Assembly: GCA_964517625.1 (NCBI GenBank)
Contig: CAZFBW010000004.1
Location: forward strand, 1-63,819
Length of the DNA: 63,819 nt
DNA from: an uncultured Candidatus Saccharibacteria bacterium
GTDB taxonomy: Bacteria; Patescibacteriota; Minisyncoccia; Phycocordibacterales; UBA5272
Direction: 5' to 3'
Positions within the stretch are counted from its first letter, which is position 1; each line of letters starts with the position of its first letter. Below are positions 1 through 63,819 of the stretch, piece by piece. The notes beneath the pieces are model-generated. The model ran no database searches. It was not told where the DNA came from and worked only from the letters and a program-made list of their open reading frames with translations. The position numbers and the translations under genes are program-made.

Positions 1-65
1 TAGTTAAATGGATATAACTGCGGAATTCTACGCCTTTATTCCAGGTTCGATTCCTGGCGAGGGCA
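1..65 (+). tRNA. tRNA, 5'-truncated by the window edge. Anticodon unresolved: loop ATTCTAC would give TCT/Arg, but the anticodon stem pairs poorly
   Basis: Canonical T arm CCAGG-TTCGATT-CCTGG (41-57), then acceptor strand CGAGGGC and discriminator A (58-65). D-loop-like TAGTTAAATGGATA at the start. No encoded CCA. Confidence 0.6.
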
Positions 66-68
66 CAT

Positions 69-111
69 AAAAATAAACCAGTCACCAAATTTTGGTGACT
101 GGTTTATTTTT
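69..111. terminator. Bidirectional rho-independent terminator hairpin after the tRNA
   Basis: Perfect 18-bp inverted repeat AAAAATAAACCAGTCACC / GGTGACTGGTTTATTTTT with an A/T loop. A-run on one side, T-run on the other. Confidence 0.8.
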
Positions 112-126
112 ACAGTGTTGTTCGAG

Positions 127-215
127 CCAGGAATCGAACCTTTGGTCCACATTTTTAATGACCAAAGAGAATATAAAAATGTAGGACTTCGACCGGAGGG
201 AGAAGCGATTCCTGG
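127..215. other. tRNA-linked structured element, copy 1 (three-helix fold; transcribed strand unknown)
   Basis: Closing stem CCAGGAATCG (127-136) / CGATTCCTGG (206-215). Inner 13-bp stem 145-157 / 174-187 with a single bulge and a 16-nt loop. Small hairpin CTTC..GAAG at 187-205. Positions 126-140 are antisense to the upstream tRNA T arm (44-58). Homologous to 7009-7102. Confidence 0.55.
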
Positions 216-231
216 TGTTGTTGAAAAAAAC

Positions 232-256
232 AAAATCCGCCACTTGGGCGGATTTT
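232..256. terminator. Bidirectional terminator hairpin
   Basis: AAAATCCGCC / GGCGGATTTT stem with loop ACTTG. Lies downstream of the minus-strand ORF ending at 273. Confidence 0.75.
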
Positions 257-272
257 GTTATTTTAAAATTTA

Positions 273-752
273 CTATTGATGTTCGTGGTGGTTATGATGT
301 TCTCCTCCATGGTGTTCGTGTGAAGCTCCACCGTGATAGTGCGACTTCACTTCAAACAAGATGTAAAGTTCAAGTGTTGTAAAGATAATAAGTCCAACAA
401 GGTTAAGCGACAACAAGCTTTGTACCGCACCTAAAAGTACTGAGTAAAATGTGTACATCCAACCTTTTTGTGTACGTGCCTTAAGTCCAGGAAAAGCAAG
501 CACAAGCAAAACAAGATTGGCGATTGCAAAAGCGCCCGCAAGCATCCACATTCCTCCGTACCCACCCATCATCACAACTGGCGCAGTCATAAGACCGATA
601 CCAAAAAGTGCAAAGATGGCAGGAACTGAGAAAACGATTCCGATAATTGCTAAATAAGGAGCTATCTTAACAATAATTTCGCGAATATCATTTGGAAGAT
701 GAGGCGCCTTCGCGAAAAAGTCCTCAAGCTTTTTTATTACATCGTGCATCAC
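273..752 (-). CDS. Small integral membrane protein with a His-rich C-terminal tail
   Basis: 159-aa ORF with about 4 hydrophobic helices. C-terminus is HYHGGASHEHHGGEHHNHHEHQ. A terminator follows immediately. Confidence 0.6.
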   Translation of the reverse strand: MMHDVIKKLEDFFAKAPHLPNDIREIIVKIAPYLAIIGIVFSVPAIFALFGIGLMTAPVVMMGGYGGMWMLAGAFAIANLVLLVLAFPGLKARTQKGWMYTFYSVLLGAVQSLLSLNLVGLIIFTTLELYILFEVKSHYHGGASHEHHGGEHHNHHEHQ

Positions 753-779
753 CCAAGTATACCACCCAAAGGAATATGT

Positions 780-1016
780 CTAGTGGTAAATAATCTTCTT
801 TATTTCTTCTAGTGTTTCCTCTTGATTTTTTTCGTATTTATCAAAAATACTAGGATCCTTCTTAACTAATTCACCAAAGGCCTTCGCGCGTGTCTCAAGA
901 TACTGATCAAAACTTTGACCCCCTAATGCTGCAAGGCGAACCTGCATTTCGTTTCTTATTCCTAACTCGTTTCTTTCAACTGGTTTGAAGTCTGGTTGTG
1001 ATTCAAGATTATTCAT
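780..1016 (-). CDS. Hypothetical small protein
   Basis: 78-aa ORF overlapping the upstream ORF by 8 nt (operon-like). No recognisable motif. Confidence 0.4.
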   Translation of the reverse strand: MNNLESQPDFKPVERNELGIRNEMQVRLAALGGQSFDQYLETRAKAFGELVKKDPSIFDKYEKNQEETLEEIKKIIYH

Positions 1017-1245
1017 ACTTTATTTCCCTTTTAAGTCTGTCTTCTAATTTTCTTCCAAGAATTCTTCGTGCGTCCCCTTCTCCGCAAATTACCACCTCCT
1101 CTTTTTCATCAACATGCGGAACAACAATGTCCACAATTTCACCGACAACTTCCGTTAGTTTTTCTTCAATCAACTTCTTTCCAATTGGAATTGTCTCATT
1201 ATCAAAAATCGTGTAGTCCTCGTAAATACAAACATGGTGTGTCAT
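1009..1245 (-). CDS. Hypothetical small acidic protein
   Basis: 78-aa ORF tightly packed between neighbouring genes. No recognisable motif. Confidence 0.4.
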   Translation of the reverse strand: MTHHVCIYEDYTIFDNETIPIGKKLIEEKLTEVVGEIVDIVVPHVDEKEEVVICGEGDARRILGRKLEDRLKREIKYE

Positions 1246-1254
1246 GGCTTTAGT

Positions 1255-1635
1255 TTAGCGCAAGCGAGTTCCGTTTGTAAGCGTCTTTGTGGGATTAAGA
1301 AGAGCAAGTCCAGAATCATCGCTTCCAGCTAAAATCATTCCATTTGATTCCAAGCCCCGAATCATACGCGGTGCCAAGTTTGCAACAAACGGAAACTGCT
1401 TACCGAGCAAATCTTCTGGTTGCATGTATTCACGAATACCAGAAAGAATTTGTCGTGGGCTCGCTTCTCCTAAATCAACAGAGAGCTTGTAAAGCTTGTC
1501 CGCGCCTTCTACTACTTCAACTGAAAGCACGGTACCGAGACGAATTTCCAATTTCTGAAAATCGTCTATCGTTGCATACACTTTTTCTGGCACTTCTTCT
1601 GTTTTCTTTTCTGGAATTATGTTTTCTTCTTGCAT
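1255..1635 (-). CDS. tRNA-binding domain protein (Trbp111/CsaA/EMAP-II-like OB fold)
   Basis: Motifs F.KLEIRLGTV..VE.V.GADKLYKLSVDLG...RQI.SGI and NL.PR...G..S.GM.L are typical of the MetRS C-terminal / CsaA tRNA-binding domain. Confidence 0.75.
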   Translation of the reverse strand: MQEENIIPEKKTEEVPEKVYATIDDFQKLEIRLGTVLSVEVVEGADKLYKLSVDLGEASPRQILSGIREYMQPEDLLGKQFPFVANLAPRMIRGLESNGMILAGSDDSGLALLNPTKTLTNGTRLR

Positions 1636-1644
1636 TGTATTTCC

Positions 1645-1684
1645 TTTTTGCTTATTGCTTATTGCTTTTTACTAATTGCTATTC
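1645..1684. repeat. Copy of a dispersed AT-rich intergenic repeat family (core TTGCTTTTTACTAATTGCT)
   Basis: The 19-nt string TTGCTTTTTACTAATTGCT at 1662-1680 is identical to 5506-5524. Related copies lie at 5111-5136 (complement), 6461-6485 (complement) and 6525-6550. Confidence 0.7.
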
Positions 1685-1687
1685 TTC

Positions 1688-2155
1688 CTACCAATTATCA
1701 TTACTTGTTTCTTCTTCCGCACCACCTTCTTCATCATCACCCAAATCTTCTTCATCAGAAACAACTGGTCCATTTACCTTATCCAAATATCGCTGAAGCA
1801 CAATAGCTGCTGCTTGGTCGTCTACCTCGTGATTCCCCTCTTTCCCAGGTTGCTTGCGTGCCTCAACTGTTGAATACCACTCTTTTTCAAAAACAATTTT
1901 CACATCCATTGCGTTTTCGATTTTTGCACCAAAAGCTCTCGCCTCTTTTGCAATTGCATTTGGCTTTCCGTTACCATCAACACTTTCTCCAATCACCACG
2001 GTACCGATTTTCATTTCACGAATAAGTTCAAGCGTATCTTTAAAAAGTGTTTGGTCGTTAGGTGCAATCATTAAAGGAAACGCAATAGAACCATCATCGT
2101 CTGATTGTGCAAAACCAACCTTTTTAGAGCCGTAATCGATACCTAAATATTTCAT
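1688..2155 (-). CDS. ruvX: Holliday-junction resolvase-like / pre-16S rRNA nuclease YqgF (RuvX) with an acidic C-terminal tail
   Basis: Starts MKYLGIDYGSKKVGFA, the YqgF signature. Start moved to the internal ATG at 2155 because the longer ORF would overlap the upstream gene. Tail is DEEDLGDDEEGGAEEE. Confidence 0.8.
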   Translation of the reverse strand: MKYLGIDYGSKKVGFAQSDDDGSIAFPLMIAPNDQTLFKDTLELIREMKIGTVVIGESVDGNGKPNAIAKEARAFGAKIENAMDVKIVFEKEWYSTVEARKQPGKEGNHEVDDQAAAIVLQRYLDKVNGPVVSDEEDLGDDEEGGAEEETSNDNW

Positions 2156-2180
2156 ACAAAAAAGTATATCAAATTGAGAG

Positions 2181-2435
2181 TCATTTTCCCCACCTCCATC
2201 TCGGCTTTTCTCCAGTAAGGTAGCAAATAACCATGAAAAACAATGTAAGCCCAACAAAACATAGGATATTACCTATCAAGATATTGCTTCCGGACTGAAC
2301 TTTTTTATCTATATCGTTAAAAATTCCAAATAGTGTAACCACATAGACAGCAGTCAGTGCCCAACCCTCCCACGTCACGGGCACCCAACCCCAGCCGTAC
2401 AATTTTGCTTTAAACCACAATTTTTTATTCTCCAT
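2181..2435 (-). CDS. Small membrane protein (YGWGW motif family)
   Basis: Starts MENKKLWFKAKLYGWGWVPVTWEGW, followed by two hydrophobic helices. Confidence 0.55.
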   Translation of the reverse strand: MENKKLWFKAKLYGWGWVPVTWEGWALTAVYVVTLFGIFNDIDKKVQSGSNILIGNILCFVGLTLFFMVICYLTGEKPRWRWGK

Positions 2436-2465
2436 CCACCAAGTATACCAACTACACACAAAACC

Positions 2466-2494
2466 TTGAATCTATCAATATTTCGTGGTATAGT
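2466..2494 (+). promoter_or_regulatory. Sigma70-type promoter for the tRNA-Ser/tRNA-Arg unit
   Basis: TTGAAT-N17-TATAGT, about 30 nt upstream of tRNA-Ser. Confidence 0.6.
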
Positions 2495-2527
2495 ATTGCG
2501 ACCATTCTGATAGTTTAGTTATAGCGC

Positions 2528-2614
2528 GGAGGAGTGGCAGAGTGGTCGATTGCACCTGTCTTGAAAACAGGAGTCTGGGCAACCGGACCGTGAGTTCGAA
2601 TCTCACCTCCTCCG
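2528..2614 (+). tRNA. tRNA-Ser(TGA), type II with a long variable arm
   Basis: Acceptor GGAGGAG / CTCCTCC. Anticodon arm CCTGT-CTTGAAA-ACAGG. T arm GTGAG-TTCGAAT-CTCAC. No encoded CCA. Confidence 0.9.
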
Positions 2615-2638
2615 CGCTGAAACGAAATTTTCGGCTAC

Positions 2639-2710
2639 GCTCTCGTAGTTCAATGGATAGAATTCAAGTTTGCGGTACTTGCGATGCAGGTTCGATTCCT
2701 GCCGAGAGCA
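2639..2710 (+). tRNA. tRNA-Arg(GCG)
   Basis: Acceptor GCTCTCG / CGAGAGC. Anticodon arm CAAGT-TTGCGGT-ACTTG. T arm GCAGG-TTCGATT-CCTGC. No encoded CCA. Confidence 0.85.
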
Positions 2711-2713
2711 CTT

Positions 2714-2755
2714 GATAACAAAATGACCACCCTCGCGGTGGTTGTTTTGTTATCA
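2714..2755. terminator. Long A/T-armed terminator hairpin after tRNA-Arg
   Basis: GATAACAAAATGACCACC / GGTGGTTGTTTTGTTATC, an imperfect 18-bp stem. Same design as 69-111 and 6964-7000. Confidence 0.7.
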
Positions 2756-2756
2756 C

Positions 2757-2873
2757 AGTATTCGGCGGATGAGAACCGAAGGCGACCAAATTTGCAGGAG
2801 AGCGAAGCGATTCGTTGCAAATTGGAAGTGCCGAATATTGTACTCGATATTCGGAGTCGATTCCTGCCGAGAT
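2757..2873. other. tRNA-linked structured element, divergent copy 3
   Basis: Carries a 16-nt direct copy of the tRNA-Arg 3' end (TCGATTCCTGCCGAGA at 2857-2872, matching 2692-2707). Has a degenerate antisense T-arm-like segment (2764-2779). Core CGACCAAA...GGAGAGCGAAGCGATTC resembles copies 1 and 2; GAAGCGATTC at 2804-2813 is identical to 202-211. Internal hairpins at 2786-2825 and 2831-2854. Confidence 0.4.
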
Positions 2874-2915
2874 ATTTTCCAAAATTAAACCGCCCTCTCG
2901 GGCGATTTAATTTAT

Positions 2916-3185
2916 CTACTTCTTCCCCACCTTCGCAAGCGCTTTCGCAAGTCTTGCTTTCTTTCGGTTCGCAGTTCCTTTCTTGATAACTCCCTTCTTT
3001 GCGGCTTTATCGAGTGCTTTGAACGCAAGCGCAATATCCTTTGTTGCCCCTTTTACATCTTTCTTAGCAACTTCATCACGAACGGTTTTAACCTGTTCAC
3101 GCATTGTACGGCGAAGCTTGTCATTAACAACACGCTTTGCTGTACTGCCACGAAGTGCTCTTTTTGCTGATTTGGTAATTGCCAT
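2916..3185 (-). CDS. rpsT: 30S ribosomal protein S20
   Basis: Starts MAITKSAKRALRGS and is basic and helical throughout. Start set at the internal ATG (3185). Confidence 0.9.
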   Translation of the reverse strand: MAITKSAKRALRGSTAKRVVNDKLRRTMREQVKTVRDEVAKKDVKGATKDIALAFKALDKAAKKGVIKKGTANRKKARLAKALAKVGKK

Positions 3186-3261
3186 AATTTTTATATAAGT
3201 CACACAACTTTACCACAAAACACTGAAAAATGGAAGGGTTTGTTCATGCTATACTTTTTCT

Positions 3262-3825
3262 ATGATTGGGTATCTTTCTGGAGAAGTTCATAAGGTCACT
3301 GAAAAGGATATGATTATCCTCATTTCTGGTGTCGGCTACAAAGTTCTCTCTCCCCTTCCAACCCTTCTTGCACAGACTGTTGGCAAACCTGTTTCCCTCT
3401 TCATCCATACCCACGTCCGCGAAGACGCCCTTACCTTATTTGGATTCGAGAAAGAGATTGAACTTGAACTCTTTAATCGCCTCACATCTGTTTCTGGTAT
3501 TGGTCCAAAGAGTGCGCTTGCCATGCTTTCTGTTCATTCACCTGCGTCGATTGCAGATGCGGTTGAACGAGGCGACGCATCACTTCTCTCACACACCCCA
3601 GGGATAGGAAAGAAAACGGCAGAAAAAATTATTATTGAACTTAAGGGAAAGCTCGCACACATGCAAAACACTCAAGGCGCAAGCGATGCTTTGTTTGATG
3701 TTCGTCTCGCACTTGAAGCGCTTGGGTATTCTTCACGAGAAATACATGATGCTGTCGCAGATTTAAACACAAAAAACAAAACAACCAACACCCTTATCAA
3801 AGAGGCGCTCTCTGCGCTACAATAA
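3262..3825 (+). CDS. ruvA: Holliday junction branch-migration complex subunit RuvA
   Basis: MIGYLSGEV start, HhH motifs (L.SVSGIGPKSA, GIGKKTAEKII) and a C-terminal domain III. Confidence 0.9.
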   Translation: MIGYLSGEVHKVTEKDMIILISGVGYKVLSPLPTLLAQTVGKPVSLFIHTHVREDALTLFGFEKEIELELFNRLTSVSGIGPKSALAMLSVHSPASIADAVERGDASLLSHTPGIGKKTAEKIIIELKGKLAHMQNTQGASDALFDVRLALEALGYSSREIHDAVADLNTKNKTTNTLIKEALSALQ

Positions 3826-3829
3826 GCAC

Positions 3830-5125
3830 ATGGAAAAAATTCTCCGCACGGTAGAAAAATACATACCGAAAAAAATCTACAAGTTTTTTCAACCGGCCTA
3901 TCACTACCTACTTTCGGTCATCGGCGCCACCATCTACCGGGACCCTTCTAAAAAAATTTATGTTATTGGTGTCACTGGCACGAAAGGAAAGTCCTCCACG
4001 GTTGAATTCGTAAATGCTGTGCTTGAGGCCTCTGGAAAGAGGACTGCTGTGCTTTCCACCATTCATTTCAAAATCGGCGACAAAGATCGTCCAAACAAAT
4101 ACAAAATGACGATGCCGGGAAGATTTTTCACACAAAAGTTTCTACGCGACGCAGTAGATGCGGGCTGTACCCACGCAATTATTGAAATGACAAGTGAGGG
4201 TGCACGTTTCTTCCGCCACAACAGAGTACACATGGACGCACTCATTTTTACCAATCTCTCTCCTGAACACATTGAAAGTCACGGTTCGTTTGAAAAATAC
4301 AAACAAGCAAAACTCGCCTTGATTAAACAGCTTGCAAAAAGCGAAAAAGAAAATCGTTTATCAATTGCAAACTTGGATAATGAGCACGGTGTCAGTTTTC
4401 TTATTTACGACGTGGAAAAAAGCATTGGCTACTCACTCAAAGATATCGAGATTCTTTCTTCCGACGAACACAAAAGTAGAATCAAGTGGAATGGCATGGA
4501 ATTAAACATTCCCCTTCCTGGAAAATTTAATATTTCAAACGCCCTCGCCTCACTAACCCTTGCAAAAGAACTCGACATCTCAAACGAAGACATAGAGAAG
4601 GGAATTGAATCGCTTTCAAAAATCCGCGGACGTGTTGAGCGAGTGGAAGTTGGCCAAGATTTTTCCGTGATTGTCGACTATGCCCACACCGATGACTCAC
4701 TCCGCAAACTCTACGAAACATTTGAACCAGCAGATTCACGTCTTGGACGTAAAATAAAACTGATTGCAGTGCTTGGCTCAACTGGTGGTGGTCGTGATGC
4801 TTGGAAGCGCCCTGTGCTTGGAGAAATTGCGGACGAATACTGTGATGAAATTATCGTCACCAATGAAGACCCATACGATGAAGACCCAATGAAAATTATT
4901 AACGAGGTTGCAAGCGGTGTGAAAGCACACACGCCAACTATTATTCTTAACCGACGTGAAGCAATACGTCATGCAATTCTCCTTGCCAAAAAAAATGACG
5001 TTGTTTTAATTTCTGGAAAAGGTACAGACCCATACATTATGGGACCACACGGAACAAAAGAGTCTTGGGACGATGCAACGGTTGCAAGAGAAGAACTAAC
5101 GAAGTTAGTAGCAAAAAGCAATTAG
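3830..5125 (+). CDS. murE: Mur ligase, MurE-like (UDP-MurNAc-L-Ala-D-Glu : diamino acid ligase), short form
   Basis: P-loop VTGTKGKSST, DYAHTDDSL (the MurE DYAHTPD-like motif), and a C-terminal TNEDPYDEDP motif. The last codons and stop lie inside repeat 5111-5136. Confidence 0.75.
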   Translation: MEKILRTVEKYIPKKIYKFFQPAYHYLLSVIGATIYRDPSKKIYVIGVTGTKGKSSTVEFVNAVLEASGKRTAVLSTIHFKIGDKDRPNKYKMTMPGRFFTQKFLRDAVDAGCTHAIIEMTSEGARFFRHNRVHMDALIFTNLSPEHIESHGSFEKYKQAKLALIKQLAKSEKENRLSIANLDNEHGVSFLIYDVEKSIGYSLKDIEILSSDEHKSRIKWNGMELNIPLPGKFNISNALASLTLAKELDISNEDIEKGIESLSKIRGRVERVEVGQDFSVIVDYAHTDDSLRKLYETFEPADSRLGRKIKLIAVLGSTGGGRDAWKRPVLGEIADEYCDEIIVTNEDPYDEDPMKIINEVASGVKAHTPTIILNRREAIRHAILLAKKNDVVLISGKGTDPYIMGPHGTKESWDDATVAREELTKLVAKSN

Positions 5126-5136
5126 CAAAAAGCAAA
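5111..5136. repeat. Left arm of the 26-bp inverted repeat bracketing the four-helix-bundle gene
   Basis: The reverse complement of GCAAAAAGCAATTAGCAAAAAGCAAA matches 5505-5530 at 25 of 26 positions. Confidence 0.85.
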
Positions 5137-5499
5137 ATGGGAAACATTAAACACTTTACAGATCTTATTGTTTGGCAAGAAGGACATAAACTTGTTCTTT
5201 CTGTCTACCAAATCACTAAGAAACTGCCTGATACCGAAAGGTTTGGACTTGTCAGTCAAGCGCAACGAGCGTCTGTTTCAATAACATCTAACATAGCAGA
5301 AGGGTTTGGAAGAAAAGGAGAAAAAGAAAAAATACAATTCTACTATATCGCGCATGGATCTCTTACCGAATTGGAAAACTTACTTTTTGTAATGAAAGAT
5401 CTTGGTTTTATAGAAGGCAAGCTATATGATAGTGTAAAAAGTACCATGCAAAATGTAAATAATTTACTACTTGGTCTAATTAAAAGCATCAAAGACTAA
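5137..5499 (+). CDS. Four-helix-bundle protein (23S rRNA intervening-sequence protein family)
   Basis: F.DL.VWQ..H.L....Y.....P..E...L.SQ..RA..SI..NIAEG.GR......QF...A.GSL.E is the family signature. Start at the ATG at 5137. Confidence 0.85.
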   Translation: MGNIKHFTDLIVWQEGHKLVLSVYQITKKLPDTERFGLVSQAQRASVSITSNIAEGFGRKGEKEKIQFYYIAHGSLTELENLLFVMKDLGFIEGKLYDSVKSTMQNVNNLLLGLIKSIKD

Positions 5500-5504
5500 C
5501 CCTC

Positions 5505-5530
5505 TTTGCTTTTTACTAATTGCTTTTTGC
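5505..5530. repeat. Right arm of the 26-bp inverted repeat
   Basis: TTTGCTTTTTACTAATTGCTTTTTGC. Pairs with 5111-5136. Confidence 0.85.
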
Positions 5531-5539
5531 TAGAATTTT

Positions 5540-6460
5540 ATGCCAGAACTCCCAGAGGTTCATACCACTGTTACAGGGTTACAAAAAGTTCTCCCCGGAC
5601 TTTCCTTTACTTCAATCTGGTCAGATATGTGGAGCACATCAAAACTTGCTCGCAACACCATTAAAGATAAAAGTTATTTTTCATATTTCAAAAAATACTC
5701 CCTCAATCAAAAGATTCTTCATGTTCGCCGTCGCGCAAAACACATTCTCATTGATTTAGAAAATGGGTTTACGGTCATTATGCACATGAAAATGACCGGA
5801 CACATTATGTACGGAACGTACAAGCAAAACAAAAAATACAACGGCCGTGAATGGAGTTGGGTGCCAACCGATAAAAACCCCGCACTTCGCGACCCTTACA
5901 ATCGTCACATTCGTGTTATGTTCACACTTTCAAATGGAAAACATTTGGCGTTCTGTGATTCAAGAAAATTCGGCACCATTGTTGTTGAAAAAACAGACAC
6001 CCTTCATACAGAACGCCTCGCTCATCTAGGCCCTGAACCACTTGAAAAAAGTTTTACCCTTACTTTGTTTAAACAAAGACTTCTCAAGTCTCCCACACGT
6101 GCAATCAAAACAGTGCTTATGGACCAAACAATCGTTGCGGGTATTGGAAACATTTACTCAGATGAGATGCTCTATCTAGCACACATCCTTCCAACACGAA
6201 CATCGAAAAGTTTAAAAGAGGTCGAATGGAATCTTTTATTTTCTTCAATGAAAAAAGTTTTATCGAAGGGAATTGATTTCGGTGGTGATTCAACAAGTGA
6301 TTATAGAAACATTAAGGGTGAACGTGGGAAATTTCATCACAACCACAATGTGTATTTACGAACAAAAGAAAAGTGTTTAGCGCGTGGCTGTAAAGGTAGT
6401 ATTCAGAAAAAAACAATTGGGGGGAGGAGTGCGCATTTTTGTCCAAAGTGCCAAAAATAA
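5540..6460 (+). CDS. mutM: Formamidopyrimidine-DNA glycosylase (Fpg/MutM), long form
   Basis: N-terminal MPELPEV, an H2TH region (L.DQ...AGIGNIY.DE.L) and a C-terminal zinc finger C..C...C.KCQK. Confidence 0.9.
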   Translation: MPELPEVHTTVTGLQKVLPGLSFTSIWSDMWSTSKLARNTIKDKSYFSYFKKYSLNQKILHVRRRAKHILIDLENGFTVIMHMKMTGHIMYGTYKQNKKYNGREWSWVPTDKNPALRDPYNRHIRVMFTLSNGKHLAFCDSRKFGTIVVEKTDTLHTERLAHLGPEPLEKSFTLTLFKQRLLKSPTRAIKTVLMDQTIVAGIGNIYSDEMLYLAHILPTRTSKSLKEVEWNLLFSSMKKVLSKGIDFGGDSTSDYRNIKGERGKFHHNHNVYLRTKEKCLARGCKGSIQKKTIGGRSAHFCPKCQK

Positions 6461-6550
6461 GCAACTAGCAATAAGTAAAAAGCAAGGGGGAAAGCCCGTG
6501 CAAGCTTTGCTTGCACGGGCTCCTATTTACTAATTGCTTATTGCTATTTG
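6461..6550. repeat. Nested palindromic intergenic element: AT-rich arms of the local repeat family around a GC-rich 13-bp hairpin. Probable terminator
   Basis: Core hairpin AGCCCGTGCAAGC / GCTTGCACGGGCT (6493-6521). Outer arms GCAACTAGCAATAAG (6461-6475) versus CTTATTGCTATTTGC (6536-6550). Confidence 0.7.
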
Positions 6551-6563
6551 CTATACTGTGTTC

Positions 6564-6725
6564 ATGGGACTTTTCTTGAAAATTTTTATTGGTTTCTGGA
6601 TTATATGGATTATTTGGTATGTCACCGGCGGACCTCTTCGTGATGACAAAACAAAGCCATATGTCGGACCAAACCCAGAAACGCTTCAACTCGAAGAGTT
6701 TGGGCCTGAATCACTTCCTCGCTAG
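6564..6725 (+). CDS. Hypothetical small membrane protein
   Basis: MGLFLKIFIGFWIIWIIWYV is one hydrophobic helix. Short ORF, start uncertain. Confidence 0.35.
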   Translation: MGLFLKIFIGFWIIWIIWYVTGGPLRDDKTKPYVGPNPETLQLEEFGPESLPR

Positions 6726-6770
6726 ACAACTGGAAATTTTATTGTTTTTTTGCTAGGATATATCCACTCT

Positions 6771-6840
6771 GTCCCCTGTAGCTCGAGAAGCTTGGCTTCG
6801 AGATGTCGTAAGCTAGCAAGCGTCGACGCCAGTCGGTAGA
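6771..6840 (+). other. tRNA-Lys 5'-half-like sequence interrupted by a 46-nt palindrome-rich insert
   Basis: GTCCCCTGTAGCTC[46 nt]AGTCGGTAGA compared with the genuine tRNA-Lys 5' end GTCCCTATAGCTCAGTCGGTAGA at 6887. The insert contains CTCGAG, AAGCTT, GCTAGC, GTCGAC and the 10-nt palindrome GCGTCGACGC. Confidence 0.5.
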
Positions 6841-6886
6841 TATATTAAAACGTGCACACAGTGAGTGGGTGGTAAAATAAACACAT

Positions 6887-6959
6887 GTCCCTATAGCTCA
6901 GTCGGTAGAGCAGCTGCCTTTTAAGCAGACGGTCGAAGGTTCGATCCCTTCTGGGGGCA
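6887..6959 (+). tRNA. tRNA-Lys(TTT)
   Basis: Acceptor GTCCCTA / TGGGGGC (two G-U pairs), D loop AGCTCAGTCGGTAGAGC, anticodon loop CTTTTAA, T arm GAAGG-TTCGATC-CCTTC. No encoded CCA. Confidence 0.9.
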
Positions 6960-6963
6960 CTTG

Positions 6964-7000
6964 AAAAGAAAAATATCCCTTTGTGGGATATTTTTCTTTT
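6964..7000. terminator. Bidirectional terminator hairpin after tRNA-Lys
   Basis: Perfect 16-bp stem AAAAGAAAAATATCCC / GGGATATTTTTCTTTT with loop TTTGT. Confidence 0.8.
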
Positions 7001-7008
7001 TACCGTAT

Positions 7009-7102
7009 CCAGAAGGGATCGAACCTTGGCGCCTATTTTTAAGGAACGAAGTGACTATAAAAATAGTGCGTCTCGACCAAAGGGAGAGGCGGTCCCTTCT
7101 GG
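7009..7102. other. tRNA-linked structured element, copy 2
   Basis: Closing stem CCAGAAGGGA (7009-7018) / TCCCTTCTGG (7093-7102). Inner stem 7030-7041 / 7058-7070 has a bulge at the same position and a 16-nt loop, as in copy 1. Hairpin TCTC..GAGA at 7071-7087. Positions 7009-7027 are a 19-nt perfect antisense of the tRNA-Lys T arm/acceptor (6936-6954). Confidence 0.55.
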
Positions 7103-7129
7103 TCCCCAAATCGTGCTAACATTAAAAAC

Positions 7130-7675
7130 ATGAAACCCCATAGGCCATACACTCTAGAAGAATACAATCCACAATGGAAAGAAACTTTTAAAGAAGTCTC
7201 GAGTAGAGTAAAAAATATTTTAGGAGATATAGCTCTTGAAATAGAACATATTGGTAGCACTTCAATTGAGGGGATGGTTGCAAAACCACAAATAGATATT
7301 TTGGTTGTTGTAAAAGATTTAGATTTAGTCAAAACCAAACACCAAGAAATGGTTACTGCGGGTTTTGCTCATCACGGCAGAGGATACGTCAACGAAGATG
7401 ATGATTACTTTAGTTTAGACACACCTGAAGGGGTGAGGGTTGCGAGTGTTCATATCTTACAAAATGGAAATCCGAAGATATCCCACTACAAAATATTTAG
7501 AGATTATTTAAAAGAGCATCCTGAAGAAAGAGATTTATATATTAAAGCAAAAAAAGATTTGTACTCAAAACATAGCGATAACTACGGTGATTATAATAGT
7601 AATAAAAGTGATGTGGTTCTTGCTATTAAAGAAAGGGCTGTAAATTGGTTTAATAAACAAGAGACAAATAAATAG
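7130..7675 (+). CDS. GrpB family protein (nucleotidyltransferase-fold, UPF0157)
   Basis: Y...W...F......I...L......IEHIGSTS..G..AKP.IDI.V.V....... and H.H........F.DYL..HP.....Y...K are the GrpB pattern. Confidence 0.75.
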   Translation: MKPHRPYTLEEYNPQWKETFKEVSSRVKNILGDIALEIEHIGSTSIEGMVAKPQIDILVVVKDLDLVKTKHQEMVTAGFAHHGRGYVNEDDDYFSLDTPEGVRVASVHILQNGNPKISHYKIFRDYLKEHPEERDLYIKAKKDLYSKHSDNYGDYNSNKSDVVLAIKERAVNWFNKQETNK

Positions 7676-7692
7676 GTTTATTTTTATCCTAA

Positions 7693-7737
7693 CTAGACCT
7701 CCAAAACAATCTCCTCCAACGTATCTTTCAAACTTGA
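7693..7737 (-). pseudogene. Relic 3' end (last 14 codons plus stop) of a paralogue of the gene at 9893-10525
   Basis: The minus strand reads SSLKDTLEEIVLEV-stop, versus GNLKDRLEEIILEV-stop at the end of ORF 9893-10525. Nucleotide identity is 35/39 (7697-7735 versus 9897-9935), with the stop codon at the equivalent position. Confidence 0.6.
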
Positions 7738-7743
7738 AAACAA

Positions 7744-7765
7744 AAAGCGACCGAATGGTCGCTTT
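7744..7765 (-). terminator. Terminator of the prolyl oligopeptidase gene
   Basis: AAAGCGACC / GGTCGCTTT stem with loop GAAT and a T-run on the minus strand. Confidence 0.7.
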
Positions 7766-7770
7766 GAAAT

Positions 7771-9807
7771 TTAATGAACTACACCCAACTGTTCGAAAAT
7801 GAAACTCCACACATCAGCAAGCTTCTTTACCGTCTTGGAGACGGCGTTTGCTCCACCGTGTCCAGCACCCAGTTCAACACGAAGAAGAATCGGATTATCT
7901 GATACGTTCGCCTGTTTGAGACGAGCAGTCATTTTATACGAATGCATCGGATGCACTCGATCATCACTGTCTGCTGTAACAATGAAGACAGCTGGGTATT
8001 TCTCTCCGTCTCGCACGTTGTGATACGGGCTATAACGAAGTAGATACTCCATCATTTCCTCATCGTCTGGATTTCCATAATCCGGAATCCAGTGAGCTCC
8101 TCCGAAGAAGAGATGAAACCTAAGCATGTCCGTCACCGGCACGTCAGCAATCGCCACCTTAACCAGGTTCGGGTGCTGTGTGATTGTCGCCATAGTGAGA
8201 AGTCCGCCATTGCTTCCTCCCCAAACGGCAACTTTGTTGCTATTTGTATACCCGGTAGCAATCAAGTGTTCAACTGCTGAAGCAAAATCATCAAACACAT
8301 TCTGTTTATTCTTCTGCATACCCGCTTCGTGCCACGCCTGGCCAAACTCGCCACCACCTCGAATATTTGCAATCGCATAGACACCACCTTGTTTCAGAAA
8401 AGGAATTACTCCTCTTAAGAAGTATGGCGTAATGCTTATGTCGAAACCTCCATATCCGTAAAGAACGGTTGGATTATTTCCATCTAGTGTGATGTCTTTA
8501 CGGTGTACAAGAAACATTGGAATCTTCGTGCCATCCTTCGACGAATACCAGACCTGCTTCGTCTCCAAATCCTCCACGGAACTCAAACTTCCCTCTTTGG
8601 CAAAAACAGAAGTGTTTCCTGTTGAGAGGTCAAGTCGACACGCCATGAACGGGTACGTAAACGATTCGAATGAAAAGAACAACTCCTTCCCTTCGTCTTC
8701 GCACCGAAGTGCTTCAACATAACCAAGGGTTGGCAGAGGTACCTCACGAAGGAAGGTGCCATCCAGATCATACTGTTTAATAACAGAGGACACGTTTTCA
8801 AGATAGCTGGCGAAAATATTATCTCCAACACAGACTACTTGCTCCAACATGTTCTCCGTCTCAGGAAGAATAAATTCTGTACTGACACCACCTTGCAAAA
8901 TATCCTTGATGTCCATGCGCACCAGACGCCACCGAGGTGCATCCTCATTTGTCCTGATGTATAGTTTGTCTCGGTGAATAAAACCAAAACAACTTGCACC
9001 AAGCTTTGTAGAGACCGCAAGGACAAATCCTTCTTCGTTGTCAGAAAGGTCCTTCAGATACACCGTTGACTGTTCCCTGCCAAGTAATTCGTCCTGACTT
9101 TCAACGTTGACAAGCACGTAGCGACCGCTGGCATCAGCAATAACCCACGGCCAATCTTCTTTCTGCAAAGACCCCCCGAAAACAAGCTCGTCCTGTGCAG
9201 GGTCACTACCAATTGTGTGGTAAAACACACGACGGTACAGTTTAGATTCAGGGCTTCCTTCCTCTGCAACAACGTATGGATCTCGCCTGATATACCAGAA
9301 CCCGCTTGCATCCGCAGACCATGCACACAGGTGCGGATAGGAGTCATCCAGAATCACATCGGGCAAATCGGTCGCGGTTGCAACATCCATGACCCGAATT
9401 TCGCTCTTGTCGTTTCCTTTTCTTGAAATCTCGTACATGAGCAGTTTACCGTCAGGAGACGCCAACCACCCGCCAAGCGTCGTTGTTTTGTCCACTGAGA
9501 GCGTGTTCGAATCAACGAGAACTCTTGCCTTCCCCGTAAGTCCTTCTTGAACGAACAACTTACCAAGCTCTTCTCCTGCTTCCTTTTTTCTGAAGAAGTA
9601 GTTTGACCCACGCGGTTCCGGCACTCCGAATTCATCAGTCCCGAAAAAAGTTTCGAAACGAGTTTTTAACTCGTCGCGCCACACACATTTCTTGAGATGT
9701 GTTTCGGTTTCATTGGCTTGTTCTTGAAGCCATGCCTGCACTTCTGGCTGAGCGTTTTTTTCGAAATGGCGGAAAGAGTCTAGCACCACGGTTTCTCCGT
9801 TGTTCAT
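7771..9807 (-). CDS. Prolyl oligopeptidase family serine peptidase (S9A)
   Basis: 678 aa with an N-terminal beta-propeller region and a C-terminal alpha/beta hydrolase. Nucleophile motif GGSNGGLL, then DDRV and GHGG. Confidence 0.85.
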   Translation of the reverse strand: MNNGETVVLDSFRHFEKNAQPEVQAWLQEQANETETHLKKCVWRDELKTRFETFFGTDEFGVPEPRGSNYFFRKKEAGEELGKLFVQEGLTGKARVLVDSNTLSVDKTTTLGGWLASPDGKLLMYEISRKGNDKSEIRVMDVATATDLPDVILDDSYPHLCAWSADASGFWYIRRDPYVVAEEGSPESKLYRRVFYHTIGSDPAQDELVFGGSLQKEDWPWVIADASGRYVLVNVESQDELLGREQSTVYLKDLSDNEEGFVLAVSTKLGASCFGFIHRDKLYIRTNEDAPRWRLVRMDIKDILQGGVSTEFILPETENMLEQVVCVGDNIFASYLENVSSVIKQYDLDGTFLREVPLPTLGYVEALRCEDEGKELFFSFESFTYPFMACRLDLSTGNTSVFAKEGSLSSVEDLETKQVWYSSKDGTKIPMFLVHRKDITLDGNNPTVLYGYGGFDISITPYFLRGVIPFLKQGGVYAIANIRGGGEFGQAWHEAGMQKNKQNVFDDFASAVEHLIATGYTNSNKVAVWGGSNGGLLTMATITQHPNLVKVAIADVPVTDMLRFHLFFGGAHWIPDYGNPDDEEMMEYLLRYSPYHNVRDGEKYPAVFIVTADSDDRVHPMHSYKMTARLKQANVSDNPILLRVELGAGHGGANAVSKTVKKLADVWSFIFEQLGVVH

Positions 9808-9892
9808 TTCTATCTCCTTATAGAGGGTTCATTTTCAATACTACCGTCCAAGGTATATACAACCAGAATCGAGCCTCCTTGTCAAAACAAAC

Positions 9893-10525
9893 TTACACCT
9901 CCAAAATAATCTCCTCCAACCTGTCTTTCAAATTTCCATTCCCGCGATAACTCTCCATCGTCGCGCGCATAATTTTTCCTCCGAAATATTCGCACTCTTC
10001 TTTTGTAAACTTTGTCGGTTTTCCGTTTAAGGTGTCTTCCCAAATCGTTTTCATTTTCCACCAAAGTGCCCCGTGAATCATTTCTACTGGTTCTGACACG
10101 TCTTTTATTTTCATCCATTCAATAAACGCTTGTTTCTTTTCGCGCTTACCAAACGCATTACACATTGGAAAAGGACTCGCCTCACCCGGACCTTCTTCTC
10201 TACAGTCAAAAAGTTTCTCAGAAAATTTCTCCAACTTTTTCAAACGATTTGCGTCTGCAAATGGTTCATCAATAATAAAAATATTTCCAGAATCTTTCAT
10301 CTGCGCAAGGAGGTCTGTCACCTCTTCACGCGAACTTGCCACCTCAAATGTCTGCGACAACACCACAACCACCTTTTCACCAAACAAGCTCGTCGCGTCC
10401 ACAAGTGGTCGCAGTCCAGCAATCTGTTCACTGTAAATGTGCGCTGTTGGAATCCCTAAATCACCCACCTTTTCCTGTGCCTTTTCGCGCTTCTCTTTAT
10501 TCGTGCCGACAATTGCGTATATCAT
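9893..10525 (-). CDS. Hypothetical protein, possibly a DNA polymerase III delta (HolA)-like clamp-loader subunit
   Basis: Starts MIYAIVGTN. Resemblance to short HolA proteins is weak. Start set at 10525 to avoid overlapping the upstream GNAT gene. Confidence 0.3.
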   Translation of the reverse strand: MIYAIVGTNKEKREKAQEKVGDLGIPTAHIYSEQIAGLRPLVDATSLFGEKVVVVLSQTFEVASSREEVTDLLAQMKDSGNIFIIDEPFADANRLKKLEKFSEKLFDCREEGPGEASPFPMCNAFGKREKKQAFIEWMKIKDVSEPVEMIHGALWWKMKTIWEDTLNGKPTKFTKEECEYFGGKIMRATMESYRGNGNLKDRLEEIILEV

Positions 10526-10532
10526 AAATAAG

Positions 10533-11039
10533 TTACAACAAACACTCCCTAAACAAAACTTTGAAAGCACTTCCTTCTTTTGTTTCTTCTTTAATTAGTT
10601 TAAAACCCCTTTTTTCATATAAAATCTGAGCCGTTGCTTCGTTTGGGTCATCTGAGGTATACAACTTCATAACCTTATACCCCTTCATTTTAACTTCATT
10701 CATTGTCCATTCCAATATTTCCCTTCCCAATCCTTTACCTCTTTCTTTTGGGTCAAGACAATACCACCCCAGCCACACAACATCTTTTTCACCTATAACT
10801 TCTGTATACCATCCCGTGACACCAATTATTTTTTCTGATGGAGCATTTTTTACTACAAAGTATTCTAATGTTTTTATGTTATGCCTATTAATAAAATCCT
10901 GATGCCCCTCTTTATCCAGACTTGCTTTATACGCTTCTTCTGGACTGTCTGGTCCAGCGGAATCGCTTGGAAAAACGAAGCGGACCAAAGCGGTGGCTTC
11001 TTCTATATTTTCCTGTGAAAGTGGTGAGTAGGTGAGCAT
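10533..11039 (-). CDS. GNAT family N-acetyltransferase
   Basis: Acetyl-CoA binding motif RGKGLGREILEW and a typical GNAT length of 168 aa. Confidence 0.8.
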   Translation of the reverse strand: MLTYSPLSQENIEEATALVRFVFPSDSAGPDSPEEAYKASLDKEGHQDFINRHNIKTLEYFVVKNAPSEKIIGVTGWYTEVIGEKDVVWLGWYCLDPKERGKGLGREILEWTMNEVKMKGYKVMKLYTSDDPNEATAQILYEKRGFKLIKEETKEGSAFKVLFRECLL

Positions 11040-11050
11040 TTTTTTAAAAA

Positions 11051-13381
11051 TTAAAGGCTTTGAAGATTCGCCCCAAGTGTGCGGGATGCCTTAATTGGAA
11101 GTTTGGTAAGATTTCTTTTTGCTAAAACATTTTCCAAAACAAGCACAAGTTCATCAGCAACTTGTTCGGCAACTTTTTCATCTAATTCAAACACAAGCTC
11201 GTCGTGAATTTGAAGTGAAAGTTTCACCTTGTCTTGTAGTTTATGTTTTACAATGTATTCATGTGCATCTAAAATCGCAAGCTTAATGATGTCTGCACTT
11301 GTTCCTTGAATCGGTGCGTTAAGTGCGATACGTTCTCCTTGTGCACGCAAAAAAGGAAGAGGGCTTTTCAAAAGTGGAACCTCGCGCCTACGCCCCAAAA
11401 GGGTTTCTGTGTACCCTTTCTTCCAGGCGGACGCTTTCACTTCTTCCAAATACTCCATCAGTCGCACAAACGTTGCCTTGTACTGGTCATAAAATTCTTG
11501 TGCCTCTTTTCGTTCAACACCCATCCCCTCTTTAAGCGAAGTTACTCCCATGCCGTACAAAATACCGAAGTTAATTGCTTTTGCTTTTCGGCGCATATCT
11601 GGTGTCACATCTTCTTCTTTCACACGAAATACCCGCGCAGCGGTTCCAGTGTGCACATCAATTCCTTTTTCAAAAATCTCTACCAGGTTTTTATCGCCTG
11701 ACAAAATCGCTGCCGCTCGCAAATCAATTTGCGCATAGTCACACGACAAAAGAACTTTTCCTTTGTCCGCCACAAACGCTTCACGCACTTTCTGCCCAAG
11801 CTCGCTTTTAATTGGCAGGTTCTGCAAATTCGGATCTTCACAACTAAACCTACCCGTGCCCGCTCCTGTTTGCACGAAATGTGCGTGGATGCGACCATCG
11901 TCTTTTACAAAAGTGGGGAGTGTGTCGACATAGGTTGAAAGGAGCTTGGTCACTTCGCGATACTCCATAATTTTTACCACAACTGGGTGTTCATCTTTTA
12001 TTTTTTCAAGCTCGGAAATGTTGGTGCTCTTTGCCCCAGTGGACGTCTTTCTGATTTTTGTTCCAAGACCTAGTTTTTCGTAAAGCACTTCGCCTAATTG
12101 TTTAGGGGAAGCGATGTTAAATTCCACACCAGAAAGTTTGTGAATTTCTTTTTCAAGTCGCGCCACACTTTCGTGAAGTTGTTTACTCAACACTTTCAAT
12201 TTTTGTACATCAAGCTTAATTCCGTTTACTTCCATTTCCTTAATAATGTCGATGAGAGGTTCCTCCACTTCTTCGTAAAGTTTGTATAGCTCTTCCTGTT
12301 TAAGTTCCGCAACTAATTTTTCTTTTATTTTTTCATGTGTTGTTTCTCCAGTTAATCCTTGCATGTCTAAAAGTGTCGGTTTGGTCATTTCACTGTGAAG
12401 CAAATTTGTCATTACTTGAAGTTCTTCTAATTGGCGAACAGAAAGTGTTTCCGTGTCTTCTGCTACGACACGCTCTTTTGGAAACTTATTACGAAGCACG
12501 CGGAACTCAAATTCATTGCACACATCATCGTAATCGTTTACATGAATACTATCTAACCAATATTTTTCTGGAAGCTTAAAATCAATCGGCGCATCTTTTC
12601 GTATGGTCGCAAGTGTTTTCGAAAAAAGTGCCTCCTCTTCCCCTTCTTCTAAAAGTTTTACCATTCTTTCTTTAAATCCTTTTTCCAAAAAAATGTTTCT
12701 ATCTTTCCTCAACACTTTGTACAAGTTTTCAATCGTCCCAAATTCTTTAATAAGCGCGGTTGCTGTTTTTTCTCCAATACCGGCAATGCCCATAATATTA
12801 TCTGATGGATCACCTGCTAATCCTTTATAGTCAGGAATTTGTTCTGGCGTAAACGAGTAGCGTTTGATGACACCTTCTCTGTCATACAACACTGCGTCGT
12901 TTCCTTTTTTTAAGGTGTAGACTTGTACCTTTTTGTCATCAACAAGCTGAAGTGTGTCCATGTCGCCACTTGCAATAATAATATTCAAATCCTTGTTCTT
13001 TTTTTCCATTTCACAAATAGTGCCGAGTAAGTCGTCCGCCTCAAACCCTTCGCAGGAGTACACCGGCACATGGAGTCGCTCACAAATAGATGGTGCAATT
13101 TTTAATTGCTCAACAAGTCCATCTTCTGCTTTCACTCTTCCTGCTTTGTAGCCATCATAGCTTGTATGACGAAAAGTTGGTTTTGGTAAATCAAAACATG
13201 CCACAATGTACTCTGGTTTAAACTCAAGTTCTAATTTAAGAATCATAGACACAAGTCCATAGATTGCACCTGTGGGCCGTCCATCACGTGTCGCAAAGCC
13301 TTGCATCGCGTGGTACGAACGATGGAGCACCGCGTGAGCGTCAATCAAAACAAGCGTCTTGGTGTTAGTTGTTTTTTTCAT
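11051..13381 (-). CDS. polA: DNA polymerase I (5'-3' exonuclease plus polymerase domains)
   Basis: N-terminal FEN/PIN-like region (LIDAHAVLHRSYHA), motif A DYAQIDLR, motif B RRKAKAINFGILYG, motif C QIHDELVFE. Confidence 0.9.
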   Translation of the reverse strand: MKKTTNTKTLVLIDAHAVLHRSYHAMQGFATRDGRPTGAIYGLVSMILKLELEFKPEYIVACFDLPKPTFRHTSYDGYKAGRVKAEDGLVEQLKIAPSICERLHVPVYSCEGFEADDLLGTICEMEKKNKDLNIIIASGDMDTLQLVDDKKVQVYTLKKGNDAVLYDREGVIKRYSFTPEQIPDYKGLAGDPSDNIMGIAGIGEKTATALIKEFGTIENLYKVLRKDRNIFLEKGFKERMVKLLEEGEEEALFSKTLATIRKDAPIDFKLPEKYWLDSIHVNDYDDVCNEFEFRVLRNKFPKERVVAEDTETLSVRQLEELQVMTNLLHSEMTKPTLLDMQGLTGETTHEKIKEKLVAELKQEELYKLYEEVEEPLIDIIKEMEVNGIKLDVQKLKVLSKQLHESVARLEKEIHKLSGVEFNIASPKQLGEVLYEKLGLGTKIRKTSTGAKSTNISELEKIKDEHPVVVKIMEYREVTKLLSTYVDTLPTFVKDDGRIHAHFVQTGAGTGRFSCEDPNLQNLPIKSELGQKVREAFVADKGKVLLSCDYAQIDLRAAAILSGDKNLVEIFEKGIDVHTGTAARVFRVKEEDVTPDMRRKAKAINFGILYGMGVTSLKEGMGVERKEAQEFYDQYKATFVRLMEYLEEVKASAWKKGYTETLLGRRREVPLLKSPLPFLRAQGERIALNAPIQGTSADIIKLAILDAHEYIVKHKLQDKVKLSLQIHDELVFELDEKVAEQVADELVLVLENVLAKRNLTKLPIKASRTLGANLQSL

Positions 13382-13814
13382 AGTGAATGGTCACATCACG
13401 TGTGTCGTCGTCAAGCACATCAAATGAAACCACTGCATCGTGAGGAATTTCATCCATCTTGCTTGGCCACTCAACCAAAACGATTGTGTGTGGGTCGCTC
13501 ATGTCATCTTCCAAACGAAGTGCTTTCGCTTCTTTTGGATCATTGAATCGGTAGGCATCCACATGAACAAGTTTTTTATATGTTGCATGCGGAGCAATGT
13601 ATGACTTCTTCAAAATAAATGTTGGGCTGTGCACGTAATCGGTAACACCAAGCTCACGAGCAAGTGCTTGCGTAAAGGTTGTTTTACCGGAGCCCAAATC
13701 ACCTTCCAGAAGCACCACGGATGCCTTCCGGTGCGAATACGACCCCACATGGTGCAAGACTTTTTTAGCAATTGCTTGTAAGTCTTCTTCAGCAACAACA
13801 GCATGTTCTTTCAT
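13365..13814 (-). CDS. tsaE: tRNA t6A37 biosynthesis ATPase TsaE
   Basis: P-loop GDLGSGKTTFTQALAREL plus SPTF and YR motifs. Start set at 13814 because the longer ORF begins inside the upstream terminator hairpin. Overlaps the polA start by 17 nt. Confidence 0.85.
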   Translation of the reverse strand: MKEHAVVAEEDLQAIAKKVLHHVGSYSHRKASVVLLEGDLGSGKTTFTQALARELGVTDYVHSPTFILKKSYIAPHATYKKLVHVDAYRFNDPKEAKALRLEDDMSDPHTIVLVEWPSKMDEIPHDAVVSFDVLDDDTRDVTIHYEKNN

Positions 13815-13831
13815 GGGTGTATAATAACACA

Positions 13832-13860
13832 AAACCGGCACGCTTTTCGCGTGCCGGTTT
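13832..13860 (-). terminator. Terminator of the large surface-protein gene
   Basis: AAACCGGCACGC / GCGTGCCGGTTT stem with a T-run on the minus strand. Confidence 0.75.
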
Positions 13861-13921
13861 TGTGTTTTTTTTAATTATTTTATGGCGACCGCATCACATA
13901 AGGCGGGTAATACAGGTCGTT

Positions 13922-16447
13922 TTATGCTTGTTTTTCTTCCTGCTTAAACGATGCGTAGATGCTTCGTCCGAGAATTGCAATAATGAAGAGAATTGCAAGA
14001 AGAGCAAACCATTCAATTAAGGTTTGTGGGAGGAATTTAACTCCACCCTTACCAATAACTTTCTTGGTTGTTGTTTCTTCTTTCTCTACATCTGCTCCAG
14101 ACACAACCGTGTCTACAACGTATGCAGTAATTTCGTCTTGAACAGGAGTCTTTCCTGCTTCAACTGGAATCATGTAGAGAACATATCCAGTTGTCACAAG
14201 TGTCTTACCAACTTCTGCGTTTTCTTTAACGCGTACAGTCCAGGTAATCACTCCGTCTGAGTACGGTGCAATCATTGGAAGACCGAACATGACACTGTTA
14301 TTCGTTGGGTCATAGTTTCCAACAGTTGAACCAACAAAGGTTACATCAGAAGGAAGATTTACTTTCACAAGAAGGTTAACAAGTGGTGAGTCTGAGACAT
14401 TTTTGTAGGCAAGACGATAGATAACATCTTTTCCTGGAGCAAAATCGCCTTGTACTTTTTCCACCTGCATGGTGATAAGTTTCTGTCCTTGGTTAATGAG
14501 CACAGATGAAGACTTACTATCAACAGTCACATATGTTCCATCAACACAGAGAACTTTATTTTCTACCGGCTTCTTTGTCACCGTTGGTGTTTTTACTGGT
14601 GTTGTTGGTTTTACATAAGCAACTGTTTTTGCTTTTGTGGTGAACTTAACAATTTCACCCTTAACAATACCATAGTCGTTTGACATAACCGCGCGACAGT
14701 AGTAGGTGGTTGAAGGCTTAAGGTTAGTAAGCATGTTTGAGAACGGTGCTGTTGCAGATGAGCCGATTGAAACTTTAGTCGTTGTGCGACCCAAGTTTGA
14801 TGTCTCTCCATACTCGAACCATCCAGATGACTGAGCTCTGTTGGCAATGAGACCGATACCGTTACAACGAGCTTGTGTGTTTGTGATTTCTGTCGTCACA
14901 CTTGTCACCACATTGTTGAACTTAACCGTAGGGGCAACAGGGCGATACGTTGGTGCGTTGTAACAACGTTGACCTTCAAGAATTGTTGATCCATCAGGAC
15001 AGGTTTGATAACACGTCTGATTGATTGGAATCATAGAACCGTTTGCACAGGTTTTGAACTGTGAAGGACACACTTGGTTGCCTGGCATAAGTGAACCATC
15101 CCAACAGGTGTGTGTTGATGAACGACATACACCGTTTATAAGCGTTGTTCCGATTGGACAATTGTATGTCGTAATCTGACAAATACCACTAATAAGAATT
15201 GACCCTGGAGGACATGTGGTTGTATTGATTTGGCAGACGCCTCCAATAAGTGTTGACCCATAAGGACACACGGTTGTTCCAGTTCCTTGGCAAACACCGT
15301 TTACATATGTTGTACCTGTAGGACATGAAATTGGAGCCTGACAAACACCATTAATGAGTGTTGAATTTGGGGGACAGGTTGTTGTTCCAACACATTGACC
15401 ATTTACATAGGTTGTACCAGTTGGGCAGTTTGCAGTTCCAACACATTGACCATTCTGATATACCGTTCCGGTTGGACAGTTTGCTGTTCCGACACATTGA
15501 CCGTTTACGAGTGTGGTGCCTGTTGGGCAGGTGGTGCTAAGAACACACTGACCATTCACAAGCGTTGAACCAGTTGGACAAGTAGTACTATCTACAACAC
15601 AAACACCGTTTACAAGTGTTGAGCCTGTAGGACAAATTGTTGAGTTAAGAACACACTGACCATTTACAAGCGTTGAACCAGTTGGACATGTGGTTGTATT
15701 GATTTGGCAAACACCATTCACAAGCGTTGAACCAATTGGACAGTTGGTGTTAGTGATAACACATTGACCGTTCACAAGCGTTGAGCCTGTAGGACAGTTG
15801 GTGTTGGTGATAACACAAACACCATTGATGAGTGTCGTACCTGTTGGACAGGTTGTTTGTGTAATAACACAAGCTCCGTTTATATAGGTTGTGCCATTTG
15901 GACAATTGGTGGTGCCTGGGTTGTTCCAAACAGGACCTCCCCAGTTAATGGTGATGCCGGTTACGTTTGTTCCCCAGTTGGTTGTTCCCCAGTTGATGGT
16001 GCCATCATTAGGTATTCCTCCCCAGTTAGTTACTGGGTAAGTTATTGGGTTAGTGTCCCATGTTGAAGGAGTGTATGTGTATGGGGGCGTATATGTGTAT
16101 GGGTCACTATAGTTTGGAGTGGTGTACACAGGGTCAGAATAGTCTGGATAACCAGTGTTCCATGTGTCTGTCCAAACAGGTCCTGGATCTGTGTAATCTG
16201 GATATCCTGTGTTCCAATTGTCAGTGTAATCAGGGTAGCCTGTATTCCATGTATCGGTATAGTCTGGGTATCCTGTATTCCAATTATCCGTATAGTCAGG
16301 ATAGCCGGTATTCCATGTATCGGTATAGTCTGGATACCCCGTGTTCCAATCATCAAACCATTGAGCTTGTGCTGACTGCGCAGAAAACACCACGCAAGCA
16401 AAAGCGAGGACAAGAAACGATTTTTGTAAAAGATTTTTCATATACAT
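13922..16447 (-). CDS. Large repeat-rich cell-surface protein (signal peptide, two tandem repeat arrays, FN3-like and DUF11-like domains, C-terminal TM anchor)
   Basis: Signal peptide MKNLLQKSFLVLAFACVVFSAQSAQA. Six WNTGYPDYTD repeats. About 15 plus 3 repeats of the CPTGSTLVNGQCV type. C-terminal helix LIEWFALLAILFIIAILG. Confidence 0.85.
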   Translation of the reverse strand: MYMKNLLQKSFLVLAFACVVFSAQSAQAQWFDDWNTGYPDYTDTWNTGYPDYTDNWNTGYPDYTDTWNTGYPDYTDNWNTGYPDYTDPGPVWTDTWNTGYPDYSDPVYTTPNYSDPYTYTPPYTYTPSTWDTNPITYPVTNWGGIPNDGTINWGTTNWGTNVTGITINWGGPVWNNPGTTNCPNGTTYINGACVITQTTCPTGTTLINGVCVITNTNCPTGSTLVNGQCVITNTNCPIGSTLVNGVCQINTTTCPTGSTLVNGQCVLNSTICPTGSTLVNGVCVVDSTTCPTGSTLVNGQCVLSTTCPTGTTLVNGQCVGTANCPTGTVYQNGQCVGTANCPTGTTYVNGQCVGTTTCPPNSTLINGVCQAPISCPTGTTYVNGVCQGTGTTVCPYGSTLIGGVCQINTTTCPPGSILISGICQITTYNCPIGTTLINGVCRSSTHTCWDGSLMPGNQVCPSQFKTCANGSMIPINQTCYQTCPDGSTILEGQRCYNAPTYRPVAPTVKFNNVVTSVTTEITNTQARCNGIGLIANRAQSSGWFEYGETSNLGRTTTKVSIGSSATAPFSNMLTNLKPSTTYYCRAVMSNDYGIVKGEIVKFTTKAKTVAYVKPTTPVKTPTVTKKPVENKVLCVDGTYVTVDSKSSSVLINQGQKLITMQVEKVQGDFAPGKDVIYRLAYKNVSDSPLVNLLVKVNLPSDVTFVGSTVGNYDPTNNSVMFGLPMIAPYSDGVITWTVRVKENAEVGKTLVTTGYVLYMIPVEAGKTPVQDEITAYVVDTVVSGADVEKEETTTKKVIGKGGVKFLPQTLIEWFALLAILFIIAILGRSIYASFKQEEKQA
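14950..15901 (-). repeat. In-frame tandem coding repeats (51-57 nt units, CPxGxTxxNGxC module)
   Basis: About 18 consecutive two-Cys modules in the translated ORF. The nucleotide repeats are divergent, not identical. Confidence 0.8.
16130..16348 (-). repeat. In-frame tandem coding repeats (33 nt units, WNTGYPDYTD)
   Basis: Six near-identical 11-aa units in the N-terminal region. Confidence 0.85.
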
Positions 16448-16489
16448 TGTAATAATAATGTTGTAGGCACCACCTTTTTAAGGTCACTA

Positions 16490-16518
16490 TATTATATTAT
16501 ACTTATTGCAAAATGTCA
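16490..16518 (-). promoter_or_regulatory. Consensus sigma70 promoter of the surface-protein gene
   Basis: The minus strand reads TTGACA-N17-TATAAT. Confidence 0.7.
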
Positions 16519-16604
16519 AGGGCTATTTTAGGTATCGCCTATTAAGAATAATACCAAAGAAAAAGCCCCCGTCGTGGACGGGGGCCGGTGCGCGGACCTG
16601 AAAC

Positions 16605-17384
16605 TCAGGTTCCTGGACGCACCTTGTAGGTAACCGAATCGAGCTCCTTGGGCGCAACGAGCCGAGGCTCGTTTTGCTTCCGGTATTTCTCGCTCCATTC
16701 GGCGTTGACGCGCTTGATCCAGGTTGTCCTGGACTCCGACGCGTCATTCTTCGGAAAGAGAATGCCTTTGTTGCAGTAGTTGGCATACCGTTCCAGGTGC
16801 GAGCGATCCACCTTCTCGAAGAAGCACTCGCGCGGGCCTTTACCGGCCTCAGCGTCAGGGTGACGCCACGCGAGCTGATTCCCTCCTACGGAGGGGGGGA
16901 GTGCTTCTTTCTTCTGTTCCACCAAGGCAACAGGCGGAGTGGCGGGCTTACGCGACTGCGTCGGGGCCTTGGGGGGCACCGAAGCGGTCTTGCAGTTGCA
17001 GCACGGATCGAAATCGACCCGGAGCTTGCCACCTTCGGCCTTCACATCGACCTTGGCGGTCGACACCTCTCCCGTTGCAGGAGGGGTGGTGACGGGTTTC
17101 ACGGTCGATGCCGGGATGATGTTTCCTTTGGCAGTCGACGCCGGGGTGGACGATGCGGTGTTTCCGGCGACCACTTCCGTGGGAGCCGGTTTGTTGGTGG
17201 TGATGGACGAGATGATGTCCTTCACGTCATCGCCTGCGGAGAAGAACGTTTTGACCATGACAGCCAGAACGACCAGTGCGGCGAAGGCGGCGACTGTGAT
17301 CTTCCACTCCTTACTGAACCCTTCCTTTTTCGGGGAAGGACTCGGTTCCGACGCAGGGGCCGGTGTTGCTTTTTCGTTTGTCAT
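16605..17384 (-). CDS. GC-rich island gene 1: membrane-anchored Pro/Thr/Ala-rich protein with a Cys-containing C-terminal domain, function unknown
   Basis: Strong SD (AAGGAGG) 5 nt before the ATG, one TM helix (ITVAAFAALVVLAVMV), its own promoter and terminator. G/C-ending codons dominate (AAG, ATC, GTC, TTC). Confidence 0.7.
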   Translation of the reverse strand: MTNEKATPAPASEPSPSPKKEGFSKEWKITVAAFAALVVLAVMVKTFFSAGDDVKDIISSITTNKPAPTEVVAGNTASSTPASTAKGNIIPASTVKPVTTPPATGEVSTAKVDVKAEGGKLRVDFDPCCNCKTASVPPKAPTQSRKPATPPVALVEQKKEALPPSVGGNQLAWRHPDAEAGKGPRECFFEKVDRSHLERYANYCNKGILFPKNDASESRTTWIKRVNAEWSEKYRKQNEPRLVAPKELDSVTYKVRPGT

Positions 17385-17438
17385 TGTGCCCTCCTTGGGC
17401 GGAAAAATGATTGGTTGGAAAAACTACTTCTAATTACT

Positions 17439-17466
17439 ATTATATCAGATATACAAAAAAAGTCAA
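17439..17466 (-). promoter_or_regulatory. Consensus promoter of island gene 1
   Basis: The minus strand reads TTGACT-N16-TATAAT. Shares the 15-nt string GTCAAGTCCTTTTCT (plus strand, 17462-17476) with 18590-18604. Confidence 0.7.
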
Positions 17467-17574
17467 GTCCTTTTCTGTTTGTTTTTTCTTTGTTATTTTT
17501 GTGTTGTATATAATAAAAAACCACCACACGTTGATTTGTGTGGTGGGAATATCCTTCGGTTTCTTGCTTGAGGC

Positions 17575-18465
17575 TTAATTGACGACGATGTGGCGCTTGT
17601 CGTCCTTGTACTGCGACGACACGCACTTTTCGTCCCCTTTTTTGATCTTCAGGGGTTCGATGTCTTCGAGCATGCGGACGAGGGTTTTGCCGGCGGGGCA
17701 ATTCTTCGTGGCCGACGTCTCGGTGGCGCGTTCGGTCTTGATCTCGGTGGTGTTCACCGAGACCTTTTCCGTGGCCGAGACCGTTTTGGTCTTCGAGAGG
17801 GCAAGTGCGAGTTCATCGCACTCTTCCTCCGTCAGACCGCGACGGACTTTCCCGTTCACCACGCACCGTGATGCAACTTCCTTCGTCTGCGGTTGCCCGC
17901 GATACGAAGACTGTTGCATGTAGCCGGTGTTGCCCGACTGCCGTTGCGCGTAAACCGGACGACGGACCGGAACAGTGCAATCGCTCACAATACTCTGAGC
18001 GACACCGAGCAACTCGCCAACAGCGACACCAATGAGACCAAGTCTTCCGGCCTCATTCCGGTTTTCCCGTGCACCGTAACCGGCGCCGAGAACCCCTCCC
18101 ACAACCGCGTAGCCATGCCTCCGAGAGGCCTCTTCCTGCGGAGTGCAGGGACGAGTGCCTTCTTCGTAGCCGACGACCGCGAGGTTGTTGTAGCCACCTG
18201 CGGGATACGGACGGTTGCCGTACTGGCTGTTGCCGTACTCGGACTGGTTCCAGATGCTCACGGAACCGCCGCCGTTGTACCCGCCGTATCCGCCGTTGTT
18301 GTAGTTGATGTTCGGATCGTAACGGCGAGCGTTCGGGTTCTTGCAGTTCTCCCCCCAACCTACGGCGTAGTCGCCACAGATGATGAGAGCCGGACCGCTC
18401 GCGAAGATGTTGCTTGCGAACATCGCGGAAAACGCGACGAACAGAGTGATGAGAAGCTTTTTCAT
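17575..18465 (-). CDS. GC-rich island gene 2: secreted Gly/Asn/Tyr-rich protein with a glycine-zipper-like segment
   Basis: Signal peptide MKKLLITLFVAFSAMFASNIFA. GYGGYNGGG tract. GYAVVGGVLGAGYGA...GLIGVAVGELLGVA resembles a glycine-zipper 2TM motif. Own promoter and terminator (17520-17555). Confidence 0.7.
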   Translation of the reverse strand: MKKLLITLFVAFSAMFASNIFASGPALIICGDYAVGWGENCKNPNARRYDPNINYNNGGYGGYNGGGSVSIWNQSEYGNSQYGNRPYPAGGYNNLAVVGYEEGTRPCTPQEEASRRHGYAVVGGVLGAGYGARENRNEAGRLGLIGVAVGELLGVAQSIVSDCTVPVRRPVYAQRQSGNTGYMQQSSYRGQPQTKEVASRCVVNGKVRRGLTEEECDELALALSKTKTVSATEKVSVNTTEIKTERATETSATKNCPAGKTLVRMLEDIEPLKIKKGDEKCVSSQYKDDKRHIVVN

Positions 18466-18565
18466 TGTAAACCTTTCCGGGCGATTTCGCCCTAAAAAAC
18501 GAGGGTTTGATGGTTCATTTTGGATTTTGGGTGGTTTTTAGGCCACCCTAATCCATCTAGGGTTT

Positions 18566-18593
18566 AGTATACACTATTTTATACTTTTGTCAA
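18566..18593 (-). promoter_or_regulatory. Promoter of island gene 2
   Basis: The minus strand reads TTGACA-N16-TATACT. Same upstream 15-mer as the island gene 1 promoter. Confidence 0.65.
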
Positions 18594-18660
18594 GTCCTTT
18601 TCTTGATAGCCACCTTTGGGGAAACTCTTTGTTTTTAAGGGGTTTTGTGGGTTGGTTGTT

Positions 18661-18756
18661 GGTAATTAATAATTGGTAATTGATTGAAGGGGCGCGCCGT
18701 AGGCGCGCCCCTTTCGTTGTGTTTTTACTCATTACCAATTACTAATAACGAATTAC
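18661..18756. repeat. Nested palindromic intergenic element (AT-rich imperfect arms around a 12-bp GC hairpin)
   Basis: Core AAGGGGCGCGCC-GTA-GGCGCGCCCCTT (18687-18713). Arms TAATTGGTAATTGA versus TCATTACCAATTA. Same architecture as 6461-6550 but different arm sequence. Confidence 0.65.
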
Positions 18757-18807
18757 TTTTTAGTATCCACTCACCACTTATCTCCTTGGCTTATATACTG
18801 TCTTCAT

Positions 18808-20508
18808 ATGGATGACACTACGTTTGACCCAAAAGCACAAGATGCGCAGATTGCCGACCTTCGTAAAAGCGAAGAGGAAGATTTGATGAAGGTTCTTTCT
18901 GATAAATACGGACTCCCCTACATTAACTTACAAAGCATTGCCCCTGAACCAGATGCTCTTCGTTTCATTAAAGAAATAGACGCAAGACGCGCCCAGGTTG
19001 CGCCATTTAAATTAGTTGGAAGAAAATTGTATGTTGCAACCCCTGCGCCCGCAAGTCCAGCAGTTGAGGAACTTCTTCGTCCAATTGAAACACGTGGCAC
19101 TGAACTTGTTTTGTATTTGTGTTCACACGCGTCATTGGAGCATGTATTTTCACGCTACACCGATTTGAATGAATCATCAAAAGTAAACACAGGGCTTCTT
19201 GATTTGTCGCTTAAAAAAATGGAGGGGCTTGCATCCACATTTCAAACACCAGATGATATGGCTCGTCTTTTTGATGAACTTGTTTCTTCAAACGCGTTGT
19301 ACAAAACAACGCGCATCATTGAACTCATTATTGCGGGCGCGCTTAAGTTTGATGCAAGTGATGTTCACATTGAACCTGAAGAAAAGACGGTGCGTGTTCG
19401 TTATCGTTTAAATGGTGTGCTTGAAGATGTTGCCCACATTGATGCGCCGTCGCTTAAACAAATCACAAGTCGCCTCAAGTTGATGGCTGGACTTAAGCTT
19501 TCCACAGTAGCAAATTCTCAAGATGGACGCTTTAGTATTGATTTGGGTGAAGTTGAAGTTGATGTTCGTGTGTCTGTGATTCCAGGAAATTATGGTGAAT
19601 CATTTGTGATGCGTTTACTTGATCCGCGCCACACAGTTGCAAGCACAAAAGATTTAGCGGTCCTTCCTGTACTTCATGAAGCGCTTGAACGTGCACTTGC
19701 AAAACCAAACGGTGTTGTTTTAACAACAGGTCCAACTGGTTCTGGTAAAACAACAACTCTCTACGCCTTCTTGCGCGAGTTGTATTCGCCTGGAGTTAAA
19801 ATTCTTACCATTGAAGACCCAGTTGAATATCACCTGGACGGAATCACTCAGACCCAAGTAGATGAAGATAAAGACTACACATTCCTTTCGGGATTGCGCG
19901 CAGCGCTTCGCCAAGACCCAGACATTATCATGGTTGGTGAAATCCGTGATGAAGACACTGCAAAAGTTGCAATTAATGCGGCTCTCACTGGACACCTTGT
20001 TCTTTCAACACTTCACACCAACTCTGCTGCTGGCACTATTCCACGTTTGATTGATTTGAAAGTAAATCCAAAAGTTATCGGCTCTGCTCTTTCCCTTGCG
20101 CTTGCGCAACGTCTTGTGCGTGTTTTGTGTGATGAGTGTAAACAAGAAGACATAACCAATGAAAAAGAAACTCGTATTATCACTAATGTGTTGGGCGCAA
20201 TGAAATCTTCTGGTATGGAAGATTCCATGATGGGCTTTGTTCCGGATTTTCAATATCATGTTTTTCGTCCGGTTGGGTGCCTTAAATGTCACGGCGGATA
20301 CCGCGGACGTACCGGAATTTTTGAAGCACTTGTCATGAACGCTGAGGTTGAAAAAATATTAGCGTCTAACCCGAGCGAACGCGAAGTGCGGGAAGCAGCT
20401 CTTTCTTCGAAAATCCCCTCCCTTCTTCAAGATGCTATACTTAAGGTACTTCAAGGCACCACATCCCTTGAAGAAGTGGGCAAAGTTGTAGATCTTTTTA
20501 GTGAGTAA
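18808..20508 (+). CDS. pilB: GspE/PilB-family secretion ATPase (type IV pilus / T2SS assembly ATPase)
   Basis: N-terminal GSPII_E-like domain, Walker A GPTGSGKTTT, Asp and His boxes, and a tetracysteine motif C..C...C..C. Confidence 0.85.
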   Translation: MDDTTFDPKAQDAQIADLRKSEEEDLMKVLSDKYGLPYINLQSIAPEPDALRFIKEIDARRAQVAPFKLVGRKLYVATPAPASPAVEELLRPIETRGTELVLYLCSHASLEHVFSRYTDLNESSKVNTGLLDLSLKKMEGLASTFQTPDDMARLFDELVSSNALYKTTRIIELIIAGALKFDASDVHIEPEEKTVRVRYRLNGVLEDVAHIDAPSLKQITSRLKLMAGLKLSTVANSQDGRFSIDLGEVEVDVRVSVIPGNYGESFVMRLLDPRHTVASTKDLAVLPVLHEALERALAKPNGVVLTTGPTGSGKTTTLYAFLRELYSPGVKILTIEDPVEYHLDGITQTQVDEDKDYTFLSGLRAALRQDPDIIMVGEIRDEDTAKVAINAALTGHLVLSTLHTNSAAGTIPRLIDLKVNPKVIGSALSLALAQRLVRVLCDECKQEDITNEKETRIITNVLGAMKSSGMEDSMMGFVPDFQYHVFRPVGCLKCHGGYRGRTGIFEALVMNAEVEKILASNPSEREVREAALSSKIPSLLQDAILKVLQGTTSLEEVGKVVDLFSE

Positions 20509-20514
20509 TAAAGA

Positions 20515-20757
20515 AGAAAACGCGCTTGTGGCGCGCCTTCTTGTAGGATATTGTCGTATTTGACAGCTTACACCTCTAAGCAACCCCTTGGTGAAGAACA
20601 AACCTTCGTAAGGATAGGCACAGAAAACGACTAAGCGTAACCAGACCGTCCTTCGAATTAGTAAGTGCCGGAAACCGGCGATTGTTTAGAGATGTAAATG
20701 TTCAAATCCATAAATTGACAAACCGTCCTTTATGTTGCAAAGTATTTTTACTTTGTG
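20515..20757 (-). ncRNA. Candidate small RNA of unknown class (about 240 nt)
   Basis: Consensus promoter at 20764-20791 pointing leftwards. Hairpin CGCGC-TTGTG-GCGCG (20521-20535) followed by a T-run on the minus strand. Internal hairpins include CAAAGTA/TACTTTG and GCCGG/CCGGC. No convincing ORF; the longest plausible is 17 codons. Confidence 0.4.
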
Positions 20758-20763
20758 AGCGTT

Positions 20764-20791
20764 ATTATATCACATCAAAAACTTTTGTCAA
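20764..20791 (-). promoter_or_regulatory. Consensus sigma70 promoter of the candidate sRNA
   Basis: The minus strand reads TTGACA-N16-TATAAT. Confidence 0.55.
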
Positions 20792-20812
20792 CCACCCTCT
20801 TCTAACTACGTT

Positions 20813-21796
20813 ATGCAAGACCCAATCGAAAAAAATACCAATCCTGAAATAAAACACCTAGACAGCACTCTCCGTCCAGACTCTTTCGATAGATATGTTG
20901 GTCAGGAAACAATAAAAAAGAATCTTCATATTTTACTTACCGCAGCTAAAGAGCGCGGAACCACTCCGGAACACATTCTTTTGTACGGACCACCTGGACT
21001 TGGCAAAACAACTCTTGCACATTTAATAGCAAAAGAACTTGGTGCAAACTTAAAACTTTCCAGTGGGCCCGCAATTATGAAGGTTGGCGACTTGGCAGCC
21101 ATTTTAACCAACCTCACCCCGGGGGATATTTTATTCATTGATGAAATTCATCGTTTAAATAAATTAATCGAAGAAGTCTTGTACCCAGCGATGGAATCTG
21201 GCCAACTTGATATTGTTATTGGTAAAGGTCCTTCTGCACGAACCATCCAACTTGACCTTCCACCATTTACTTTAATCGGAGCAACGACTCGTGTTTCGCT
21301 TTTATCCTCCCCTCTTCGCTCGCGTTTCTCAGGTGGAATTCATCGCCTCCAATTTTATAGTGAAGAAGAGATTAAAGAAATCGTAAAACGAAGCGCAACC
21401 ATTTTAGGCACAAACATTCCTGATGATGCCGCGCTTCTGATTGCAAAACGTTCTCGTTTTACCCCACGTACCGCCAACTATTATTTGAAGCGTGCGCGCG
21501 ACTATGCACAAGTACATAAAAAAGATATTAGCACTGATGCTGTCGACCGCTCTCTTACCCTTCTTGAAATTGATGAATTTGGGTTAGGGGTGTCTGACCG
21601 AATGGTTCTTGATGCGATTGTTAATAAATTTAAAGGTGGTCCGGTTGGATTAAACACACTTGCTGCCGCAACAGGAGAAGAAGAGTCAACAATTGAGGAT
21701 GTTATTGAGCCGTACCTTATTCAAATCGGCATGATAGAAAGAACTCCTCGCGGAAGAAAAGCAACAGATAAAGCGATGACATATTTCAAACAATGA
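20813..21796 (+). CDS. ruvB: Holliday junction DNA helicase RuvB
   Basis: LRP..F..YVGQ, Walker [12 protein letters not shown], Walker B DEIHR, sensor motifs. Confidence 0.95.
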
Positions 21797-22296
21797 AACC
21801 GATTCGTATTTTGGGAATAGATCCTGGGTTTGATAGGGTTGGTGTTTCAATTCTAGACAAACAAGGAACACAAGAAGAGTTGGTTTTTTCGTGTTGCATT
21901 ACCACCTCTTCAAAAGATTTGTTTGCAGAAAGGCTTTTAGTGTTGGGGAAAGAGTTGGAAGAAATTGTGAGAACCTATAAACCAAACCACGCATCAATTG
22001 AAACCTTATTTGTGACCAAAAACCAAAAAACAGCCATGTTGGTTGCGGGTGCGCGTGGGGTTATTTTATATATATGCCAAAAGTGTGGGGTGGATATTTT
22101 TGAATACTCTCCCCCACAAGTGAAGTTGGCGATTACTGGTTTTGGAAAAAGTGAAAAAAAAGAAGTGGCATTTATGGTTACAAAAATATTAAACCTACCC
22201 CCATCTAAAAAAAGGTTTGATGACGAAGTTGATGCGATTGCCCTTGCCCTTACCCACAGCGCTCATTACAAGTCTTTTTTGGGTACAACATTATAA
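21793..22296 (+). CDS. ruvC: Crossover junction endodeoxyribonuclease RuvC
   Basis: ILGIDPG start motif, 167 aa, 4-nt overlap with ruvB. Confidence 0.9.
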
Positions 22297-22358
22297 ACAC
22301 CCTCGGCTCTTGCGTATAATTTTATTTGGTGTTATCTTTCTACAATAATAGTTATTGT

Positions 22359-22532
22359 ATGTTAATCGAAGAAGACGTAAAACCTGTTGGGGAAATAAAT
22401 CCAGACGCTCTTGAGGCGGTTTTTGATGAAGACGTCCTTGTTGAAGAAGAGGTTGTTTTGTTTGGGGAAAACGATGAGGAGGTTGATGAGATTGATATCG
22501 CTTTTCAAGCAAACGACGAGGGGTATTGGTAG
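22359..22532 (+). CDS. Hypothetical small highly acidic protein
   Basis: MLIEEDVKPVGEINPDALEAVFDEDVLVEEE..., followed by a terminator. Weak evidence. Confidence 0.3.
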   Translation: MLIEEDVKPVGEINPDALEAVFDEDVLVEEEVVLFGENDEEVDEIDIAFQANDEGYW

Positions 22533-22544
22533 TGTGCACACAAC

Positions 22545-22572
22545 AAAAAACTGCACTGTGTGCAGTTTTTTT
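22545..22572. terminator. Bidirectional terminator between the convergent genes
   Basis: AAAAAACTGCAC-TGT-GTGCAGTTTTTTT. Confidence 0.75.
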
Positions 22573-22575
22573 GTT

Positions 22576-23784
22576 TTATTCCTTACCCTCTTCTTTAACC
22601 ACAATTTTTGCGAAGCGTTTTTTTCCTATTTTAAGTGTTATGTTTGATGCTTTTGTTTTCGGGTCAGAAATTTGATTTCCTTCTGCGTCACACACAGCCT
22701 TTTCTTGCACAAGTCTGCGCCAGTCAGTTTTTGATGTAACAATTTTTTGTTCTACGAGAACATCTCCTAGTTCTTTGTCATTTGTTGTTGTTATTGTAGG
22801 AACCTCCTCTGGTATTCCTTTGTTTTGGAATGTATCAATCCATGATTTTTTTGCAAGCGAAGCATCTTTTTCTGAGTGGTAAAGAGTAACAATTTCTGTC
22901 GCAAGACGCATTTTAGTGTCTTTTGGATTTCCTCCAGAAGCGAGCTCTTTTTCAATGTTTTTTATTTCTTTGTGTGAAAGATCGGTACACAAAGTGAAGT
23001 ATTTAATAATCAGTTCGTCGCGCACCGACATAAGCTTACCAAACATATCAAACGGCTCGTCAACAATGGTGATAATATTTCCCCAACTGGTAGACATTTT
23101 TCTTCCATCGGTTCCTTCAAGCATGGTTCCAACCATGATGTGTTGTTTTTTCATCCCATAAAACTCTTGAACGACACGCCCCGCTTTTACGTTAAACAAT
23201 TGGTCAAACCCTCCGAGCTCCACATCTGCCTTTACTGCAACAGAATCGTACCCTTGCATAAGGGGATACAAAAATTCACGGAGAGATATTTCGGTTCCTT
23301 TGTCGTAACGTTCTTTAAAATTTCGGCGTGCGAGCATTTGTTGTACTGTGAAACAGTCTGAGAGTTTTACAATCTCCTCAAATGTGAGTTTGGAGAGCCA
23401 GTCGCTGTTGTAAACAAACTCTGCTTTATTTACGTCAATAATTTTTGAAATCTGACTTTTGTAATCTTTAAGATTTTCATCAATTTGTGAGCGGGTGAGC
23501 ATTGGCCGTTTGTCTGATTTATCAGAAGCATCCCCCACTTGAGCGGTAAAATCTCCAACAATAAAAACAACCTGATGTCCAAGTTTTTGGAATTCGCGCA
23601 GTTTTCTTAAAGGAATTGCACGGCCGAGGTGAATTTTTGGACCAGTTGGATCAACCCCAAGTTTAATGCGTAGTTGTTTTCCCGAAAGGAGGTCTTTCTT
23701 TAATTCTTCTTTGATGAAGATTTCTTCAACTCCCCGGGAAAGGATTTCGTCTATTTTTGCCTCATCGGTAATGATTTTATCCAT
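22576..23784 (-). CDS. tyrS: Tyrosine--tRNA ligase
   Basis: HIGH-type motif DPTGPKIHLGR, GDFTAQVGD, KMSTS (KMSKS-type) and a C-terminal S4-like domain. Confidence 0.9.
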   Translation of the reverse strand: MDKIITDEAKIDEILSRGVEEIFIKEELKKDLLSGKQLRIKLGVDPTGPKIHLGRAIPLRKLREFQKLGHQVVFIVGDFTAQVGDASDKSDKRPMLTRSQIDENLKDYKSQISKIIDVNKAEFVYNSDWLSKLTFEEIVKLSDCFTVQQMLARRNFKERYDKGTEISLREFLYPLMQGYDSVAVKADVELGGFDQLFNVKAGRVVQEFYGMKKQHIMVGTMLEGTDGRKMSTSWGNIITIVDEPFDMFGKLMSVRDELIIKYFTLCTDLSHKEIKNIEKELASGGNPKDTKMRLATEIVTLYHSEKDASLAKKSWIDTFQNKGIPEEVPTITTTNDKELGDVLVEQKIVTSKTDWRRLVQEKAVCDAEGNQISDPKTKASNITLKIGKKRFAKIVVKEEGKE

Positions 23785-23841
23785 ACACACAATACTACCA
23801 CGAGACTTTTATTTGGGTAAGCCTGTGATATTCTTAAGTAT

Positions 23842-25998
23842 ATGTCAACAACTAAGCGCAGAAAGGCTTTTTTAAGAAAAGCTTTTAAAGAGACTGTTTT
23901 TTTGTTTGTCTCTTTTTCGATTGTTGGTTTTGCTGTGGTTGTTGGTTGGCTTGCTTCAATGGAACTTCCTGATTTTAATAATTTTGAAAACCGTGCCGTT
24001 GCTAATTCAACCAAAATTTACGACAGAACAGGGAAAATTGTTCTCTACAATATTCATGACAACATTAAGCGCACCGAGGTTCCCCTCTCGGAAATGAGTC
24101 CATACATCAAACAAGCGACGGTTGCGATTGAAGACGCTCATTTTTATGAGCATTCAGGTTTTCGGCCTGTTTCTTTTGTGCGCGCCGTTCTTGCAAATTT
24201 TAAGTCTGGAAGTTTTTCTCAAGGGGGATCAACCCTTAACCAACAAATTGTAAAGAACGCACTTCTTACTCGAGAAAAAACAATTTCCAGAAAACTAAAA
24301 GAGATTATTCTTGCAATAAAACTAGATCGAGAGCTTCCTAAGGACACGATTTTACAAATCTATTTGAACGAAAGTCCGTATGGTGGAACTATTTATGGTA
24401 TTGAGGAGGCTTCCCTCTCATACTTCAATAAACACGCAAAAGACTTAACAATAACCGAATCAGCATATTTAGCATCTCTCCCTCAATCACCAACCCGCCT
24501 TTCTCCGTATGGAAAAAATCGTGGTTTGTTGGAGGCAAGAAAAAACTTAGTGCTTGAGCGCATGTATGAGCTTGGGTACATTACTAAAGAAGAAAAAGAG
24601 TTTTCTCAAAAAGAGTTTTTGACATTTCAGTTTGACGCAACAAGTAGTGGCAAGGCGCTTCATTTTGTTTTTTATTTGCGCGAATATTTAGAGCAAACCT
24701 ACGGTGAGGACGTGGTGTTGAACGGGGGACTTAAGGTTATTTCAACGCTTGATTATGAAATGCAAAAAAAGATGGAAGACATCGTTCGTGAAGGGGCACT
24801 AGAAAATGCAAAAAAATTTCAAGCAAAAAACTCGTCTCTTGTAGCAATTGATCCGCGCACTGGTCAAATATTAGCGCTTGTTGGTTCGCGAGATTTTTTT
24901 GATAAAGAAATTCCTGGTCAGTTTAATATTGCAACAGCGGCACGCCAACCGGGTTCGTCGTTTAAACCAATCGTATACGCCGCCGCTTTTTTGGCTGGAT
25001 ACACCCCAGAAACTGTGCTTTTTGATGTGCCAACACAATTCAGTTCTCTTTGTGATGCGTTAGGTAATCCAAAACCAGGGGTAAAAGAAACTGCTTGTTA
25101 TATGCCTGAAAATTATGACGAGATGTTTCGTGGTCCTATTTCTTTACGAAACGCCCTTGCTCAATCTCTAAACGTGCCCGCAGTTAAACTTTTATATTTA
25201 GTTGGTCTTGATAATGCGATTCGTCTTGCAAATAAAATGGGGCTTTCAACAATTAACGACCCTGCACGATACGGTCTCTCTCTTGTGCTTGGTGGTGGTG
25301 AAATTACTCTTCTTGAATTAACAAATGCGTACGGGGTGTTTGCTAATAATGGTATTTACCATAAACCAGTTGGGGTACTTGAAATACGAGACAGGAACGA
25401 TGTTTTATTGGAAACATTCTCTAATGTTGAGGAGCAGGTGTTACCAGAACATGTTGCTTCTTTGGTTTCTAGTGTTTTATCAGACAAAGAAGCTAAGCGT
25501 CCGGCGTACGGAACCAACTCCCCACTCTTTTTTGGAGACCGTCCTGTTGCCTCAAAAACAGGCACCACGAACGACTATCGTGATTTGTGGGTTATTGGGT
25601 ACACCCCATCTATTGTTGTTGGTATGTGGGCAGGAAACAACGACAATACCCCTATTGATAAAAAGGTGGCTGGTCTTATTTTGGCACCGGTTTGGCATAA
25701 AGCTATGGATGTTGTTGTTTCTAACACCCCAATAGAATATTTCCCAGAACCACTACCTAATACCAAAGAAAAACCCATCTTGCGCGGTGTGTGGTGTTAT
25801 CCAAACACACCCCTTCATGAAATTCTTTATTACGTATCAAGAAATAACCCTGATGGGCCTTCTCCAACAAACCCAGAAAACGATCCTCAATACTCCTTGT
25901 GGGAGGACGGTCTTAATTATTGGTTGCAAAAACACTCTCTTGTGTGCCCTTACACCCAAACAGAAACAGTTGTTGAGGCCGGAACAACAACACAGTAG
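23842..25998 (+). CDS. Class A penicillin-binding protein (GT51 transglycosylase plus transpeptidase)
   Basis: N-terminal TM anchor. GT51 motifs EDAHFYEH.GF and GGSTLNQQ. Transpeptidase motifs SSFKP (SxxK) and SKTGTT (KTG). Confidence 0.9.
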   Translation: MSTTKRRKAFLRKAFKETVFLFVSFSIVGFAVVVGWLASMELPDFNNFENRAVANSTKIYDRTGKIVLYNIHDNIKRTEVPLSEMSPYIKQATVAIEDAHFYEHSGFRPVSFVRAVLANFKSGSFSQGGSTLNQQIVKNALLTREKTISRKLKEIILAIKLDRELPKDTILQIYLNESPYGGTIYGIEEASLSYFNKHAKDLTITESAYLASLPQSPTRLSPYGKNRGLLEARKNLVLERMYELGYITKEEKEFSQKEFLTFQFDATSSGKALHFVFYLREYLEQTYGEDVVLNGGLKVISTLDYEMQKKMEDIVREGALENAKKFQAKNSSLVAIDPRTGQILALVGSRDFFDKEIPGQFNIATAARQPGSSFKPIVYAAAFLAGYTPETVLFDVPTQFSSLCDALGNPKPGVKETACYMPENYDEMFRGPISLRNALAQSLNVPAVKLLYLVGLDNAIRLANKMGLSTINDPARYGLSLVLGGGEITLLELTNAYGVFANNGIYHKPVGVLEIRDRNDVLLETFSNVEEQVLPEHVASLVSSVLSDKEAKRPAYGTNSPLFFGDRPVASKTGTTNDYRDLWVIGYTPSIVVGMWAGNNDNTPIDKKVAGLILAPVWHKAMDVVVSNTPIEYFPEPLPNTKEKPILRGVWCYPNTPLHEILYYVSRNNPDGPSPTNPENDPQYSLWEDGLNYWLQKHSLVCPYTQTETVVEAGTTTQ

Positions 25999-26003
25999 TT
26001 TTT

Positions 26004-26234
26004 TTATTTCAGTGTGTACCCTTTTTCTTTAAGGATTGTTTGTATTTGTTTTTTATATAGAACGCTTCTTTTTGTTGATGAAACATGAAGGAGGATTTGA
26101 TTTTTTCCTATTTCTATTTCTTCTTCTTGTAAAAGAATATTTGTTGTTTCTTGAACAAGGGTAATAATGTTTAGTTTTTTGTTTTTTTGTTTATCTATTT
26201 CTTTTTTATATTTACTAAAAAGTGATCCTTCCAT
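26004..26234 (-). CDS. Small protein downstream of dnaN, possibly DUF721/DciA-like
   Basis: 76 aa. The segment KNQILLHVSSTKRSVLYKKQIQTILKEKGYTLK resembles the DUF721 core. Its position directly after dnaN is typical of that family. Weak. Confidence 0.35.
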   Translation of the reverse strand: MEGSLFSKYKKEIDKQKNKKLNIITLVQETTNILLQEEEIEIGKNQILLHVSSTKRSVLYKKQIQTILKEKGYTLK

Positions 26235-26238
26235 GGTT

Positions 26239-27333
26239 TTATCGTGTAAGAGGCATAAGAAGGTACGTAAAAGTTGTGTCGTTTTTGTTTACAATAAATA
26301 CTGGGCGGTTTGGTGTTGTAAATGAAAGTGTCACCTCTTTTCCATTTATGTGTGGTAAGACATCAAGAAAATATCGGTTGTTGTATGTAACCTCAATGTC
26401 ATTTCCTTCTTGTTGTGATTGGATAGTGTTGGTTGTTTGACCAATTTGTTCGTTTCTACTGTGAACGGTGAGGGTGTTGTTTGCAAAAACACATTTTACT
26501 TGAGAGTAGTTTTCTGTGAAATATGTTGTTAGGGTAAGAGCTTTTTGTAACTCTTCTTTTTGTATTGTTGTTGTAGTGGTAAATGCTTTTGGAAAAAGTT
26601 GTTTGTAGTCTGGAAATTGCCCTGTAATAATATGAATACAGAGAGTGAGGTTGTTTTGTGATACACACGTAAGTAGCCCTTCATTATAATAAAGGTTTAA
26701 ATCTCCTTGTTCTTCACTTATAATCGCAATAATATCTGCTATATATTTTTGAGGAATAAGAAGAGAACAGTTTAATGGTTGTTCTAGTTGTACTCTTTTT
26801 TCCGCGAGGCGATATGAGTCTGTGGCTACAGCAACAAGTTCTTTTCCTGTTGTATACATATAAATCGAAGCAATTTCTGGTTTAATTTCTGTTGTAGCAG
26901 CACAAAAAGAAACTTCTCTAAGAAGATTAAGAAATACTGTTCCAGAAATACTTCCAATACTTTCTCCTTGTTGTGGTAGTGTTGGAAAATCTTCATACGG
27001 TGTTGTTTTTAGTTCAACAACACCTCTTGTTTTTGTAATAGAAAAAACTCCATCAATAAGTTCACAGGTAAGTGATTCGTCATTTGTTTGTAAAAGTTGA
27101 ATCACTTTTACAAGTGTGTCTCCTTTTACAATACATTTTCCATTTTGGATTCCTTTAACGGAAACACTTTTTTCACATGATATTTCTAAATTTGTAGCTC
27201 GAAGGGTTAAGAGGTGATTATCAAGTTCAATATAAATATCTTGAAGATAGTTTTGAGAAGATTGCTTACTCCTTGCTTTTGACACAGAAGATACAACAGC
27301 TACCAGTGTTCCACTCTTACATTCAAATTTCAT
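26239..27333 (-). CDS. dnaN: DNA polymerase III beta sliding clamp
   Basis: 364 aa, three-domain length, directly downstream of dnaA, and ends in the typical LLMPL. Confidence 0.85.
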   Translation of the reverse strand: MKFECKSGTLVAVVSSVSKARSKQSSQNYLQDIYIELDNHLLTLRATNLEISCEKSVSVKGIQNGKCIVKGDTLVKVIQLLQTNDESLTCELIDGVFSITKTRGVVELKTTPYEDFPTLPQQGESIGSISGTVFLNLLREVSFCAATTEIKPEIASIYMYTTGKELVAVATDSYRLAEKRVQLEQPLNCSLLIPQKYIADIIAIISEEQGDLNLYYNEGLLTCVSQNNLTLCIHIITGQFPDYKQLFPKAFTTTTTIQKEELQKALTLTTYFTENYSQVKCVFANNTLTVHSRNEQIGQTTNTIQSQQEGNDIEVTYNNRYFLDVLPHINGKEVTLSFTTPNRPVFIVNKNDTTFTYLLMPLTR

Positions 27334-27558
27334 AGGGATAGTATATATAAAATATAATAATAAGTATATAGGTGTTAGTACTGTTGATTATATAAAAAAC
27401 CCTTAATTTTCAAACATAAAAAGAATACCTTTAAAAAAAACAACAACGTAAAAAACAAAACAAAAAATAGGAAAAACAACAACTTTTTAAAAACAAAGAA
27501 GAATAACCACAAAGTTATTATTCTTTTATAAACACCCTATTAACAGAGTTATTAACAA
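27334..27558. other. Candidate oriC / DNA unwinding region in the dnaA-dnaN intergenic gap
   Basis: 225-nt very AT-rich spacer with long A-tracts. Only degenerate DnaA-box-like 9-mers are present (ATAACCACA, TTATAAACA, TTATTAACA). Confidence 0.4.
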
Positions 27559-28896
27559 CTACACCAACATTGCGCGAATATCCTCAACCTCCTTCATTAA
27601 TTGAGGGTCTTTTGGTAAATTCCCTTTAATTTTTTCATACGAATGGATAACTGTGGTGTGATCTCTTCCTCCCAACTTATCTCCAATCATTGGATAAGAA
27701 ATATCAAAATCCTCTCGTAAAACATACATAACAATTTGTCGTGGTTTTACAACATCTTTTCGTCGTGTTTTATTGTAAATATAAACATCAGGAATATGAT
27801 AATAATCAGCAATAATTTTAACAATTTCTGGAATAGATATTGTTTTCTTTGCTCGAGTTGTGTTTTTAAGGATATTTTTTACATCTAAAAGAGTAATTGG
27901 CTGTTGTTTTATTTGAATATGAGCAAACAACGATGTCATAACACCTTCAAGCTCACGAATGTTGCCTTGAATTGTTTCGGCAATATATTCTAAAACATCG
28001 TGCGGTATTTTATCCCCTAACTCACGAGCTTTTGCTTGTACAATTGCTAAACGAGATTCAAACGCAGGAGAAGCAATATCAACAATCATTCCTTGATTAA
28101 AACGAGAACGTAAACGATCTTCCAACCCAACAATAAAATTAGGGTGAACATCAGATGAAAAAACAATTTGCTTGTTCATTTCATATAACGAATTAAAAAG
28201 GTGAAACAACTCATCTTGTGTTCTCTCTTTTCCATTAATAAATTGAATGTCGTCCATAATAAACACATCATACTTACGATATTTTTCCTTAAAACTATTT
28301 ATTTTATTGAGATTTGTTGAGTTAACATAATCCATATAAAACTTTTCAAGCGAAGTATAAAAAACCTTCCTTTCAGGATACTTCTTTTTAACAGTGTTTC
28401 CGATTGCTTGCATCATATGGGTTTTACCAAGACCTGTTTTTCCGTATACAAAGAAAGGGTTATAAACAATACCGAGGTTGTTTAAAATTGCTTGCGAACA
28501 AGCAAAAGCAACCTCATTAAACGGTCCGACAATGAAATTTTCAAACGTATAACGAGGGTTTAAACCATCGTCTTTGTTGATGTATAAATCATGGAGAGGA
28601 AGAGTTTGTCCGGTAATAGAAATGTGTTGAGCCTTCTTTTGAAGGGTTTCTGGTTTAACAACAGTAAAAACAACAGAACGAACACCTTCGTGAATTGTCC
28701 GCAAGATTCGTAAGATAAATTTATGATATTTTTGATTCAACCAATCTTTAACAAATTCATTTGGAACACCAATGGTTACATCACCATCTTTGTAGTCGAT
28801 GACGCGAGTGTTTTTAAACCAAGTGTTGAAATTAACTCGAGAAAGCTCTAGTTCGATTTGGGATAAGGCACTATTCCAGAGTTGTTGGTAATCCAT
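27559..28896 (-). CDS. dnaA: Chromosomal replication initiator DnaA
   Basis: MDYQQLWNSAL start, Walker A GKTGLGKTHMMQA, Walker B FIMDDIQF, C-terminal domain IV (HTTVIHSYEKI). An alternative upstream start at 28935 is possible. Confidence 0.9.
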   Translation of the reverse strand: MDYQQLWNSALSQIELELSRVNFNTWFKNTRVIDYKDGDVTIGVPNEFVKDWLNQKYHKFILRILRTIHEGVRSVVFTVVKPETLQKKAQHISITGQTLPLHDLYINKDDGLNPRYTFENFIVGPFNEVAFACSQAILNNLGIVYNPFFVYGKTGLGKTHMMQAIGNTVKKKYPERKVFYTSLEKFYMDYVNSTNLNKINSFKEKYRKYDVFIMDDIQFINGKERTQDELFHLFNSLYEMNKQIVFSSDVHPNFIVGLEDRLRSRFNQGMIVDIASPAFESRLAIVQAKARELGDKIPHDVLEYIAETIQGNIRELEGVMTSLFAHIQIKQQPITLLDVKNILKNTTRAKKTISIPEIVKIIADYYHIPDVYIYNKTRRKDVVKPRQIVMYVLREDFDISYPMIGDKLGGRDHTTVIHSYEKIKGNLPKDPQLMKEVEDIRAMLV

Positions 28897-28978
28897 ACGA
28901 ATTATATTGTAAAGAATGTGTTGGTCTTTTTTCAAGTCCTTTCAAAAAGAAAACACATTTGGTGGTAGTATACGCTTA

Positions 28979-29007
28979 TTGATTTATCTTTGCTACTCGT
29001 GTAGAAT
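28979..29007 (+). promoter_or_regulatory. Promoter of rpmH-rnpA-yidC
   Basis: TTGATT-N17-TAGAAT, ending 7 nt before the rpmH ATG. Confidence 0.6.
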
Positions 29008-29014
29008 AGCGCTT

Positions 29015-29149
29015 ATGTCAACCACATACCAACCAAAAAAGAAGAAACGAGGAACCACCCACGGGTTTCTTGTTCGTATGGCCACAAAAAGCGGCAGAAA
29101 AGTGCTTTCTCAACGCCGAAAAATTGGACGCAAAAAGCTTTCTGTTTAA
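29015..29149 (+). CDS. rpmH: 50S ribosomal protein L34
   Basis: [41 protein letters not shown]. Confidence 0.95.
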
Positions 29150-29158
29150 AAACAAGCT

Positions 29159-29473
29159 ATGCCCCCTAAAAAAGAGAGGTTAACTAAAAAAGACTTCTCA
29201 GAGCTTACAAAAAAAACAACACTACGAACCAGGTTGTTCGATGTTGTTTATACCCCATCCCCGACCCACAAAGTTGGTTGTGTGGTGTTGAAAAAAAGAA
29301 CACCAAAAGCGGTAGATCGCAACAAAATTAAGAGAAAAATATATCACGGATACCGAGAAACCAAACCCAAAAACACATACACAATAATCTTTTATCCAAA
29401 AAACGAAAGTTTGAGAACCCCACAACAAACAATTGTTAAAGAAATGAAGGAATTGTTTGCTACACTACACTAA
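29159..29473 (+). CDS. rnpA: Ribonuclease P protein component
   Basis: Basic 104-aa protein with KAVDRNKIKRKI (RNR-like motif). Conserved rpmH-rnpA synteny. Confidence 0.85.
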   Translation: MPPKKERLTKKDFSELTKKTTLRTRLFDVVYTPSPTHKVGCVVLKKRTPKAVDRNKIKRKIYHGYRETKPKNTYTIIFYPKNESLRTPQQTIVKEMKELFATLH

Positions 29474-29476
29474 TCT

Positions 29477-30187
29477 ATGTTCCACACACTTTTTTACGAA
29501 CCAATTTATAACCTCCTGGTTTTTGCTCTTACTGTTGTTCCTCTTCATGATGTTGGGGCGGCCATTATTTTAGTTACCTGTATTGTGAAAGGACTACTCC
29601 TACCTCTTAACCTTTCTGCAACACGAAGCCAGTACGCGCTTAAAAAAGTTGAAAATGAAATAAAACAAATACGCGAAAAACACAAAGAAACACCACAAGA
29701 GATGTCTAAAAAAATGATGGAGGTGTATAAAAGAGAAAACATAAACCCGTTCGCAAGTTTTTTTACACTTTTCATACAAATTCCAATATTTATTGCCCTT
29801 TACTTTGTTTTTTCTAAAGGACTTCACGCAGACGTCGATTCTTTATATTCGTTTCTTTCTTTTCCAGAAAAACTCCACACGTTTGCATTCGGAATTCTTG
29901 ATGTAACAGCAAAAAATATTCCAATCGCGATAGCAACCGGTGTTTCCGCATACATTCTCGCGCGACGACAAACAAGCACCATGGTGAGCAAAAAACAACC
30001 CCACGAAGAGTCTTTTCAGGACCACTTCATGAAGTCAATGAAGATACAACTGCTTTATGTTTTACCTCTTGTTATTGCTTTTTCTTCAGCAGTTCTTCCT
30101 GCGGCAATTGGACTTTATTGGACAACAAGCAATATTTTAAGTTTCTTCCAAGATGTTTATATTAAACGAAAGTATCACTTCGTATAA
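29477..30187 (+). CDS. yidC: Membrane protein insertase YidC/Oxa1 (short form)
   Basis: Five predicted TM segments, PL......RSQ....K and NP...F..L.Q.PIFIALY motifs, synteny after rnpA. Confidence 0.85.
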   Translation: MFHTLFYEPIYNLLVFALTVVPLHDVGAAIILVTCIVKGLLLPLNLSATRSQYALKKVENEIKQIREKHKETPQEMSKKMMEVYKRENINPFASFFTLFIQIPIFIALYFVFSKGLHADVDSLYSFLSFPEKLHTFAFGILDVTAKNIPIAIATGVSAYILARRQTSTMVSKKQPHEESFQDHFMKSMKIQLLYVLPLVIAFSSAVLPAAIGLYWTTSNILSFFQDVYIKRKYHFV

Positions 30188-30190
30188 AAA

Positions 30191-31519
30191 CTAATCCCCA
30201 GAAAGCAGTTCAAGGTTTGCCAACCAAAGAGCTCCGTCTTTTTTGTTGGTAAACAAAAGAAGGAGGTCGTTGTGGTTTAGTTGTGGTTTTGTGACATCTA
30301 TTTTCTCGCCGGCCTCGACACCTAAATCAATAATTGAATACGACTGACCGTCTGTGTGGGTGTTGTATAAAGAATCAGAAAAAGAAACGGTGCCTTGATA
30401 CCAGTCATCAGGAAACCCCTCCTTTTTGAATGGAATAGTTGTTGGAACCCCACACAACAAAGAAGGAACCGTGTTTTTAAAAACACATTTTGAGGCAATT
30501 GTTTTTATGGAAAGGTTTGTTGTTTGTCCTGTTTGTTTATCAAACACAAAAGAAGCGATACCTTTAGTTGACCACATACTCGAAAGAAGAAGGTTTTCGT
30601 TTGGTGAAGCAATTGAAACAAGACCTGTTTTGTTACTAATAAGTCGTTTACCTGAAAAGGCCTCTAAGGTGTATCCAGGAATAAAAGCGGAAGCTTTTGG
30701 TGTCATATAGAGAATGTTGCCACCATAGTAAATCGTCCACTCAGACAAAGGAAGAGGGGTAATGTTCCATTTTGATTGAGGAAAAGGGTCTGCTGGTTGT
30801 GTTTTGTCTTCATTTAAGACATACAAAGCACCCCCTGTTGGTGTTTTTGTTACAAACGACAACTGCCGACCAGATTTGTTTGCTGAAACAGAGACAATGT
30901 TGTCAGGTAGGTCGGTAATTTTTTCAAGAGGAACAGAACTACTTGTTTGGGTTGTGGTTGGAACACGATATAACACCGAAACAACAACCCCCTTCTTTTC
31001 ATCAAAAACACGAAACACAACAAAGGTTCCGTTTGAGAAAAATAGGGCGTCATACACACCAGGAACCAACGTGTTTGTTACTTGGTTTGTTGTTATTGTT
31101 TTTGGGTTGTATTGGTGTATGTAGCCTGTGGTTCTATCAACAAATAAAATTACTGATGAGGTGGCACGTATTTGTTGTATTGATGGAACAGTTGTTGAAC
31201 CGCTTATTGTGGTCGAGGCGACTTGTTCTAAAACTTGTCTGTCAGCAAAACCATACCCAGCAACAGGTTTATCCCAAAGCTTAAAAAGAAGCTGTTCTTC
31301 CGCTTTAGTTACCTCAGTTTCAGATTGTCCAGGTTCTTCATTTTTTAACATATCAGTTAAAAACAAAAACCCTTTACGAGGACCGCTTTCTGGGAAGGGG
31401 TTGGTTGGTGGGGTTACTAAACCACCCTTCCCTCCTCCTGCAAAAAAGAAAAGCCAAACAATGACAACAATTGCAAAAAGGAGGATAAGAGCAAACAAGA
31501 TATAAAACGAACGCCGCAT
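30191..31519 (-). CDS. Membrane-anchored extracytoplasmic protein of unknown function (last gene of the T4SS-like operon)
   Basis: N-terminal TM helix FYILFALILLFAIVVIVWLFFFA, then a beta-rich 400-aa region. Packed 32 nt after the upstream gene. Confidence 0.6.
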   Translation of the reverse strand: MRRSFYILFALILLFAIVVIVWLFFFAGGGKGGLVTPPTNPFPESGPRKGFLFLTDMLKNEEPGQSETEVTKAEEQLLFKLWDKPVAGYGFADRQVLEQVASTTISGSTTVPSIQQIRATSSVILFVDRTTGYIHQYNPKTITTNQVTNTLVPGVYDALFFSNGTFVVFRVFDEKKGVVVSVLYRVPTTTQTSSSVPLEKITDLPDNIVSVSANKSGRQLSFVTKTPTGGALYVLNEDKTQPADPFPQSKWNITPLPLSEWTIYYGGNILYMTPKASAFIPGYTLEAFSGKRLISNKTGLVSIASPNENLLLSSMWSTKGIASFVFDKQTGQTTNLSIKTIASKCVFKNTVPSLLCGVPTTIPFKKEGFPDDWYQGTVSFSDSLYNTHTDGQSYSIIDLGVEAGEKIDVTKPQLNHNDLLLLFTNKKDGALWLANLELLSGD

Positions 31520-31551
31520 GATGTTTTTAGTATATCAAGAGAAAAACGTTT

Positions 31552-32403
31552 CTAGTATTGTCTACTAACATGCCAATGACGAGGGCCTGTTGGTTCATCA
31601 CAAAAAACAGCAGAAAGATATAAATAACGTTGTGTACAACCAGATGTTCCTCCTAATTTTGTGTTTGCTGGGTTTGTAATTAAGTTATACAAAGCATCCC
31701 CTTGAGTGAGTTGTAAATCAACAGCAGGTAAACACACCTCGGTTGTGTAGTTACATTTACCGTGAGTTTTGTGTCCAGGTTCTGTTCCGCCACTTACCAC
31801 AATTGAACATGTTGCACAGTCTCTCCTTAGACCAAGAAGAACATTAATTATTGTGTCTGGCAAACCTTGAATATCTGTACATGGCGGGATTGTTGTTTGT
31901 GCTCTTTGTGATTCGGTGCACGGAACAAAACCCTTGTTTGTGGTTATACCTGCCCCCTCTAGTCTTTTTTTAATATTGTCGTGCGACCGGGAGCCTGTCA
32001 TGGTCCTACTTCCTGTTGGGGTGGTTGGTGTTGTTGGTGTGGTTGGGGTTACTGGTGTAACACCGGTTCCAGTTGTTGGTTGAATTGCGGTAAGACCAAT
32101 ATTCCCCCTGAGGAGGTCTGGGTTAACTTGATTTAAAATAAGCCAAAGCAAAAGAACACCAAGAACACCATAAATTGCGCGCTTGATATCTTTTTTTATT
32201 TCAGCCGCCTTGCTTCCTGAATCGGCGGCGGTTAAACGGACACCTGAAGTTGCAAGAATGGCTGCACCTGCGGCAACACAAGCAACAACACCAAATATCC
32301 AAATAAACGAAAATACTTGCGTTGTGTTGTTGGTGATGGTTGTTGCCCCAGGGGAAATTGCATCAATGAAACCACCCTCAAGCGCATTGTACTGTATATC
32401 CAT
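31552..32403 (-). CDS. T4SS pilin-like (VirB2/TrbC-type) N-terminal domain fused by a TP-rich linker to a Cys-rich C-terminal domain with weak LAS-type metallopeptidase-like motifs
   Basis: Two hydrophobic helices separated by SGVRLTAADSGSKAAEIKKDIKRAI (pilin hairpin pattern). Linker TPVTPTTPTTPTTPT. C-terminal region has GHKTHG...AVDL and a terminal HWH. Confidence 0.45.
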   Translation of the reverse strand: MDIQYNALEGGFIDAISPGATTITNNTTQVFSFIWIFGVVACVAAGAAILATSGVRLTAADSGSKAAEIKKDIKRAIYGVLGVLLLWLILNQVNPDLLRGNIGLTAIQPTTGTGVTPVTPTTPTTPTTPTGSRTMTGSRSHDNIKKRLEGAGITTNKGFVPCTESQRAQTTIPPCTDIQGLPDTIINVLLGLRRDCATCSIVVSGGTEPGHKTHGKCNYTTEVCLPAVDLQLTQGDALYNLITNPANTKLGGTSGCTQRYLYLSAVFCDEPTGPRHWHVSRQY

Positions 32404-32422
32404 ACTAATTTAGTATAACCGA

Positions 32423-33394
32423 TTAACGAGAATCAAACACAATTTCAAGCGAGGCTGAGGCCTGTTGAAGACGACGTTTTATGTTTTCAATTGACACAGC
32501 AAGCCTTTTTATTCCATAACTATTTTCTTTTGGTCGCAAAACAACATGGGTTGGGGAGTTAGTTTTTATTGGAAGACCATCAAGAGTCCAAAAATACTCG
32601 TCCCCTGATGACGAACCAGAAAGTTTTGAAACATAAAAAGGCTCAACAGAAAGAGAAACTTCTTTTGTTGTTTCAAGTCGTTTGTTTATAGCGTTTGCGT
32701 GGTCAACTCCCAAAATATCGTCGTAGCGGTAAAAAATAGGAATAATTGGACTTGGGATGATGGTGATTCTTGAGCGGGCAGTGTTGCCACCAGCTGTTCT
32801 TGCAATTACTTCTACCACATTTTCTTCGGAGAGATAATCAAGTCTGGTTGTTAAGGTTTGTCTTCCTGTGCCAGACAAAGAAGAAAGATTCGAATCATTT
32901 ATTTTCCAGGAATATGCAACAAGAGCAGGGTTAACCAATCGACCACCCTCCACAAAAGAAGGAAGAGCAACGATACGCACAAGAGAACCCTCCCCTGGAA
33001 GAGCTTTACCTTCATAAAAAGGAGGAACATAGCTTTCAACTGCTTCCCACACCAAGTCAACTGTTTGAGGAGAAAGATTGTAAAACACAACAAGAGAGTC
33101 GTTGTTTGGTAAAACAATAGAGGCTTCTATTTGTGTAACCTCGCCCGTGCCTTTAGCATTTATTTTAATTGATTTTAAACCAAACCCAGAGGCAAACACC
33201 TTGTTATCAACCTTCCAGGTAATCATTGCAAGATCAACGTCGAAACTATAACTTCTCAGCGTTGCTGTGACTGATTCATATGCTTTTGGGTATTCTGGGG
33301 AAATTCGAATTTCTCCTCGAAGTTCAGCGGAGGCTTGCGAAAACATTGCAAGAGAAAGTAAAAAAGGTGCAACAATGAAGATTATTTTTTTCAT
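32423..33394 (-). CDS. Secreted protein of unknown function (T4SS-like operon)
   Basis: Signal peptide MKKIIFIVAPFLLSLAMFSQASA. 4-nt overlap with the VirB4 gene end. Confidence 0.6.
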   Translation of the reverse strand: MKKIIFIVAPFLLSLAMFSQASAELRGEIRISPEYPKAYESVTATLRSYSFDVDLAMITWKVDNKVFASGFGLKSIKINAKGTGEVTQIEASIVLPNNDSLVVFYNLSPQTVDLVWEAVESYVPPFYEGKALPGEGSLVRIVALPSFVEGGRLVNPALVAYSWKINDSNLSSLSGTGRQTLTTRLDYLSEENVVEVIARTAGGNTARSRITIIPSPIIPIFYRYDDILGVDHANAINKRLETTKEVSLSVEPFYVSKLSGSSSGDEYFWTLDGLPIKTNSPTHVVLRPKENSYGIKRLAVSIENIKRRLQQASASLEIVFDSR

Positions 33395-35226
33395 ACAGAT
33401 GTCCCATCTTTTTTGGTTTCTTGGAGCTCTTTTTTCATTTCTTTAATTTGAAGAAGTTGGGCTGGGTCGCTGGTTATGATTTGGTCTTCGGTGTATGAAG
33501 CAACAACTTTAATGGCCACATGTTTTAGTCCAGCAAAAAAGATTCCTTCACCAACACCAGACTCCAACAGTAAGAATTTTTCTTGGTCGGTTAGGTTGAA
33601 TGTTTTTTGGACAATATCAATAGAAGAAGGAGACTGTTTTAAGAGAAGTTGAATTGAGGAGTTGGTAATGATTGGAAGACCATACGGTGAGCGCAAAAAG
33701 TCGCCCACATCTTGAGTGATAGTTGCAAGACCAAGGAAATACTTACGCCCACGCTTTGCAAGACCAAACAAGAAGGATGCGGTGTCATCATTTTTCATCA
33801 TAATCCATGCCTCATCCACTACAAGCAAGCGCTTTTTGATATTTTTGCGTACCGCATTCCAAATATAGTGGGTGATAATGTACATAGCAACTGGTTTTAA
33901 CTCCTCTTCCATGTCACGAATTGAGAAACAAACTAGTTTTTTGTTGATGTCCACATTTGATGGTTGGTTGATAAAACCAGACCATGTTCCTTTGGTGTAT
34001 TTTGCTAAACGAGCAAGCAAACTATCTGCCCCATCAATGCCGGCGAGTACGGTTTCAAAATCAGATAAAAGAGGTGGTTCAAGTTCGGTGAAGTCGTTGT
34101 CCCCAACAATATCTTTAAGGGCATACGCTTCTGTAATTGCTTGGTCAACAATGGCGTCTTCTTCAGGGGAAAGTCCACCTAACATTACACGGAAAAGACC
34201 AACCAAATTTACAATGTTTGAACGAAGCACCTCCGAAGGAGACTCGTCTTCCCCAGGAACAGGCAAATCAAACGGGTTGATGTGGTGGTCACTCGTGAGT
34301 GAAATGTTGAAGTATCTTCCCCCCACTGATTCTGCAAGGTACTCATATTCACGCTCTGGGTCGATAATAATTACTTCGGTATCAAACATAAGTGTGCGGA
34401 GAATCTCTAGTTTGGTGGTGTAACTTTTACCAGAACCCGATTTTGCAAACGTGATGGAGTTGTAGTTTTCAAGCGAGAAGCGATCAAACAAAATAAGACT
34501 CCCGTTGTGCCTATTTAGGCCATACAAGATGCCTTTATCAGAAGAGAGGTCAAATGATACAAATGGGAAAAACGAAGAGAGTGGTGAGGTGTTTAACTTG
34601 TTTTGGATGAGAAGTTTGTCGTCTTGGAGAGGAAGTACTGATAGAAAAGCTTGGTCTTGCTGAAATAGTGCTGGTTTTAAGAAAACAAGTTTACTTTCAA
34701 AAATTCCCTTAATTTCATTTTCTACTTTATCAAGCTCTTTCTCATCATTTCCATAAATAGTGATGTATAAGGAAACCTCAAACATTTTTTCCTGTGATTG
34801 GGTGAGTCCGTCACGCAAGTCTTCCAAATCTTTGTAGGCAACTTCAAGAGAAGGGTCGCGAACCTTCCCTTTTTCGTCGTTTTGCATGATTTGACTTTCC
34901 ACTTCGGCAACTTTTCTTTGAAAATCTTTCATCACTTTTGCTGTATCAAGAGGAACAACGTGGATTGAGATATCAAAAATCTTATCAAGGTTAATAAGTG
35001 GACTTAACCAGTTATCGTTTAGGTAGCGAGGGTACGAGATGACGAAATAAGAACGAATGATGGTTGTTCCTAGGTTGAGTGCTTTTGGTTGTATGGAAAG
35101 AGCGCTCGGAGCAATGATGTCTTTTAATTGCATTTCTGCAACTTTGTATACCTGCTCAGGCAAAATAGGAGCAACCGGAGAGTCGGTTGTTTGTTTTTTT
35201 GGTGAAAGAAAGTCGAATAGTCCCAT
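33391..35226 (-). CDS. virB4: VirB4/TrbE-family conjugation-type ATPase, main part (in frame with 35233-35868 across a single TAA)
   Basis: Walker A AKSGSGKSYTTK, Walker B LLVVDEAW, and the central VirB4 signature YFVISYPRYL...W...L......DISIHV.P. Confidence 0.85.
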   Translation of the reverse strand: MGLFDFLSPKKQTTDSPVAPILPEQVYKVAEMQLKDIIAPSALSIQPKALNLGTTIIRSYFVISYPRYLNDNWLSPLINLDKIFDISIHVVPLDTAKVMKDFQRKVAEVESQIMQNDEKGKVRDPSLEVAYKDLEDLRDGLTQSQEKMFEVSLYITIYGNDEKELDKVENEIKGIFESKLVFLKPALFQQDQAFLSVLPLQDDKLLIQNKLNTSPLSSFFPFVSFDLSSDKGILYGLNRHNGSLILFDRFSLENYNSITFAKSGSGKSYTTKLEILRTLMFDTEVIIIDPEREYEYLAESVGGRYFNISLTSDHHINPFDLPVPGEDESPSEVLRSNIVNLVGLFRVMLGGLSPEEDAIVDQAITEAYALKDIVGDNDFTELEPPLLSDFETVLAGIDGADSLLARLAKYTKGTWSGFINQPSNVDINKKLVCFSIRDMEEELKPVAMYIITHYIWNAVRKNIKKRLLVVDEAWIMMKNDDTASFLFGLAKRGRKYFLGLATITQDVGDFLRSPYGLPIITNSSIQLLLKQSPSSIDIVQKTFNLTDQEKFLLLESGVGEGIFFAGLKHVAIKVVASYTEDQIITSDPAQLLQIKEMKKELQETKKDGTSV

Positions 35227-35232
35227 ATGTTT

Positions 35233-35868
35233 TTATGATTCGGTCATCCCGGCAGGTATCGACCTGTCTTGTTCGCCAGGGTTAAACATTTTGTAAAACA
35301 ACTCAACAACTTCCTCGGTGCCAAGTTTTTGGGCGCGCAGTCCAACACGAGCAAGTCCCGACATAACAGAGGCAACACGTTGTTCAAGTTGAATGCGTGA
35401 GGCGGTAAACAATTCCTCATTTTCTTTTGCTGAGGTCTCTCCAAAAGGAAGAAGCGATGAACTTGGAGAAGTTTTAAGGGATGTGTTTAAGTACGGAATG
35501 ACGATAAAAAAATGTTTGGTCATAATATTGGTTTCGTCAGTGAACTTTTTAATGAATCCCATGTATTCACGAATTTGTATTCGTAGTAAGTCCTCTTTAA
35601 TGTGTGTTTGTCTTTCTTCAAGCATGTCTAGGTATGGTTTGATGTTGAGACGGCGCGACTGGATAAAGAATTGGACCGGAAACTCAAGTCCATTTAGAAG
35701 TGATTGAAATTGCATAAGCACCGCTTGTTGCTCCTCCTCACTTTTTAGTCCAAGGTTAAGCGAGTTGGTGATAAGAACAGCACGCAATTCTCCCCCTTTC
35801 ATCGTAATGATGCCGTCGCGAATGTGCTCAATAGGCACAAACTGTTGTGTGGCGTTTGAATTTGCCAT
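35233..35868 (-). CDS. virB4: VirB4 N-terminal segment (separate ORF only because of one in-frame TAA)
   Basis: Q.FVPIEHIRDGII..KGGELRAVL....LN..LKSEEEQ..V...F...LN.L..P.Q is typical of the extreme N-terminus of Gram-positive-type VirB4. 211 + 611 aa matches the usual size of about 800 aa. Confidence 0.7.
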   Translation of the reverse strand: MANSNATQQFVPIEHIRDGIITMKGGELRAVLITNSLNLGLKSEEEQQAVLMQFQSLLNGLEFPVQFFIQSRRLNIKPYLDMLEERQTHIKEDLLRIQIREYMGFIKKFTDETNIMTKHFFIVIPYLNTSLKTSPSSSLLPFGETSAKENEELFTASRIQLEQRVASVMSGLARVGLRAQKLGTEEVVELFYKMFNPGEQDRSIPAGMTES

Positions 35869-35910
35869 AGATACTACGTAGTATACCCCAGAATACTTGA
35901 AGAGAGGTGT

Positions 35911-36333
35911 TTATTCCTGTGGGTTACGGTCGAGCACGTCGAGTCCGAGGGAGACATCGTGAAGCTTGTCTGATTTTGCTTTTTGGATGAGGTCCTCTTT
36001 TTGTGTTTGGCTGATTACTTTTTCAATTCGCGTAGCTGCTTTTTTCTCTGGAACAATTTGTTTCCAGGTGTATATTTTTCCACCAGTGTAATAGCGAAGT
36101 GCGCTTTCAATCGTTTCAATAAGTGGGCGATTATTTACTTTAACAAACGCTAAAGCGAGAAAGAATCCAGAAACAGGGAGAATAAGAAGAAAAGCAAGAA
36201 ACTTGAATGGGATAAAATACCAAAGAAGAAACCCCAAACCACCCGCACCTAAAATGTAACCGAACTGTTTCAAAGTAAAAGGTCCAATAACTTTGTCTTC
36301 AATATCAATGAATTGTGGGACGCGGAATTGCAT
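35911..36333 (-). CDS. PrgI family (VirB3-like) T4SS membrane protein
   Basis: MQFRVPQFIDIEDKVIGPFTLKQFGYIL followed by two TM helices. Sits immediately upstream of VirB4, as in Gram-positive T4SS loci. Confidence 0.7.
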   Translation of the reverse strand: MQFRVPQFIDIEDKVIGPFTLKQFGYILGAGGLGFLLWYFIPFKFLAFLLILPVSGFFLALAFVKVNNRPLIETIESALRYYTGGKIYTWKQIVPEKKAATRIEKVISQTQKEDLIQKAKSDKLHDVSLGLDVLDRNPQE

Positions 36334-36387
36334 ATAAGAGTAAGTATAGCAAAAGATAGTATTTAGCGAGTGGAAGTAAAAACAACA

Positions 36388-37125
36388 CTACTGTACGGGC
36401 ACTTCTCGGTACGGGTCGATATTGTATGAAGTTGGCGCCACACTGTAGGTAGCAACGTGTGCACGGGGTGCAACAACTTTTTGCCCTCCCCCACTTAGAG
36501 CGTTCTCAAGTTCTTTTGGAATTGGTTTCTGTGGCTCTTCTTCCTCAACTGTTTTAATTTGTCCACGAATATTTTCGAGGCGCGCCTTGATTTCTTCGTC
36601 GTCTGGAATTGAACCCAGGAGGTTTAGCTGTTCAACAAGTTCAGAGTGAGACCCTTTGACCAGAATTTTTTTAGGACGCTTTTCGGTTGGAGAAACCGGG
36701 GATTTTTCAATGGCGCTTTCGCGTTTGGTTGTGTCGAGAATAACTTTACGTAACTCTTCTTTGTTGTCTTCCTCGTTTTCTCCAACTTTTAATACTTTTA
36801 CTTCTCCAACTTCCTCCCCCATAAGAGCAACGCGCGCTTTTTGGAGAATGGTTTTATCCATATCTTGCGCTAATTTGAAAGCCGTTGCTTCGTCAATTTC
36901 AAGAGCTTCTTCTAGTGCTTTTACTGCAACACTCGGGTCAATTGCCCCAAGTAAAAGCAAAGTAATAGCGTTTTTAAGAGGAAGGTATTTTGAAATAGGA
37001 AGAGCATACAACTTACCCAAAACAGCGGACGCTTTGTTTACTTCATCACCAAGAAGCAACTCCTGCACTTCAGGTGGAGCTTTTTGAAACAGGTCTTGAA
37101 TTTTTGATTGAAGGTTGTTGTCCAT
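36388..37125 (-). CDS. Hypothetical acidic cytoplasmic protein (T4SS-like operon)
   Basis: 245-aa ORF with no TM segment and no recognisable motif. Confidence 0.5.
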   Translation of the reverse strand: MDNNLQSKIQDLFQKAPPEVQELLLGDEVNKASAVLGKLYALPISKYLPLKNAITLLLLGAIDPSVAVKALEEALEIDEATAFKLAQDMDKTILQKARVALMGEEVGEVKVLKVGENEEDNKEELRKVILDTTKRESAIEKSPVSPTEKRPKKILVKGSHSELVEQLNLLGSIPDDEEIKARLENIRGQIKTVEEEEPQKPIPKELENALSGGGQKVVAPRAHVATYSVAPTSYNIDPYREVPVQ

Positions 37126-37143
37126 GTTCTTTCTGTACCACTA

Positions 37144-39513
37144 TTATGTCACAAGTGTTGCTTCTTTTTCATTCGCCGGAGCTGTTTGGGTTGCTTGTGT
37201 TGGGGCTTGTGTTTGAGGCGGTGTGGAGACATTAATGTTTGCTGCGCTAGGGTTTTTTGACATAAAGTTTTTTAGTAAATCGTTAATGTCTTGCCCCATA
37301 GTAAGTTGTTGTTTCGCTTCCTCAACACGCGCAGCGGTTTGTTCTGCTGTCTCGATGGTGAGCTCCGGTTTTTCAATATTAACTTTCTCATATTTGATAC
37401 CATCCCCCGGATTAACGCGTTCATTATACATAGATAAAAGTTCCTCCCTAAGATTTTCAACGTTCTCTCTATGTTGTTTTTTCTTCTCACCGATTGCAAC
37501 ACGTGCCTTGTCGTATGCTTTCTTTTCTTCTTCGGTTGCTCTTGGCATTGCGGCGAGGTTTTCTTCCAATTTCTCCATTTCTTTCTTGTGAGATTCTTCT
37601 AACTCTGTGAAAGGATCATTTTTTATAACATCTTTAGCAAGATCTGAGTCGTTAAGGTTTACAAGGTGGTCTACCCTACTCTCAAGTTCTTCTTTGGTTG
37701 TACCACGAGACAAATAACCATCAATGCTTATCATTTGCTTTCTAAGTTCATCGTCACCTTTTACCGCATCACGTAAAGCGGTTCTTGATTTAAGATCAGA
37801 CGCTGTGTAGGCTTTAATTTTTTGAGATTTTTTCGCAGCGTTTTCTCTGTCGATACCCACTTGTTTTTCTTGAGCAAGCTCACTATCAGTCATTGCGTCT
37901 CTACCAGAAAGCCCTGCAGCCTTGAAGGCTGTTTTTTGAAGAAGCTGACTCGGCGTGTTGTCTCTACCTCGTAAATATCGCCAACGAGCATTTTCATCAG
38001 TCATCGTACTTGCTTGAGCTAAGGTTTCTTTTTGGTAGGCGTCTTTTGCTTGGTTTGCTGTTTGTAATCTTCCTGTAACACCAAGACCTTTTGAAAGTCC
38101 TCCCATGTTGCCAGCAATCTTCATGGTGTTCGTGTTGCGTGCATCATAACTACTATTTGCAAGCATGTTTGCAAGTCCAAGTTTTGCTCTACCAGAAAAA
38201 GTATCTTTTTGGTTTTGAAGCCCTTCGCTTGTTGACCAGCGAGCGGCTGCTGCACCAATAGTGCCACGCGCAAGTAAGCCTGCCCCACCGGTTGCTACAC
38301 CAATTGCTGCTCCTGTTGCAAAGCCACCAACTTTTCCAACAGCGTTTGCTGCCATTTGTCCAACTGAACCAGAAACTGATTTGGTGACTTTAAGCATGAT
38401 ATGAAGCACGATAAGCATCATGAGGACATTAAAAATCTGCGCAATACTTTCCCCAGAACCTATATTTTTAAAGGCCCCAGTCATTGCCATAGACAAATAA
38501 AGCATAAGCATAAATACAATAGACACAGCAAGTTGTTCAAAAAGAATTTGACGAAGTTTCTGGGCGGCGTCTCCTAGTTTTGGAATTACTGCGTCAACAA
38601 ACAAAAGAGGGGAAGCAACAATAACAAATGAAAGAGCAAGAGTGCGCATCATTAAAATTCCTGCAGCAATAAAAAAGATATATGTTGCATAGAGAATGTA
38701 AGCAATAATTAACAAAACCGGGAAAATACCACTCATTCTTTTTAATACGTCACCACTTGATTGGCTCGATGGATCATTTTTGTCTGCTGCCATAAGTAAA
38801 CTTTGAAGTCCAAGTCGAGACATTAGTTGCGCTCCAGCGGTTTGGTTGCTAGTTGCTCTTCTGGAATCATAGGTTATGTTTCCTGATGACTCACTAAAGA
38901 CATAACCTGGTCCCATTACATTTTTATAAATACCGACGGAAACAATATTTGACAAGTCAATTGCAGCGCGGGTAAGTGGGTAGGAGAAGTTTACAAAAAG
39001 TCCGAATATAATTACCCACGGTAAGTAGCGCTTAAAAACATCACTTTTATTAATGATGTACATAAAAGCAAGCCACAACCCCGAGAACACAACAAACATG
39101 GAAATGATTTGTCGAACGACCTGCCAAAGCGGGTAAAGAGCATCTGGCGCCCATGTTTTAAAATTAAGAATACCAACATTAATAACGTAATCAAGAAGGT
39201 TTGCTGAAATCCAAAGAGCAAAACCGGCAAACTGAAGGAGGGTAACCCTGATAATCCACTCAATACCAGCACCAATACAAACAGTAAACCACGACGTTGG
39301 GGAAGTGGCAGAGCACTCCTTTGGGAATACATAGTCTGACGGCAAATCACCCCTACCTACATTCGGGGTTGTGCTGGGAGGGGGGTTGGTTGTGTTATCA
39401 CAATTACCTAATTGTTGACAATCAAGAGCGTGTGCTGTTGGTGTGGTATCAAAAAAAGAAAAGGAAAGACCAAACACCACAAATGCCAAGATTAGGATAG
39501 ACCTCCATTTCAT
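37144..39513 (-). CDS. VirB6/TrbL-like polytopic T4SS channel protein with a long hydrophilic C-terminal extension
   Basis: Signal peptide plus at least 7 hydrophobic helices over about 430 aa, a Gly/Ala-rich segment, then a coiled-coil-like Lys/Glu-rich C-terminus of about 330 aa. Confidence 0.6.
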   Translation of the reverse strand: MKWRSILILAFVVFGLSFSFFDTTPTAHALDCQQLGNCDNTTNPPPSTTPNVGRGDLPSDYVFPKECSATSPTSWFTVCIGAGIEWIIRVTLLQFAGFALWISANLLDYVINVGILNFKTWAPDALYPLWQVVRQIISMFVVFSGLWLAFMYIINKSDVFKRYLPWVIIFGLFVNFSYPLTRAAIDLSNIVSVGIYKNVMGPGYVFSESSGNITYDSRRATSNQTAGAQLMSRLGLQSLLMAADKNDPSSQSSGDVLKRMSGIFPVLLIIAYILYATYIFFIAAGILMMRTLALSFVIVASPLLFVDAVIPKLGDAAQKLRQILFEQLAVSIVFMLMLYLSMAMTGAFKNIGSGESIAQIFNVLMMLIVLHIMLKVTKSVSGSVGQMAANAVGKVGGFATGAAIGVATGGAGLLARGTIGAAAARWSTSEGLQNQKDTFSGRAKLGLANMLANSSYDARNTNTMKIAGNMGGLSKGLGVTGRLQTANQAKDAYQKETLAQASTMTDENARWRYLRGRDNTPSQLLQKTAFKAAGLSGRDAMTDSELAQEKQVGIDRENAAKKSQKIKAYTASDLKSRTALRDAVKGDDELRKQMISIDGYLSRGTTKEELESRVDHLVNLNDSDLAKDVIKNDPFTELEESHKKEMEKLEENLAAMPRATEEEKKAYDKARVAIGEKKKQHRENVENLREELLSMYNERVNPGDGIKYEKVNIEKPELTIETAEQTAARVEEAKQQLTMGQDINDLLKNFMSKNPSAANINVSTPPQTQAPTQATQTAPANEKEATLVT

Positions 39514-39601
39514 ACTGTATATAATACCATACTAAAAACCTAAAGTTTTGTTGGTAATAAACAAAAATACAACCACCGTAGGCAGTTGTATTTTTGTGTC
39601 T

Positions 39602-41482
39602 TTAGTTTCCAGAGTCTACACTACCCCCCCGACTGTTTACTTCTTGTAAATACTGTTCACATTCGTCAAAAATCGTTTTGATTGGTTCGCTTCCAGTGAT
39701 TTCATCGGACTTCCCTTCGATTTCTTTTTGGATGATTGGCACTTTTTGTGACATAAGCAAATCAAGATTGTCTCCCACTTCAAGCGGAAGAATGATTCCA
39801 CGTGAAATTGCATCACGATAGTCTTGGAACAAGGAAAGTATTTTAGAAATATTTTTTGATGCAGTAAGTGCAGACAGGGTGTTGGTAAGGAACGTGTTTG
39901 TTACTGTTATCTTTGAACGAACAGGCGTGGTTTGTGAAGTGATTGGATCTAAAACTTCTCGTTTCTTTGCGTTGGCGCGATTAGTAAAATTAGTAATTCT
40001 AACGTCATCGGTTGCTGGCATGTATCCTAAACTTCCCCGGATGTTTTGTGTGCATGTGGTAATACCGGTGACGAAGTTTTGGTATTGGTTTACATACGAA
40101 TCAATCTGACTTAATTGGCCCTGAACTTTTGTCATAACCACTTGGTGGTCTCTAATTGCATCTTTTGCTGGACCAGCCACTGCGTCGCGCTCTTCTGGTG
40201 TTGAGTTGTCGACTGATTCCGTGGATGTTGCAACACCGCTTCTGTTCACGAAAGCGTTTTGTCCAACAGCAGAGTATGTGTCTGTGGTGCCAATGTAATT
40301 AATGCTTGCGGTGTTAGCGCTCCCCCCTTCACCTAAATTACCAAGGTATGAAACAGTTCCCGTAAGAGCATCAAATGAACCACGAAGATCTGCGACCTGC
40401 TGACCAACTTGCCTTACATCTCTAACAAACCCAGCTACCTCTTGAATGCCCTTAAAAACATCCACAATACCTTTAATAGCATCATCTGCCAAAGGTTTCT
40501 CTCCCCCTCCAACGAAGAGAGGTTTAAGGAGTTGATTGACATCAATTTGTTCTGCGAGTTTGGAAACACTTTCACCAGGCTTTAAGGTTTCGTACGCAAC
40601 ACACTCTGGTTCTGCCCCGTCAATTGGATTTCCTACATCGTCCAAGGCTGGACGCTCCTCAATACACTTTTTATCTGAAAGAAACCCTGTAGCACTTTCT
40701 TTTGCGGCAAATTTCGCAGCTTCTGCAGTTCTTCGTTGTACCTCAAGAGCAGTTTTTACTCCACGAGTATAGTCATTGTTTCCTTCAGTCGTCCTTGAAA
40801 GCCAACTGTCCCAACTGAAGAAGTTGTTACTTGATTCAATCGCTAAAAGTTTTTTCTGAACAGCTGGATTGCTCGGGTCTCCCATACAGAGTTCGCTATA
40901 CATTGAATTGAAATCATTTCCTTGACCAGCCTCACCAAGTTCTAGTGCACCTTGTTCTCCTTCAATAATTCTTTGTAGTTCCGTACCATTATCTGCACAA
41001 AGGGTATTTTGAACACGAACAGGGGTCGGGTCTTTTGGTTCAGGCGAACCCTTACTCAACTCCCCTCGTCGTTTTTTAATGAGGTCGATAATAATTCCTT
41101 CAGTTGATGCGGTTCTGTTTGCTTCAAGAAGAGATATTTGGTTGCGAAGCATGTTGGTTTCAGTGTTCTTGATGTAGGCCTCTGGATTTAAAACAAGAAG
41201 AGGATCACCTTGAAAACCACTCATTAACCATCGCTGAGTCTCGCTTTCTATTTGTTTGCCAGCATTTGAGCCAAAAAGTGCCGTCATCGGGTCAGTTACC
41301 GTTTGTTTTACCTTCATTGCAATGGTTGCGACTTTTGTTGCCGTCTGTATTCCTTGTTGGACAGTTTGTATTGCTTTTGCAATCAAACCAGTTACTTCTG
41401 AGTATCCGCCAGTACCAGCAACAGAAGCATATCCCTGTAAAGGAACAAGGAGAAACATTGAAATAATGATAATTTTTTTCAT
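39602..41482 (-). CDS. Large secreted protein of unknown function (T4SS-like operon)
   Basis: Signal peptide MKKIIIISMFLLVPLQGYASVA. 626 aa. Confidence 0.6.
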   Translation of the reverse strand: MKKIIIISMFLLVPLQGYASVAGTGGYSEVTGLIAKAIQTVQQGIQTATKVATIAMKVKQTVTDPMTALFGSNAGKQIESETQRWLMSGFQGDPLLVLNPEAYIKNTETNMLRNQISLLEANRTASTEGIIIDLIKKRRGELSKGSPEPKDPTPVRVQNTLCADNGTELQRIIEGEQGALELGEAGQGNDFNSMYSELCMGDPSNPAVQKKLLAIESSNNFFSWDSWLSRTTEGNNDYTRGVKTALEVQRRTAEAAKFAAKESATGFLSDKKCIEERPALDDVGNPIDGAEPECVAYETLKPGESVSKLAEQIDVNQLLKPLFVGGGEKPLADDAIKGIVDVFKGIQEVAGFVRDVRQVGQQVADLRGSFDALTGTVSYLGNLGEGGSANTASINYIGTTDTYSAVGQNAFVNRSGVATSTESVDNSTPEERDAVAGPAKDAIRDHQVVMTKVQGQLSQIDSYVNQYQNFVTGITTCTQNIRGSLGYMPATDDVRITNFTNRANAKKREVLDPITSQTTPVRSKITVTNTFLTNTLSALTASKNISKILSLFQDYRDAISRGIILPLEVGDNLDLLMSQKVPIIQKEIEGKSDEITGSEPIKTIFDECEQYLQEVNSRGGSVDSGN

Positions 41483-41490
41483 AATATTTA

Positions 41491-42420
41491 TTATGGCGCA
41501 ATAAGGCCTTTAGTAAAAAGATAGCCGTTTTCAGTTGGTTGAAATACAATATTTTCTCGGTCAAAATATTCCGAGAAAGCATTAATCATAGAAAAAGCCG
41601 TTTGATACACCGTTACATAATCGTGCGCACCAATACTTGCGCGCAGTGCGTCGGTGTCAATTGCGCGCATATTAATAACTGTTTGCAAGTATGCCTCTAT
41701 AGCATTTAAAGTGCTTAAGTGATACACCGTTGCGCTCGTCGGAACAGAGATGGCAAGAAAGTTGTCACGCAACTCTTTTAGAATTGCAATTTTTTTATCA
41801 ACTAAAGCAAGCGTCTCCTTTTTCTTTGTCAGTGCATATTCTTCAAAGAGGTCAATGTCAGGATATTTAGACCCTTCCACAATTGCAAGCGTTGCGACAC
41901 CGCCTAAAGTGTTGCCATATTTTTGGATATTTGTTTTTGTCGCAGGAATTGTTTTTATGTCAGAAAGGGTGTAGGTTTTTGCCGCCGCCTTGAGAGATTC
42001 TTGTTCAAAGATTGCTTTTGCGATATTGGCTCGCTCCTCTGCGGTTAATGTTCCTTGTTGCTCCAAAATTGCTGTTGCGGTGTAAACATTTTTTGCGTAC
42101 TGTGTAGTGATATTGTTTGGGTCATTCAAATTCGTTAGATCAACTTGCTCTGGTTGCAGTGTATTGATGTCTGGAGCATCTTTTTGGGCTTGTGCGGTGA
42201 CTGCAACTTTCCAGTTCGGTACGCTCTCCCCCTCTTTGACATCATTTAACCCAGTCCTCTTTTCGTTGGTACTTGAAAGAACAGAGAGAAGTTCCCCAGA
42301 AGCTGTTTGTTTCTTGGTGGTTGGTGAATAGAAGCTTAAATATAATGTGGAAAAAATAAAAGCAATTCCAAGCGCTGTGATAACAATAGTTCTTTTGTTT
42401 TCTAGCATAATAAGGGGCAC
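41491..42420 (-). CDS. Membrane-anchored protein of unknown function
   Basis: N-terminal TM helix IVITALGIAFIFSTLYLSFY. 309 aa. Confidence 0.55.
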   Translation of the reverse strand: MPLIMLENKRTIVITALGIAFIFSTLYLSFYSPTTKKQTASGELLSVLSSTNEKRTGLNDVKEGESVPNWKVAVTAQAQKDAPDINTLQPEQVDLTNLNDPNNITTQYAKNVYTATAILEQQGTLTAEERANIAKAIFEQESLKAAAKTYTLSDIKTIPATKTNIQKYGNTLGGVATLAIVEGSKYPDIDLFEEYALTKKKETLALVDKKIAILKELRDNFLAISVPTSATVYHLSTLNAIEAYLQTVINMRAIDTDALRASIGAHDYVTVYQTAFSMINAFSEYFDRENIVFQPTENGYLFTKGLIAP

Positions 42421-42457
42421 ATTATGTAAGTAATGCGTCTCGTGCCTTCAGTATATG

Positions 42458-43876
42458 CTACTTAAGAGGATATATTTCTCCCCTATCCACACGAAAAAGA
42501 GAAAGAGATGAAGAGATGTCCCCATGGAAAATAATGCGCCCATACGGTGAAACCACAAGGTTTGGCGCATCAGTTGAGGAAACAATTAGATAGCTTCGTG
42601 TTTGAGCGGCGATAACACGTGCAATTAAATAGTACGACATGAACAGCCAGGGGCTTTTATGGAATACAGGCAAGTGGGACTGAAGAACAACGAGGGAGAC
42701 ATCGTTTGTTTGGAGAGGTGTAATTGCATCATGAGAAAACATTTCTGAACAAAGGAGCGTTCCAATATTTCCATACGGTGTTTCAAATGCTTGAGGAATT
42801 TTCCCAGCGCTGTAGGTGTGTTCGCTGATGTATGTTTGTACTTCTTTATCAGAAAACCATAACGACATAATGTTTTTAAAAACAAGTGGTAGGTATTCAT
42901 TAAAAGGAAACATAAACCACTTACCCCTCCCTTGTAGGTTGTCTTCATCGACATCGTAAGCATAGCTGTAATTAGAAAGTTTGTAGCGGTGTATGGTTGC
43001 GGCGCTATCAATGACGGTTGCGATTTTGCGTTGTGTAAGTTCTTTTTTGTTTATAGTGGTTAAGTTTTGCAAGAAGCGTGTGTCTTCCGGAAGAATGAGC
43101 ATATCAGGACTGGTTGATGCCTGTCGGAGTAGAGAAAGAATTAAATCTTTTTGTTCTACATATAAGCGTGGATCATTTTCACGTTCGATGTTTTCTCGCC
43201 TTAAACTAACAACACCAATGACACCATCACGAGACATTGTTTTTACGGGAACAGCGCTATGAACAACAAGCCATCCGACAACAATACAAACAAGGTATAT
43301 AACAACAATACGTTTTTTCGCGACAAATAAAAGAGAAACAAGGAGCGCCAAGATTCCAGAAAGAATAAAGATTCCACCTATTGAGGCATATTCAACAAGT
43401 GGGGTTATTGCAAGTGCGTTTCCAAAATTTCCCGCAGACCAATGAAGTCCAATCGTTGCACTTCCCGGAGAATAAAATAATGTGCTTAAAGCAACACTAC
43501 GCATACATTCTGCAACTGTAACCGAAACACCAAGGATAAGCGGTAACCACGTAGCGTTGTTTCGAAAACGAAAATGCGGGTATCCCACAAGAGGAAAAAA
43601 TAACGACGCAGTGAACGCCATTACAACAAGGAGAGCAGTGATGGCGGGTAATTGCCACGTTGTTGGAAGCCATACAACCGGATAGGCAGTATAGAGCCAT
43701 GATAAAGAAAAGAGATTAAACACAAACGCACCAAAAAACCACGCAAGGAGGTAGTGCAAACGAGGGCGAGATGATTTTAGAAATAAGAAAATTCCAACAA
43801 GAACAGAAACAGAAATAACAACATAAAAATATTGTAAAACAAAGCTTATAGCAATTCTTTCGAAAGCGAAATCCAT
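42458..43876 (-). CDS. lnt: Apolipoprotein N-acyltransferase-like protein (Lnt; polytopic N-terminus plus CN-hydrolase domain)
   Basis: Multiple N-terminal TM helices. CN-hydrolase triad context LILPEDT (E), KWFMFPFNEYLP (K), LLCSEMF (C). Confidence 0.6.
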   Translation of the reverse strand: MDFAFERIAISFVLQYFYVVISVSVLVGIFLFLKSSRPRLHYLLAWFFGAFVFNLFSLSWLYTAYPVVWLPTTWQLPAITALLVVMAFTASLFFPLVGYPHFRFRNNATWLPLILGVSVTVAECMRSVALSTLFYSPGSATIGLHWSAGNFGNALAITPLVEYASIGGIFILSGILALLVSLLFVAKKRIVVIYLVCIVVGWLVVHSAVPVKTMSRDGVIGVVSLRRENIERENDPRLYVEQKDLILSLLRQASTSPDMLILPEDTRFLQNLTTINKKELTQRKIATVIDSAATIHRYKLSNYSYAYDVDEDNLQGRGKWFMFPFNEYLPLVFKNIMSLWFSDKEVQTYISEHTYSAGKIPQAFETPYGNIGTLLCSEMFSHDAITPLQTNDVSLVVLQSHLPVFHKSPWLFMSYYLIARVIAAQTRSYLIVSSTDAPNLVVSPYGRIIFHGDISSSLSLFRVDRGEIYPLK

Positions 43877-44610
43877 AGAGGAAGTGTAACATCCTCGGCG
43901 CGAACTTTTGGAGGAATCCCAAGTTTTTCAAACAAGGCAGGAATATTTTTTGTTGGGAAAACTTCTTTTATGTTAGAGATGAGAAGTTTTCGTTTATGAG
44001 CAAAACCAGCTTTAAGGGTTTTGAAATAAAGCGCCTCGTGGTATTGGTTGGTAAAATTTTTTCTAGAAATGTTGTAGACAGCAAGGACAGCACTATCAAC
44101 GGTTGGTGCTGGGTTGAAGCTTCCTTTTGAAACACGGTACACAAGTTTTGGTTCGCCGTAGGCTTTTACAGAAAGAGACAGAATAGACTCTTTTTTGTCA
44201 CGAGCAACAATTCTTTCCGCTACTTCTTTTTGGATGAGCACGACCAGTGTGCTGGGCTGGTGTGTATGAGAGAGGTATCTCTCAAAAATGGCACCAGTAA
44301 TGTAGTAGGGAATATTAGCAATGAGTTTGTATTGTGTTTGTGGTGGTTCATAGGTAAGAGCATCTCCTTCAACAAGAGAAAAGTTTGAATGCGACAAAAA
44401 TTTTTCCGTTAAGAGTGGAATAAGGTCTGTATCTTTTTCTAAAGCAAGTACACGGGCTTTAGTTTTGAGTAGTTCTTCCGTGAGAAAACCTTTCCCCGGT
44501 CCAATTTCAAGAACAGTATCAGATGGAGTTACCTGTCCTGCTTCAACGATAGCTAATCGCGCTGGGATAGAAGTAAGAAAGTTTTGGCCTAAATGTTTTT
44601 TGGCTTGCAT
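43846..44610 (-). CDS. rsmA: 16S rRNA (adenine1518/1519-N6)-dimethyltransferase
   Basis: KKHLGQNFL, SAM motif VLEIGPGKGFLT, NIPYYIT. Confidence 0.9.
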   Translation of the reverse strand: MQAKKHLGQNFLTSIPARLAIVEAGQVTPSDTVLEIGPGKGFLTEELLKTKARVLALEKDTDLIPLLTEKFLSHSNFSLVEGDALTYEPPQTQYKLIANIPYYITGAIFERYLSHTHQPSTLVVLIQKEVAERIVARDKKESILSLSVKAYGEPKLVYRVSKGSFNPAPTVDSAVLAVYNISRKNFTNQYHEALYFKTLKAGFAHKRKLLISNIKEVFPTKNIPALFEKLGIPPKVRAEDVTLPLWISLSKELL

Positions 44611-44635
44611 GCGTACACACTAGCACAGATGTTAT

Positions 44636-46570
44636 CTAAATATAAACGACTGTTCCCCCGCCCTGCTTGTAGTACAGTTCGTGTACAAGCGCTTTTTCTT
44701 CCGGTACGTCATCTAAAAATTCACTCGGCGCATTAATTTGTTTTTGTCCGAAAATGGTGCGCAGTTCGGCATGACAAAGATAGAGATGTTTTCGTGCGCG
44801 AGTGACCGCCACATAAAAGAGACGACGCTCCTCTTCCTCCTCTTCTTTGCTTCTTTTTCGATTACCAATATTTTTATGTGGAAATAAATCTTGTTCCAAA
44901 CCAACAACAAAAACATGATCAAATTCTAATCCTTTGCTCGCGTGTATGGTCATCAGGCGAACCCCTTCCTTTTCTTTTGTGTCACTGTCTTGGTCAGAAT
45001 GAAGCGAAGTTTCCTCTAAAAACAAAGCAAGGGCGTCTTTTCCTGGAAGAGAATCGTAACGAACAGTAAGCGAAGCGAGTTCGCGTGCATTTTCCAAGCG
45101 CTCTCTGTCTTCAGAAGAACCTTCCAACATTTCTTTTTCCATACCACTGTCAACGATGATCATTTGAATGACATGCGAAAGCGGTTCGGTTTCAAGAGTT
45201 GCGATAATCCTATCGAGAAATGCATATGCAGAAGCAATTTTTTCTTGTGCGCTTTTTGGAAGAGGTTCACCGGCAAAGAGTTTAGCAACGGTTGTTTTAC
45301 CAATTCCTTTTTTAGGCGTTTCAAAAACACGCTTTAAGTCTGGTTGGGAATTTCTGTTTTCGCCAGCACGTAAATAACTCAAAACATCTTTTACTTCTTT
45401 ACGTTCAAAGAATTTTGTACCAAGCAGGTTGTAGGGAACATTTGCGCGAATGAACGCTTCTTCTAAAACACGCGATTGAAAATTTGCACGGTACAATACT
45501 GCAATATTTTTTCCATCATCTCCTAGAGCAATACGTTCTTTACATTTCTCTGCTACCCATTCTGCCTCCCCTTCTTCGTCCCAGGCGGTGAGAAGCTCAA
45601 TCGGCTCACCCTCTTCTTGTGATGTAAAAAGATTTTTTTCTTGACGGACGGTATTTTTTTTAATCGCGGCATTAGCTAACGCTAAGATATTTCCCGTCGA
45701 ACGATAATTTTCTTCAAGGATAACAGTTTTTGTTCCTGGAAAATCTTTTTCAAAATTTAAAATGTTACGCAAGTTTGCTCCACGCCAACTATAGATGTTT
45801 TGGTCAGTGTCGCCGACAACGCAGATATTGTTGTTTAAAGGATTAACCAACAACTTTACGAAAGCGTACTGTGAGCCGTTGGTGTCTTGGTATTCATCCA
45901 CGTGAACATACATAAATCGCTTCTGATAGTATTCACGAATGTTTGCGTGGTCTTCAAGCATGTGAACCGCACGAACAATGAGGTCATCAAAATCAACTGC
46001 CTTCTGACGAACAAGTTCTTCATTGTAGAGATTCCACACCGAGGCGACCATATCCATCTGTGCGGTTGCAACTTTTTCTTTGTAGTCTTTAAGGCTTACA
46101 AAATCACCTTTTTCACGACTAATAATGTTTCTAATTTTTGAAGGGTCGTGAACTTTTGGGTCAATACCGAGACGTTCAAGCGCTTGTTTAATAATTGAAA
46201 GCGAATCAGAAGAATCAAGAATAGTTGGATGTTTTGGAAGTCCAAGGTTCTGTGATTGCTCAGAGAGCATCATGAGCCCAAGCGAGTGGAATGTTTTAAT
46301 AACCGGCGTATGGTGGTACGGATTTTCTTTCTCTATGATGTGTTCTTCTTCGAGACGGGTAACAATACGCTCCCGCATCTCCTTTGCTGCTTTGTTGGTA
46401 AAGGTGACCGCTAAAATATTGCGTGGGTCACATCCTTTGCGCACAATTTCTACAATACGCTCCGTGATTGTTTTCGTTTTTCCAGCGCCAGCGCCCGCTA
46501 AAATAAGGAGCGGTCCTTCGGTATGAGAAACAGCTTCTTGTTGTTTTTTGTTGAGTAAGATTTCTGCCAC
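44636..46570 (-). CDS. pcrA: UvrD/PcrA-family ATP-dependent DNA helicase
   Basis: LN..Q.EAV....GPLLILAGAGAGKTKT, TFTNKAA.EM, VDEYQDTN, TIHASKGLEFD.VF. Confidence 0.9.
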   Translation of the reverse strand: MAEILLNKKQQEAVSHTEGPLLILAGAGAGKTKTITERIVEIVRKGCDPRNILAVTFTNKAAKEMRERIVTRLEEEHIIEKENPYHHTPVIKTFHSLGLMMLSEQSQNLGLPKHPTILDSSDSLSIIKQALERLGIDPKVHDPSKIRNIISREKGDFVSLKDYKEKVATAQMDMVASVWNLYNEELVRQKAVDFDDLIVRAVHMLEDHANIREYYQKRFMYVHVDEYQDTNGSQYAFVKLLVNPLNNNICVVGDTDQNIYSWRGANLRNILNFEKDFPGTKTVILEENYRSTGNILALANAAIKKNTVRQEKNLFTSQEEGEPIELLTAWDEEGEAEWVAEKCKERIALGDDGKNIAVLYRANFQSRVLEEAFIRANVPYNLLGTKFFERKEVKDVLSYLRAGENRNSQPDLKRVFETPKKGIGKTTVAKLFAGEPLPKSAQEKIASAYAFLDRIIATLETEPLSHVIQMIIVDSGMEKEMLEGSSEDRERLENARELASLTVRYDSLPGKDALALFLEETSLHSDQDSDTKEKEGVRLMTIHASKGLEFDHVFVVGLEQDLFPHKNIGNRKRSKEEEEEERRLFYVAVTRARKHLYLCHAELRTIFGQKQINAPSEFLDDVPEEKALVHELYYKQGGGTVVYI

Positions 46571-46595
46571 AGAGGCTTATTGTAGCACAGGGAAA

Positions 46596-46916
46596 TTATG
46601 CAGTTTGTTCTCGTGCTAATTCGGCTTTGACGGTATTTAAAACTTTCTCGCGAGCGGTTGCAAAGACCTCTTCGTAGTTTGGAAGAAGGTGTTTAAGTGT
46701 TGTTGCATAAAATTCATTCCCCATAGAAACAGATGCCTCAAGAGCGGCAAACTGATCTTTTCCAACGACTTTGTGTACTGCAAAAAGAAATTGTTTTTGA
46801 ATTGTGTCGGCAATCGCGAGTAGCATTTCATCGCGTTCTTGTTCTGGAAGCGCAGATAAGCCGAACTCATCGATAATTTTTTTGTAGTTTTCTTGGAGTG
46901 TCGTTGTTTGGTCCAT
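46596..46916 (-). CDS. Hypothetical small helical protein
   Basis: 106-aa ORF, tightly packed, no recognisable motif. Confidence 0.5.
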   Translation of the reverse strand: MDQTTTLQENYKKIIDEFGLSALPEQERDEMLLAIADTIQKQFLFAVHKVVGKDQFAALEASVSMGNEFYATTLKHLLPNYEEVFATAREKVLNTVKAELAREQTA

Positions 46917-46927
46917 GGTGTGTAGAA

Positions 46928-48547
46928 TTAACTTGTACGAGAGGCACTTTTCTTCACAAGGTCTTCGATTCTGCCCAGATATTGTTCAAGAGATTCATTA
47001 CTGTATTCGGTGACGATTGGATTTTCAATGCCAAGTTTTGTCGCAAGGTTTCCAATTGAGGCAATGACATCAGAAACTTCTTTACGTACATCGCGGTTGC
47101 CATTTGCAGTTGCGATTTCAAATGTTGTAAACGACCCGTCGTGGAGCATTTTGTATGGCGAGATGTTGGCACTCTTCATTTTTTCACAAACGGCGTTGTA
47201 TGTAACATCGTCTAAGTTAAATAAAGACACGACCGCAGGAACATTTTTCGTTGCAAGTAAGGAGAACACATTCCTTTCTTCAAGAGAGAGACTTGTTTGA
47301 GGGGTTACTTCTTTTTTTACTACTGCTCCTGCAGAAGGTTTTGGTTCTAGGCGGGGCATTCCTGTTTCAGGAAAAGGAGAAGTGGAAAGAACTACTGCAA
47401 CAGCGACCTGTTGTGCCAAAGGGCCACCGGTAATAACTTTTTCAACATTACTTTTAAATATTTTTAGTAATCGAGCAACCCCTGGCGCAGCGTCACTTCC
47501 TGTTTCTAAGATTGGAGCTTTGTCTATTTGTGGTGGGAGAGGTGCTGGTGCTAAGGGTTTTGTTGGTTCGAGTGGTACAGCAACAGGAGGAACTATTTTT
47601 TCTGGGACAGACACTGTAGATGTTGGTGCGGTTGCTTCTAGAACCTTTTCTTCGGGCGTGGTGTTTGGAGGAACGACCGTTTCTTTCTCTGTCATAACAG
47701 AGAAAGTTGGTTGCATTTGTGGTGACACAGGTACGACTCCAGGTCTTCCATAAACAACAAACGAAGGTTGTGTTTCAAGTGTCGGATTTTCTGGTTTACT
47801 TATCGGCATTTTTGGCCTAATGTCTCCCCCGCCAACTTTTTTATCTATCGAAGGAGAAGAAACAGAAATTGCCCCGTCGGGAACTTTATTTTTTTCTGGT
47901 GCCGTTTTTTTAAATTCTTCTTCTGCTGTTGCAATGTCTTTGGGTATACCAGAAAGAACACTGTTTAGTTTTACTGCAAACTGTGGGCTTGTGCCACGAC
48001 CTAAGTGCTCTACATCATTTTTAAGTGTGTTGAAAGATATTTTAGCAGAACCAATAACACCAAACATAAAAGAATTTGATAGTCCCTTGTCTTCCATTTC
48101 TTTTTTTGCGTTAGCGAGCATCTCTCTAATTTTTTCAGCGCGCTCATTGATATTTTTTAATTTCTCTTCTTCCGTCATTTCGAGAAAACTTTTTTCTGGT
48201 GTTTTTGCTGTGACTGAGCTAACTGGTTTTTCTTTCTCAGAAAGAGTATCGATTTTTATATTCTCCGGAACAAGTGCCGTCCCTTCTTCTGGTGCTGTTA
48301 CTACACCTTGTCCGAAAAGTTTTGGTGTCTCGTGTCTGACTTCAACTGCGGGAGTAACAGGTTGAACTATTTCTGGTGTAGCGGTAACTGGAGCAGGTAC
48401 GCCGAAAGCGCCGTGTTGTTCAACGACCGGTTCTGCTTCTACAACAACAGTAGGTTCCTCAACCGACACCTCTCTTTTTTCTGAAAGTGCGACAAATGTT
48501 CCACTTCCAGCTGGTTTTGAAACACTTGTATCTGAAAAGATAGACAT
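46928..48547 (-). CDS. Hypothetical Pro/Val/Thr-rich protein
   Basis: 539-aa ORF with low-complexity Pro-rich stretches and no recognisable catalytic motif. Confidence 0.5.
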   Translation of the reverse strand: MSIFSDTSVSKPAGSGTFVALSEKREVSVEEPTVVVEAEPVVEQHGAFGVPAPVTATPEIVQPVTPAVEVRHETPKLFGQGVVTAPEEGTALVPENIKIDTLSEKEKPVSSVTAKTPEKSFLEMTEEEKLKNINERAEKIREMLANAKKEMEDKGLSNSFMFGVIGSAKISFNTLKNDVEHLGRGTSPQFAVKLNSVLSGIPKDIATAEEEFKKTAPEKNKVPDGAISVSSPSIDKKVGGGDIRPKMPISKPENPTLETQPSFVVYGRPGVVPVSPQMQPTFSVMTEKETVVPPNTTPEEKVLEATAPTSTVSVPEKIVPPVAVPLEPTKPLAPAPLPPQIDKAPILETGSDAAPGVARLLKIFKSNVEKVITGGPLAQQVAVAVVLSTSPFPETGMPRLEPKPSAGAVVKKEVTPQTSLSLEERNVFSLLATKNVPAVVSLFNLDDVTYNAVCEKMKSANISPYKMLHDGSFTTFEIATANGNRDVRKEVSDVIASIGNLATKLGIENPIVTEYSNESLEQYLGRIEDLVKKSASRTS

Positions 48548-48631
48548 ACGTATCTAGAGTATAGTCCATAGAGTCGTTTTTTTATACACCAACACTCCAC
48601 ACATAAGCCTATTTTTTTGATAAAAAGTCAA

Positions 48632-48660
48632 TTGCTCGACACCTTGTTTTTTGCTATACT
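48632..48660 (+). promoter_or_regulatory. Promoter of the LysM/M23 gene
   Basis: TTGCTC-N17-TATACT. Confidence 0.6.
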
Positions 48661-48784
48661 GGGCGGACACCTACGAGAGGGGTAATCCTTGAAAATCAAA
48701 AGGTTTTCGGCATTACCCTTTTCTTATTTTATGTTACAGGGTTCACAAAAAACCAATACAAAGATCTCTATCCCCACCCCAAAC

Positions 48785-49834
48785 ATGGAAGGGTTCTCAC
48801 ATACGAGAGTCGGTTTTTTTGCAACAACACTTGTACTATCTCTTTGTGTTCTTCTCTACCCCGCACACGCACATGCGGGGATTCTTTCTTCCTTTGCAAC
48901 TAAAGTAAAGGCGCTCATGACACAAGAAGAAGAGGGAGAAGAAACAATTCTAACATCACAAACAATGAATGTGCTTAAGCCAGTTGTTGTTGAAGAGGAT
49001 GAAACAAGCGCTCCTGTTATAGAGGAGGATTTAGAAAGCGACGCACTACAAGTCACGAATGGCTCACTTCGTTTTTCAACAGAAGATATTGATTTTCCAA
49101 CAACAGATATTATTAGTGTGTATGAAGTTAAAAAAGGAGACACGCTTTCTACTGTTGCAAAACTATTCGGTGTTTCTCAAAACACTATTGTTTGGGCAAA
49201 CGACCTAAAGTCAAAAACAATTTCTCCAGGAGACGTTCTCGTTATCTTGCCGATGACGGGCATTAAGCACACTATTAAGAAAGGTGACACCATTGCAAGC
49301 ATTGCTAAAAAATACAAAGCAGACACAGAAGATATCGCAAAGTTTAACGGCATAGCAACGGATGCAAAACTTGCTGTCGGTACAACCATCCTCGTTCCTG
49401 AAGGTGAAATCGCGGTTGCTCCGGCACCTGTTCGTGCACCAAGTAAAGTTAAGACCAAGATTCTTGATTCATACATAACAAGTACGCCAGACGGATTCCT
49501 TATTCGTCCAGTTAATGGTGGACGCAGAACACAAGGCATTCACGGACACAACGCTGTGGACATTGCTTCGTTCTCTGGAACACCAGTTATGGCTGCGGCG
49601 ACAGGTAAGGTAATTGTTGCAAGAAACAGCGGATACAATGGTGGTTACGGACGCATGGTTATTATGATTCATGACAACAACGTGCAAACGGTGTATGCAC
49701 ACCTTCGTTCGGTGTATGTAACGTCTGGCCAAGATATTGCACAGGGAACTGTTATTGGTGAGGTTGGTAATACTGGACGCTCAACCGGTCCACACCTTCA
49801 CTTCGAAGTTCGTGGAGCAAAGAACCCATTTTAA
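48785..49834 (+). CDS. LysM-domain M23 family metallopeptidase (peptidoglycan hydrolase)
   Basis: Signal peptide ending AHAHA. Two LysM repeats (YEVKKGDTLSTVAKLFGVS, HTIKKGDTIASIAKKY). M23 motifs H.AVDI and GNTGRSTGPHLHFEV. Start uncertain (48689, 48731 or 48785). Confidence 0.85.
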   Translation: MEGFSHTRVGFFATTLVLSLCVLLYPAHAHAGILSSFATKVKALMTQEEEGEETILTSQTMNVLKPVVVEEDETSAPVIEEDLESDALQVTNGSLRFSTEDIDFPTTDIISVYEVKKGDTLSTVAKLFGVSQNTIVWANDLKSKTISPGDVLVILPMTGIKHTIKKGDTIASIAKKYKADTEDIAKFNGIATDAKLAVGTTILVPEGEIAVAPAPVRAPSKVKTKILDSYITSTPDGFLIRPVNGGRRTQGIHGHNAVDIASFSGTPVMAAATGKVIVARNSGYNGGYGRMVIMIHDNNVQTVYAHLRSVYVTSGQDIAQGTVIGEVGNTGRSTGPHLHFEVRGAKNPF

Positions 49835-49875
49835 ATAAAGACCAAAACAAAAAACGCCAAGCTGGCGGTTTTTGT

Positions 49876-51435
49876 TTAGAGAATGTTGTCGTAGAGTTTC
49901 GGACGGTATTGAAACGCTTCGAGCACGTGACGCTCTTCAATGTGTTCTTGTTCATCCAAATCGGCAATTGTGCGGGCTACACGAAGTACGCGATGGTATC
50001 CACGGGGCGAAAGTGCGTGTTTGGTTGCTAATTGTTTCATCAATGTTTGAACAGGCAAAGAAAGTCGCATGTGAGTATCAAAATCTTTTGAGGAAATATC
50101 GCGATTGGAAGTGAGTGTTGTTTGTGGGTCCTGTCGTTTGAATCGTTGTTCCGCAAAGGAGCGTGCACGCATGACACGATTGGCAACCGCGCTTGTTCCC
50201 TCCCCTTTCTTTTTATCTGCAAGCATTTCGTAGTCAATGTGTTGCACAGGTACCCAAACATCGATACGATCAACAATTGGCCCTGATAATTTTCGTGCAT
50301 AGCGTTCAATGTCCCCTCGCGTACAGGTGCATCGTTTAACATTGCTTCCCATAAATCCGCACGGACACGGATTCATGGCGGCAATGAGAATACATTTCGC
50401 TGGGAAACGATATGTTCCTTTTGCACGAGAAACAGAAATGCTTCCCTCTTCAAGTGGTTCGCGTAAACTCTCAATCACGCGCTTCTCAAACTCCGGAAAT
50501 TCATCTAGAAATAAAACACCGTTATGTGCAAGGGTCACTTCTCCCGGGCGAGGGTTTGCCCCTCCACCAACAATCGAAACATACGAGGCAGTGTGGTGCG
50601 GGCTTCTAATTGGCGGGTGGGTGACAATAGTATTTCCCTCTTGAGCGACTGAATGAATTCGTGTTACTTCAAAAATTTCATTTCGTGAAAGCGGAGGCAA
50701 GATAGAAGTGAACGCGCGAGCAAGCATTGTTTTTCCAGTTCCAGGCGGTCCGTAGAGGGCAATGTTGTGTCTTCCGGATGCGGCAATTTCAAGCGCACGC
50801 TTGGCGGTTTCTTGCCCGCGAATATCTTCAATGTCGATTGCTGTTTTTGGTTTTATATAAACAATATCTGTTGTTTTTGTTGGTGGAAGAAATGTTTCAA
50901 TGTCCCCTTCTTCTTCGAGTCCACCGAAATGGCGAACAATGTCGCGCAGGGTTTTGCAACCATACACGCGCACACCATCAACAAGTGCAGCTTCTTCTTT
51001 GTTTGCATAGGGCACGAAGAGTTCTTTGATACCAGAGGAGACGGCTGCTTCAGCAATAGCAAGCGTTCCACGCATTGGTTGTATTTCACCAGTAAGAGAG
51101 AGCTCCCCAACAAACCACGCATTGCGGGTGTTTCCTTTGATTTGTTTTGAGGCAAGTAAATAACAAAGTGCAATTGGCACATCAAAATGCGAACCTTCTT
51201 TTTTGATGTTCGCAGGTAGTAGTGAAACAGTCACTTTATGATTTTCTGTTTTTGGATTTTTAAGTCCGGTATTTTTTATTGCTGCAATCACTCGGTCTTT
51301 ACTCTCGTCGACCGCTTTATCAGGAAGTCCAACAATAGAAAAAGAATACAGCCCTTGTGAGATGTCTACCTCAACGACAACGGGTTCACCTAGAAGACGG
51401 GGAACGTGTGCGCTCCCAAGTGTCACAACACTCAT
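49876..51435 (-). CDS. comM: YifB/ComM family Mg-chelatase-like ATPase
   Basis: Lon-like N-terminal domain, Walker A GPPGTGKTMLA, Walker B LFLDEFPEF, C-terminal ChlI-like helix bundle. Confidence 0.9.
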   Translation of the reverse strand: MSVVTLGSAHVPRLLGEPVVVEVDISQGLYSFSIVGLPDKAVDESKDRVIAAIKNTGLKNPKTENHKVTVSLLPANIKKEGSHFDVPIALCYLLASKQIKGNTRNAWFVGELSLTGEIQPMRGTLAIAEAAVSSGIKELFVPYANKEEAALVDGVRVYGCKTLRDIVRHFGGLEEEGDIETFLPPTKTTDIVYIKPKTAIDIEDIRGQETAKRALEIAASGRHNIALYGPPGTGKTMLARAFTSILPPLSRNEIFEVTRIHSVAQEGNTIVTHPPIRSPHHTASYVSIVGGGANPRPGEVTLAHNGVLFLDEFPEFEKRVIESLREPLEEGSISVSRAKGTYRFPAKCILIAAMNPCPCGFMGSNVKRCTCTRGDIERYARKLSGPIVDRIDVWVPVQHIDYEMLADKKKGEGTSAVANRVMRARSFAEQRFKRQDPQTTLTSNRDISSKDFDTHMRLSLPVQTLMKQLATKHALSPRGYHRVLRVARTIADLDEQEHIEERHVLEAFQYRPKLYDNIL

Positions 51436-52079
51436 TATTTAATTATACCACTTGCAGATAAGATGCCGTCAGTTGATGTTGATATGACAAGCAAGGTGTT
51501 TCCAATAAATGCATAAGCAACGCTTGATGAACCACTCACACCGGTGCGCATGTTATGATTTGCAATTGTTTCTCCAGAAAAAATATATGGACCGTCTCTG
51601 CCGTCTGTCACATTGAGCGCTTTTGCAATTGATTCGGCAAACAAATCTTCGTTTTTAATGATGAATGAAAACATTGGCGTGTAATCATTGATTGAAATTG
51701 TAAATCCATACGGGTTGCGTTCTGCTTTAGTGACGAAGCGAGAAAGACCGCTTAGTTCAGGGAAAGTGATTTCAAAAAACTTTGCTGTATTTTTTTCTGG
51801 CGCTGTTCGTACTTGAGAAGCGGCGAGAGCTTGTTGTTCTTTGTTTTTGGTGTAGTAGTTGTATCCAAAATATCCAGCAACAGAAGCCCCGACAAGAACA
51901 AGGACAATAACAAGGATGGTAAAGAAAAGAGGAGAAGTTGTTTTTGGGGGTACTGCTGTTTGCGAAGCAACTTCTGCAACAAGGGCATCTTTTGCATCAA
52001 CTTTTGTTACAGTCTCTTCTTTTTTTAAGATTTCTCCGGCGATGTCATGCTCGAAGGTTTCAACTTTTGAAAGTGTCAT
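51435..52079 (-). CDS. Hypothetical single-pass membrane protein
   Basis: TM helix LFFTILVIVLVLVGASVAGYF. Its stop overlaps the comM start. Confidence 0.5.
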   Translation of the reverse strand: MTLSKVETFEHDIAGEILKKEETVTKVDAKDALVAEVASQTAVPPKTTSPLFFTILVIVLVLVGASVAGYFGYNYYTKNKEQQALAASQVRTAPEKNTAKFFEITFPELSGLSRFVTKAERNPYGFTISINDYTPMFSFIIKNEDLFAESIAKALNVTDGRDGPYIFSGETIANHNMRTGVSGSSSVAYAFIGNTLLVISTSTDGILSASGIIK

Positions 52080-52152
52080 ACCCCTAGTGTATCAGAAAAA
52101 GAAAAAGCAAAAGAGCCCACGCTTTGTGCGTGGGCTCTTTTTTGAAAAAGCG

Positions 52153-52785
52153 TTAAGCTTTTTCCTCTTCTCTAGAAATACCAAGGGCATCATCGCTGAA
52201 TTCTTGGACTTCTTTACCTTTTCGCGCTGGTCTTTTAACGCCACGTTTTGCATGAGGGCTCGCTCCTCCACGGGTGCGATAGCCAATCAAGAATTTTTCT
52301 GGATGGTCGCACATGTCGATAAAGTCTTCACACACTTCGCGAAGCTTGCCTGACGATGAGCGTCCGAACGAAATGACTTCCACCTGTACACCGAAATGTT
52401 CTTTGAGGAAGATAACAAGCGGAACGAAGTCGCCATCACCGGTTGCTAAAACGATGGTGTCTACTTTTGGAGCAAGACGTATAGCGTCAACCGCCATACC
52501 AACATCCCAGTCGGCTTTTTTTGAACCACCATAAAAGACTTGTAAGTCTTTTGTTTTGGTTTCAATACCCATTTTAGTGAGTGCTTCAAAAAATTGAGTT
52601 TCATCTCCTGCTTCTGTCGTGATGACGTACGCAAGGGCGCGAATAAGTTTTCGTTTAGCGAGAGATTCTTGGAGAACGGCAGCGAAATTTACTTTGGTAT
52701 TGTAAAGATTTTTTGCGCTGTGGTAGAGATTTTGTGTGTCGATAAATAATGCGACGCGCTGGTCGCTGTGTTTAATAACTGACAT
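52153..52785 (-). CDS. NYN domain (LabA/DUF88-like) protein
   Basis: VALFIDTQNLYHSAK....... and LATGDGDF.PL are the NYN/LabA pattern. Basic C-terminal tail. Confidence 0.75.
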   Translation of the reverse strand: MSVIKHSDQRVALFIDTQNLYHSAKNLYNTKVNFAAVLQESLAKRKLIRALAYVITTEAGDETQFFEALTKMGIETKTKDLQVFYGGSKKADWDVGMAVDAIRLAPKVDTIVLATGDGDFVPLVIFLKEHFGVQVEVISFGRSSSGKLREVCEDFIDMCDHPEKFLIGYRTRGGASPHAKRGVKRPARKGKEVQEFSDDALGISREEEKA

Positions 52786-52916
52786 ATGATATAGATTGTG
52801 TGGTATATGGTTTAATAACCAATAACCAGATTATGTATTAAAAAGAGAAACGTGTAGTTGTATGAAATATGTGCTAACCGGCAAGCGCCGCCCGAAGGGC
52901 GGCGCTTTGACAGAAA

Positions 52917-53180
52917 TTAACGAAGACCGAGTTTTGCAACAATAGTGCTGTAACGCTTCTTGTTAGAACCCTCAAGGTACTTGAGATGGGTTCGTCTGTC
53001 GGCAACCATTTGAATGAGTCCGCGACGTGAGTGATTATCTTTCTTATGAACCTTGAGGTGGTTCGTAAGTTCGTTGATTTTTTTAGACAAAAGCGCAATT
53101 TGGACCTCAGGAGAACCTGTGTCTTTTGCGTGAATCTGTGATGTTTTAATGGCAGAAGCCTTTTTTCGTGCGGTAAGCAT
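52917..53180 (-). CDS. rpsO: 30S ribosomal protein S15
   Basis: [43 protein letters not shown]17-TATAAT promoter at 53202-53230. Confidence 0.95.
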
Positions 53181-53292
53181 ACTTTGATTAACTACCTTTC
53201 TATTATAGCACACCCTAAGAAAAATTGCAAGAGCTAATTTAGATTTTGTCAAGGGTAAGGATTTTCCAAAATATCCTTACAAAATAAGACAT

Positions 53293-53889
53293 TTATTGGT
53301 TTTTAGTAATCTTTCTTAAAAAAAGCTCCCGATGCTCAACTGTCTTCCCAAACACAAGAATTGCTTCAACATGTTCCCTCGTCCCATAGCCAACATGCCT
53401 CTCAAAGCCATATTTTTCATGCTTTTTTGCAAGCTTTTTCATGTATGTATCGCGCAAGACTTTTGCGACAATTGAAGCACAGGCAATGACGGGCACCTTC
53501 TCGTCCCCTTTGATGATAGTGGTTTGTTTTGTATATGTATCTGGTGCTTTAAGTCCGCCGTCAAGAAAGATAGCATCTTTAGTATTTTTGGAAATTCCTT
53601 TAAGTGCGGAGGTAACTGCACTTTGTATGCCCTTAGTAATCCCCTCTTTGTCTATTTTTTTTGGAGTTACTTTTCCGATTGACCAGACCACTTTCCCCTC
53701 CTGTTGTAAGGTGGACAAGCGTTTAAAAATCTCAACCCTCCCCTTTTCGCTTAATTTCTTTGAATCTTTAAGAATTTTTTTTGGAAACAGTTTTAGGAGT
53801 TCTTTATCTAGCAGGTTTGTACCAAAAGCGCAGACGTACAATGGTCCAGCGAGTGCTCCCCTCCCCACTTCATCGATGCCTATTCTCAT
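53293..53889 (-). CDS. rnhB: Ribonuclease HII
   Basis: GIDEVGRGALAGPL and DSKKLS motifs. Confidence 0.9.
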   Translation of the reverse strand: MRIGIDEVGRGALAGPLYVCAFGTNLLDKELLKLFPKKILKDSKKLSEKGRVEIFKRLSTLQQEGKVVWSIGKVTPKKIDKEGITKGIQSAVTSALKGISKNTKDAIFLDGGLKAPDTYTKQTTIIKGDEKVPVIACASIVAKVLRDTYMKKLAKKHEKYGFERHVGYGTREHVEAILVFGKTVEHRELFLRKITKNQ

Positions 53890-53945
53890 GGAAACAAGTA
53901 TACACGTAAATATTGTGCGACATTAAGGTATACTATATTTCATCC

Positions 53946-54884
53946 ATGCATTCACTCTCATCACTTAAAGACGATTTTTTGCAATATATTGAAATTGAAA
54001 AAGGCCGTTCGGCACTTACGGTTAGAAATTATGACCACTACCTCACTAGGTTTTTAGAGTTTGTTAAGGTAGAAGCACCAAATGATATTACAGAAACGAT
54101 GATGCGCGAGTATCGCGTGTATTTGAATCGTCATCCGGCGCGCGCGCAGAAGAAGGGTCAAATGGTAGAAACGCTCGATAAGAAAACACAAAACTACCAC
54201 TTGATTGCACTTCGTGCTTTTCTTAAATACATGCGCAAGCGCGGAGTCCTGTCATACGACCCAGAACGCATTGAACTTGCTAAAACAAAAGAGCGCGAAC
54301 TTGATTTAATTTCCGACAGAGAATTGCAGAATCTTTTAAATGCACCAGACGCAACAACTGTTGCCGGGCTTCGCGACCGAGCAATGCTTGAACTATTGTT
54401 TTCAACCGGGCTTCGTGTGTCGGAACTTTGCTCACTTAATCGCGATGTCGATTTTCGTTTAGGAGAAATTTCTATTCGCGGAAAGGGTGGAAAAATCCGC
54501 GTGGTATTTATTTCTCAAGTTGCCGCAGAAGCAGTAAAAAAATATTTGGAAGCGCGGGTGGATATTGATGACGCAATGTTTATCGATCACTCCCCTCGCG
54601 CACGTTCGCGTATGGAAAAAGAAGAATCAATTCGGCTTACTCCGCGTTCGGTTGAGCGCACCGTTGAGAAGTATGCAACCTTTGCTGGTATTGCGAAGAA
54701 ATGCACCCCGCACGTACTTCGCCACTCGTTTGCAACTGACCTTTTGTATAATGGTGCTGATTTGCGCACCGTGCAGATGATGCTCGGACATGCTTCCATT
54801 GTGACCACCCAGATTTATACGAATGTGACGAACAAATTCCTTCGCGACCAACACGAAAAGTTTCATTCAAAGAGGAAGAAATAA
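53946..54884 (+). CDS. Tyrosine recombinase XerC/XerD family
   Basis: N-terminal SAM-like core-binding domain. Catalytic residues in context: R (GLRVSEL), HVLRHSFAT, LGHASIVTTQIYT. Confidence 0.85.
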   Translation: MHSLSSLKDDFLQYIEIEKGRSALTVRNYDHYLTRFLEFVKVEAPNDITETMMREYRVYLNRHPARAQKKGQMVETLDKKTQNYHLIALRAFLKYMRKRGVLSYDPERIELAKTKERELDLISDRELQNLLNAPDATTVAGLRDRAMLELLFSTGLRVSELCSLNRDVDFRLGEISIRGKGGKIRVVFISQVAAEAVKKYLEARVDIDDAMFIDHSPRARSRMEKEESIRLTPRSVERTVEKYATFAGIAKKCTPHVLRHSFATDLLYNGADLRTVQMMLGHASIVTTQIYTNVTNKFLRDQHEKFHSKRKK

Positions 54885-54955
54885 AATTAGACAAAGATTC
54901 TTTTTGGGTGTAGAGTTTTTGTGAAGAGTACACCACCACATAAGGAGTAATCAGC

Positions 54956-55174
54956 ATGAAACCCAAGATTTACCCAGACGGCCGGTGCGAAACTTGCCAT
55001 CGCCATGGCTTGAAGGTCTGCCTTACGGAAGGATGCATCAACTGCACCGGTGCCAAGCAGGTATCACTGCCTGATTCGGCGCCCACCCGGTCTTGCCATG
55101 ACGAGGGCTGTGGCAAGCGAGAAGACGAAGTTTGTTGGAAAAGGAATTGCGGTCGCCCCGGCGCCGGAGAATAA
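54956..55174 (+). CDS. GC-rich, Cys-rich 72-aa protein of unknown function
   Basis: Good SD (AAGGAG) 8 nt upstream. Nine Cys, including CETCHRH, CLTEGCINC and CHDEGC. Local GC is clearly above the flanks (34 of 60 at 54981-55040). A hairpin follows. Confidence 0.5.
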   Translation: MKPKIYPDGRCETCHRHGLKVCLTEGCINCTGAKQVSLPDSAPTRSCHDEGCGKREDEVCWKRNCGRPGAGE

Positions 55175-55244
55175 GAGGTGTTTCAAGGAGAGGTTCCCCC
55201 CCCTCCTTTTTCTTTTGTCTATTTTTATATACACTGCAACTACT

Positions 55245-56009
55245 ATGAAACTCATCTTGTGGAATGTAAACGGCATTCGCGCCTCACAAAAAAAGGGAGC
55301 GCTCGATTCAATTTTTGCGCAGAAACCAGATATCTTAGCAATCAATGAAACAAAATGTACTCCCGACCAGTTACCAGAAAACAAATTTGCTCCGGACGGA
55401 TATCAAGCTTACTTTGATTCGGCAACGGAGCGCAAAGGATACTCAGGTGTTGCAGTCTACACCAAGGTTGCACCACACAAAGTTGAACATGGCCTAGGTA
55501 TCAAAGAGATGGACCATGAGGGTAGAATCCTCACACTTCACTTCGATGATTTTGTATTTGTAACCTGTTACTTTCCAAATGGTGGACGCGATGAAGAACA
55601 TTTCCAGTTCAAACTAGATTACTACGAGAAGTTTTTAAAGCATGTTAAGAAGCTAGCGGAGAAACATGAACGGGTAATTTTTTGCGGAGACTTAAATGTG
55701 GCGCACAATGAAATTGACATTGCTCGTCCGAAAGAAAACAGTAATCAAATTGGTTTTCTTCCTGTTGAACGTGCATGGGTAGATAAAGTTGAGAGTGCTG
55801 GATTTGTGGATACGTTTCGTGCGCTTCATCCGGAGACGGTGAGGTATAGTTGGTGGGACCAAAAGACGCGCTCTCGGGAGAGAAATGTCGGCTGGAGAAT
55901 TGATTATTTTTTTGTGAACCAAGAAATGTTCCATGAAGTGAAGAAGGCAGATATTCTTGTGGATATTGAAGGGAGTGACCACGCACCAATTGTGCTTGAG
56001 TTGAAATAA
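55245..56009 (+). CDS. xth: Exodeoxyribonuclease III (AP endonuclease)
   Basis: MKLILWNVNGIRA, NETK, GDLNVAH, SDHAP. Confidence 0.9.
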   Translation: MKLILWNVNGIRASQKKGALDSIFAQKPDILAINETKCTPDQLPENKFAPDGYQAYFDSATERKGYSGVAVYTKVAPHKVEHGLGIKEMDHEGRILTLHFDDFVFVTCYFPNGGRDEEHFQFKLDYYEKFLKHVKKLAEKHERVIFCGDLNVAHNEIDIARPKENSNQIGFLPVERAWVDKVESAGFVDTFRALHPETVRYSWWDQKTRSRERNVGWRIDYFFVNQEMFHEVKKADILVDIEGSDHAPIVLELK

Positions 56010-56048
56010 AACATCCGCCATGTGGCGGATATTTTATTTTGAGACGTA

Positions 56049-56711
56049 TTATCGATTTGTTGATGTTCCTTTCTTGCGAGCATCTTCAATTTTTTGTTTT
56101 GCTTCCTCGCGGATGTTTTTTACCTCATCTCTTTTTTCATCGTGGTCTTCTTTACGGTCTTCTCGTTTATCTTCACGTTCTTCCTTTCTGTCTTCTTGCT
56201 CCTTCTTTCTCAATTCTTTCTTTTTTGCAGATTCTTCTTTCTTTGCCTTTACTTGCGCTTCAAGGGAAGCTTTCTTTGCATCTCGGCAGAGACGAATGTC
56301 TTTATCAAATGTTTCTCGCGCGGTCTCACGGGCAACTTTCAGTGTTTTTTGTGCCGCTTTTACTGCTGTTTTGTAGTCTTCCGCAATCTTTTTCTTTGCT
56401 ACTTTCTGTGCTGTTGCATCAGTTGTTGAAGCAGCGGCTGTTAGCGCGTCTGTACGCGCTTTTTGTGCTGTTTCCATGGCGGTGTTGTAAGCTCCGCGCG
56501 CAGTACTGATTGCTCCATCGCGCTTAGTAAGCGCTGTTTGCCAACAAGCAGTAAACGCTGCGTTGATTGCTGTGTTTGTAAGAACGGTTGACGTTGCCTG
56601 TGTTGACGTGCTCGTCGTTGAGGTACTTGTTGTCGTTGTACTTGTCTGTGCCGAAGCAAAGAATGGTACAAGGAGCATGCCAAGCGCCGTTGTAAGGATA
56701 ATTTTTTTCAT
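56049..56711 (-). CDS. Secreted low-complexity protein (Thr/Ser-rich, then Ala-rich helical, then Lys/Glu/Arg-rich tail)
   Basis: Signal peptide MKKIILTTALGMLLVPFFASA. Downstream of the sigma/anti-sigma pair. Confidence 0.55.
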   Translation of the reverse strand: MKKIILTTALGMLLVPFFASAQTSTTTTSTSTTSTSTQATSTVLTNTAINAAFTACWQTALTKRDGAISTARGAYNTAMETAQKARTDALTAAASTTDATAQKVAKKKIAEDYKTAVKAAQKTLKVARETARETFDKDIRLCRDAKKASLEAQVKAKKEESAKKKELRKKEQEDRKEEREDKREDRKEDHDEKRDEVKNIREEAKQKIEDARKKGTSTNR

Positions 56712-56729
56712 AAGGTATGTGTACTATAG

Positions 56730-57053
56730 TTAATTGATAAACGTGTCACTGTAATCTTCAAGCATGATTTGTGATTCAAACTTCTCTACTTGTGCGTCGA
56801 TATCGCGGAAGTAGAAGTCGGGATCGCTTTCTTGTTCGAGATATGTTGGCAACACTGCGACAAGAAGGAGACACAATGAAACAAACTGAGAAGCAAGGAG
56901 CCATCTATAAGGGGATCGTATCGCACGTCTCCCTTCGAGTTTTGTTTGCTCTGGTATTTGAGAAAGTATCACTGAAAGACGTTCCTTCGACGGCGATACG
57001 GTCTCCTTATACATAGCAAGCGATTGTTCTATTGTGTTTAATCCTTTAGTCAT
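56730..57053 (-). CDS. Putative single-pass anti-sigma factor
   Basis: 107 aa with a central TM helix. Overlaps the stop of the ECF sigma gene by 8 nt. Confidence 0.45.
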   Translation of the reverse strand: MTKGLNTIEQSLAMYKETVSPSKERLSVILSQIPEQTKLEGRRAIRSPYRWLLASQFVSLCLLLVAVLPTYLEQESDPDFYFRDIDAQVEKFESQIMLEDYSDTFIN

Positions 57054-57642
57054 GTAAGTGTTTGGTAAGGGTACGGAGCTTGCGAAGTGCCCGCTCTTTT
57101 ATTTTTCTCACGTTCGCCTCCTCTTTATGGAGAACGAAAGCAATTTCTTTATGCGAGAGTTCTGCATAATAGAAAAGTCTAATGATTTCCTCTTCATCTT
57201 CGCCTAAGCGGGGAAGATAGTCATTGATTTTTTCTGCAAGAAACGCGGTATGCGCTTCTCCGAAAGTATCAACAGAATCATCTTCCACTTGTTCAAACAT
57301 TTCGTCATCTAAAGGTATGTATGTTTTTCGTGTTCCTTCATTGATGATGAGACGTTTGCCGATGGTGAAGAGATAAGCAAGGAGACTTCCCTCACCCTCC
57401 CTGTGTTCATATCGAGGAAGGGCTTCATAGAAGCGCAAGAATACATGTTGAGAAATGTCTTCTGCTTTTTCTTTATTGCCTGTGCGAGAGTAAATGTACC
57501 GATACAGCGGGGAGTAGACGCGAGTATAGATTTCTTCAAAAGCTTTGGCGTCTCCGCTTTTTGCCTTATGAATAATATGTTTCAACTCTTCGGTGTCCCC
57601 CGTACTAGAGATAACCGGCTTATTTGGATTCTGTGACAGCAT
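57046..57642 (-). CDS. ECF-type RNA polymerase sigma-70 family factor
   Basis: Region 2 (AFEEIY....PLYRYIY....N.E.AEDI.Q.VF...) and region 4 HTH (LSHKEIA..L...E..V....RAL.KLR). Start assumed at 57642, a 23-nt overlap with the pgk end. Confidence 0.8.
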   Translation of the reverse strand: MLSQNPNKPVISSTGDTEELKHIIHKAKSGDAKAFEEIYTRVYSPLYRYIYSRTGNKEKAEDISQHVFLRFYEALPRYEHREGEGSLLAYLFTIGKRLIINEGTRKTYIPLDDEMFEQVEDDSVDTFGEAHTAFLAEKINDYLPRLGEDEEEIIRLFYYAELSHKEIAFVLHKEEANVRKIKERALRKLRTLTKHLHD

Positions 57643-58753
57643 TGATGCCAACCAGTGTACCAGAGGCAAGGAAATCAAGCATGGCGCCTCCGCCAAGCGA
57701 AACAAACCCTATTTTTTCAAGGCAATTTACCTTTGCCGCTGCTGCGACCGTATCCCCCCCGCCGATATAGGTAACATCCTTTGGTCTTTCACCTAGTTTT
57801 GTGAGGACATATTCTGTTCCGTGCATCCACCCCTTTTCATACAACCCAAGTGGTCCATTCATGATAATAGTTTCTGATTCTGCTATCGGCTTTTCAAGCA
57901 TTTCAAGTGTTTTTTGTCCGCAGTCGATGATGATACCGTCCTCTGGAACCTTGTCTACGGAAACAGTTTCTCCTGTGGTTAAAACAACATCAAGTGGAGT
58001 TAGTAGGTGCGGATGGTTAGCCACATCTTGTGGAACACTTGAATCCTTATCAAACAAACTTTGTCCGATAGCAATTCCACGCGCTTTAAAAATATTGTGT
58101 ACCATTGCACCTCCGACAAATACGTTTACCCCCTGGTCAAGGTAGCGATTGATAAGCGAAAGCTTAGTTGAAATTTTTGCTCCTCCGATAATAAGAAGTG
58201 CGGGCATTTTTGGATGAAGAATTGGGGAGAGGTGTGTTAGTTCATTTGCGCATGTTGGGCCGATGAAGGAGAGAAGAAATTCCGGAATACCGACAACGCT
58301 CGCATGCTTTCTGTGCGACACTGAAAAAGCATCATTGATGAAGATATCACCAAGAGAAGCAAACGCTTTCGCAAGGGTTGGAACATTTTCCACCTCACCT
58401 GGGAACAGGCGAACGTTTTCAACAAGCACTGCGTTTCCTGGTGTGAGTGCCGAGACAGCTTGTCCGATTTCGTCTAGGTTTGTGCTTTTAACAAACGTCA
58501 CAAACGACAGTCTGCGCGTAAGCTCTTTTCCAACAACCTCAAGGGATTCTCCTTTTTCTCCGAAATGAGAAAGTAAAATAAGTTTTGCTCCTGCAAATGA
58601 TAGCTTGGTGAGAAAGGGAATCACCGCGTCCATTCTGGTCGTATCGGTGATGACACCATTTTCAACAGGAATATTTAAATCAAGGCGCACGATGACGCGC
58701 TTGCCTTTTGTCATCTCAAAATCAGTAAAAACTTTTTCTTGCCAAGTAGCCAT
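57620..58753 (-). CDS. pgk: Phosphoglycerate kinase
   Basis: RVIVRLDLNIP...G.ITD..R, SHFG and GGGDT motifs. Start set at the internal ATG (58753), downstream of the tpiA stop. Confidence 0.9.
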   Translation of the reverse strand: MATWQEKVFTDFEMTKGKRVIVRLDLNIPVENGVITDTTRMDAVIPFLTKLSFAGAKLILLSHFGEKGESLEVVGKELTRRLSFVTFVKSTNLDEIGQAVSALTPGNAVLVENVRLFPGEVENVPTLAKAFASLGDIFINDAFSVSHRKHASVVGIPEFLLSFIGPTCANELTHLSPILHPKMPALLIIGGAKISTKLSLINRYLDQGVNVFVGGAMVHNIFKARGIAIGQSLFDKDSSVPQDVANHPHLLTPLDVVLTTGETVSVDKVPEDGIIIDCGQKTLEMLEKPIAESETIIMNGPLGLYEKGWMHGTEYVLTKLGERPKDVTYIGGGDTVAAAAKVNCLEKIGFVSLGGGAMLDFLASGTLVGINAVTESK

Positions 58754-58772
58754 AGAGGTAATGAACAAATAA

Positions 58773-59543
58773 TTATCGTTTGTAATTGCACGAATCAATA
58801 ATGTCGGCAAAGGTTGAGGCGCTCGTTGACGCGCGACCAATTAAGAGTCCATCAACGCCCCCTTCTTTCAAAAAGGTCACTGCATTTTCTTTTGTTACAG
58901 TTCCGCCGTAGAGTATGGAAACTTTTTTCGCGTGATCGATACCAACCAACGAGGCAAGTGCGCGACGAAGTGCGATCACTGCTTCAAAGCATTCGCTTGG
59001 TGTTGCGGCGACGTCTTTGCCGATTGCCCAAATCGGTTCGTAAGCGATAATCAAGTTATCAAAGAGTGTGCGGTTAACAAGCGACACGTTGTTTCGCAAT
59101 TCTTCTTCTAGACGCGCGATGTATCCTCCTTCACGGTCACGCTCTTGTTCGCCAATGCAAAGCACGGTCATCATTTTTTCGGAAAGCGAGGCAGAGAGTT
59201 TTTTAGCAATCTCTTCTCCAGTTTCTCCGCGAGCACGAACTTCGCTGTGGCCAAGCAAAGTAAAGGTAGCTCCGGCCGATTTTGTCATGCGCACTGTTTG
59301 GAGGCCGGTGTATGCGCCAAGTGAAAGTCCAGAAACATTTTCTGCACCAATTGTTCCATATTTCGAGACTTCATTAAGTGGGTATACAAAAAGATCTGGT
59401 ACAGCAAGGTAGTATCCACTTTTTGCCTTTTTTTTAGCGACAAGCTTTTTTTCAAGTGTTTTAATGAAGGTAACACCTTCTTTAAGCGTTGCTGGAGAAG
59501 ATTTCCAGTTTCCAACAATGATTGGAACGGCTCGTTTTTTCAT
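58773..59543 (-). CDS. tpiA: Triosephosphate isomerase
   Basis: GNWK, LLGHSEVR, AYEPIWAIG, YGG.V. Confidence 0.9.
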   Translation of the reverse strand: MKKRAVPIIVGNWKSSPATLKEGVTFIKTLEKKLVAKKKAKSGYYLAVPDLFVYPLNEVSKYGTIGAENVSGLSLGAYTGLQTVRMTKSAGATFTLLGHSEVRARGETGEEIAKKLSASLSEKMMTVLCIGEQERDREGGYIARLEEELRNNVSLVNRTLFDNLIIAYEPIWAIGKDVAATPSECFEAVIALRRALASLVGIDHAKKVSILYGGTVTKENAVTFLKEGGVDGLLIGRASTSASTFADIIDSCNYKR

Positions 59544-59634
59544 ACGGAAAAGTATAGCATGCACAAAACATCATCCATAGCGGAGGCGTTATCCTTAGGC
59601 GCTTCTCTCTAAAATAGTGTATTATTTGATATAT

Positions 59635-61254
59635 ATGAAAACTTTTCTATTAGGGGTATTTGGTTATTTGGTCCATACGCTTAAGCGTATTTGGCAAAAC
59701 AAGACGCTCGTCGCAGTTATTGTCGTTGGTGGGCTTTTGGTTGTATGGTTTGGTGTTTTTTCTACAAAAAAAGGTGATTCTGAAACAGCACAACCAATAC
59801 GTCAGTCACTTAGTCAGATTGTGAAAGTAAGTGGAAAAGTTCAAGCTGCACAAGAAGCAAACCTTTCTTTCCAGGGGTCAGGTAATATTTCGTATGTTGG
59901 TGTCAAAATTGGAGAGAGAGTTCCTCAAGGAAAAGTTTTAGCAACACTGTACTCTGGCGATGAACAAGCAAGCGTTCTTCAAGCTAAAGCAACCCTTGCG
60001 AACGCTCAAGCAACACTTAATCAACTTATTTCTGGCGCACGTCCAGAAGAGCTTGCTATTAAAGAACAAGCGGTTGCCAGCGCTAAAAGCACACTTGAAA
60101 CAACCTATGCGACATTGCCTGATGCAATTCGTAATGTTGATGCATCAATTGCAGACGCAGTAAAAAATAAACTCTCCCCTCTCTTCACTTCTTCAGGAAC
60201 TCGCTACGTCATGTCGTTTTCTTCCTGTGACCAGTCACTCCAGTCAATTGTAGAGGAATCACGTTCATCACTTGAACTTAAGCTTGCAGATTTTCAAAAG
60301 AGCGCAACAGCAATCACTATGGTTTCGTCTAATGAAACAATCGACAAAGCTTTTGACCAAGCATATCGCGCAACACTTGAAACAAATGATTTCATTGCTA
60401 AAACATCCAACCTTCTCCTCGCTTCGTGTAGTGTGAGTAATACCTCACTTGATACCTATCGCACCGCGCTTGCAACCGTACGCACGACGATGAATACTGT
60501 TTTCGCAGACCTTTCTGTAAAGCGTACTGCGCTTAACACCGCAAAAAATGCGCTTGCACAAGCAGAACGTGATCTGACGCTTACTAAAGCAGGAACTGAT
60601 CAATCAAAAATTGAAGCGCAACGTGCACTTGTTTCTCAAACACAAGCAAGCGTTCTCTCAGCAGAAGCACGACTCGCAAAAACAATTATTGTTGCTCCGT
60701 TTTCGGGTGTCATCACTGATGTTACGCTTTCTCGTGGGGAAACAGCCTCTCTTGGTAAAACAATTATCAGCATGATTTCAACAAGTGCTTTTGAAGTTGA
60801 AGCGACGATTCCAGAAATCGATATCGCTAAAATAAAAATAGGTAATGAAGTTGAAGTAACACTCGACGCCTACGGAACAGCTGAAGCCTTTCCTGCAACC
60901 ATTACTCGCGTTGATCCAGCTGCAATTTTTGAAGGCAACGTTCCGAAGTACAAAATTATTGCCACATTTAAAAATGCCGACGAGCGTATTAAGACAGGCA
61001 TGACAGCAAATCTAACGATTATCACAAAGCGTATTGCTGACGCACTCACGCTCCCTGTGCGATTCGTTCGAGTGCTTGATGCTAATCGTGGCAAGGTAAC
61101 GATTAAAGAAGGTGAAACAACAAAAGAAGTTGACGTTACCATTGGTGCGCGAAGCGATGATGGTTTGATTGAAATTAAAGGAGGACTACGTGAAGATGAT
61201 ACCGTAACAGCTATCCAACCTGGTGAGCGTTCTGCGCAAAAGCAAACTAACTAA
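59635..61254 (+). CDS. HlyD/MacA-family efflux periplasmic adaptor
   Basis: N-terminal TM anchor, long coiled-coil hairpin region, beta-barrel motifs (APFSGVITDV). Confidence 0.8.
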   Translation: MKTFLLGVFGYLVHTLKRIWQNKTLVAVIVVGGLLVVWFGVFSTKKGDSETAQPIRQSLSQIVKVSGKVQAAQEANLSFQGSGNISYVGVKIGERVPQGKVLATLYSGDEQASVLQAKATLANAQATLNQLISGARPEELAIKEQAVASAKSTLETTYATLPDAIRNVDASIADAVKNKLSPLFTSSGTRYVMSFSSCDQSLQSIVEESRSSLELKLADFQKSATAITMVSSNETIDKAFDQAYRATLETNDFIAKTSNLLLASCSVSNTSLDTYRTALATVRTTMNTVFADLSVKRTALNTAKNALAQAERDLTLTKAGTDQSKIEAQRALVSQTQASVLSAEARLAKTIIVAPFSGVITDVTLSRGETASLGKTIISMISTSAFEVEATIPEIDIAKIKIGNEVEVTLDAYGTAEAFPATITRVDPAAIFEGNVPKYKIIATFKNADERIKTGMTANLTIITKRIADALTLPVRFVRVLDANRGKVTIKEGETTKEVDVTIGARSDDGLIEIKGGLREDDTVTAIQPGERSAQKQTN

Positions 61255-61298
61255 GTTTCGTTAAGAATAAATCTTCCTGGTATACTGCACAATAATCT

Positions 61299-62624
61299 AT
61301 GCATCGCTTTTTTAACACGATACGCCTTGGGTTCTTCCTCGCTATCCGCCAAGTCTTGCGTACAAGCAAGTGGACGACATTCCTCATCGTCTTTATTATG
61401 ATGCTTACCTTTCTTAACTTGGTGGCAACGTCAGGTTTTTTGGTGGGTATTGTTGAAGGCTCCTCACGCGGGTTTAAGGAACAGTGGACAGGGGATCTCA
61501 TGATTACCAATCGCAATGAGAAAAGTCACATTGAACGAACCAATGACATTCTCTCTGCCCTCTCGTCGTTTCCTCAAATTAAAAGCTATTCTGCTCGTTT
61601 GATTGCGGGGGCTTCCGTTGAAGCAAATTGGTGGGAAAAGAGAAAAGAAGAAGACGCAAACATTGTGAGCAATCAAATTGCTGGCATTGACCCTGTGAAG
61701 GAAAATGAAACAACGGGCCTTGCAAACTATGTTGTTGAAGGAGAGTGGCTTACCCCAGGAGACGCTCGCGGTATTGTGATTGGCTCAGCCTTTTTACAGG
61801 AATACAGTCCAGTTGCTGACCTGGTATCATTACTTCGAGATATAAAACCAGGTGTTCCAGTGCGTGTCACTGTGTCTGGTGGAAAAGTGACGATTAATCC
61901 CGGCAACGAAGGCCGGGAACTTGCAACAGAAGTTGACGAGGCAACGGCAGTGACACAAGAATTTATTGTGCGTGGCATTGTTGAATCAAAGGTTGGCTTT
62001 GTTTCTTCGCGAGCATACATTTTAGACAGTGAGTTAAGAAAGATGCTCGGTAAAACTGATGGTAATGTTTCCGAAATTTCTATTGTTCTTAATCCTGGTG
62101 TTGACCCGTACCTCGTGAAGACCCCTCTTCTTGCCAATGGTTTTGGTGAGTATGCAAAAATTAATACCGCCGACGAAGGGGCGCCTGAGTTTTTAGTAAA
62201 CATTAAACTCTTTTTCTCAATCATTGGTACCATCTTGGGTTCGGTGTCGGTTGTGGTTGCACTCATCACGATTTTTATCATTATTTATATCAACGCCCTC
62301 ACACGTCGTCGCCAGATTGGTATCATGAAAGGAATTGGCGTGACAAATTTTGCAATTGAATTTTCATATATTTGTCAGGCGGTATTTTATGTCTTGTTTG
62401 GCGCATTCATTGCCCTTGTGATTATTTTTGGCATGATGAAGCCATACATCGATGCTCATCCAATTGATACACCGTTTGCAAGTATCGTTTTGGTTGCTGA
62501 ACCGCTTTCTGTTGCAACGAAGTTCTTGCTTGTGATGCTCGTTTCTCTTCTTGCTGGGTACCTTCCAGCGCGCATTATCGTAAGTCGTAACACCCTTAGT
62601 GCAATTTTGGGAAGAAATAATTAA
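61299..62624 (+). CDS. ABC transporter permease (FtsX/MacB-like)
   Basis: TM1, a large extracytoplasmic domain, then three C-terminal TM helices with the FtsX-type motif (RR.QIGIMKGIG). Confidence 0.8.
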   Translation: MHRFFNTIRLGFFLAIRQVLRTSKWTTFLIVFIMMLTFLNLVATSGFLVGIVEGSSRGFKEQWTGDLMITNRNEKSHIERTNDILSALSSFPQIKSYSARLIAGASVEANWWEKRKEEDANIVSNQIAGIDPVKENETTGLANYVVEGEWLTPGDARGIVIGSAFLQEYSPVADLVSLLRDIKPGVPVRVTVSGGKVTINPGNEGRELATEVDEATAVTQEFIVRGIVESKVGFVSSRAYILDSELRKMLGKTDGNVSEISIVLNPGVDPYLVKTPLLANGFGEYAKINTADEGAPEFLVNIKLFFSIIGTILGSVSVVVALITIFIIIYINALTRRRQIGIMKGIGVTNFAIEFSYICQAVFYVLFGAFIALVIIFGMMKPYIDAHPIDTPFASIVLVAEPLSVATKFLLVMLVSLLAGYLPARIIVSRNTLSAILGRNN

Positions 62625-62625
62625 T

Positions 62626-63309
62626 ATGAACCACACAAATCACCTCATCGAAGTTCAAGGATTAACGAAGACCTTTAAAGACGGAACAGAAATTACGCGC
62701 GTTTTGAAAGGAATTGACTTCTTTGCTAAAGAAGGAGAGTTTGTGGCAATCATGGGACGCTCCGGTGCCGGTAAATCAACCTTCTTGTATCAAATGTCTC
62801 TTCTTGATGAACCAACATCAGGAACGATAAAATTAAACGGCCACAGTGTTGATAGTTTAGACAGTGATGAACGAACAACCTTTCGTTTAAATCAGCTCGG
62901 GTATGTATTTCAAGATTATTCCCTTCTCCCAGAACTTTCTGCGTGCGAAAACATTATGGTCCCTCTTCTTATGCAAGGAGTGAGTGAAGAAACCGCACGC
63001 AAGCGTGCGATGGAAGTACTAAAAGCGGTAGGCCTTGATCATAGACCAGATAACCTCCCCTCTGAACTTTCTGGTGGAGAACAACAACGTGTTTCTGTTG
63101 CGCGTGCAATTGCACACAAACCAAAAATTTTGTTTGCTGATGAACCAACAGCGAACCTCGATAGCGAATCATCAAAGCTCGTGATGAATATATTTGAAAA
63201 ATTAAACAAAGAAGATAATTTAACCATTATCATGGTGACTCACGAAGAAGAATACGGAAAACTTGCTGACCGTATTGTGCGTTTGTCAGATGGGCTTGTG
63301 GTGAAGTAG
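62626..63309 (+). CDS. ABC transporter ATP-binding protein (MacB/LolD-type)
   Basis: Walker A GRSGAGKST, Q-loop, signature LSGGEQQRV, Walker B ILFADEPT. Confidence 0.9.
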   Translation: MNHTNHLIEVQGLTKTFKDGTEITRVLKGIDFFAKEGEFVAIMGRSGAGKSTFLYQMSLLDEPTSGTIKLNGHSVDSLDSDERTTFRLNQLGYVFQDYSLLPELSACENIMVPLLMQGVSEETARKRAMEVLKAVGLDHRPDNLPSELSGGEQQRVSVARAIAHKPKILFADEPTANLDSESSKLVMNIFEKLNKEDNLTIIMVTHEEEYGKLADRIVRLSDGLVVK

Positions 63310-63470
63310 TTATCCTTTGACACAAAAGTACAACTGAAATACTATAGATTGCAATGAATCAAAAAGAAATTAGAAACAAACACACTGTTTCGAAATATTT
63401 TTTGAGAAAAAACCGCTCCTAAGGAGCGGTTTTTTCTTTGTTCTTTTCAAATATATACAAGGAGAAGCAC

Positions 63471-63776
63471 ATGAAGGAAAGATTGCGGTTGTATCTGCAG
63501 TTTATTGTGTGGGTGTTGTGGAGAAAGAAAACAATTCGCAATAAGCAGGGCAACGTTGTATGTCCTCTCATGATTAAATATGGCACACGGTTTAATGACA
63601 AAGTAATTCTTTGTGACATTCCCCACACAAGAACTTATTTTTGTATGGGAAAAGAAAAGCCTTGCGCCATGTGGAAGAATTGTATTCCTCGTAAAGAATG
63701 CGCCGACAAGGCAAGTGATGAACTTAATTGTCGGCCGACGTATGCGCCACGAGAAAGTCTTCACTTTAGGTATTAA
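63471..63776 (+). CDS. Cys-rich 101-aa hypothetical protein in its own terminator-flanked unit
   Basis: SD AGGAGA 6 nt before the ATG. Hairpin terminators on both sides (about 63407-63436 and 63779-63808). Seven Cys. Confidence 0.45.
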   Translation: MKERLRLYLQFIVWVLWRKKTIRNKQGNVVCPLMIKYGTRFNDKVILCDIPHTRTYFCMGKEKPCAMWKNCIPRKECADKASDELNCRPTYAPRESLHFRY

Positions 63777-63819
63777 AAAGGCCACGCACCGTGTGCGTGG
63801 CCTTTCGCATTGTTTCACA

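Follow-up and report, generated by a model that had tools for sequence, protein, structure and literature searches.

Why should a compact, hairpin-rich element behind a tRNA gene be closed by a stem that is tailored to that very tRNA? The question is raised by a 63,819-nt stretch of DNA (the window, hereafter), in which the sequence-only reading had described two such elements, had set aside a transposon or MITE on the grounds that these would keep the same termini in every copy, and had proposed an attenuator or an independent tRNA-like small RNA gene instead. The analysis reported here points in another direction. The element, named family A, probably represents a non-autonomous, non-coding insertion element that is specialised on tRNA 3′ ends in CPR bacteria and is active as a folded single strand, an interpretation that we hold with slightly more confidence than doubt.

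Organization of the element copies in the window

The window contains three copies of the element, located behind tRNA-Arg(UCU), tRNA-Arg(GCG) and tRNA-Lys, so that three of its four tRNA genes are occupied, the exception being tRNA-Ser, whose T-loop differs. Copy 2 follows a forward-strand tRNA-Lys(UUU) gene (6887–6959; ARAGORN; Rfam tRNA model, 65.6 bits) and is preceded by a spacer palindrome that is not assigned to a strand (6964–7000), with 16-bp arms, a 5-nt loop, an A-tract and a T-tract, which looks like a bidirectional terminator. The element itself, on the same strand as the tRNA, starts with a 5′ arm (7009–7027) that is a perfect 19-nt inverted copy of tRNA-Lys positions 6936–6954, exactly as previously claimed, and that spans the T-stem, the T-loop and the first bases of the acceptor 3′ strand; inverted repeats reached at most 11 nt in 200 shuffled versions of this stretch. 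The first part of this arm (7009–7021) contributes the 5′ side of P1, the closing stem, and is followed by the mini-hairpin J1 (7024–7029), a CC-loop-GG structure, and by P2 (7030–7070), a long hairpin, rich in A/T, that has a bulged A and tandem G.A pairs and ends in a small distal stem capped with a GAA triloop. P3 (7071–7089), consisting of a 4-bp stem, tandem G.A, CC/GG and an NNA triloop, leads with zero spacer into the 3′ arm (7090–7102), the 3′ strand of P1, which repeats the tRNA from C56 onward in direct orientation and in decayed form (CGGTCCCTTCTGG versus CGATCCCTTCTGG; 13 nt with one change). Both arms have their source in the 3′ part of tRNA-Lys, from the T-loop onward.

Copy 1 has the same layout. 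Its target, tRNA-Arg(UCU) (1–65, forward strand; Rfam tRNA model, 32 bits), is truncated at the 5′ side by the start of the window, and is followed by a spacer palindrome with a 20-pair stem (68–112, no strand assigned) and by the element on the forward strand (126–215; 98.1 bits with model R1). Its 5′ arm (126–141) is exactly antisense to positions 43–58 of the tRNA, which extends to 16 nt the complementarity already noticed between 126–140 and 44–58, and its 3′ arm (206–215; CGATTCCTGG) equals tRNA-Arg(UCU) from C56. The remaining parts are P1 (127–136 with 206–215), J1 (139–145), P2 (146–186) and P3 (187–205), and the closing stem amounts to 10 bp, compared with 13 bp, including one T.G, in copy 2. 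The core sequence TCGACCNNAGGGAGA and the A/T stem ATTTTTA-16 nt-TAAAAAT, both described earlier as common to the two elements, each occur twice in the 64-kb window, at copies 1 and 2.

The third copy, missed by the sequence-only reading, lies behind tRNA-Arg(GCG) (2639–2710, forward strand; ARAGORN and Rfam tRNA model) and belongs to a diverged sub-type, devoid of TCGACCNNAGGGAGA, that matches model R1 weakly (13.5 bits, E = 0.16). Together with its spacer it occupies 2712–2872 of the forward strand, the element proper spanning approximately 2762–2872, and includes a spacer palindrome (~2712–2756), a degenerate 5′ arm (~2762–2777), J1 with the sequence CCGAAGG (2776–2782), P2 (~2783–2830) with the tip GAGCGAAGCGA as in the other copies, a different P3 hairpin (2831–2854) and a 3′ arm (2858–2872) whose 15 nt repeat the tRNA exactly from C56 on (2693–2707).

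Size and distribution of the family

Two pattern scans, covering a species-representative genome collection and metagenome contigs, together with copies 1 and 2 of the window, yielded 57 copies with 44 distinct cores. Both scans demanded the TCGACCNNAGGGAGA/P3 motif, so that the invariance of this segment (AGGGAGA) is an artefact of the search pattern. All named genomes with copies belong to the CPR/Patescibacteria (Saccharibacteria, Paceibacterota and Nomurabacteria), and a scan of viral contigs returned no family matches. The expectation that further copies exist was borne out, as was the location of a structured core behind tRNA genes, since 49 of the 57 copies lie 18–103 nt 3′ of a same-strand tRNA, the other eight being contig-end cases, second tandem units or copies with no tRNA within the available sequence. 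The targets are chiefly Arg and Lys tRNAs, and comprise Arg (UCU, GCG, CCG, CCU), Lys (UUU, CUU), Val, Ile(GAU), Asn and Gly(CCC). Occupancy tracks the T-loop sequence: tRNAs with the T-loop GGTTCGAT[TC]C were occupied in 32 cases and empty in four, whereas tRNAs with other T-loops were mostly empty.

No credible match on the elements was obtained with Rfam (cmscan, E ≤ 10, window positions 1–8000), the only overlapping hits being miRNA and leader models far under their gathering thresholds, and a search of 16 loci with a related hairpin repeat was equally negative. Neither the motif sequences nor the concept retrieved anything relevant in the searchable literature. The family is, thus, widespread in CPR, absent from Rfam and from the searchable literature, and undescribed.

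The cores group by lineage rather than by tRNA. Those of L008 (Arg-UCU), L049 and L110 (Val-GAC) and L108 (Arg-GCG) are 92–95% identical, and a second core sub-family was found behind Lys, Arg-GCG and Asn. Within L024 both copies are identical in the core and differ in their arms, while L076 (Ile) and L090 (Arg) have spacer, 5′ arm and core in common, with local repeats. Near-identical cores are, therefore, found behind different tRNA species, and the arms are always local. Conservation of the core across CPR classes is approximately that of the tRNAs.

The arms as copies of the tRNA end

Lining up each tRNA 3′ end against both arms showed that the 3′ arm repeats the tRNA in direct orientation, always starting at C56 (GGTT|CGATTCC...), and covers T-stem, acceptor strand and discriminator before extending 0–14 nt into the non-tRNA flank. 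The length of the repeat ranges from 12 to 33 nt, with the left end fixed at C56 and the right end variable. In younger copies elsewhere it is exact over 19–33 nt (33 nt in L107, 24 in L073, 23 in L078, 22 in L024 and 21 in L008), and in other copies, including copies 1 and 2, the outer part of the arms has decayed. The 5′ arm is an inverted copy that extends four bases further than the 3′ arm, to G52. The copies lack CCA, which indicates that gene DNA or an unprocessed precursor was the template. The dependence of the outer stem on the neighbouring tRNA, claimed from the two elements of the window, holds for about 40 independent copies and 11 tRNA species; the only part of the arms common to the copies is the inner GGAATCG/CGATTCC, which is T-loop sequence, and an anti-T-arm sequence of the GGAATCGAACC type is present in all family members.

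Where a spacer palindrome is present, the interval between G52 and the palindrome centre has a counterpart of the same length, within 5 nt, on the other side in 16 of 17 cases, and this symmetry suggests that the stretch from the T-arm to the spacer centre may be, or may once have been, one long inverted duplication. In the L068 copy and the L024 copy behind tRNA-Arg(GCG), the two arms match each other against the tRNA. The left junction always falls after the GGTT of the T-loop, which would suit a PATE-like insertion 3′ of a fixed tetranucleotide if the element carries its own tRNA end; the repeat is equally readable as a duplication. These data fit a closing stem that is duplicated target, or an element-borne replacement tRNA end, rather than a helix designed for a function, and, if the tRNA-end copies derive from insertion, P1 is a by-product of it. 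The argument by which a transposon had been dismissed fails for the same reason, as the arms had been taken for the termini of the element and are copies of the insertion target.

Empty and differently filled sites in relatives

Relatives of the window genome were retrieved through the neighbouring Fpg protein (77–86% identical), and the tRNA-Lys gene is identical in all of those fetched (L112–L118). Three of them (L112, L113 and L116; Fpg 79–82% identical) have an empty site, where tRNA-Lys is directly followed by C[CA]AAACGTGCTAGCACGAG. The flank C[CA]AAACGTGCTAGCA of these empty sites recurs in the window after the 3′ arm, as the displaced native 3′ flank of tRNA-Lys (7103–7135, forward strand; aligned to L112, L113 and L116), so that 3′ arm plus flank in the window are collinear with tRNA end plus flank at the empty sites. 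The flank alone is identical at 23 of 29 positions, a score reached by one of 5000 shuffles. The presence of the relatives' native flank 3′ of the window's 3′ arm identifies the element as an insertion and overturns the earlier rejection of mobile DNA, and the spacer palindrome, which is missing at the empty sites, belongs to the inserted DNA.

The same site is filled differently in the other relatives. L117 carries a terminator only, while in L114, L115 and L118 the site is taken by one or two units that have the same layout but another core, that of family B, in the order palindrome, inverted acceptor strand, small hairpin, inverted T-arm, other core and tRNA copy from C56. Behind tRNA-Arg(GCG), L122 has a young A unit (5′ arm with 22/22 and 3′ arm with 19/19 matches) and then a B unit, each followed by a perfect tRNA-end copy; L120 has remnants of A and B, L121 a decayed B, and the window the copy-3 sub-type. 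In L120 family B is also found behind tRNA-Ser, with arms that fit the different T-loop of this tRNA. Tandem or partial arrays occur in L019, L076, L011, L060 and L109.

Direct repeats of a tRNA 3′ end from the T-loop are a hallmark of integration by P4-type integrases with T-loop sublocation, and this classical signature, along with the presence/absence polymorphism, the tandem accretion and the small cargo beside the copies in L109 and L016, could be accommodated if the copies were scars of integrase-mediated islands or prophages at tRNA genes, with the core as a leftover att arm and the repeats as attL and attR, or CIME-like relics if mobilised in trans. We consider such an origin unlikely. 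Units with their spacer measure about 110–160 bp in nearly all 57 copies, with no ORF and no integrase remnant, and viral contigs are free of matches; att arms would not be expected to retain compensatory hairpins or strand-specific wobbles, and an inverted copy of the tRNA end is foreign to known att sites.

Fold, covariation and the active strand

The three-helix shape proposed for the element is corroborated by the folding of the tRNA-sense strand, which is far better than that of shuffled sequences (z = −5.1 and −3.9 as RNA, −4.6 and −4.3 as DNA). In a 29-sequence alignment, from which all structure statistics were taken, the covariation score of the whole structure is 0.296, compared with 0.135 for shuffles and at most 0.09 for slid controls. 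The compensatory changes reported for the inner stem are amply confirmed, with 97% of P2 cells paired and both-side changes at 11 of 14 pairs. For the small hairpin, P3, the pairing stands and the register given for it (CTTC/GAAG versus TCTC/GAGA) does not; once the register is corrected, a single genuine double change (U-A to C-G) is left, along with a change from C-G to U.G. J1 has an invariant CC/GG (29/29) and a loop of 2–5 nt. P1 is the least constrained helix (72% paired), and is down to 5–7 bp in some copies with an intact core. P2 and P3 share a common design of stem, tandem G.A, two G-C pairs and an R-N-A triloop, which is stable both as RNA and as DNA. The same P2/P3 design recurs, in some lineages, in a module located between tRNA and element.

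Wobble pairs identify the strand that folds. The P3 cells hold 36 G.T and no A.C, which assigns folding to the tRNA-sense strand; at pair 75–91 the alignment has CG in 16 sequences, UG in eight and UA in five, and another P3 pair is UG in 28 of 29. These figures bear directly on the idea of an independent gene on the opposite strand, either a small RNA or an unusual tRNA-like gene, whose 3′ part would resemble a T-arm and whose transcription would stop at the spacer palindrome, which had been one of the two original proposals. That strand does carry GGTTCGAT and a tRNA-like 3′ end, the P2 covariation is strand-neutral, and the terminator-like palindromes present at 23 of 41 loci would lie after the element when read in this direction. 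On the opposite strand, however, the UG pairs of P3 become A.C mismatches (8/29 at one pair, 28/29 at the other), the tandem G.A is replaced by tandem U.C/C.U, and the RNA fold of copy 2 is no better than shuffles (z = −1.65). A promoter-like site upstream on that strand is absent at 31 of 42 loci and inconsistently placed at the other 11, and the tRNA strand has no room for a promoter of an independent gene, although the promoter scans on both strands were uninformative as a whole. Nothing is detected there by ARAGORN or by the Rfam models for tRNA and tmRNA, and the absence of a canonical tRNA, noted before, holds for both strands with ARAGORN and the Rfam tRNA model. Such a gene is, thus, very improbable.

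Several more specific candidates were discarded as well. The opposite strand read as a tRNA, tRNA-Sec, allo-tRNA, permuted or split tRNA, tmRNA-like domain, YrlA/Y-RNA-like RNA or retron msr/msd conflicts with the missing acceptor 5′ strand, the P3 A.C mismatches and the lack of an adjacent reverse transcriptase and of a promoter. A Box C/D-like or K-turn guide for T-loop modification appears incompatible, on inspection of the sequence, with tandem G.A lacking a 3-nt bulge and with the absence of C/D boxes, and a Shine–Dalgarno or anti-Shine–Dalgarno sponge is contradicted by the AAGGAG of P2, which is not conserved.

Genomic neighbourhood and possible roles for the host

No integrase, transposase or reverse transcriptase was found among the recurrent or nearby ORFs at 53 loci. 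The neighbours that recur are housekeeping genes in conserved synteny, such as those for RuvA, RuvX, Fpg, Mur ligase, PilM and L19, and with such neighbours only, a mobilising enzyme is purely hypothetical. A terminator-like palindrome precedes the element at 23 of 41 loci and follows it at five, copy 1 having terminators on both sides, and at 18 of the 41 the interval between tRNA and element is free of a terminator. Downstream of the element there is a convergent gene for copy 1, grpB for copy 2, a separate promoter in L087, and tRNAs in others.

The other original proposal, an attenuator, rested on the 5′ arm, antisense to both the tRNA and the 3′ arm, pairing with one or the other and thereby controlling read-through into the gene downstream. 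The alternative pairings do exist, as the tRNA 3′ part, spacer and 5′ arm form a single hairpin of −36 kcal/mol as DNA (z = −10), with P1 as the alternative. Nevertheless, the downstream gene is not conserved, the terminator usually stands ahead of the antisense arm, and the acceptor part of the pairing is lost in old copies; attenuation is very improbable.

The leading alternative to an insertion element is a role useful to the host. The core could be a structured non-coding RNA within the tRNA transcript, as a 3′ trailer or by read-through, gainable and losable, in which the closing helix mimics an acceptor/T-arm minihelix so that tRNA 3′-processing enzymes could trim it, or the anti-T-arm pairs with the tRNA. 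The strong structural covariation and the wobble pairs on the tRNA-sense strand are in line with an RNA, as are the tRNA-like level of conservation across CPR classes, the possible co-transcription at the 18 terminator-free loci, the strong skew of occupancy to Arg and Lys tRNAs, and the 3′ arm of young copies, which reproduces the tRNA end with its discriminator and the first trailer bases. Between the orthologous loci of L011 and L016, 3 of 74 core positions have changed, against a divergence of ~12% or more in the upstream coding and intergenic DNA and a spacer that cannot be aligned; this pattern looks like purifying selection in place and would be unexpected for a purely selfish relic. 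On the other hand, strong terminator-like hairpins stand before the element far more often than after it, copy 1 is enclosed by terminators, the minihelix decays freely in old copies around an intact core (P1 of 5–6 bp in L014 and L045), close relatives have no element or an unrelated core at the same tRNA, and no Rfam family matches. A host RNA as the full explanation is accordingly possible but doubtful. Both readings are compatible, since a mobile element can be co-opted.

A model for insertion

We therefore return to the insertion element. The inserted unit consists, in this order, of a spacer, often a terminator-like palindrome, an inverted tRNA copy (from ~G52 to the 3′ end) and a conserved core of 62–75 nt (J1, P2 and P3); after it come the direct tRNA copy from exactly C56 and the native flank. 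The strand-specific hairpin core and the conserved anti-T-arm 11-mer lead us to infer that a folded single strand is the active form and that homing would proceed by base pairing. The anti-T-arm GGAATCGAACC at the 5′ edge of the core may guide homing by pairing with GGTTCGATTCC in the T-arm, and joining may take place at T55|C56. The folded strand, as a DNA or RNA intermediate, would be the substrate of an enzyme encoded elsewhere, with three kinds of candidate: a tyrosine recombinase of the sort that processes folded strands (integron attC, CTX phage), a transposase of the HUH/IS200 type, and a reverse transcriptase. The two tRNA-end copies might arise from target duplication or from a replacement 3′ end carried by the element, and the local inverted arm either from local DNA copied at insertion or from later template switching between nearby inverted repeats, which is a known mutational process; template switching between nearby repeats might also keep the tRNA-end copies alike. 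With age, as in copy 2, P1 would persist only in its inner part.

Simpler schemes meet difficulties. A cut-and-paste or fixed-stagger mechanism leaves the locally tailored inverted arm and the variable right end (12–33 nt) unexplained, a model in which the element brings its own replacement tRNA end does not explain one core lineage at different tRNA species, and a tandem-inversion duplication primed by snap-back of the T-arm predicts a junction (T-stem, inverted loop, no core) that differs from the one observed.

Comparison with known systems

Each of the closest models, namely integrase insertion at tRNA T-loops, folded-strand recombination, IS200/IS605-type transposition and target-primed reverse transcription, misses at least one defining feature of the element. 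P4-type integrative elements and CIMEs are similar in inserting at a tRNA gene that is left intact, in the direct repeat of the tRNA 3′ end from the T-loop, in their presence or absence among relatives, with empty sites found here too, and in tandem accretion at the regenerated site. They differ in that the present insert is non-coding and only 110–160 bp long, with no integrase among the nearby or recurrent ORFs scanned, has an extra inverted tRNA-end copy, and has a core that is a covarying, strand-specific cluster of hairpins.

Integron attC sites and the attP(+) hairpin of CTX phage (IMEX) resemble the element in the imperfect hairpin whose stem reproduces the target-site duplex, the variable or branched centre, the single active strand and the tandem arrays; in family A, P1 closes a branched core, and the wobble and G.A pairs exist on one strand only. 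The anti-T-loop ATCGAAC and the tRNA GTTCGAT match the attC core consensus, RYYYAAC/GTTRRRY, at six of seven positions. The target is, however, a tRNA T-loop instead of attI or dif, no IntI was seen near the copies and no Xer involvement is shown, the junction is TT|C (GGTT|CGAT) versus G|TT in attC, the repeat is 12–33 nt versus 6–7 nt, and most units are gene-less.

With IS200/IS605 elements, PATEs and REP/REPIN sequences the family shares small, non-coding, hairpin-defined and strand-specific units, presumably mobilised in trans in family A as well, that have no need of terminal inverted repeats. A further parallel would be the reading of the target by base pairing at the hairpin foot, as the AACC by P1 could read GGTT. 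Those elements neither duplicate nor copy their target, no TnpA or RAYT gene was identified near the present copies, and the target here is a structured gene end rather than a tetra- or pentanucleotide. Eukaryotic tRNA-related SINEs, mobilised by target-primed reverse transcription, are likewise short and non-coding with a tRNA-derived part, a variable-length target duplication, a structured RNA-like core with G.U pairs and, presumably in family A too, dependence on an enzyme encoded elsewhere. The differences lie in the lack of a linked reverse transcriptase here, the absence of an A-tail or CCA from the copies, and the origin of the tRNA-like parts, which copy the target and not the ancestor of the element; to our knowledge, nothing SINE-like is known in bacteria. 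Unlike MITEs, family A has no uniform terminal inverted repeats, since its outer arms vary per copy with the local tRNA, and no short target-site duplication of fixed length (12–33 nt). It also departs from T-box-like leaders and attenuators in its variable downstream content and in the terminator-like hairpin upstream of the element at 23 of 41 loci.

Family A is most readily classed among tRNA-targeted mobile DNA, as a variant form with a mechanism that could prove more novel. More tentatively, and with clearly less confidence, it might exemplify a new class of mobile element, made up of gene-less units of ~130 nt that would home to tRNA genes by base pairing, through an anti-T-arm guide beside a conserved hairpin scaffold, and be copied in as a folded single strand, either as an ssDNA dumbbell or circle or as RNA through target-primed reverse transcription in the manner of a bacterial SINE, with the tRNA 3′ end duplicated in both orientations and with at least two scaffold families (A and B) sharing the T55|C56 joining site throughout the CPR.

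tRNA genes are classic landing sites for mobile DNA, and the insertions that we know of at these genes are all kilobase-sized elements with their own integrase. Family A adds to them a very small and gene-less element, widespread in the streamlined genomes of CPR, that hits one precise position of the T-loop, spares the tRNA and pairs a covarying hairpin scaffold with a target-complementary sequence. Should a trans-acting enzyme read scaffold and guide, this would constitute an unrecognised site-specific, and possibly guide-directed, DNA insertion system; should the core be an RNA used by the host, it would define a new tRNA-linked RNA class conserved like tRNA. In either case the element accounts for recurrent pseudo-tRNA fragments, long palindromes and synteny breaks beside CPR tRNA genes, where it may also cause assembly artefacts, and provides a ready marker of strain-level variation in uncultivated CPR organisms.

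Further copies and core families

Behind tRNA-Arg(GCG) in the window lies a third, diverged element (copy 3, 2712-2872), which has the layout and the tip of the long P2 hairpin seen in the other copies, and in which the tRNA is repeated exactly over 15 nt (2858-2872) from C56, the T-loop position where the direct copy of the tRNA 3' end begins; its third hairpin (2831-2854) is unlike theirs. The same layout is not confined to this core, family A: a second core family, B, has an identical architecture and an identical C56 junction; its sites are tRNA-Lys in the loci L114/L121, L115 and L118, tRNA-Ser in L120, and tRNA-Arg(GCG) in L122. In family B, the palindrome is followed by the inverted acceptor strand, a small CTGC-loop hairpin, the inverted T-arm, the core, whose 3' terminus is GTGAC, and then the tRNA-end copy. 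In L115 and L118, the final 11 nt of the tRNA together with flanking DNA make up a perfect palindrome with 33-bp arms, and the differences between the two loci are concerted, both arms being changed. In addition, L012 (tRNA-Val) and L073 (tRNA-Cys) combine the element layout and the small hairpin of family B with unrelated cores.

Apparent rearrangements and variable DNA beside the elements

In L073, a second, decayed copy (2329-2630, minus strand) adjoins a pseudo tRNA-Lys 3' end, and its spacer hairpin is that of the intact copy except that the loop is turned around (TTTTGC against GCAAAA), the outcome expected if the palindrome arms had recombined. In L119 (30-7421), the whole block S20-RuvA-Mur ligase-IVP-Fpg appears in duplicate as a mirror image centered on the place that tRNA-Arg(GCG) and the elements occupy in relatives; either the assembly snapped back at the long palindromes or the inverted duplication is real.

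In L109 (1-1100), an ORF of 121 aa with no Pfam match lies between two copies of family A that are 795 nt apart. The spacer and the final 5 nt of tRNA-Asn recur in the second unit, suggesting that small cargo can lie between units. In L016 (3170-4400), 1.17 kb with two 139-aa ORFs separates the element from the conserved flank preceding tRNA-Val, whereas its counterpart in L011 (2914-3054) is a partial second element; the DNA immediately behind the 3' arm, the tRNA-end copy, is a variable spot.

Additional observations

About 45 nt upstream of the genuine tRNA-Lys, the window carries a pseudo-copy (6771-6843) of that gene's 5' part, which comprises the acceptor 5' strand and the D-arm and is interrupted within the D-loop by some 50 nt of hairpin-rich inserted DNA. 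It is also present upstream of tRNA-Lys in L113 and missing in L112, L114 and L116, indicating that this 5' side is also a polymorphic insertion spot.

The small P3 hairpin motif of family A (loop GACCNNAGGGA, variable stem) recurs as the unit of a repeat that is both abundant and dispersed, GTCATTTCGACCGNAGGGAGAAATC, for which Rfam gave no match in the 16 repeat-carrying loci searched. The repeat, frequently in inverted pairs, is present in MAGs assigned to Bacteroidota, Delta- and Betaproteobacteria, Ignavibacteria and Calditrichia (L003, L005, L013, L015, L017, L018, L021-L023, L025, L027-L032, L035-L037, L042-L044, L047, L050, L052, L055, L057-L059).

In the truncated tRNA-Arg(UCU) at the window start (1-65), two pairs of the anticodon stem are non-standard, whereas orthologues of this tRNA at other CPR loci are canonical in appearance.

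Follow-up and report, generated by a model that had tools for sequence, protein, structure and literature searches.

An origin-proximal type IV secretion-like operon with a two-piece VirB4 motor and a pilin-Cys/His fusion protein in Patescibacteria

Introduction

Type IV secretion systems (T4SSs) of Patescibacteria that combine TrsD and VirB4 with pilins, are missing a relaxase and lie close to dnaA have already been published (Wang 2023, PMC10633639; Quinonero-Coronel 2025, PMC12102498). As catalogued, VirB4 proteins of Patescibacteria form a monophyletic clade, and the MPF_FATA-related virB4 of this clade is adjacent to a gene for a TrsD homologue and has genes for PrgI/VirB3, a VirB6-like protein and a VirB2-like pilin nearby; a relaxase gene is absent from the vicinity, and the locus stands beside dnaA, dnaN, rnpA, rpmH and ksgA (rsmA), an origin-proximal context stated especially for Paceibacteria and Microgenomatia (PMC12102498). 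In Southlakia epibionticum ML1, the system is encoded by SEML1_0004-0019, a cluster essential for epibiotic growth (Wang et al. 2023, Cell, PMC10633639). Here, we describe an operon of this kind in a DNA stretch of 63,819 nucleotides, which is called the window below.

Results

The operon occupies positions 30191-42420 and consists of tightly packed, co-directional genes on the minus strand. All ORFs of the initial annotation are present at their coordinates and on that strand. Its count of ten genes, however, becomes 11, because an in-frame TAA at 35233-35235 divides what had been read as a single virB4 ORF (33391-35868) into ORFs of 211 and 611 amino acids. Operon members are listed below from g10 (first gene) to g1 (last gene), with the Lnt-like gene as a neighbour. 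From g10 to g1, the intergenic gaps measure 8, 88, 18, 54, 42, 6, -4, 19 and 32 bp. Promoter and terminator scans of the locus yielded no operon boundaries.

42458-43876, minus strand: Lnt-like neighbour, divergent polytopic protein (apolipoprotein N-acyltransferase-like), 37 bp upstream of g10
41491-42420, minus strand: g10, bitopic membrane protein of 309 aa (ORF, TM prediction)
39602-41482, minus strand: g9, secreted acidic protein of 626 aa with 6 Cys and a signal-peptide-like N-terminus
37144-39513, minus strand: g8, polytopic membrane protein of 789 aa, weakly VirB6-like (TM pattern, weak HMM matches, position)
36388-37125, minus strand: g7, acidic, probably cytoplasmic protein of 245 aa with a C-terminal D-P-Y(-R-E) tail
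35911-36333, minus strand: g6, PrgI/VirB3-like small membrane protein (Pfam PF12666)
35233-35868, minus strand: g5, TrsD-like protein of 211 aa, a free-standing VirB4 N-terminal domain (NCBIfam matches)
33391-35226, minus strand: g4, VirB4-type ATPase of 611 aa, MPF_FATA/CD1110 type (NF045971, PF19044)
32423-33394, minus strand: g3, secreted protein with three tandem Ig-like beta-sandwich domains (AlphaFold2, Foldseek)
31552-32403, minus strand: g2, VirB2-type pilin hairpin with a C-terminal Cys/His domain, 283 aa (PF18895, AlphaFold2)
30191-31519, minus strand: g1, bitopic membrane protein of 442 aa (TM-like segment at residues 7-25)

Species-level relatives numbered 529, and the best 80 of the 529 form the set of loci compared, all of them from Patescibacteria MAGs with g4 (VirB4) 70-87% identical across the 80 species. 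A type IV pilus ATPase gene, separate from the operon, is located at 18808-20508 of the window.

The motor is encoded in two pieces. The ATPase g4 matches NF045971 (conju_CD1110) with 381 bits against a cut-off of 325 and PF19044 with an E-value of 5e-24, and carries Walker A (GSGKS) and Walker B (LLVVDE) motifs; judged by sequence, this VirB4-family ATPase places the locus among T4SSs of any class. The preceding protein, g5, matches the N-terminal parts of VirB4 models in NCBIfam. The TrsD/TraD model NF041427 aligns over the whole of g5 with an E-value of 1e-4, below the cut-off, and a Logan protein identical to g5 has a precomputed PF26593 (TraC-like) annotation. The TrsD-like part and the ATPase are separate genes in all 79 related loci having both, mostly in different frames (with an insertion of about 0.45-0.5 kb between them in L044 and L053), and gene calling on an independent Logan contig likewise yields 211+611. 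Hence the split is real, and represents neither an error nor a pseudogene. With the model of CTn2 CD1110 as the best in NCBIfam, a PrgI match above cut-off and the TrsD-like g5, the apparatus is predicted to be of the monoderm (MPF_FATA) class.

The other putative translocon components differ in the strength of their matches. The small membrane protein g6, called PrgI/VirB3-like from the start, matches PF12666 (PrgI) with 37.7 bits (cut-off 27, E-value 3e-9), and PrgI is present in 77 of the 80 loci. The designation of g8 as VirB6/TrbL-like is consistent with its TM pattern, a signal-like segment and at least five TM-like segments with a long hydrophilic C-terminal extension of the 'extended VirB6' type, and with its position upstream of PrgI, like that of SEML1_0013 in Southlakia, but it is weak and lies below every curated cut-off. 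NF046089 (CD3337/EF1877) gives an E-value of 0.003 and 16.5 bits against a cut-off of 120; Pfam TrbL/VirB6, the family matching most g8 orthologues, is found in 5 of 41 of them (best E-value 3e-4); and a search for a PDB match to g8 returned none. Between g8 and g6 lies g7, whose C-terminal D-P-Y(-R-E) tail is invariant. In each of 57 loci, one ORF and no other carries a DPYRE tail at most 15 residues from its C-terminus, and in the window only g7 does.

The initial annotation described g2 as a pilin-like protein, which holds for the hairpin spanning residues ~26-93; past a Thr/Pro-rich linker, however, the C-terminal ~150 residues (~136-283) are a separate conserved domain. The T4SS_pilin model PF18895 scores 25.6 bits on g2, 1 bit under its cut-off of 26.6, and reaches 30-41 bits in g2 orthologues and in other proteins with the same C-terminal domain, which also give TrbC matches. 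The AlphaFold2 model contains helices at residues 27-59 and 63-93, forming the hairpin, and a confident alpha/beta C-terminal domain. The two-helix hydrophobic hairpin and the family HMM matches make g2 a predicted VirB2/TrbC-type protein.

The C-terminal domain of g2 has a conserved GGTEPGH...D...HWH motif. Among 33 diverse sequences, E208, H211, D229, H276 and H278 are invariant and H214 is nearly so. The H-x(n)-D and H-x-H arrangement is that of LAS/M15 peptidases, and alignment brings these residues into register with SxHxxGxAxD and ExWH, the motifs of genuine VanY domains encoded at this place in related operons; compared with LAS/M15, the domain has extra conserved cysteines. Positional orthologues of g2 are fusions of the pilin with VanY (38 bits) or with SLT, where VanY or SLT replaces the Cys/His domain or is added to it. 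In an hhalign comparison with the VanY set, the domain scored 25.1, above all 150 column shuffles, at an E-value of 1e-3 and a probability of just 17-24%. The domain gave no Pfam match and a PDB profile search with it was empty, and the full-length g2 model had no Foldseek match at E < 0.2 in PDB and BFVD. With few exceptions, it lies C-terminal to a T4SS pilin hairpin, in some cases with SLT after it; among 1.84 billion proteins, it accounts for no more than 224 representative clusters, nearly all of them pilin fusions. The domain is probably a LAS/M15-like wall peptidase, although this assignment is not secure, and would represent at best a very divergent, lineage-restricted branch of that family.

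Several predicted envelope proteins accompany g2. The start of g3 overlaps the virB4 stop by 4 bp, the two being translationally coupled, and g3 is present in 77 of the 80 loci. Its AlphaFold2 model (mean pLDDT 92) matches the tandem-Ig surface proteins Hoc, SiiE, an ice-binding adhesin and SbsB in the PDB with Foldseek E-values of 1e-8 to 1e-6, and some homologues contain PF06832 or PF19408. The ectodomain of g1 is probably a TolB-like beta-propeller: eleven distinct TolB sequences match its profile over one stretch (E-values 0.02-0.1), and PD40 and beta-propeller matches appear in single g1 orthologues, which blastp detects in 54 loci. The fastest-evolving member is g9, with orthologues just 22-28% identical that conserve the cysteines and with weak, coiled-coil-type PDB matches only. 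One N-terminal TM-like segment (residues 12-30) precedes an ectodomain of ~270 residues in g10; its orthologues (25-34% identity) occupy the same position in 31 loci, and Pfam, NCBIfam and PDB searches with it gave zero matches. A VirB8-like component (NTF2-like, VirB8/TcpC) was sought in the bitopic proteins g10 and g1 with Pfam, NCBIfam and PDB profiles, and no match was obtained. Three proteins, g7, g9 and g10, are lineage-specific and have no assigned family.

Such a surface could belong to an adhesion organelle, in which VirB4 assembles a pilin-based fibre for host attachment and nothing is translocated. The VirB2-type hairpin (many relatives carry two such proteins), the adhesin-like Ig repeats and propeller, and an evolutionary rate like that of host-recognition proteins agree with this idea. 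On the other hand, the sole pilin-like protein here bears a 150-aa enzyme-like domain and so departs from a typical minimal pilin, components of the VirB6/VirB3 channel are kept and conserved, and the documented adhesion organelle of the phylum is the type IV pilus, whose ATPase has its own gene in the window. We consider a purely adhesive function decidedly improbable.

As initially annotated, the operon lies between yidC and rsmA, flanked by dnaN-dnaA/rpmH-rnpA-yidC and, at its opposite end, by rsmA-uvrD. The end of g1 is 3 bp from the convergent yidC, and dnaA, whose neighbourhood had been placed ~1.2 kb away, starts 1.26 kb from the operon end. Related loci have the order rsmA-(lnt)-operon-yidC-rnpA-rpmH-dnaA-dnaN, where the Lnt-like gene between rsmA and g10 is detected in 16 loci only. 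The Lnt annotation stands in part: TIGR00546 aligns over positions 3-395 of 395, but with 81 bits, below the cut-off of 133 for a full-length lnt equivalog, and the PF00795 match is weak, making the protein a predicted divergent homologue. The operon adjoins yidC/dnaA in 45 of the 47 Paceibacteria MAG loci (species-level genomes) that have enough downstream flank.

VirB4 identity co-varies with that of DnaA, YidC and RsmA (Spearman rho 0.83-0.86; 0.86 for DnaA). Median VirB4 identity is 84% in the near clade and 71% in the far clade, the values for DnaA being 85% and 56%; VirB4 is as conserved as DnaA. The identity of g1, g2, g3, g8, g9 and g10 is 25-41%. The motor is thus under strong constraint, while the surface changes rapidly. 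The operon is chromosomally fixed and vertically inherited.

These observations bear on whether the locus is the transfer module, or a relic, of an integrative and conjugative element (ICE) that moves DNA by conjugation and has its relaxase, coupling protein and integrase outside the window. Its core genes have homologues in monoderm conjugation systems, and a UvrD/PcrA-type helicase gene is found 2.2 kb upstream; uvrD, however, is syntenic among related loci and a housekeeping gene. Genes for type IV coupling proteins (T4CPs) are often distant from virB4: VirD4 homologues are common, present in most Patescibacteria genomes, and usually lie far from it (PMC12102498). The same genome may have a T4CP gene at another place, and DNA transfer is therefore still conceivable. 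Relaxases, in contrast, were found in no more than 103 of the 3,035 Patescibacteria genomes (PMC12102498).

The claim that VirD4, relaxase and plasmid replication genes are missing nearby extends to all ORFs of at least ~100 aa across the 63.8-kb window. A search of the same window for an ICE integrase found none, the sole recombinase gene being of the XerC/D type (53913-54884), 11.5 kb off; repeat boundaries flanking the operon were not found; and some 30 kb of upstream and 21 kb of downstream sequence contain no integrase, relaxase, T4CP or repeat boundary. The window thus has none of the features by which a conjugative element is recognised, namely a relaxase, a VirD4/TcpA coupling protein, and an integrase with att boundaries. 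Furthermore, the GC content of the operon equals that of the neighbouring DNA, and its insertion context and co-divergence with DnaA, YidC and RsmA speak against mobility. An ICE is, in our estimate, a highly improbable explanation. The earlier reading of a Gram-positive-type T4SS domesticated as a core apparatus is borne out by the CD1110-type ATPase, the GC content, the place beside yidC/dnaA in 45 of 47 loci and a VirB4 divergence that tracks that of DnaA.

The lack of a relaxase or T4CP nearby would also suit a machine that imports DNA or RNA, like Helicobacter ComB, from which neither is known, or archaeal Ced, and that feeds host nucleic acids to a cell unable to make nucleotides. CedB and CedD gave weak P-loop matches, but these are limited to the shared ATPase core and far below cut-off, and Pfam and NCBIfam searches recognised no nuclease or DNA-binding component in the operon. 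T4SS genes of the class ABY1 adjoin comF, recG and radA, and host RNA uptake together with tubular structures, possibly T4SS pili, is described for a cultivated member of the phylum in a 2026 preprint (10.64898/2026.06.21.733656), which itself leaves the uptake mechanism unresolved. In Southlakia, deletion of comEC ends competence with viability kept, but the T4SS is still essential, and its essential role is therefore not natural transformation (PMC12857230). Nucleic acid uptake is accordingly an unlikely main function.

Discussion

We consider it likely that the locus descends from monoderm (MPF_FATA) conjugation machinery and is an origin-proximal, vertically inherited apparatus moving macromolecules between epibiont and host. 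A translocon set (VirB6-like g8, PrgI/VirB3 g6 and the VirB4 motor of g5 and g4) is encoded next to an envelope module of the three-Ig g3, the pilin-Cys/His g2 and the membrane-anchored, propeller-like g1. In the model that we propose, VirB4 would energise assembly and transport through a VirB6/VirB3 channel. The g2 protein may polymerise or merely anchor a zinc wall peptidase at the machine, which would open the peptidoglycan of its own cell or of the host; g2 would then be the counterpart of VirB1/PrgK/TrsG and of the Southlakia DD-peptidase and lysozyme proteins just after virB4. The fast-evolving surface in contact with the host would comprise g3, g1 and g9. The system would carry protein or nucleic acid in one direction or the other between epibiont and host cell, rather than mobilise a genetic element.

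Among monoderm MPF_FATA systems (pGO1/pSK41 trs, pIP501 tra, pCF10 prg, CTn2 CD1110), the likeness lies in VirB4 (best model CD1110), the PrgI family and a TrsD-like protein that stands free ahead of VirB4, an arrangement shared with the pGO1 subclass. The trsC-D-E-F-G order of pGO1/pSK41 would be mirrored by VirB3-TrsD-VirB4-x-wall hydrolase. Unlike those systems, the operon has no relaxase, T4CP or oriT nearby and is chromosomally fixed and vertically inherited. It has a VirB2-type pilin hairpin, whereas the Gram-positive systems have none, and the putative hydrolase is a LAS/VanY-like or SLT domain on a pilin anchor instead of SLT+CHAP on a single TM helix. With LAS/M15 zinc peptidases (VanY, VanX, DD-carboxypeptidase), which have the Hedgehog/DD-peptidase fold, the C-terminal domain of g2 shares H...D, H-x-H and a conserved Glu.

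The Southlakia cluster likewise adjoins dnaA-dnaN, has no recognisable relaxase or T4CP, and runs from a VirB6-like protein (0013) to PrgI (0010), TrsD-like (0009) and VirB4 (0008), after which a Hedgehog/DD-peptidase protein (0007), a lysozyme/Cys-proteinase protein (0006) and an Ig-like protein (0005) follow in the same module order. Southlakia differs in its array of six small free pilins, encoded on the opposite strand, in its hydrolases, which are large and separate, and in having an NTF2-like (VirB8-like) protein. In the window, one pilin hairpin is fused to the putative peptidase, an NTF2-like protein was not detected, and the accessory proteins (g1, g7, g9, g10) are different ones. Only for Southlakia (Saccharimonadia) has essentiality been demonstrated, and its use for a Paceibacteria system is an extrapolation across classes.

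The gene set and origin context catalogued for Patescibacteria (PMC12102498) recur in the window, the VirB6 part weakly, and nothing differs in kind. Consequently, the conclusion of a domesticated core apparatus is not new, the system having been described in 2023-2025, and the view that named families leave the architecture unexplained holds only in part, since the TrsD, PrgI, VirB4, pilin and wall hydrolase modules have already been described for the clade. To that catalogue (PMC12102498), the window adds details that were not found spelled out there: the fusion of a pilin to a His/Asp/Cys domain and its exchange with VanY and SLT, the coupling of the three-Ig protein to VirB4, a last gene that is propeller-like and the protein with the DPYRE tail.

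Gene organization and the split VirB4

Every ORF named in the initial annotation is present between positions 30191 and 42420, in a co-directional run on the minus strand with inter-ORF gaps of −4 to 88 bp. The operon, however, comprises eleven genes and not ten, since the span 33391-35868, initially described as a single VirB4 ORF, contains an in-frame TAA and encodes two proteins of 211 and 611 amino acids:

35233-35868, minus strand: TrsD-like g5, 211-aa ORF
33391-35226, minus strand: VirB4 ATPase g4, 611-aa ORF

A species-level genome collection yielded 529 relatives, the best 80 of which were fetched; all of these are Patescibacteria MAGs labeled Paceibacteria, Nomurabacteria, Parcubacteria or similar. 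Wherever both parts are present (79 loci), the N-terminal piece ends in a stop codon and the ATPase has its own ATG, and the equivalents of g5 and g4 are mostly in different frames, separated by 1-14 nt or joined by ATGA overlaps. An independent Logan assembly contains an identical ATPase and likewise gives 211- and 611-aa gene calls. Because the split is kept in other frames across the 79 loci, a sequencing error, a pseudogene and a recoded stop are ruled out as explanations of the in-frame TAA, and we take the split VirB4 to be the TrsD plus VirB4 arrangement and not damage. Two related loci, L044 and L053, carry about 0.45-0.5 kb of inserted DNA that parts the trsD-like gene from virB4 (L044:9501-10001, with AT-rich inverted sequence flanks, and L053:4312-4757).

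Between g9 and g8, where the operon has its widest intergenic gap, lies an 18-nt inverted repeat (39556-39602, 89% complementary, 11-nt loop) that may form an intra-operon RNA hairpin. Consensus scans gave no operon boundaries: promoter-like sites were fewer than in shuffled controls, and terminator-like sites were not above controls.

Family assignments of the T4SS core

The T4SS-part assignments proposed initially held to different degrees. The ATPase g4 scores 381 bits against the CD1110-type VirB4 model, which passes the curated cut-off of 325, and has a further match in the TraG P-loop domain (E 5e-24); g6 scores over the cut-off of the PrgI family (VirB3-like). Weak matches link the detached g5 to N-terminal portions of VirB4 models and, end to end, to a TrsD/TraD model. 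The VirB6 assignment is the weak one. The g8 protein has at least five TM-like segments and matches CD3337/EF1877 at E 0.003, and TrbL/VirB6 is the family most often matched by its orthologues, yet in 5 of 41 only; a profile search of g8 against PDB sequences found nothing significant. We describe g8 as weakly VirB6-like.

A pilin hairpin fused to a putative wall hydrolase

Of all the proteins, the pilin-like one of the initial annotation, g2, tells most about the system. It does carry a pilin hairpin, but it is a fusion with a C-terminal domain and not a simple pilin. Its T4SS_pilin match (25.6 bits) lies 1 bit below the cut-off; its positional orthologues and other proteins with the g2-type C-domain show T4SS_pilin matches of 30-41 bits as well as TrbC/VirB2 matches. 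In the AlphaFold2 model, residues 27-93 form a helical hairpin, which a disordered Thr/Pro linker joins to a confidently predicted α/β C-domain. In this domain E208, H211, D229, H276 and H278 are invariant, H214 is nearly so and several cysteines are conserved.

Direct searches did not assign the C-domain to a family. It has no Pfam match, profile searches of g2 and of the C-domain against PDB sequences returned nothing significant, and Foldseek of the full-length model against PDB and BFVD gave helical-hairpin and histidine-kinase-like noise only. Across 1.84 billion representative proteins, a full HMMER scan recovered the domain in only 224 clusters, most of the matches being about 260-330 aa long with the domain at the C-terminus. 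Seven of the nine genuine long matches also match T4SS_pilin, and three of those seven run on into an SLT domain.

At the g2 position, more distant genomes encode a pilin hairpin fused to a bona fide VanY (M15) domain (38 bits, over the cut-off) or, alternatively, to an SLT lytic transglycosylase domain; in one type of positional orthologue SLT comes after a g2-type domain, and N-terminal Ig-like domains are present in some. In a profile-profile alignment of the g2 family with the VanY-type orthologues, H214...D229 coincides with the SxHxxGxAxD motif, while the ExWH motif is matched by the conserved Glu together with H276. The score of this alignment is weak (25.1, probability 17-24%) and exceeds that of all 150 column shuffles (control maximum 22.0); when the g2 family was compared by hhalign with single VanY-bearing orthologues, the alignment was confined to the pilin part. 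Considering the VanY and SLT domains found at the g2 position, the invariant residues, the near-restriction to pilin fusions and the above-shuffle score, we regard the g2 C-domain, with moderate confidence, as probably a wall peptidase of LAS/M15-like type, very divergent and anchored by a pilin.

In 22 related loci a second pilin-like gene follows g1, the last gene of the operon. It encodes about 330 aa in most and 615 aa in L065, and lies between g1 and yidC in L005, L006, L008, L010, L012-L014, L018 and others (e.g. L014:15571-16575). A scan of one copy, that of L014, gave an SLT match below threshold (E 3.5e-4, 20.5 bits vs a cut-off of 21.3). The window has no such gene, g1 ending 3 bp from yidC.

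Accessory proteins

Five proteins, g1, g3, g7, g9 and g10, have no Pfam or NCBIfam family match, and no family recurred when 124 orthologues of g1, g7, g9 and g10 were pooled for a Pfam scan. The start of g3 overlaps the virB4 stop by 4 bp. The g3 model (pLDDT 92) displays a signal peptide and three tandem Ig-like β-sandwiches, and its Foldseek matches are tandem-Ig surface proteins and adhesins; a profile search against PDB sequences gave nothing significant. These adhesin-like matches speak for a pure adhesion fibre, the second of the rival explanations by our confidence; the VirB6/VirB3 channel components described above speak against it.

The g1 protein has a single N-terminal TM helix. 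Its profile matched eleven distinct TolB sequences in the PDB over one stretch at E 0.02-0.1, below significance, which is suggestive of a β-propeller ectodomain but does not prove it. The acidic g7 (36388-37125, minus strand) is probably cytoplasmic and ends in an invariant D-P-Y(-R-E) tail, which is carried by a single ORF in each of 57 related loci and, in the window, by g7 only; the tail could be a docking or recognition peptide. The g9 protein is secreted with conserved cysteines and g10 is bitopic; profile searches of both against PDB sequences returned nothing significant.

Genomic neighborhood and inheritance

Directly downstream of the operon are dnaN and dnaA (minus strand) and rpmH-rnpA-yidC (plus strand); upstream are rsmA and a UvrD/PcrA helicase. 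The Lnt-like upstream neighbor gives a full-length alignment and is a divergent homologue, scoring 81 bits against a cut-off of 133. The order rsmA-(lnt)-g10...g1-yidC-rnpA-rpmH-dnaA-dnaN is repeated among the 80 loci, and yidC/dnaA adjoin the operon in 45 of the 47 whose downstream flank measures 6.5 kb or more. VirB4 identity to the window protein follows that of DnaA, YidC and RsmA in matching genomes (Spearman 0.83-0.86). Median identities of VirB4 and DnaA are 84% vs 85% in the near clade and 71% vs 56% in the far clade, where VirB4 is the more conserved; envelope and surface proteins in those genomes reach 25-41% only. Together, the shared order, the yidC/dnaA adjacency, the co-divergence and the identity contrast are the hallmark of a core machine that is inherited vertically, its motor under constraint and its exterior evolving fast.

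An ICE relic, the third of the rivals by confidence, has to be set against this fixed context. No VirD4/TcpA coupling protein, relaxase or plasmid replication protein is found among the other window ORFs scanned; a repeat search gave no oriT-like or attachment-site repeats and no element ends, and GC is flat over the locus and its flanks. The sole recombinase in the window, 11.5 kb off (53913-54884, plus strand), lies amid housekeeping genes, between RNase HII and an Exo_endo_phos-family protein. Because it matches the XerC/D type, also passes the archaeal XerA model cut-off and has such neighbors, it is ruled out as an ICE integrase and looks like a housekeeping gene. The earlier proposal of a core-genome apparatus rather than a conjugative element is borne out by the fixed context, the co-divergence with DnaA and the absence of a relaxase or coupling protein among the scanned ORFs.

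Several other features of the window were recorded. A PilB/GspE-type ATPase about 10 kb from the operon (18808-20508, plus strand; T2SSE E 6e-113, MshEN domain) is a type IV pilus motor, an envelope machine apart from the T4SS. A protein with two LysM domains and peptidase M23 (48689-49834, plus strand) is encoded some 6 kb upstream of the operon; M23 and LysM domains are present on some VirB1 homologues (PMC12102498). Two co-directional acidic ORFs upstream of uvrD (46596-46916, 106 aa, and 46928-48547, 539 aa, both minus strand) have no Pfam or NCBIfam family. An 841-aa ORF (13922-16447, minus strand) in the window's highest-GC part (0.52 vs about 0.41) has repeat-type matches only (EB module, CC domain) and may encode a Cys-rich repetitive surface protein. 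Positions 1-65 (plus strand) hold a tRNA gene whose 5′ end is cut off at the edge of the window (Rfam tRNA, 32 bits).

A model of the machine and comparison with published systems

A large part of the bacterial diversity that is uncultured belongs to the Patescibacteria, which live attached to other cells. The operon presents a conserved gene set in a fixed position with no mobilization genes nearby, and we propose the following model. VirB4 and its detached N-domain would power assembly and transport via a VirB6/VirB3 membrane channel, g2 would bring a wall hydrolase to the machine, and g3, g1 and g9 would make up its host-facing surface. The system would transfer macromolecules between epibiont and host, and would not mobilize an element's DNA.

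The foremost rival is a nucleic-acid import machine. A 2026 preprint describes tubular structures, possibly T4SS pili, and host RNA uptake, and leaves the mechanism open (10.64898/2026.06.21.733656). In a speculative reading that we consider improbable as a whole, the pilin-hydrolase fusions would be the machine's working tip: the VirB2-type hairpin would polymerize or insert at the channel mouth and display a dedicated wall-cutting domain, of the GGTEPGH...HWH type in the window; relatives would have VanY/SLT variants and often a second copy that bears SLT. On this view the T4SS of Paceibacteria would serve as a conduit that pierces walls and taps the host cell, possibly importing host RNA or cytoplasm rather than exporting, and the His/Asp/Cys domain would be a new LAS-like peptidase family confined to T4SS pilins.

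Our preferred model, macromolecule transfer by a core machine, concerns a kind of system that has already been published; the window holds another member, not a new system. In a survey of 3,035 Patescibacteria genomes, VirB4 forms a monophyletic clade nested in MPF_FATA (Quinonero-Coronel et al. 2025, PMC12102498). There, TrsD is the most abundant partner and adjoins virB4; PrgI/VirB3, VirB6 and VirB2-like pilins are close by, and VirB1 homologues are virB4-associated mainly in Paceibacteria. Only 103 of the 3,035 genomes have relaxases, VirD4 homologues are common and usually far from virB4, and dnaA, dnaN, rnpA, ksgA and rpmH are frequent neighbors in Paceibacteria and Microgenomatia (PMC12102498). 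A 2025 review treats such systems as a new T4SS subgroup.

In Southlakia epibionticum, Tn-seq showed the homologous cluster, which has no recognizable relaxase or T4CP, to be essential for epibiotic growth (Wang et al. 2023, PMC10633639). The origin-proximal Patescibacteria T4SS is the first T4SS shown, in Southlakia, to be essential for its carrier bacterium. Beside dnaA, the modules of the Southlakia cluster come in the order seen in the window; its own series, which includes an NTF2-like protein, runs VirB6-like, NTF2-like, PrgI, TrsD-like and VirB4, and VirB4 is followed by a Hedgehog/DD-peptidase-domain protein, a lysozyme/Cys-proteinase protein and an Ig-like protein (PMC10633639 supplement). 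The window is a clean Paceibacteria example, with a motor as conserved as DnaA and surface parts diverging several-fold faster. The residual novelty is in the parts, namely the pilin-anchored exchangeable hydrolase, the lineage-restricted His/Asp/Cys domain and the DPYRE-tailed protein, and the modular protein, a pilin anchor with an exchangeable wall hydrolase, offers a concrete point at which to test how the machine gets through one or two cell walls.
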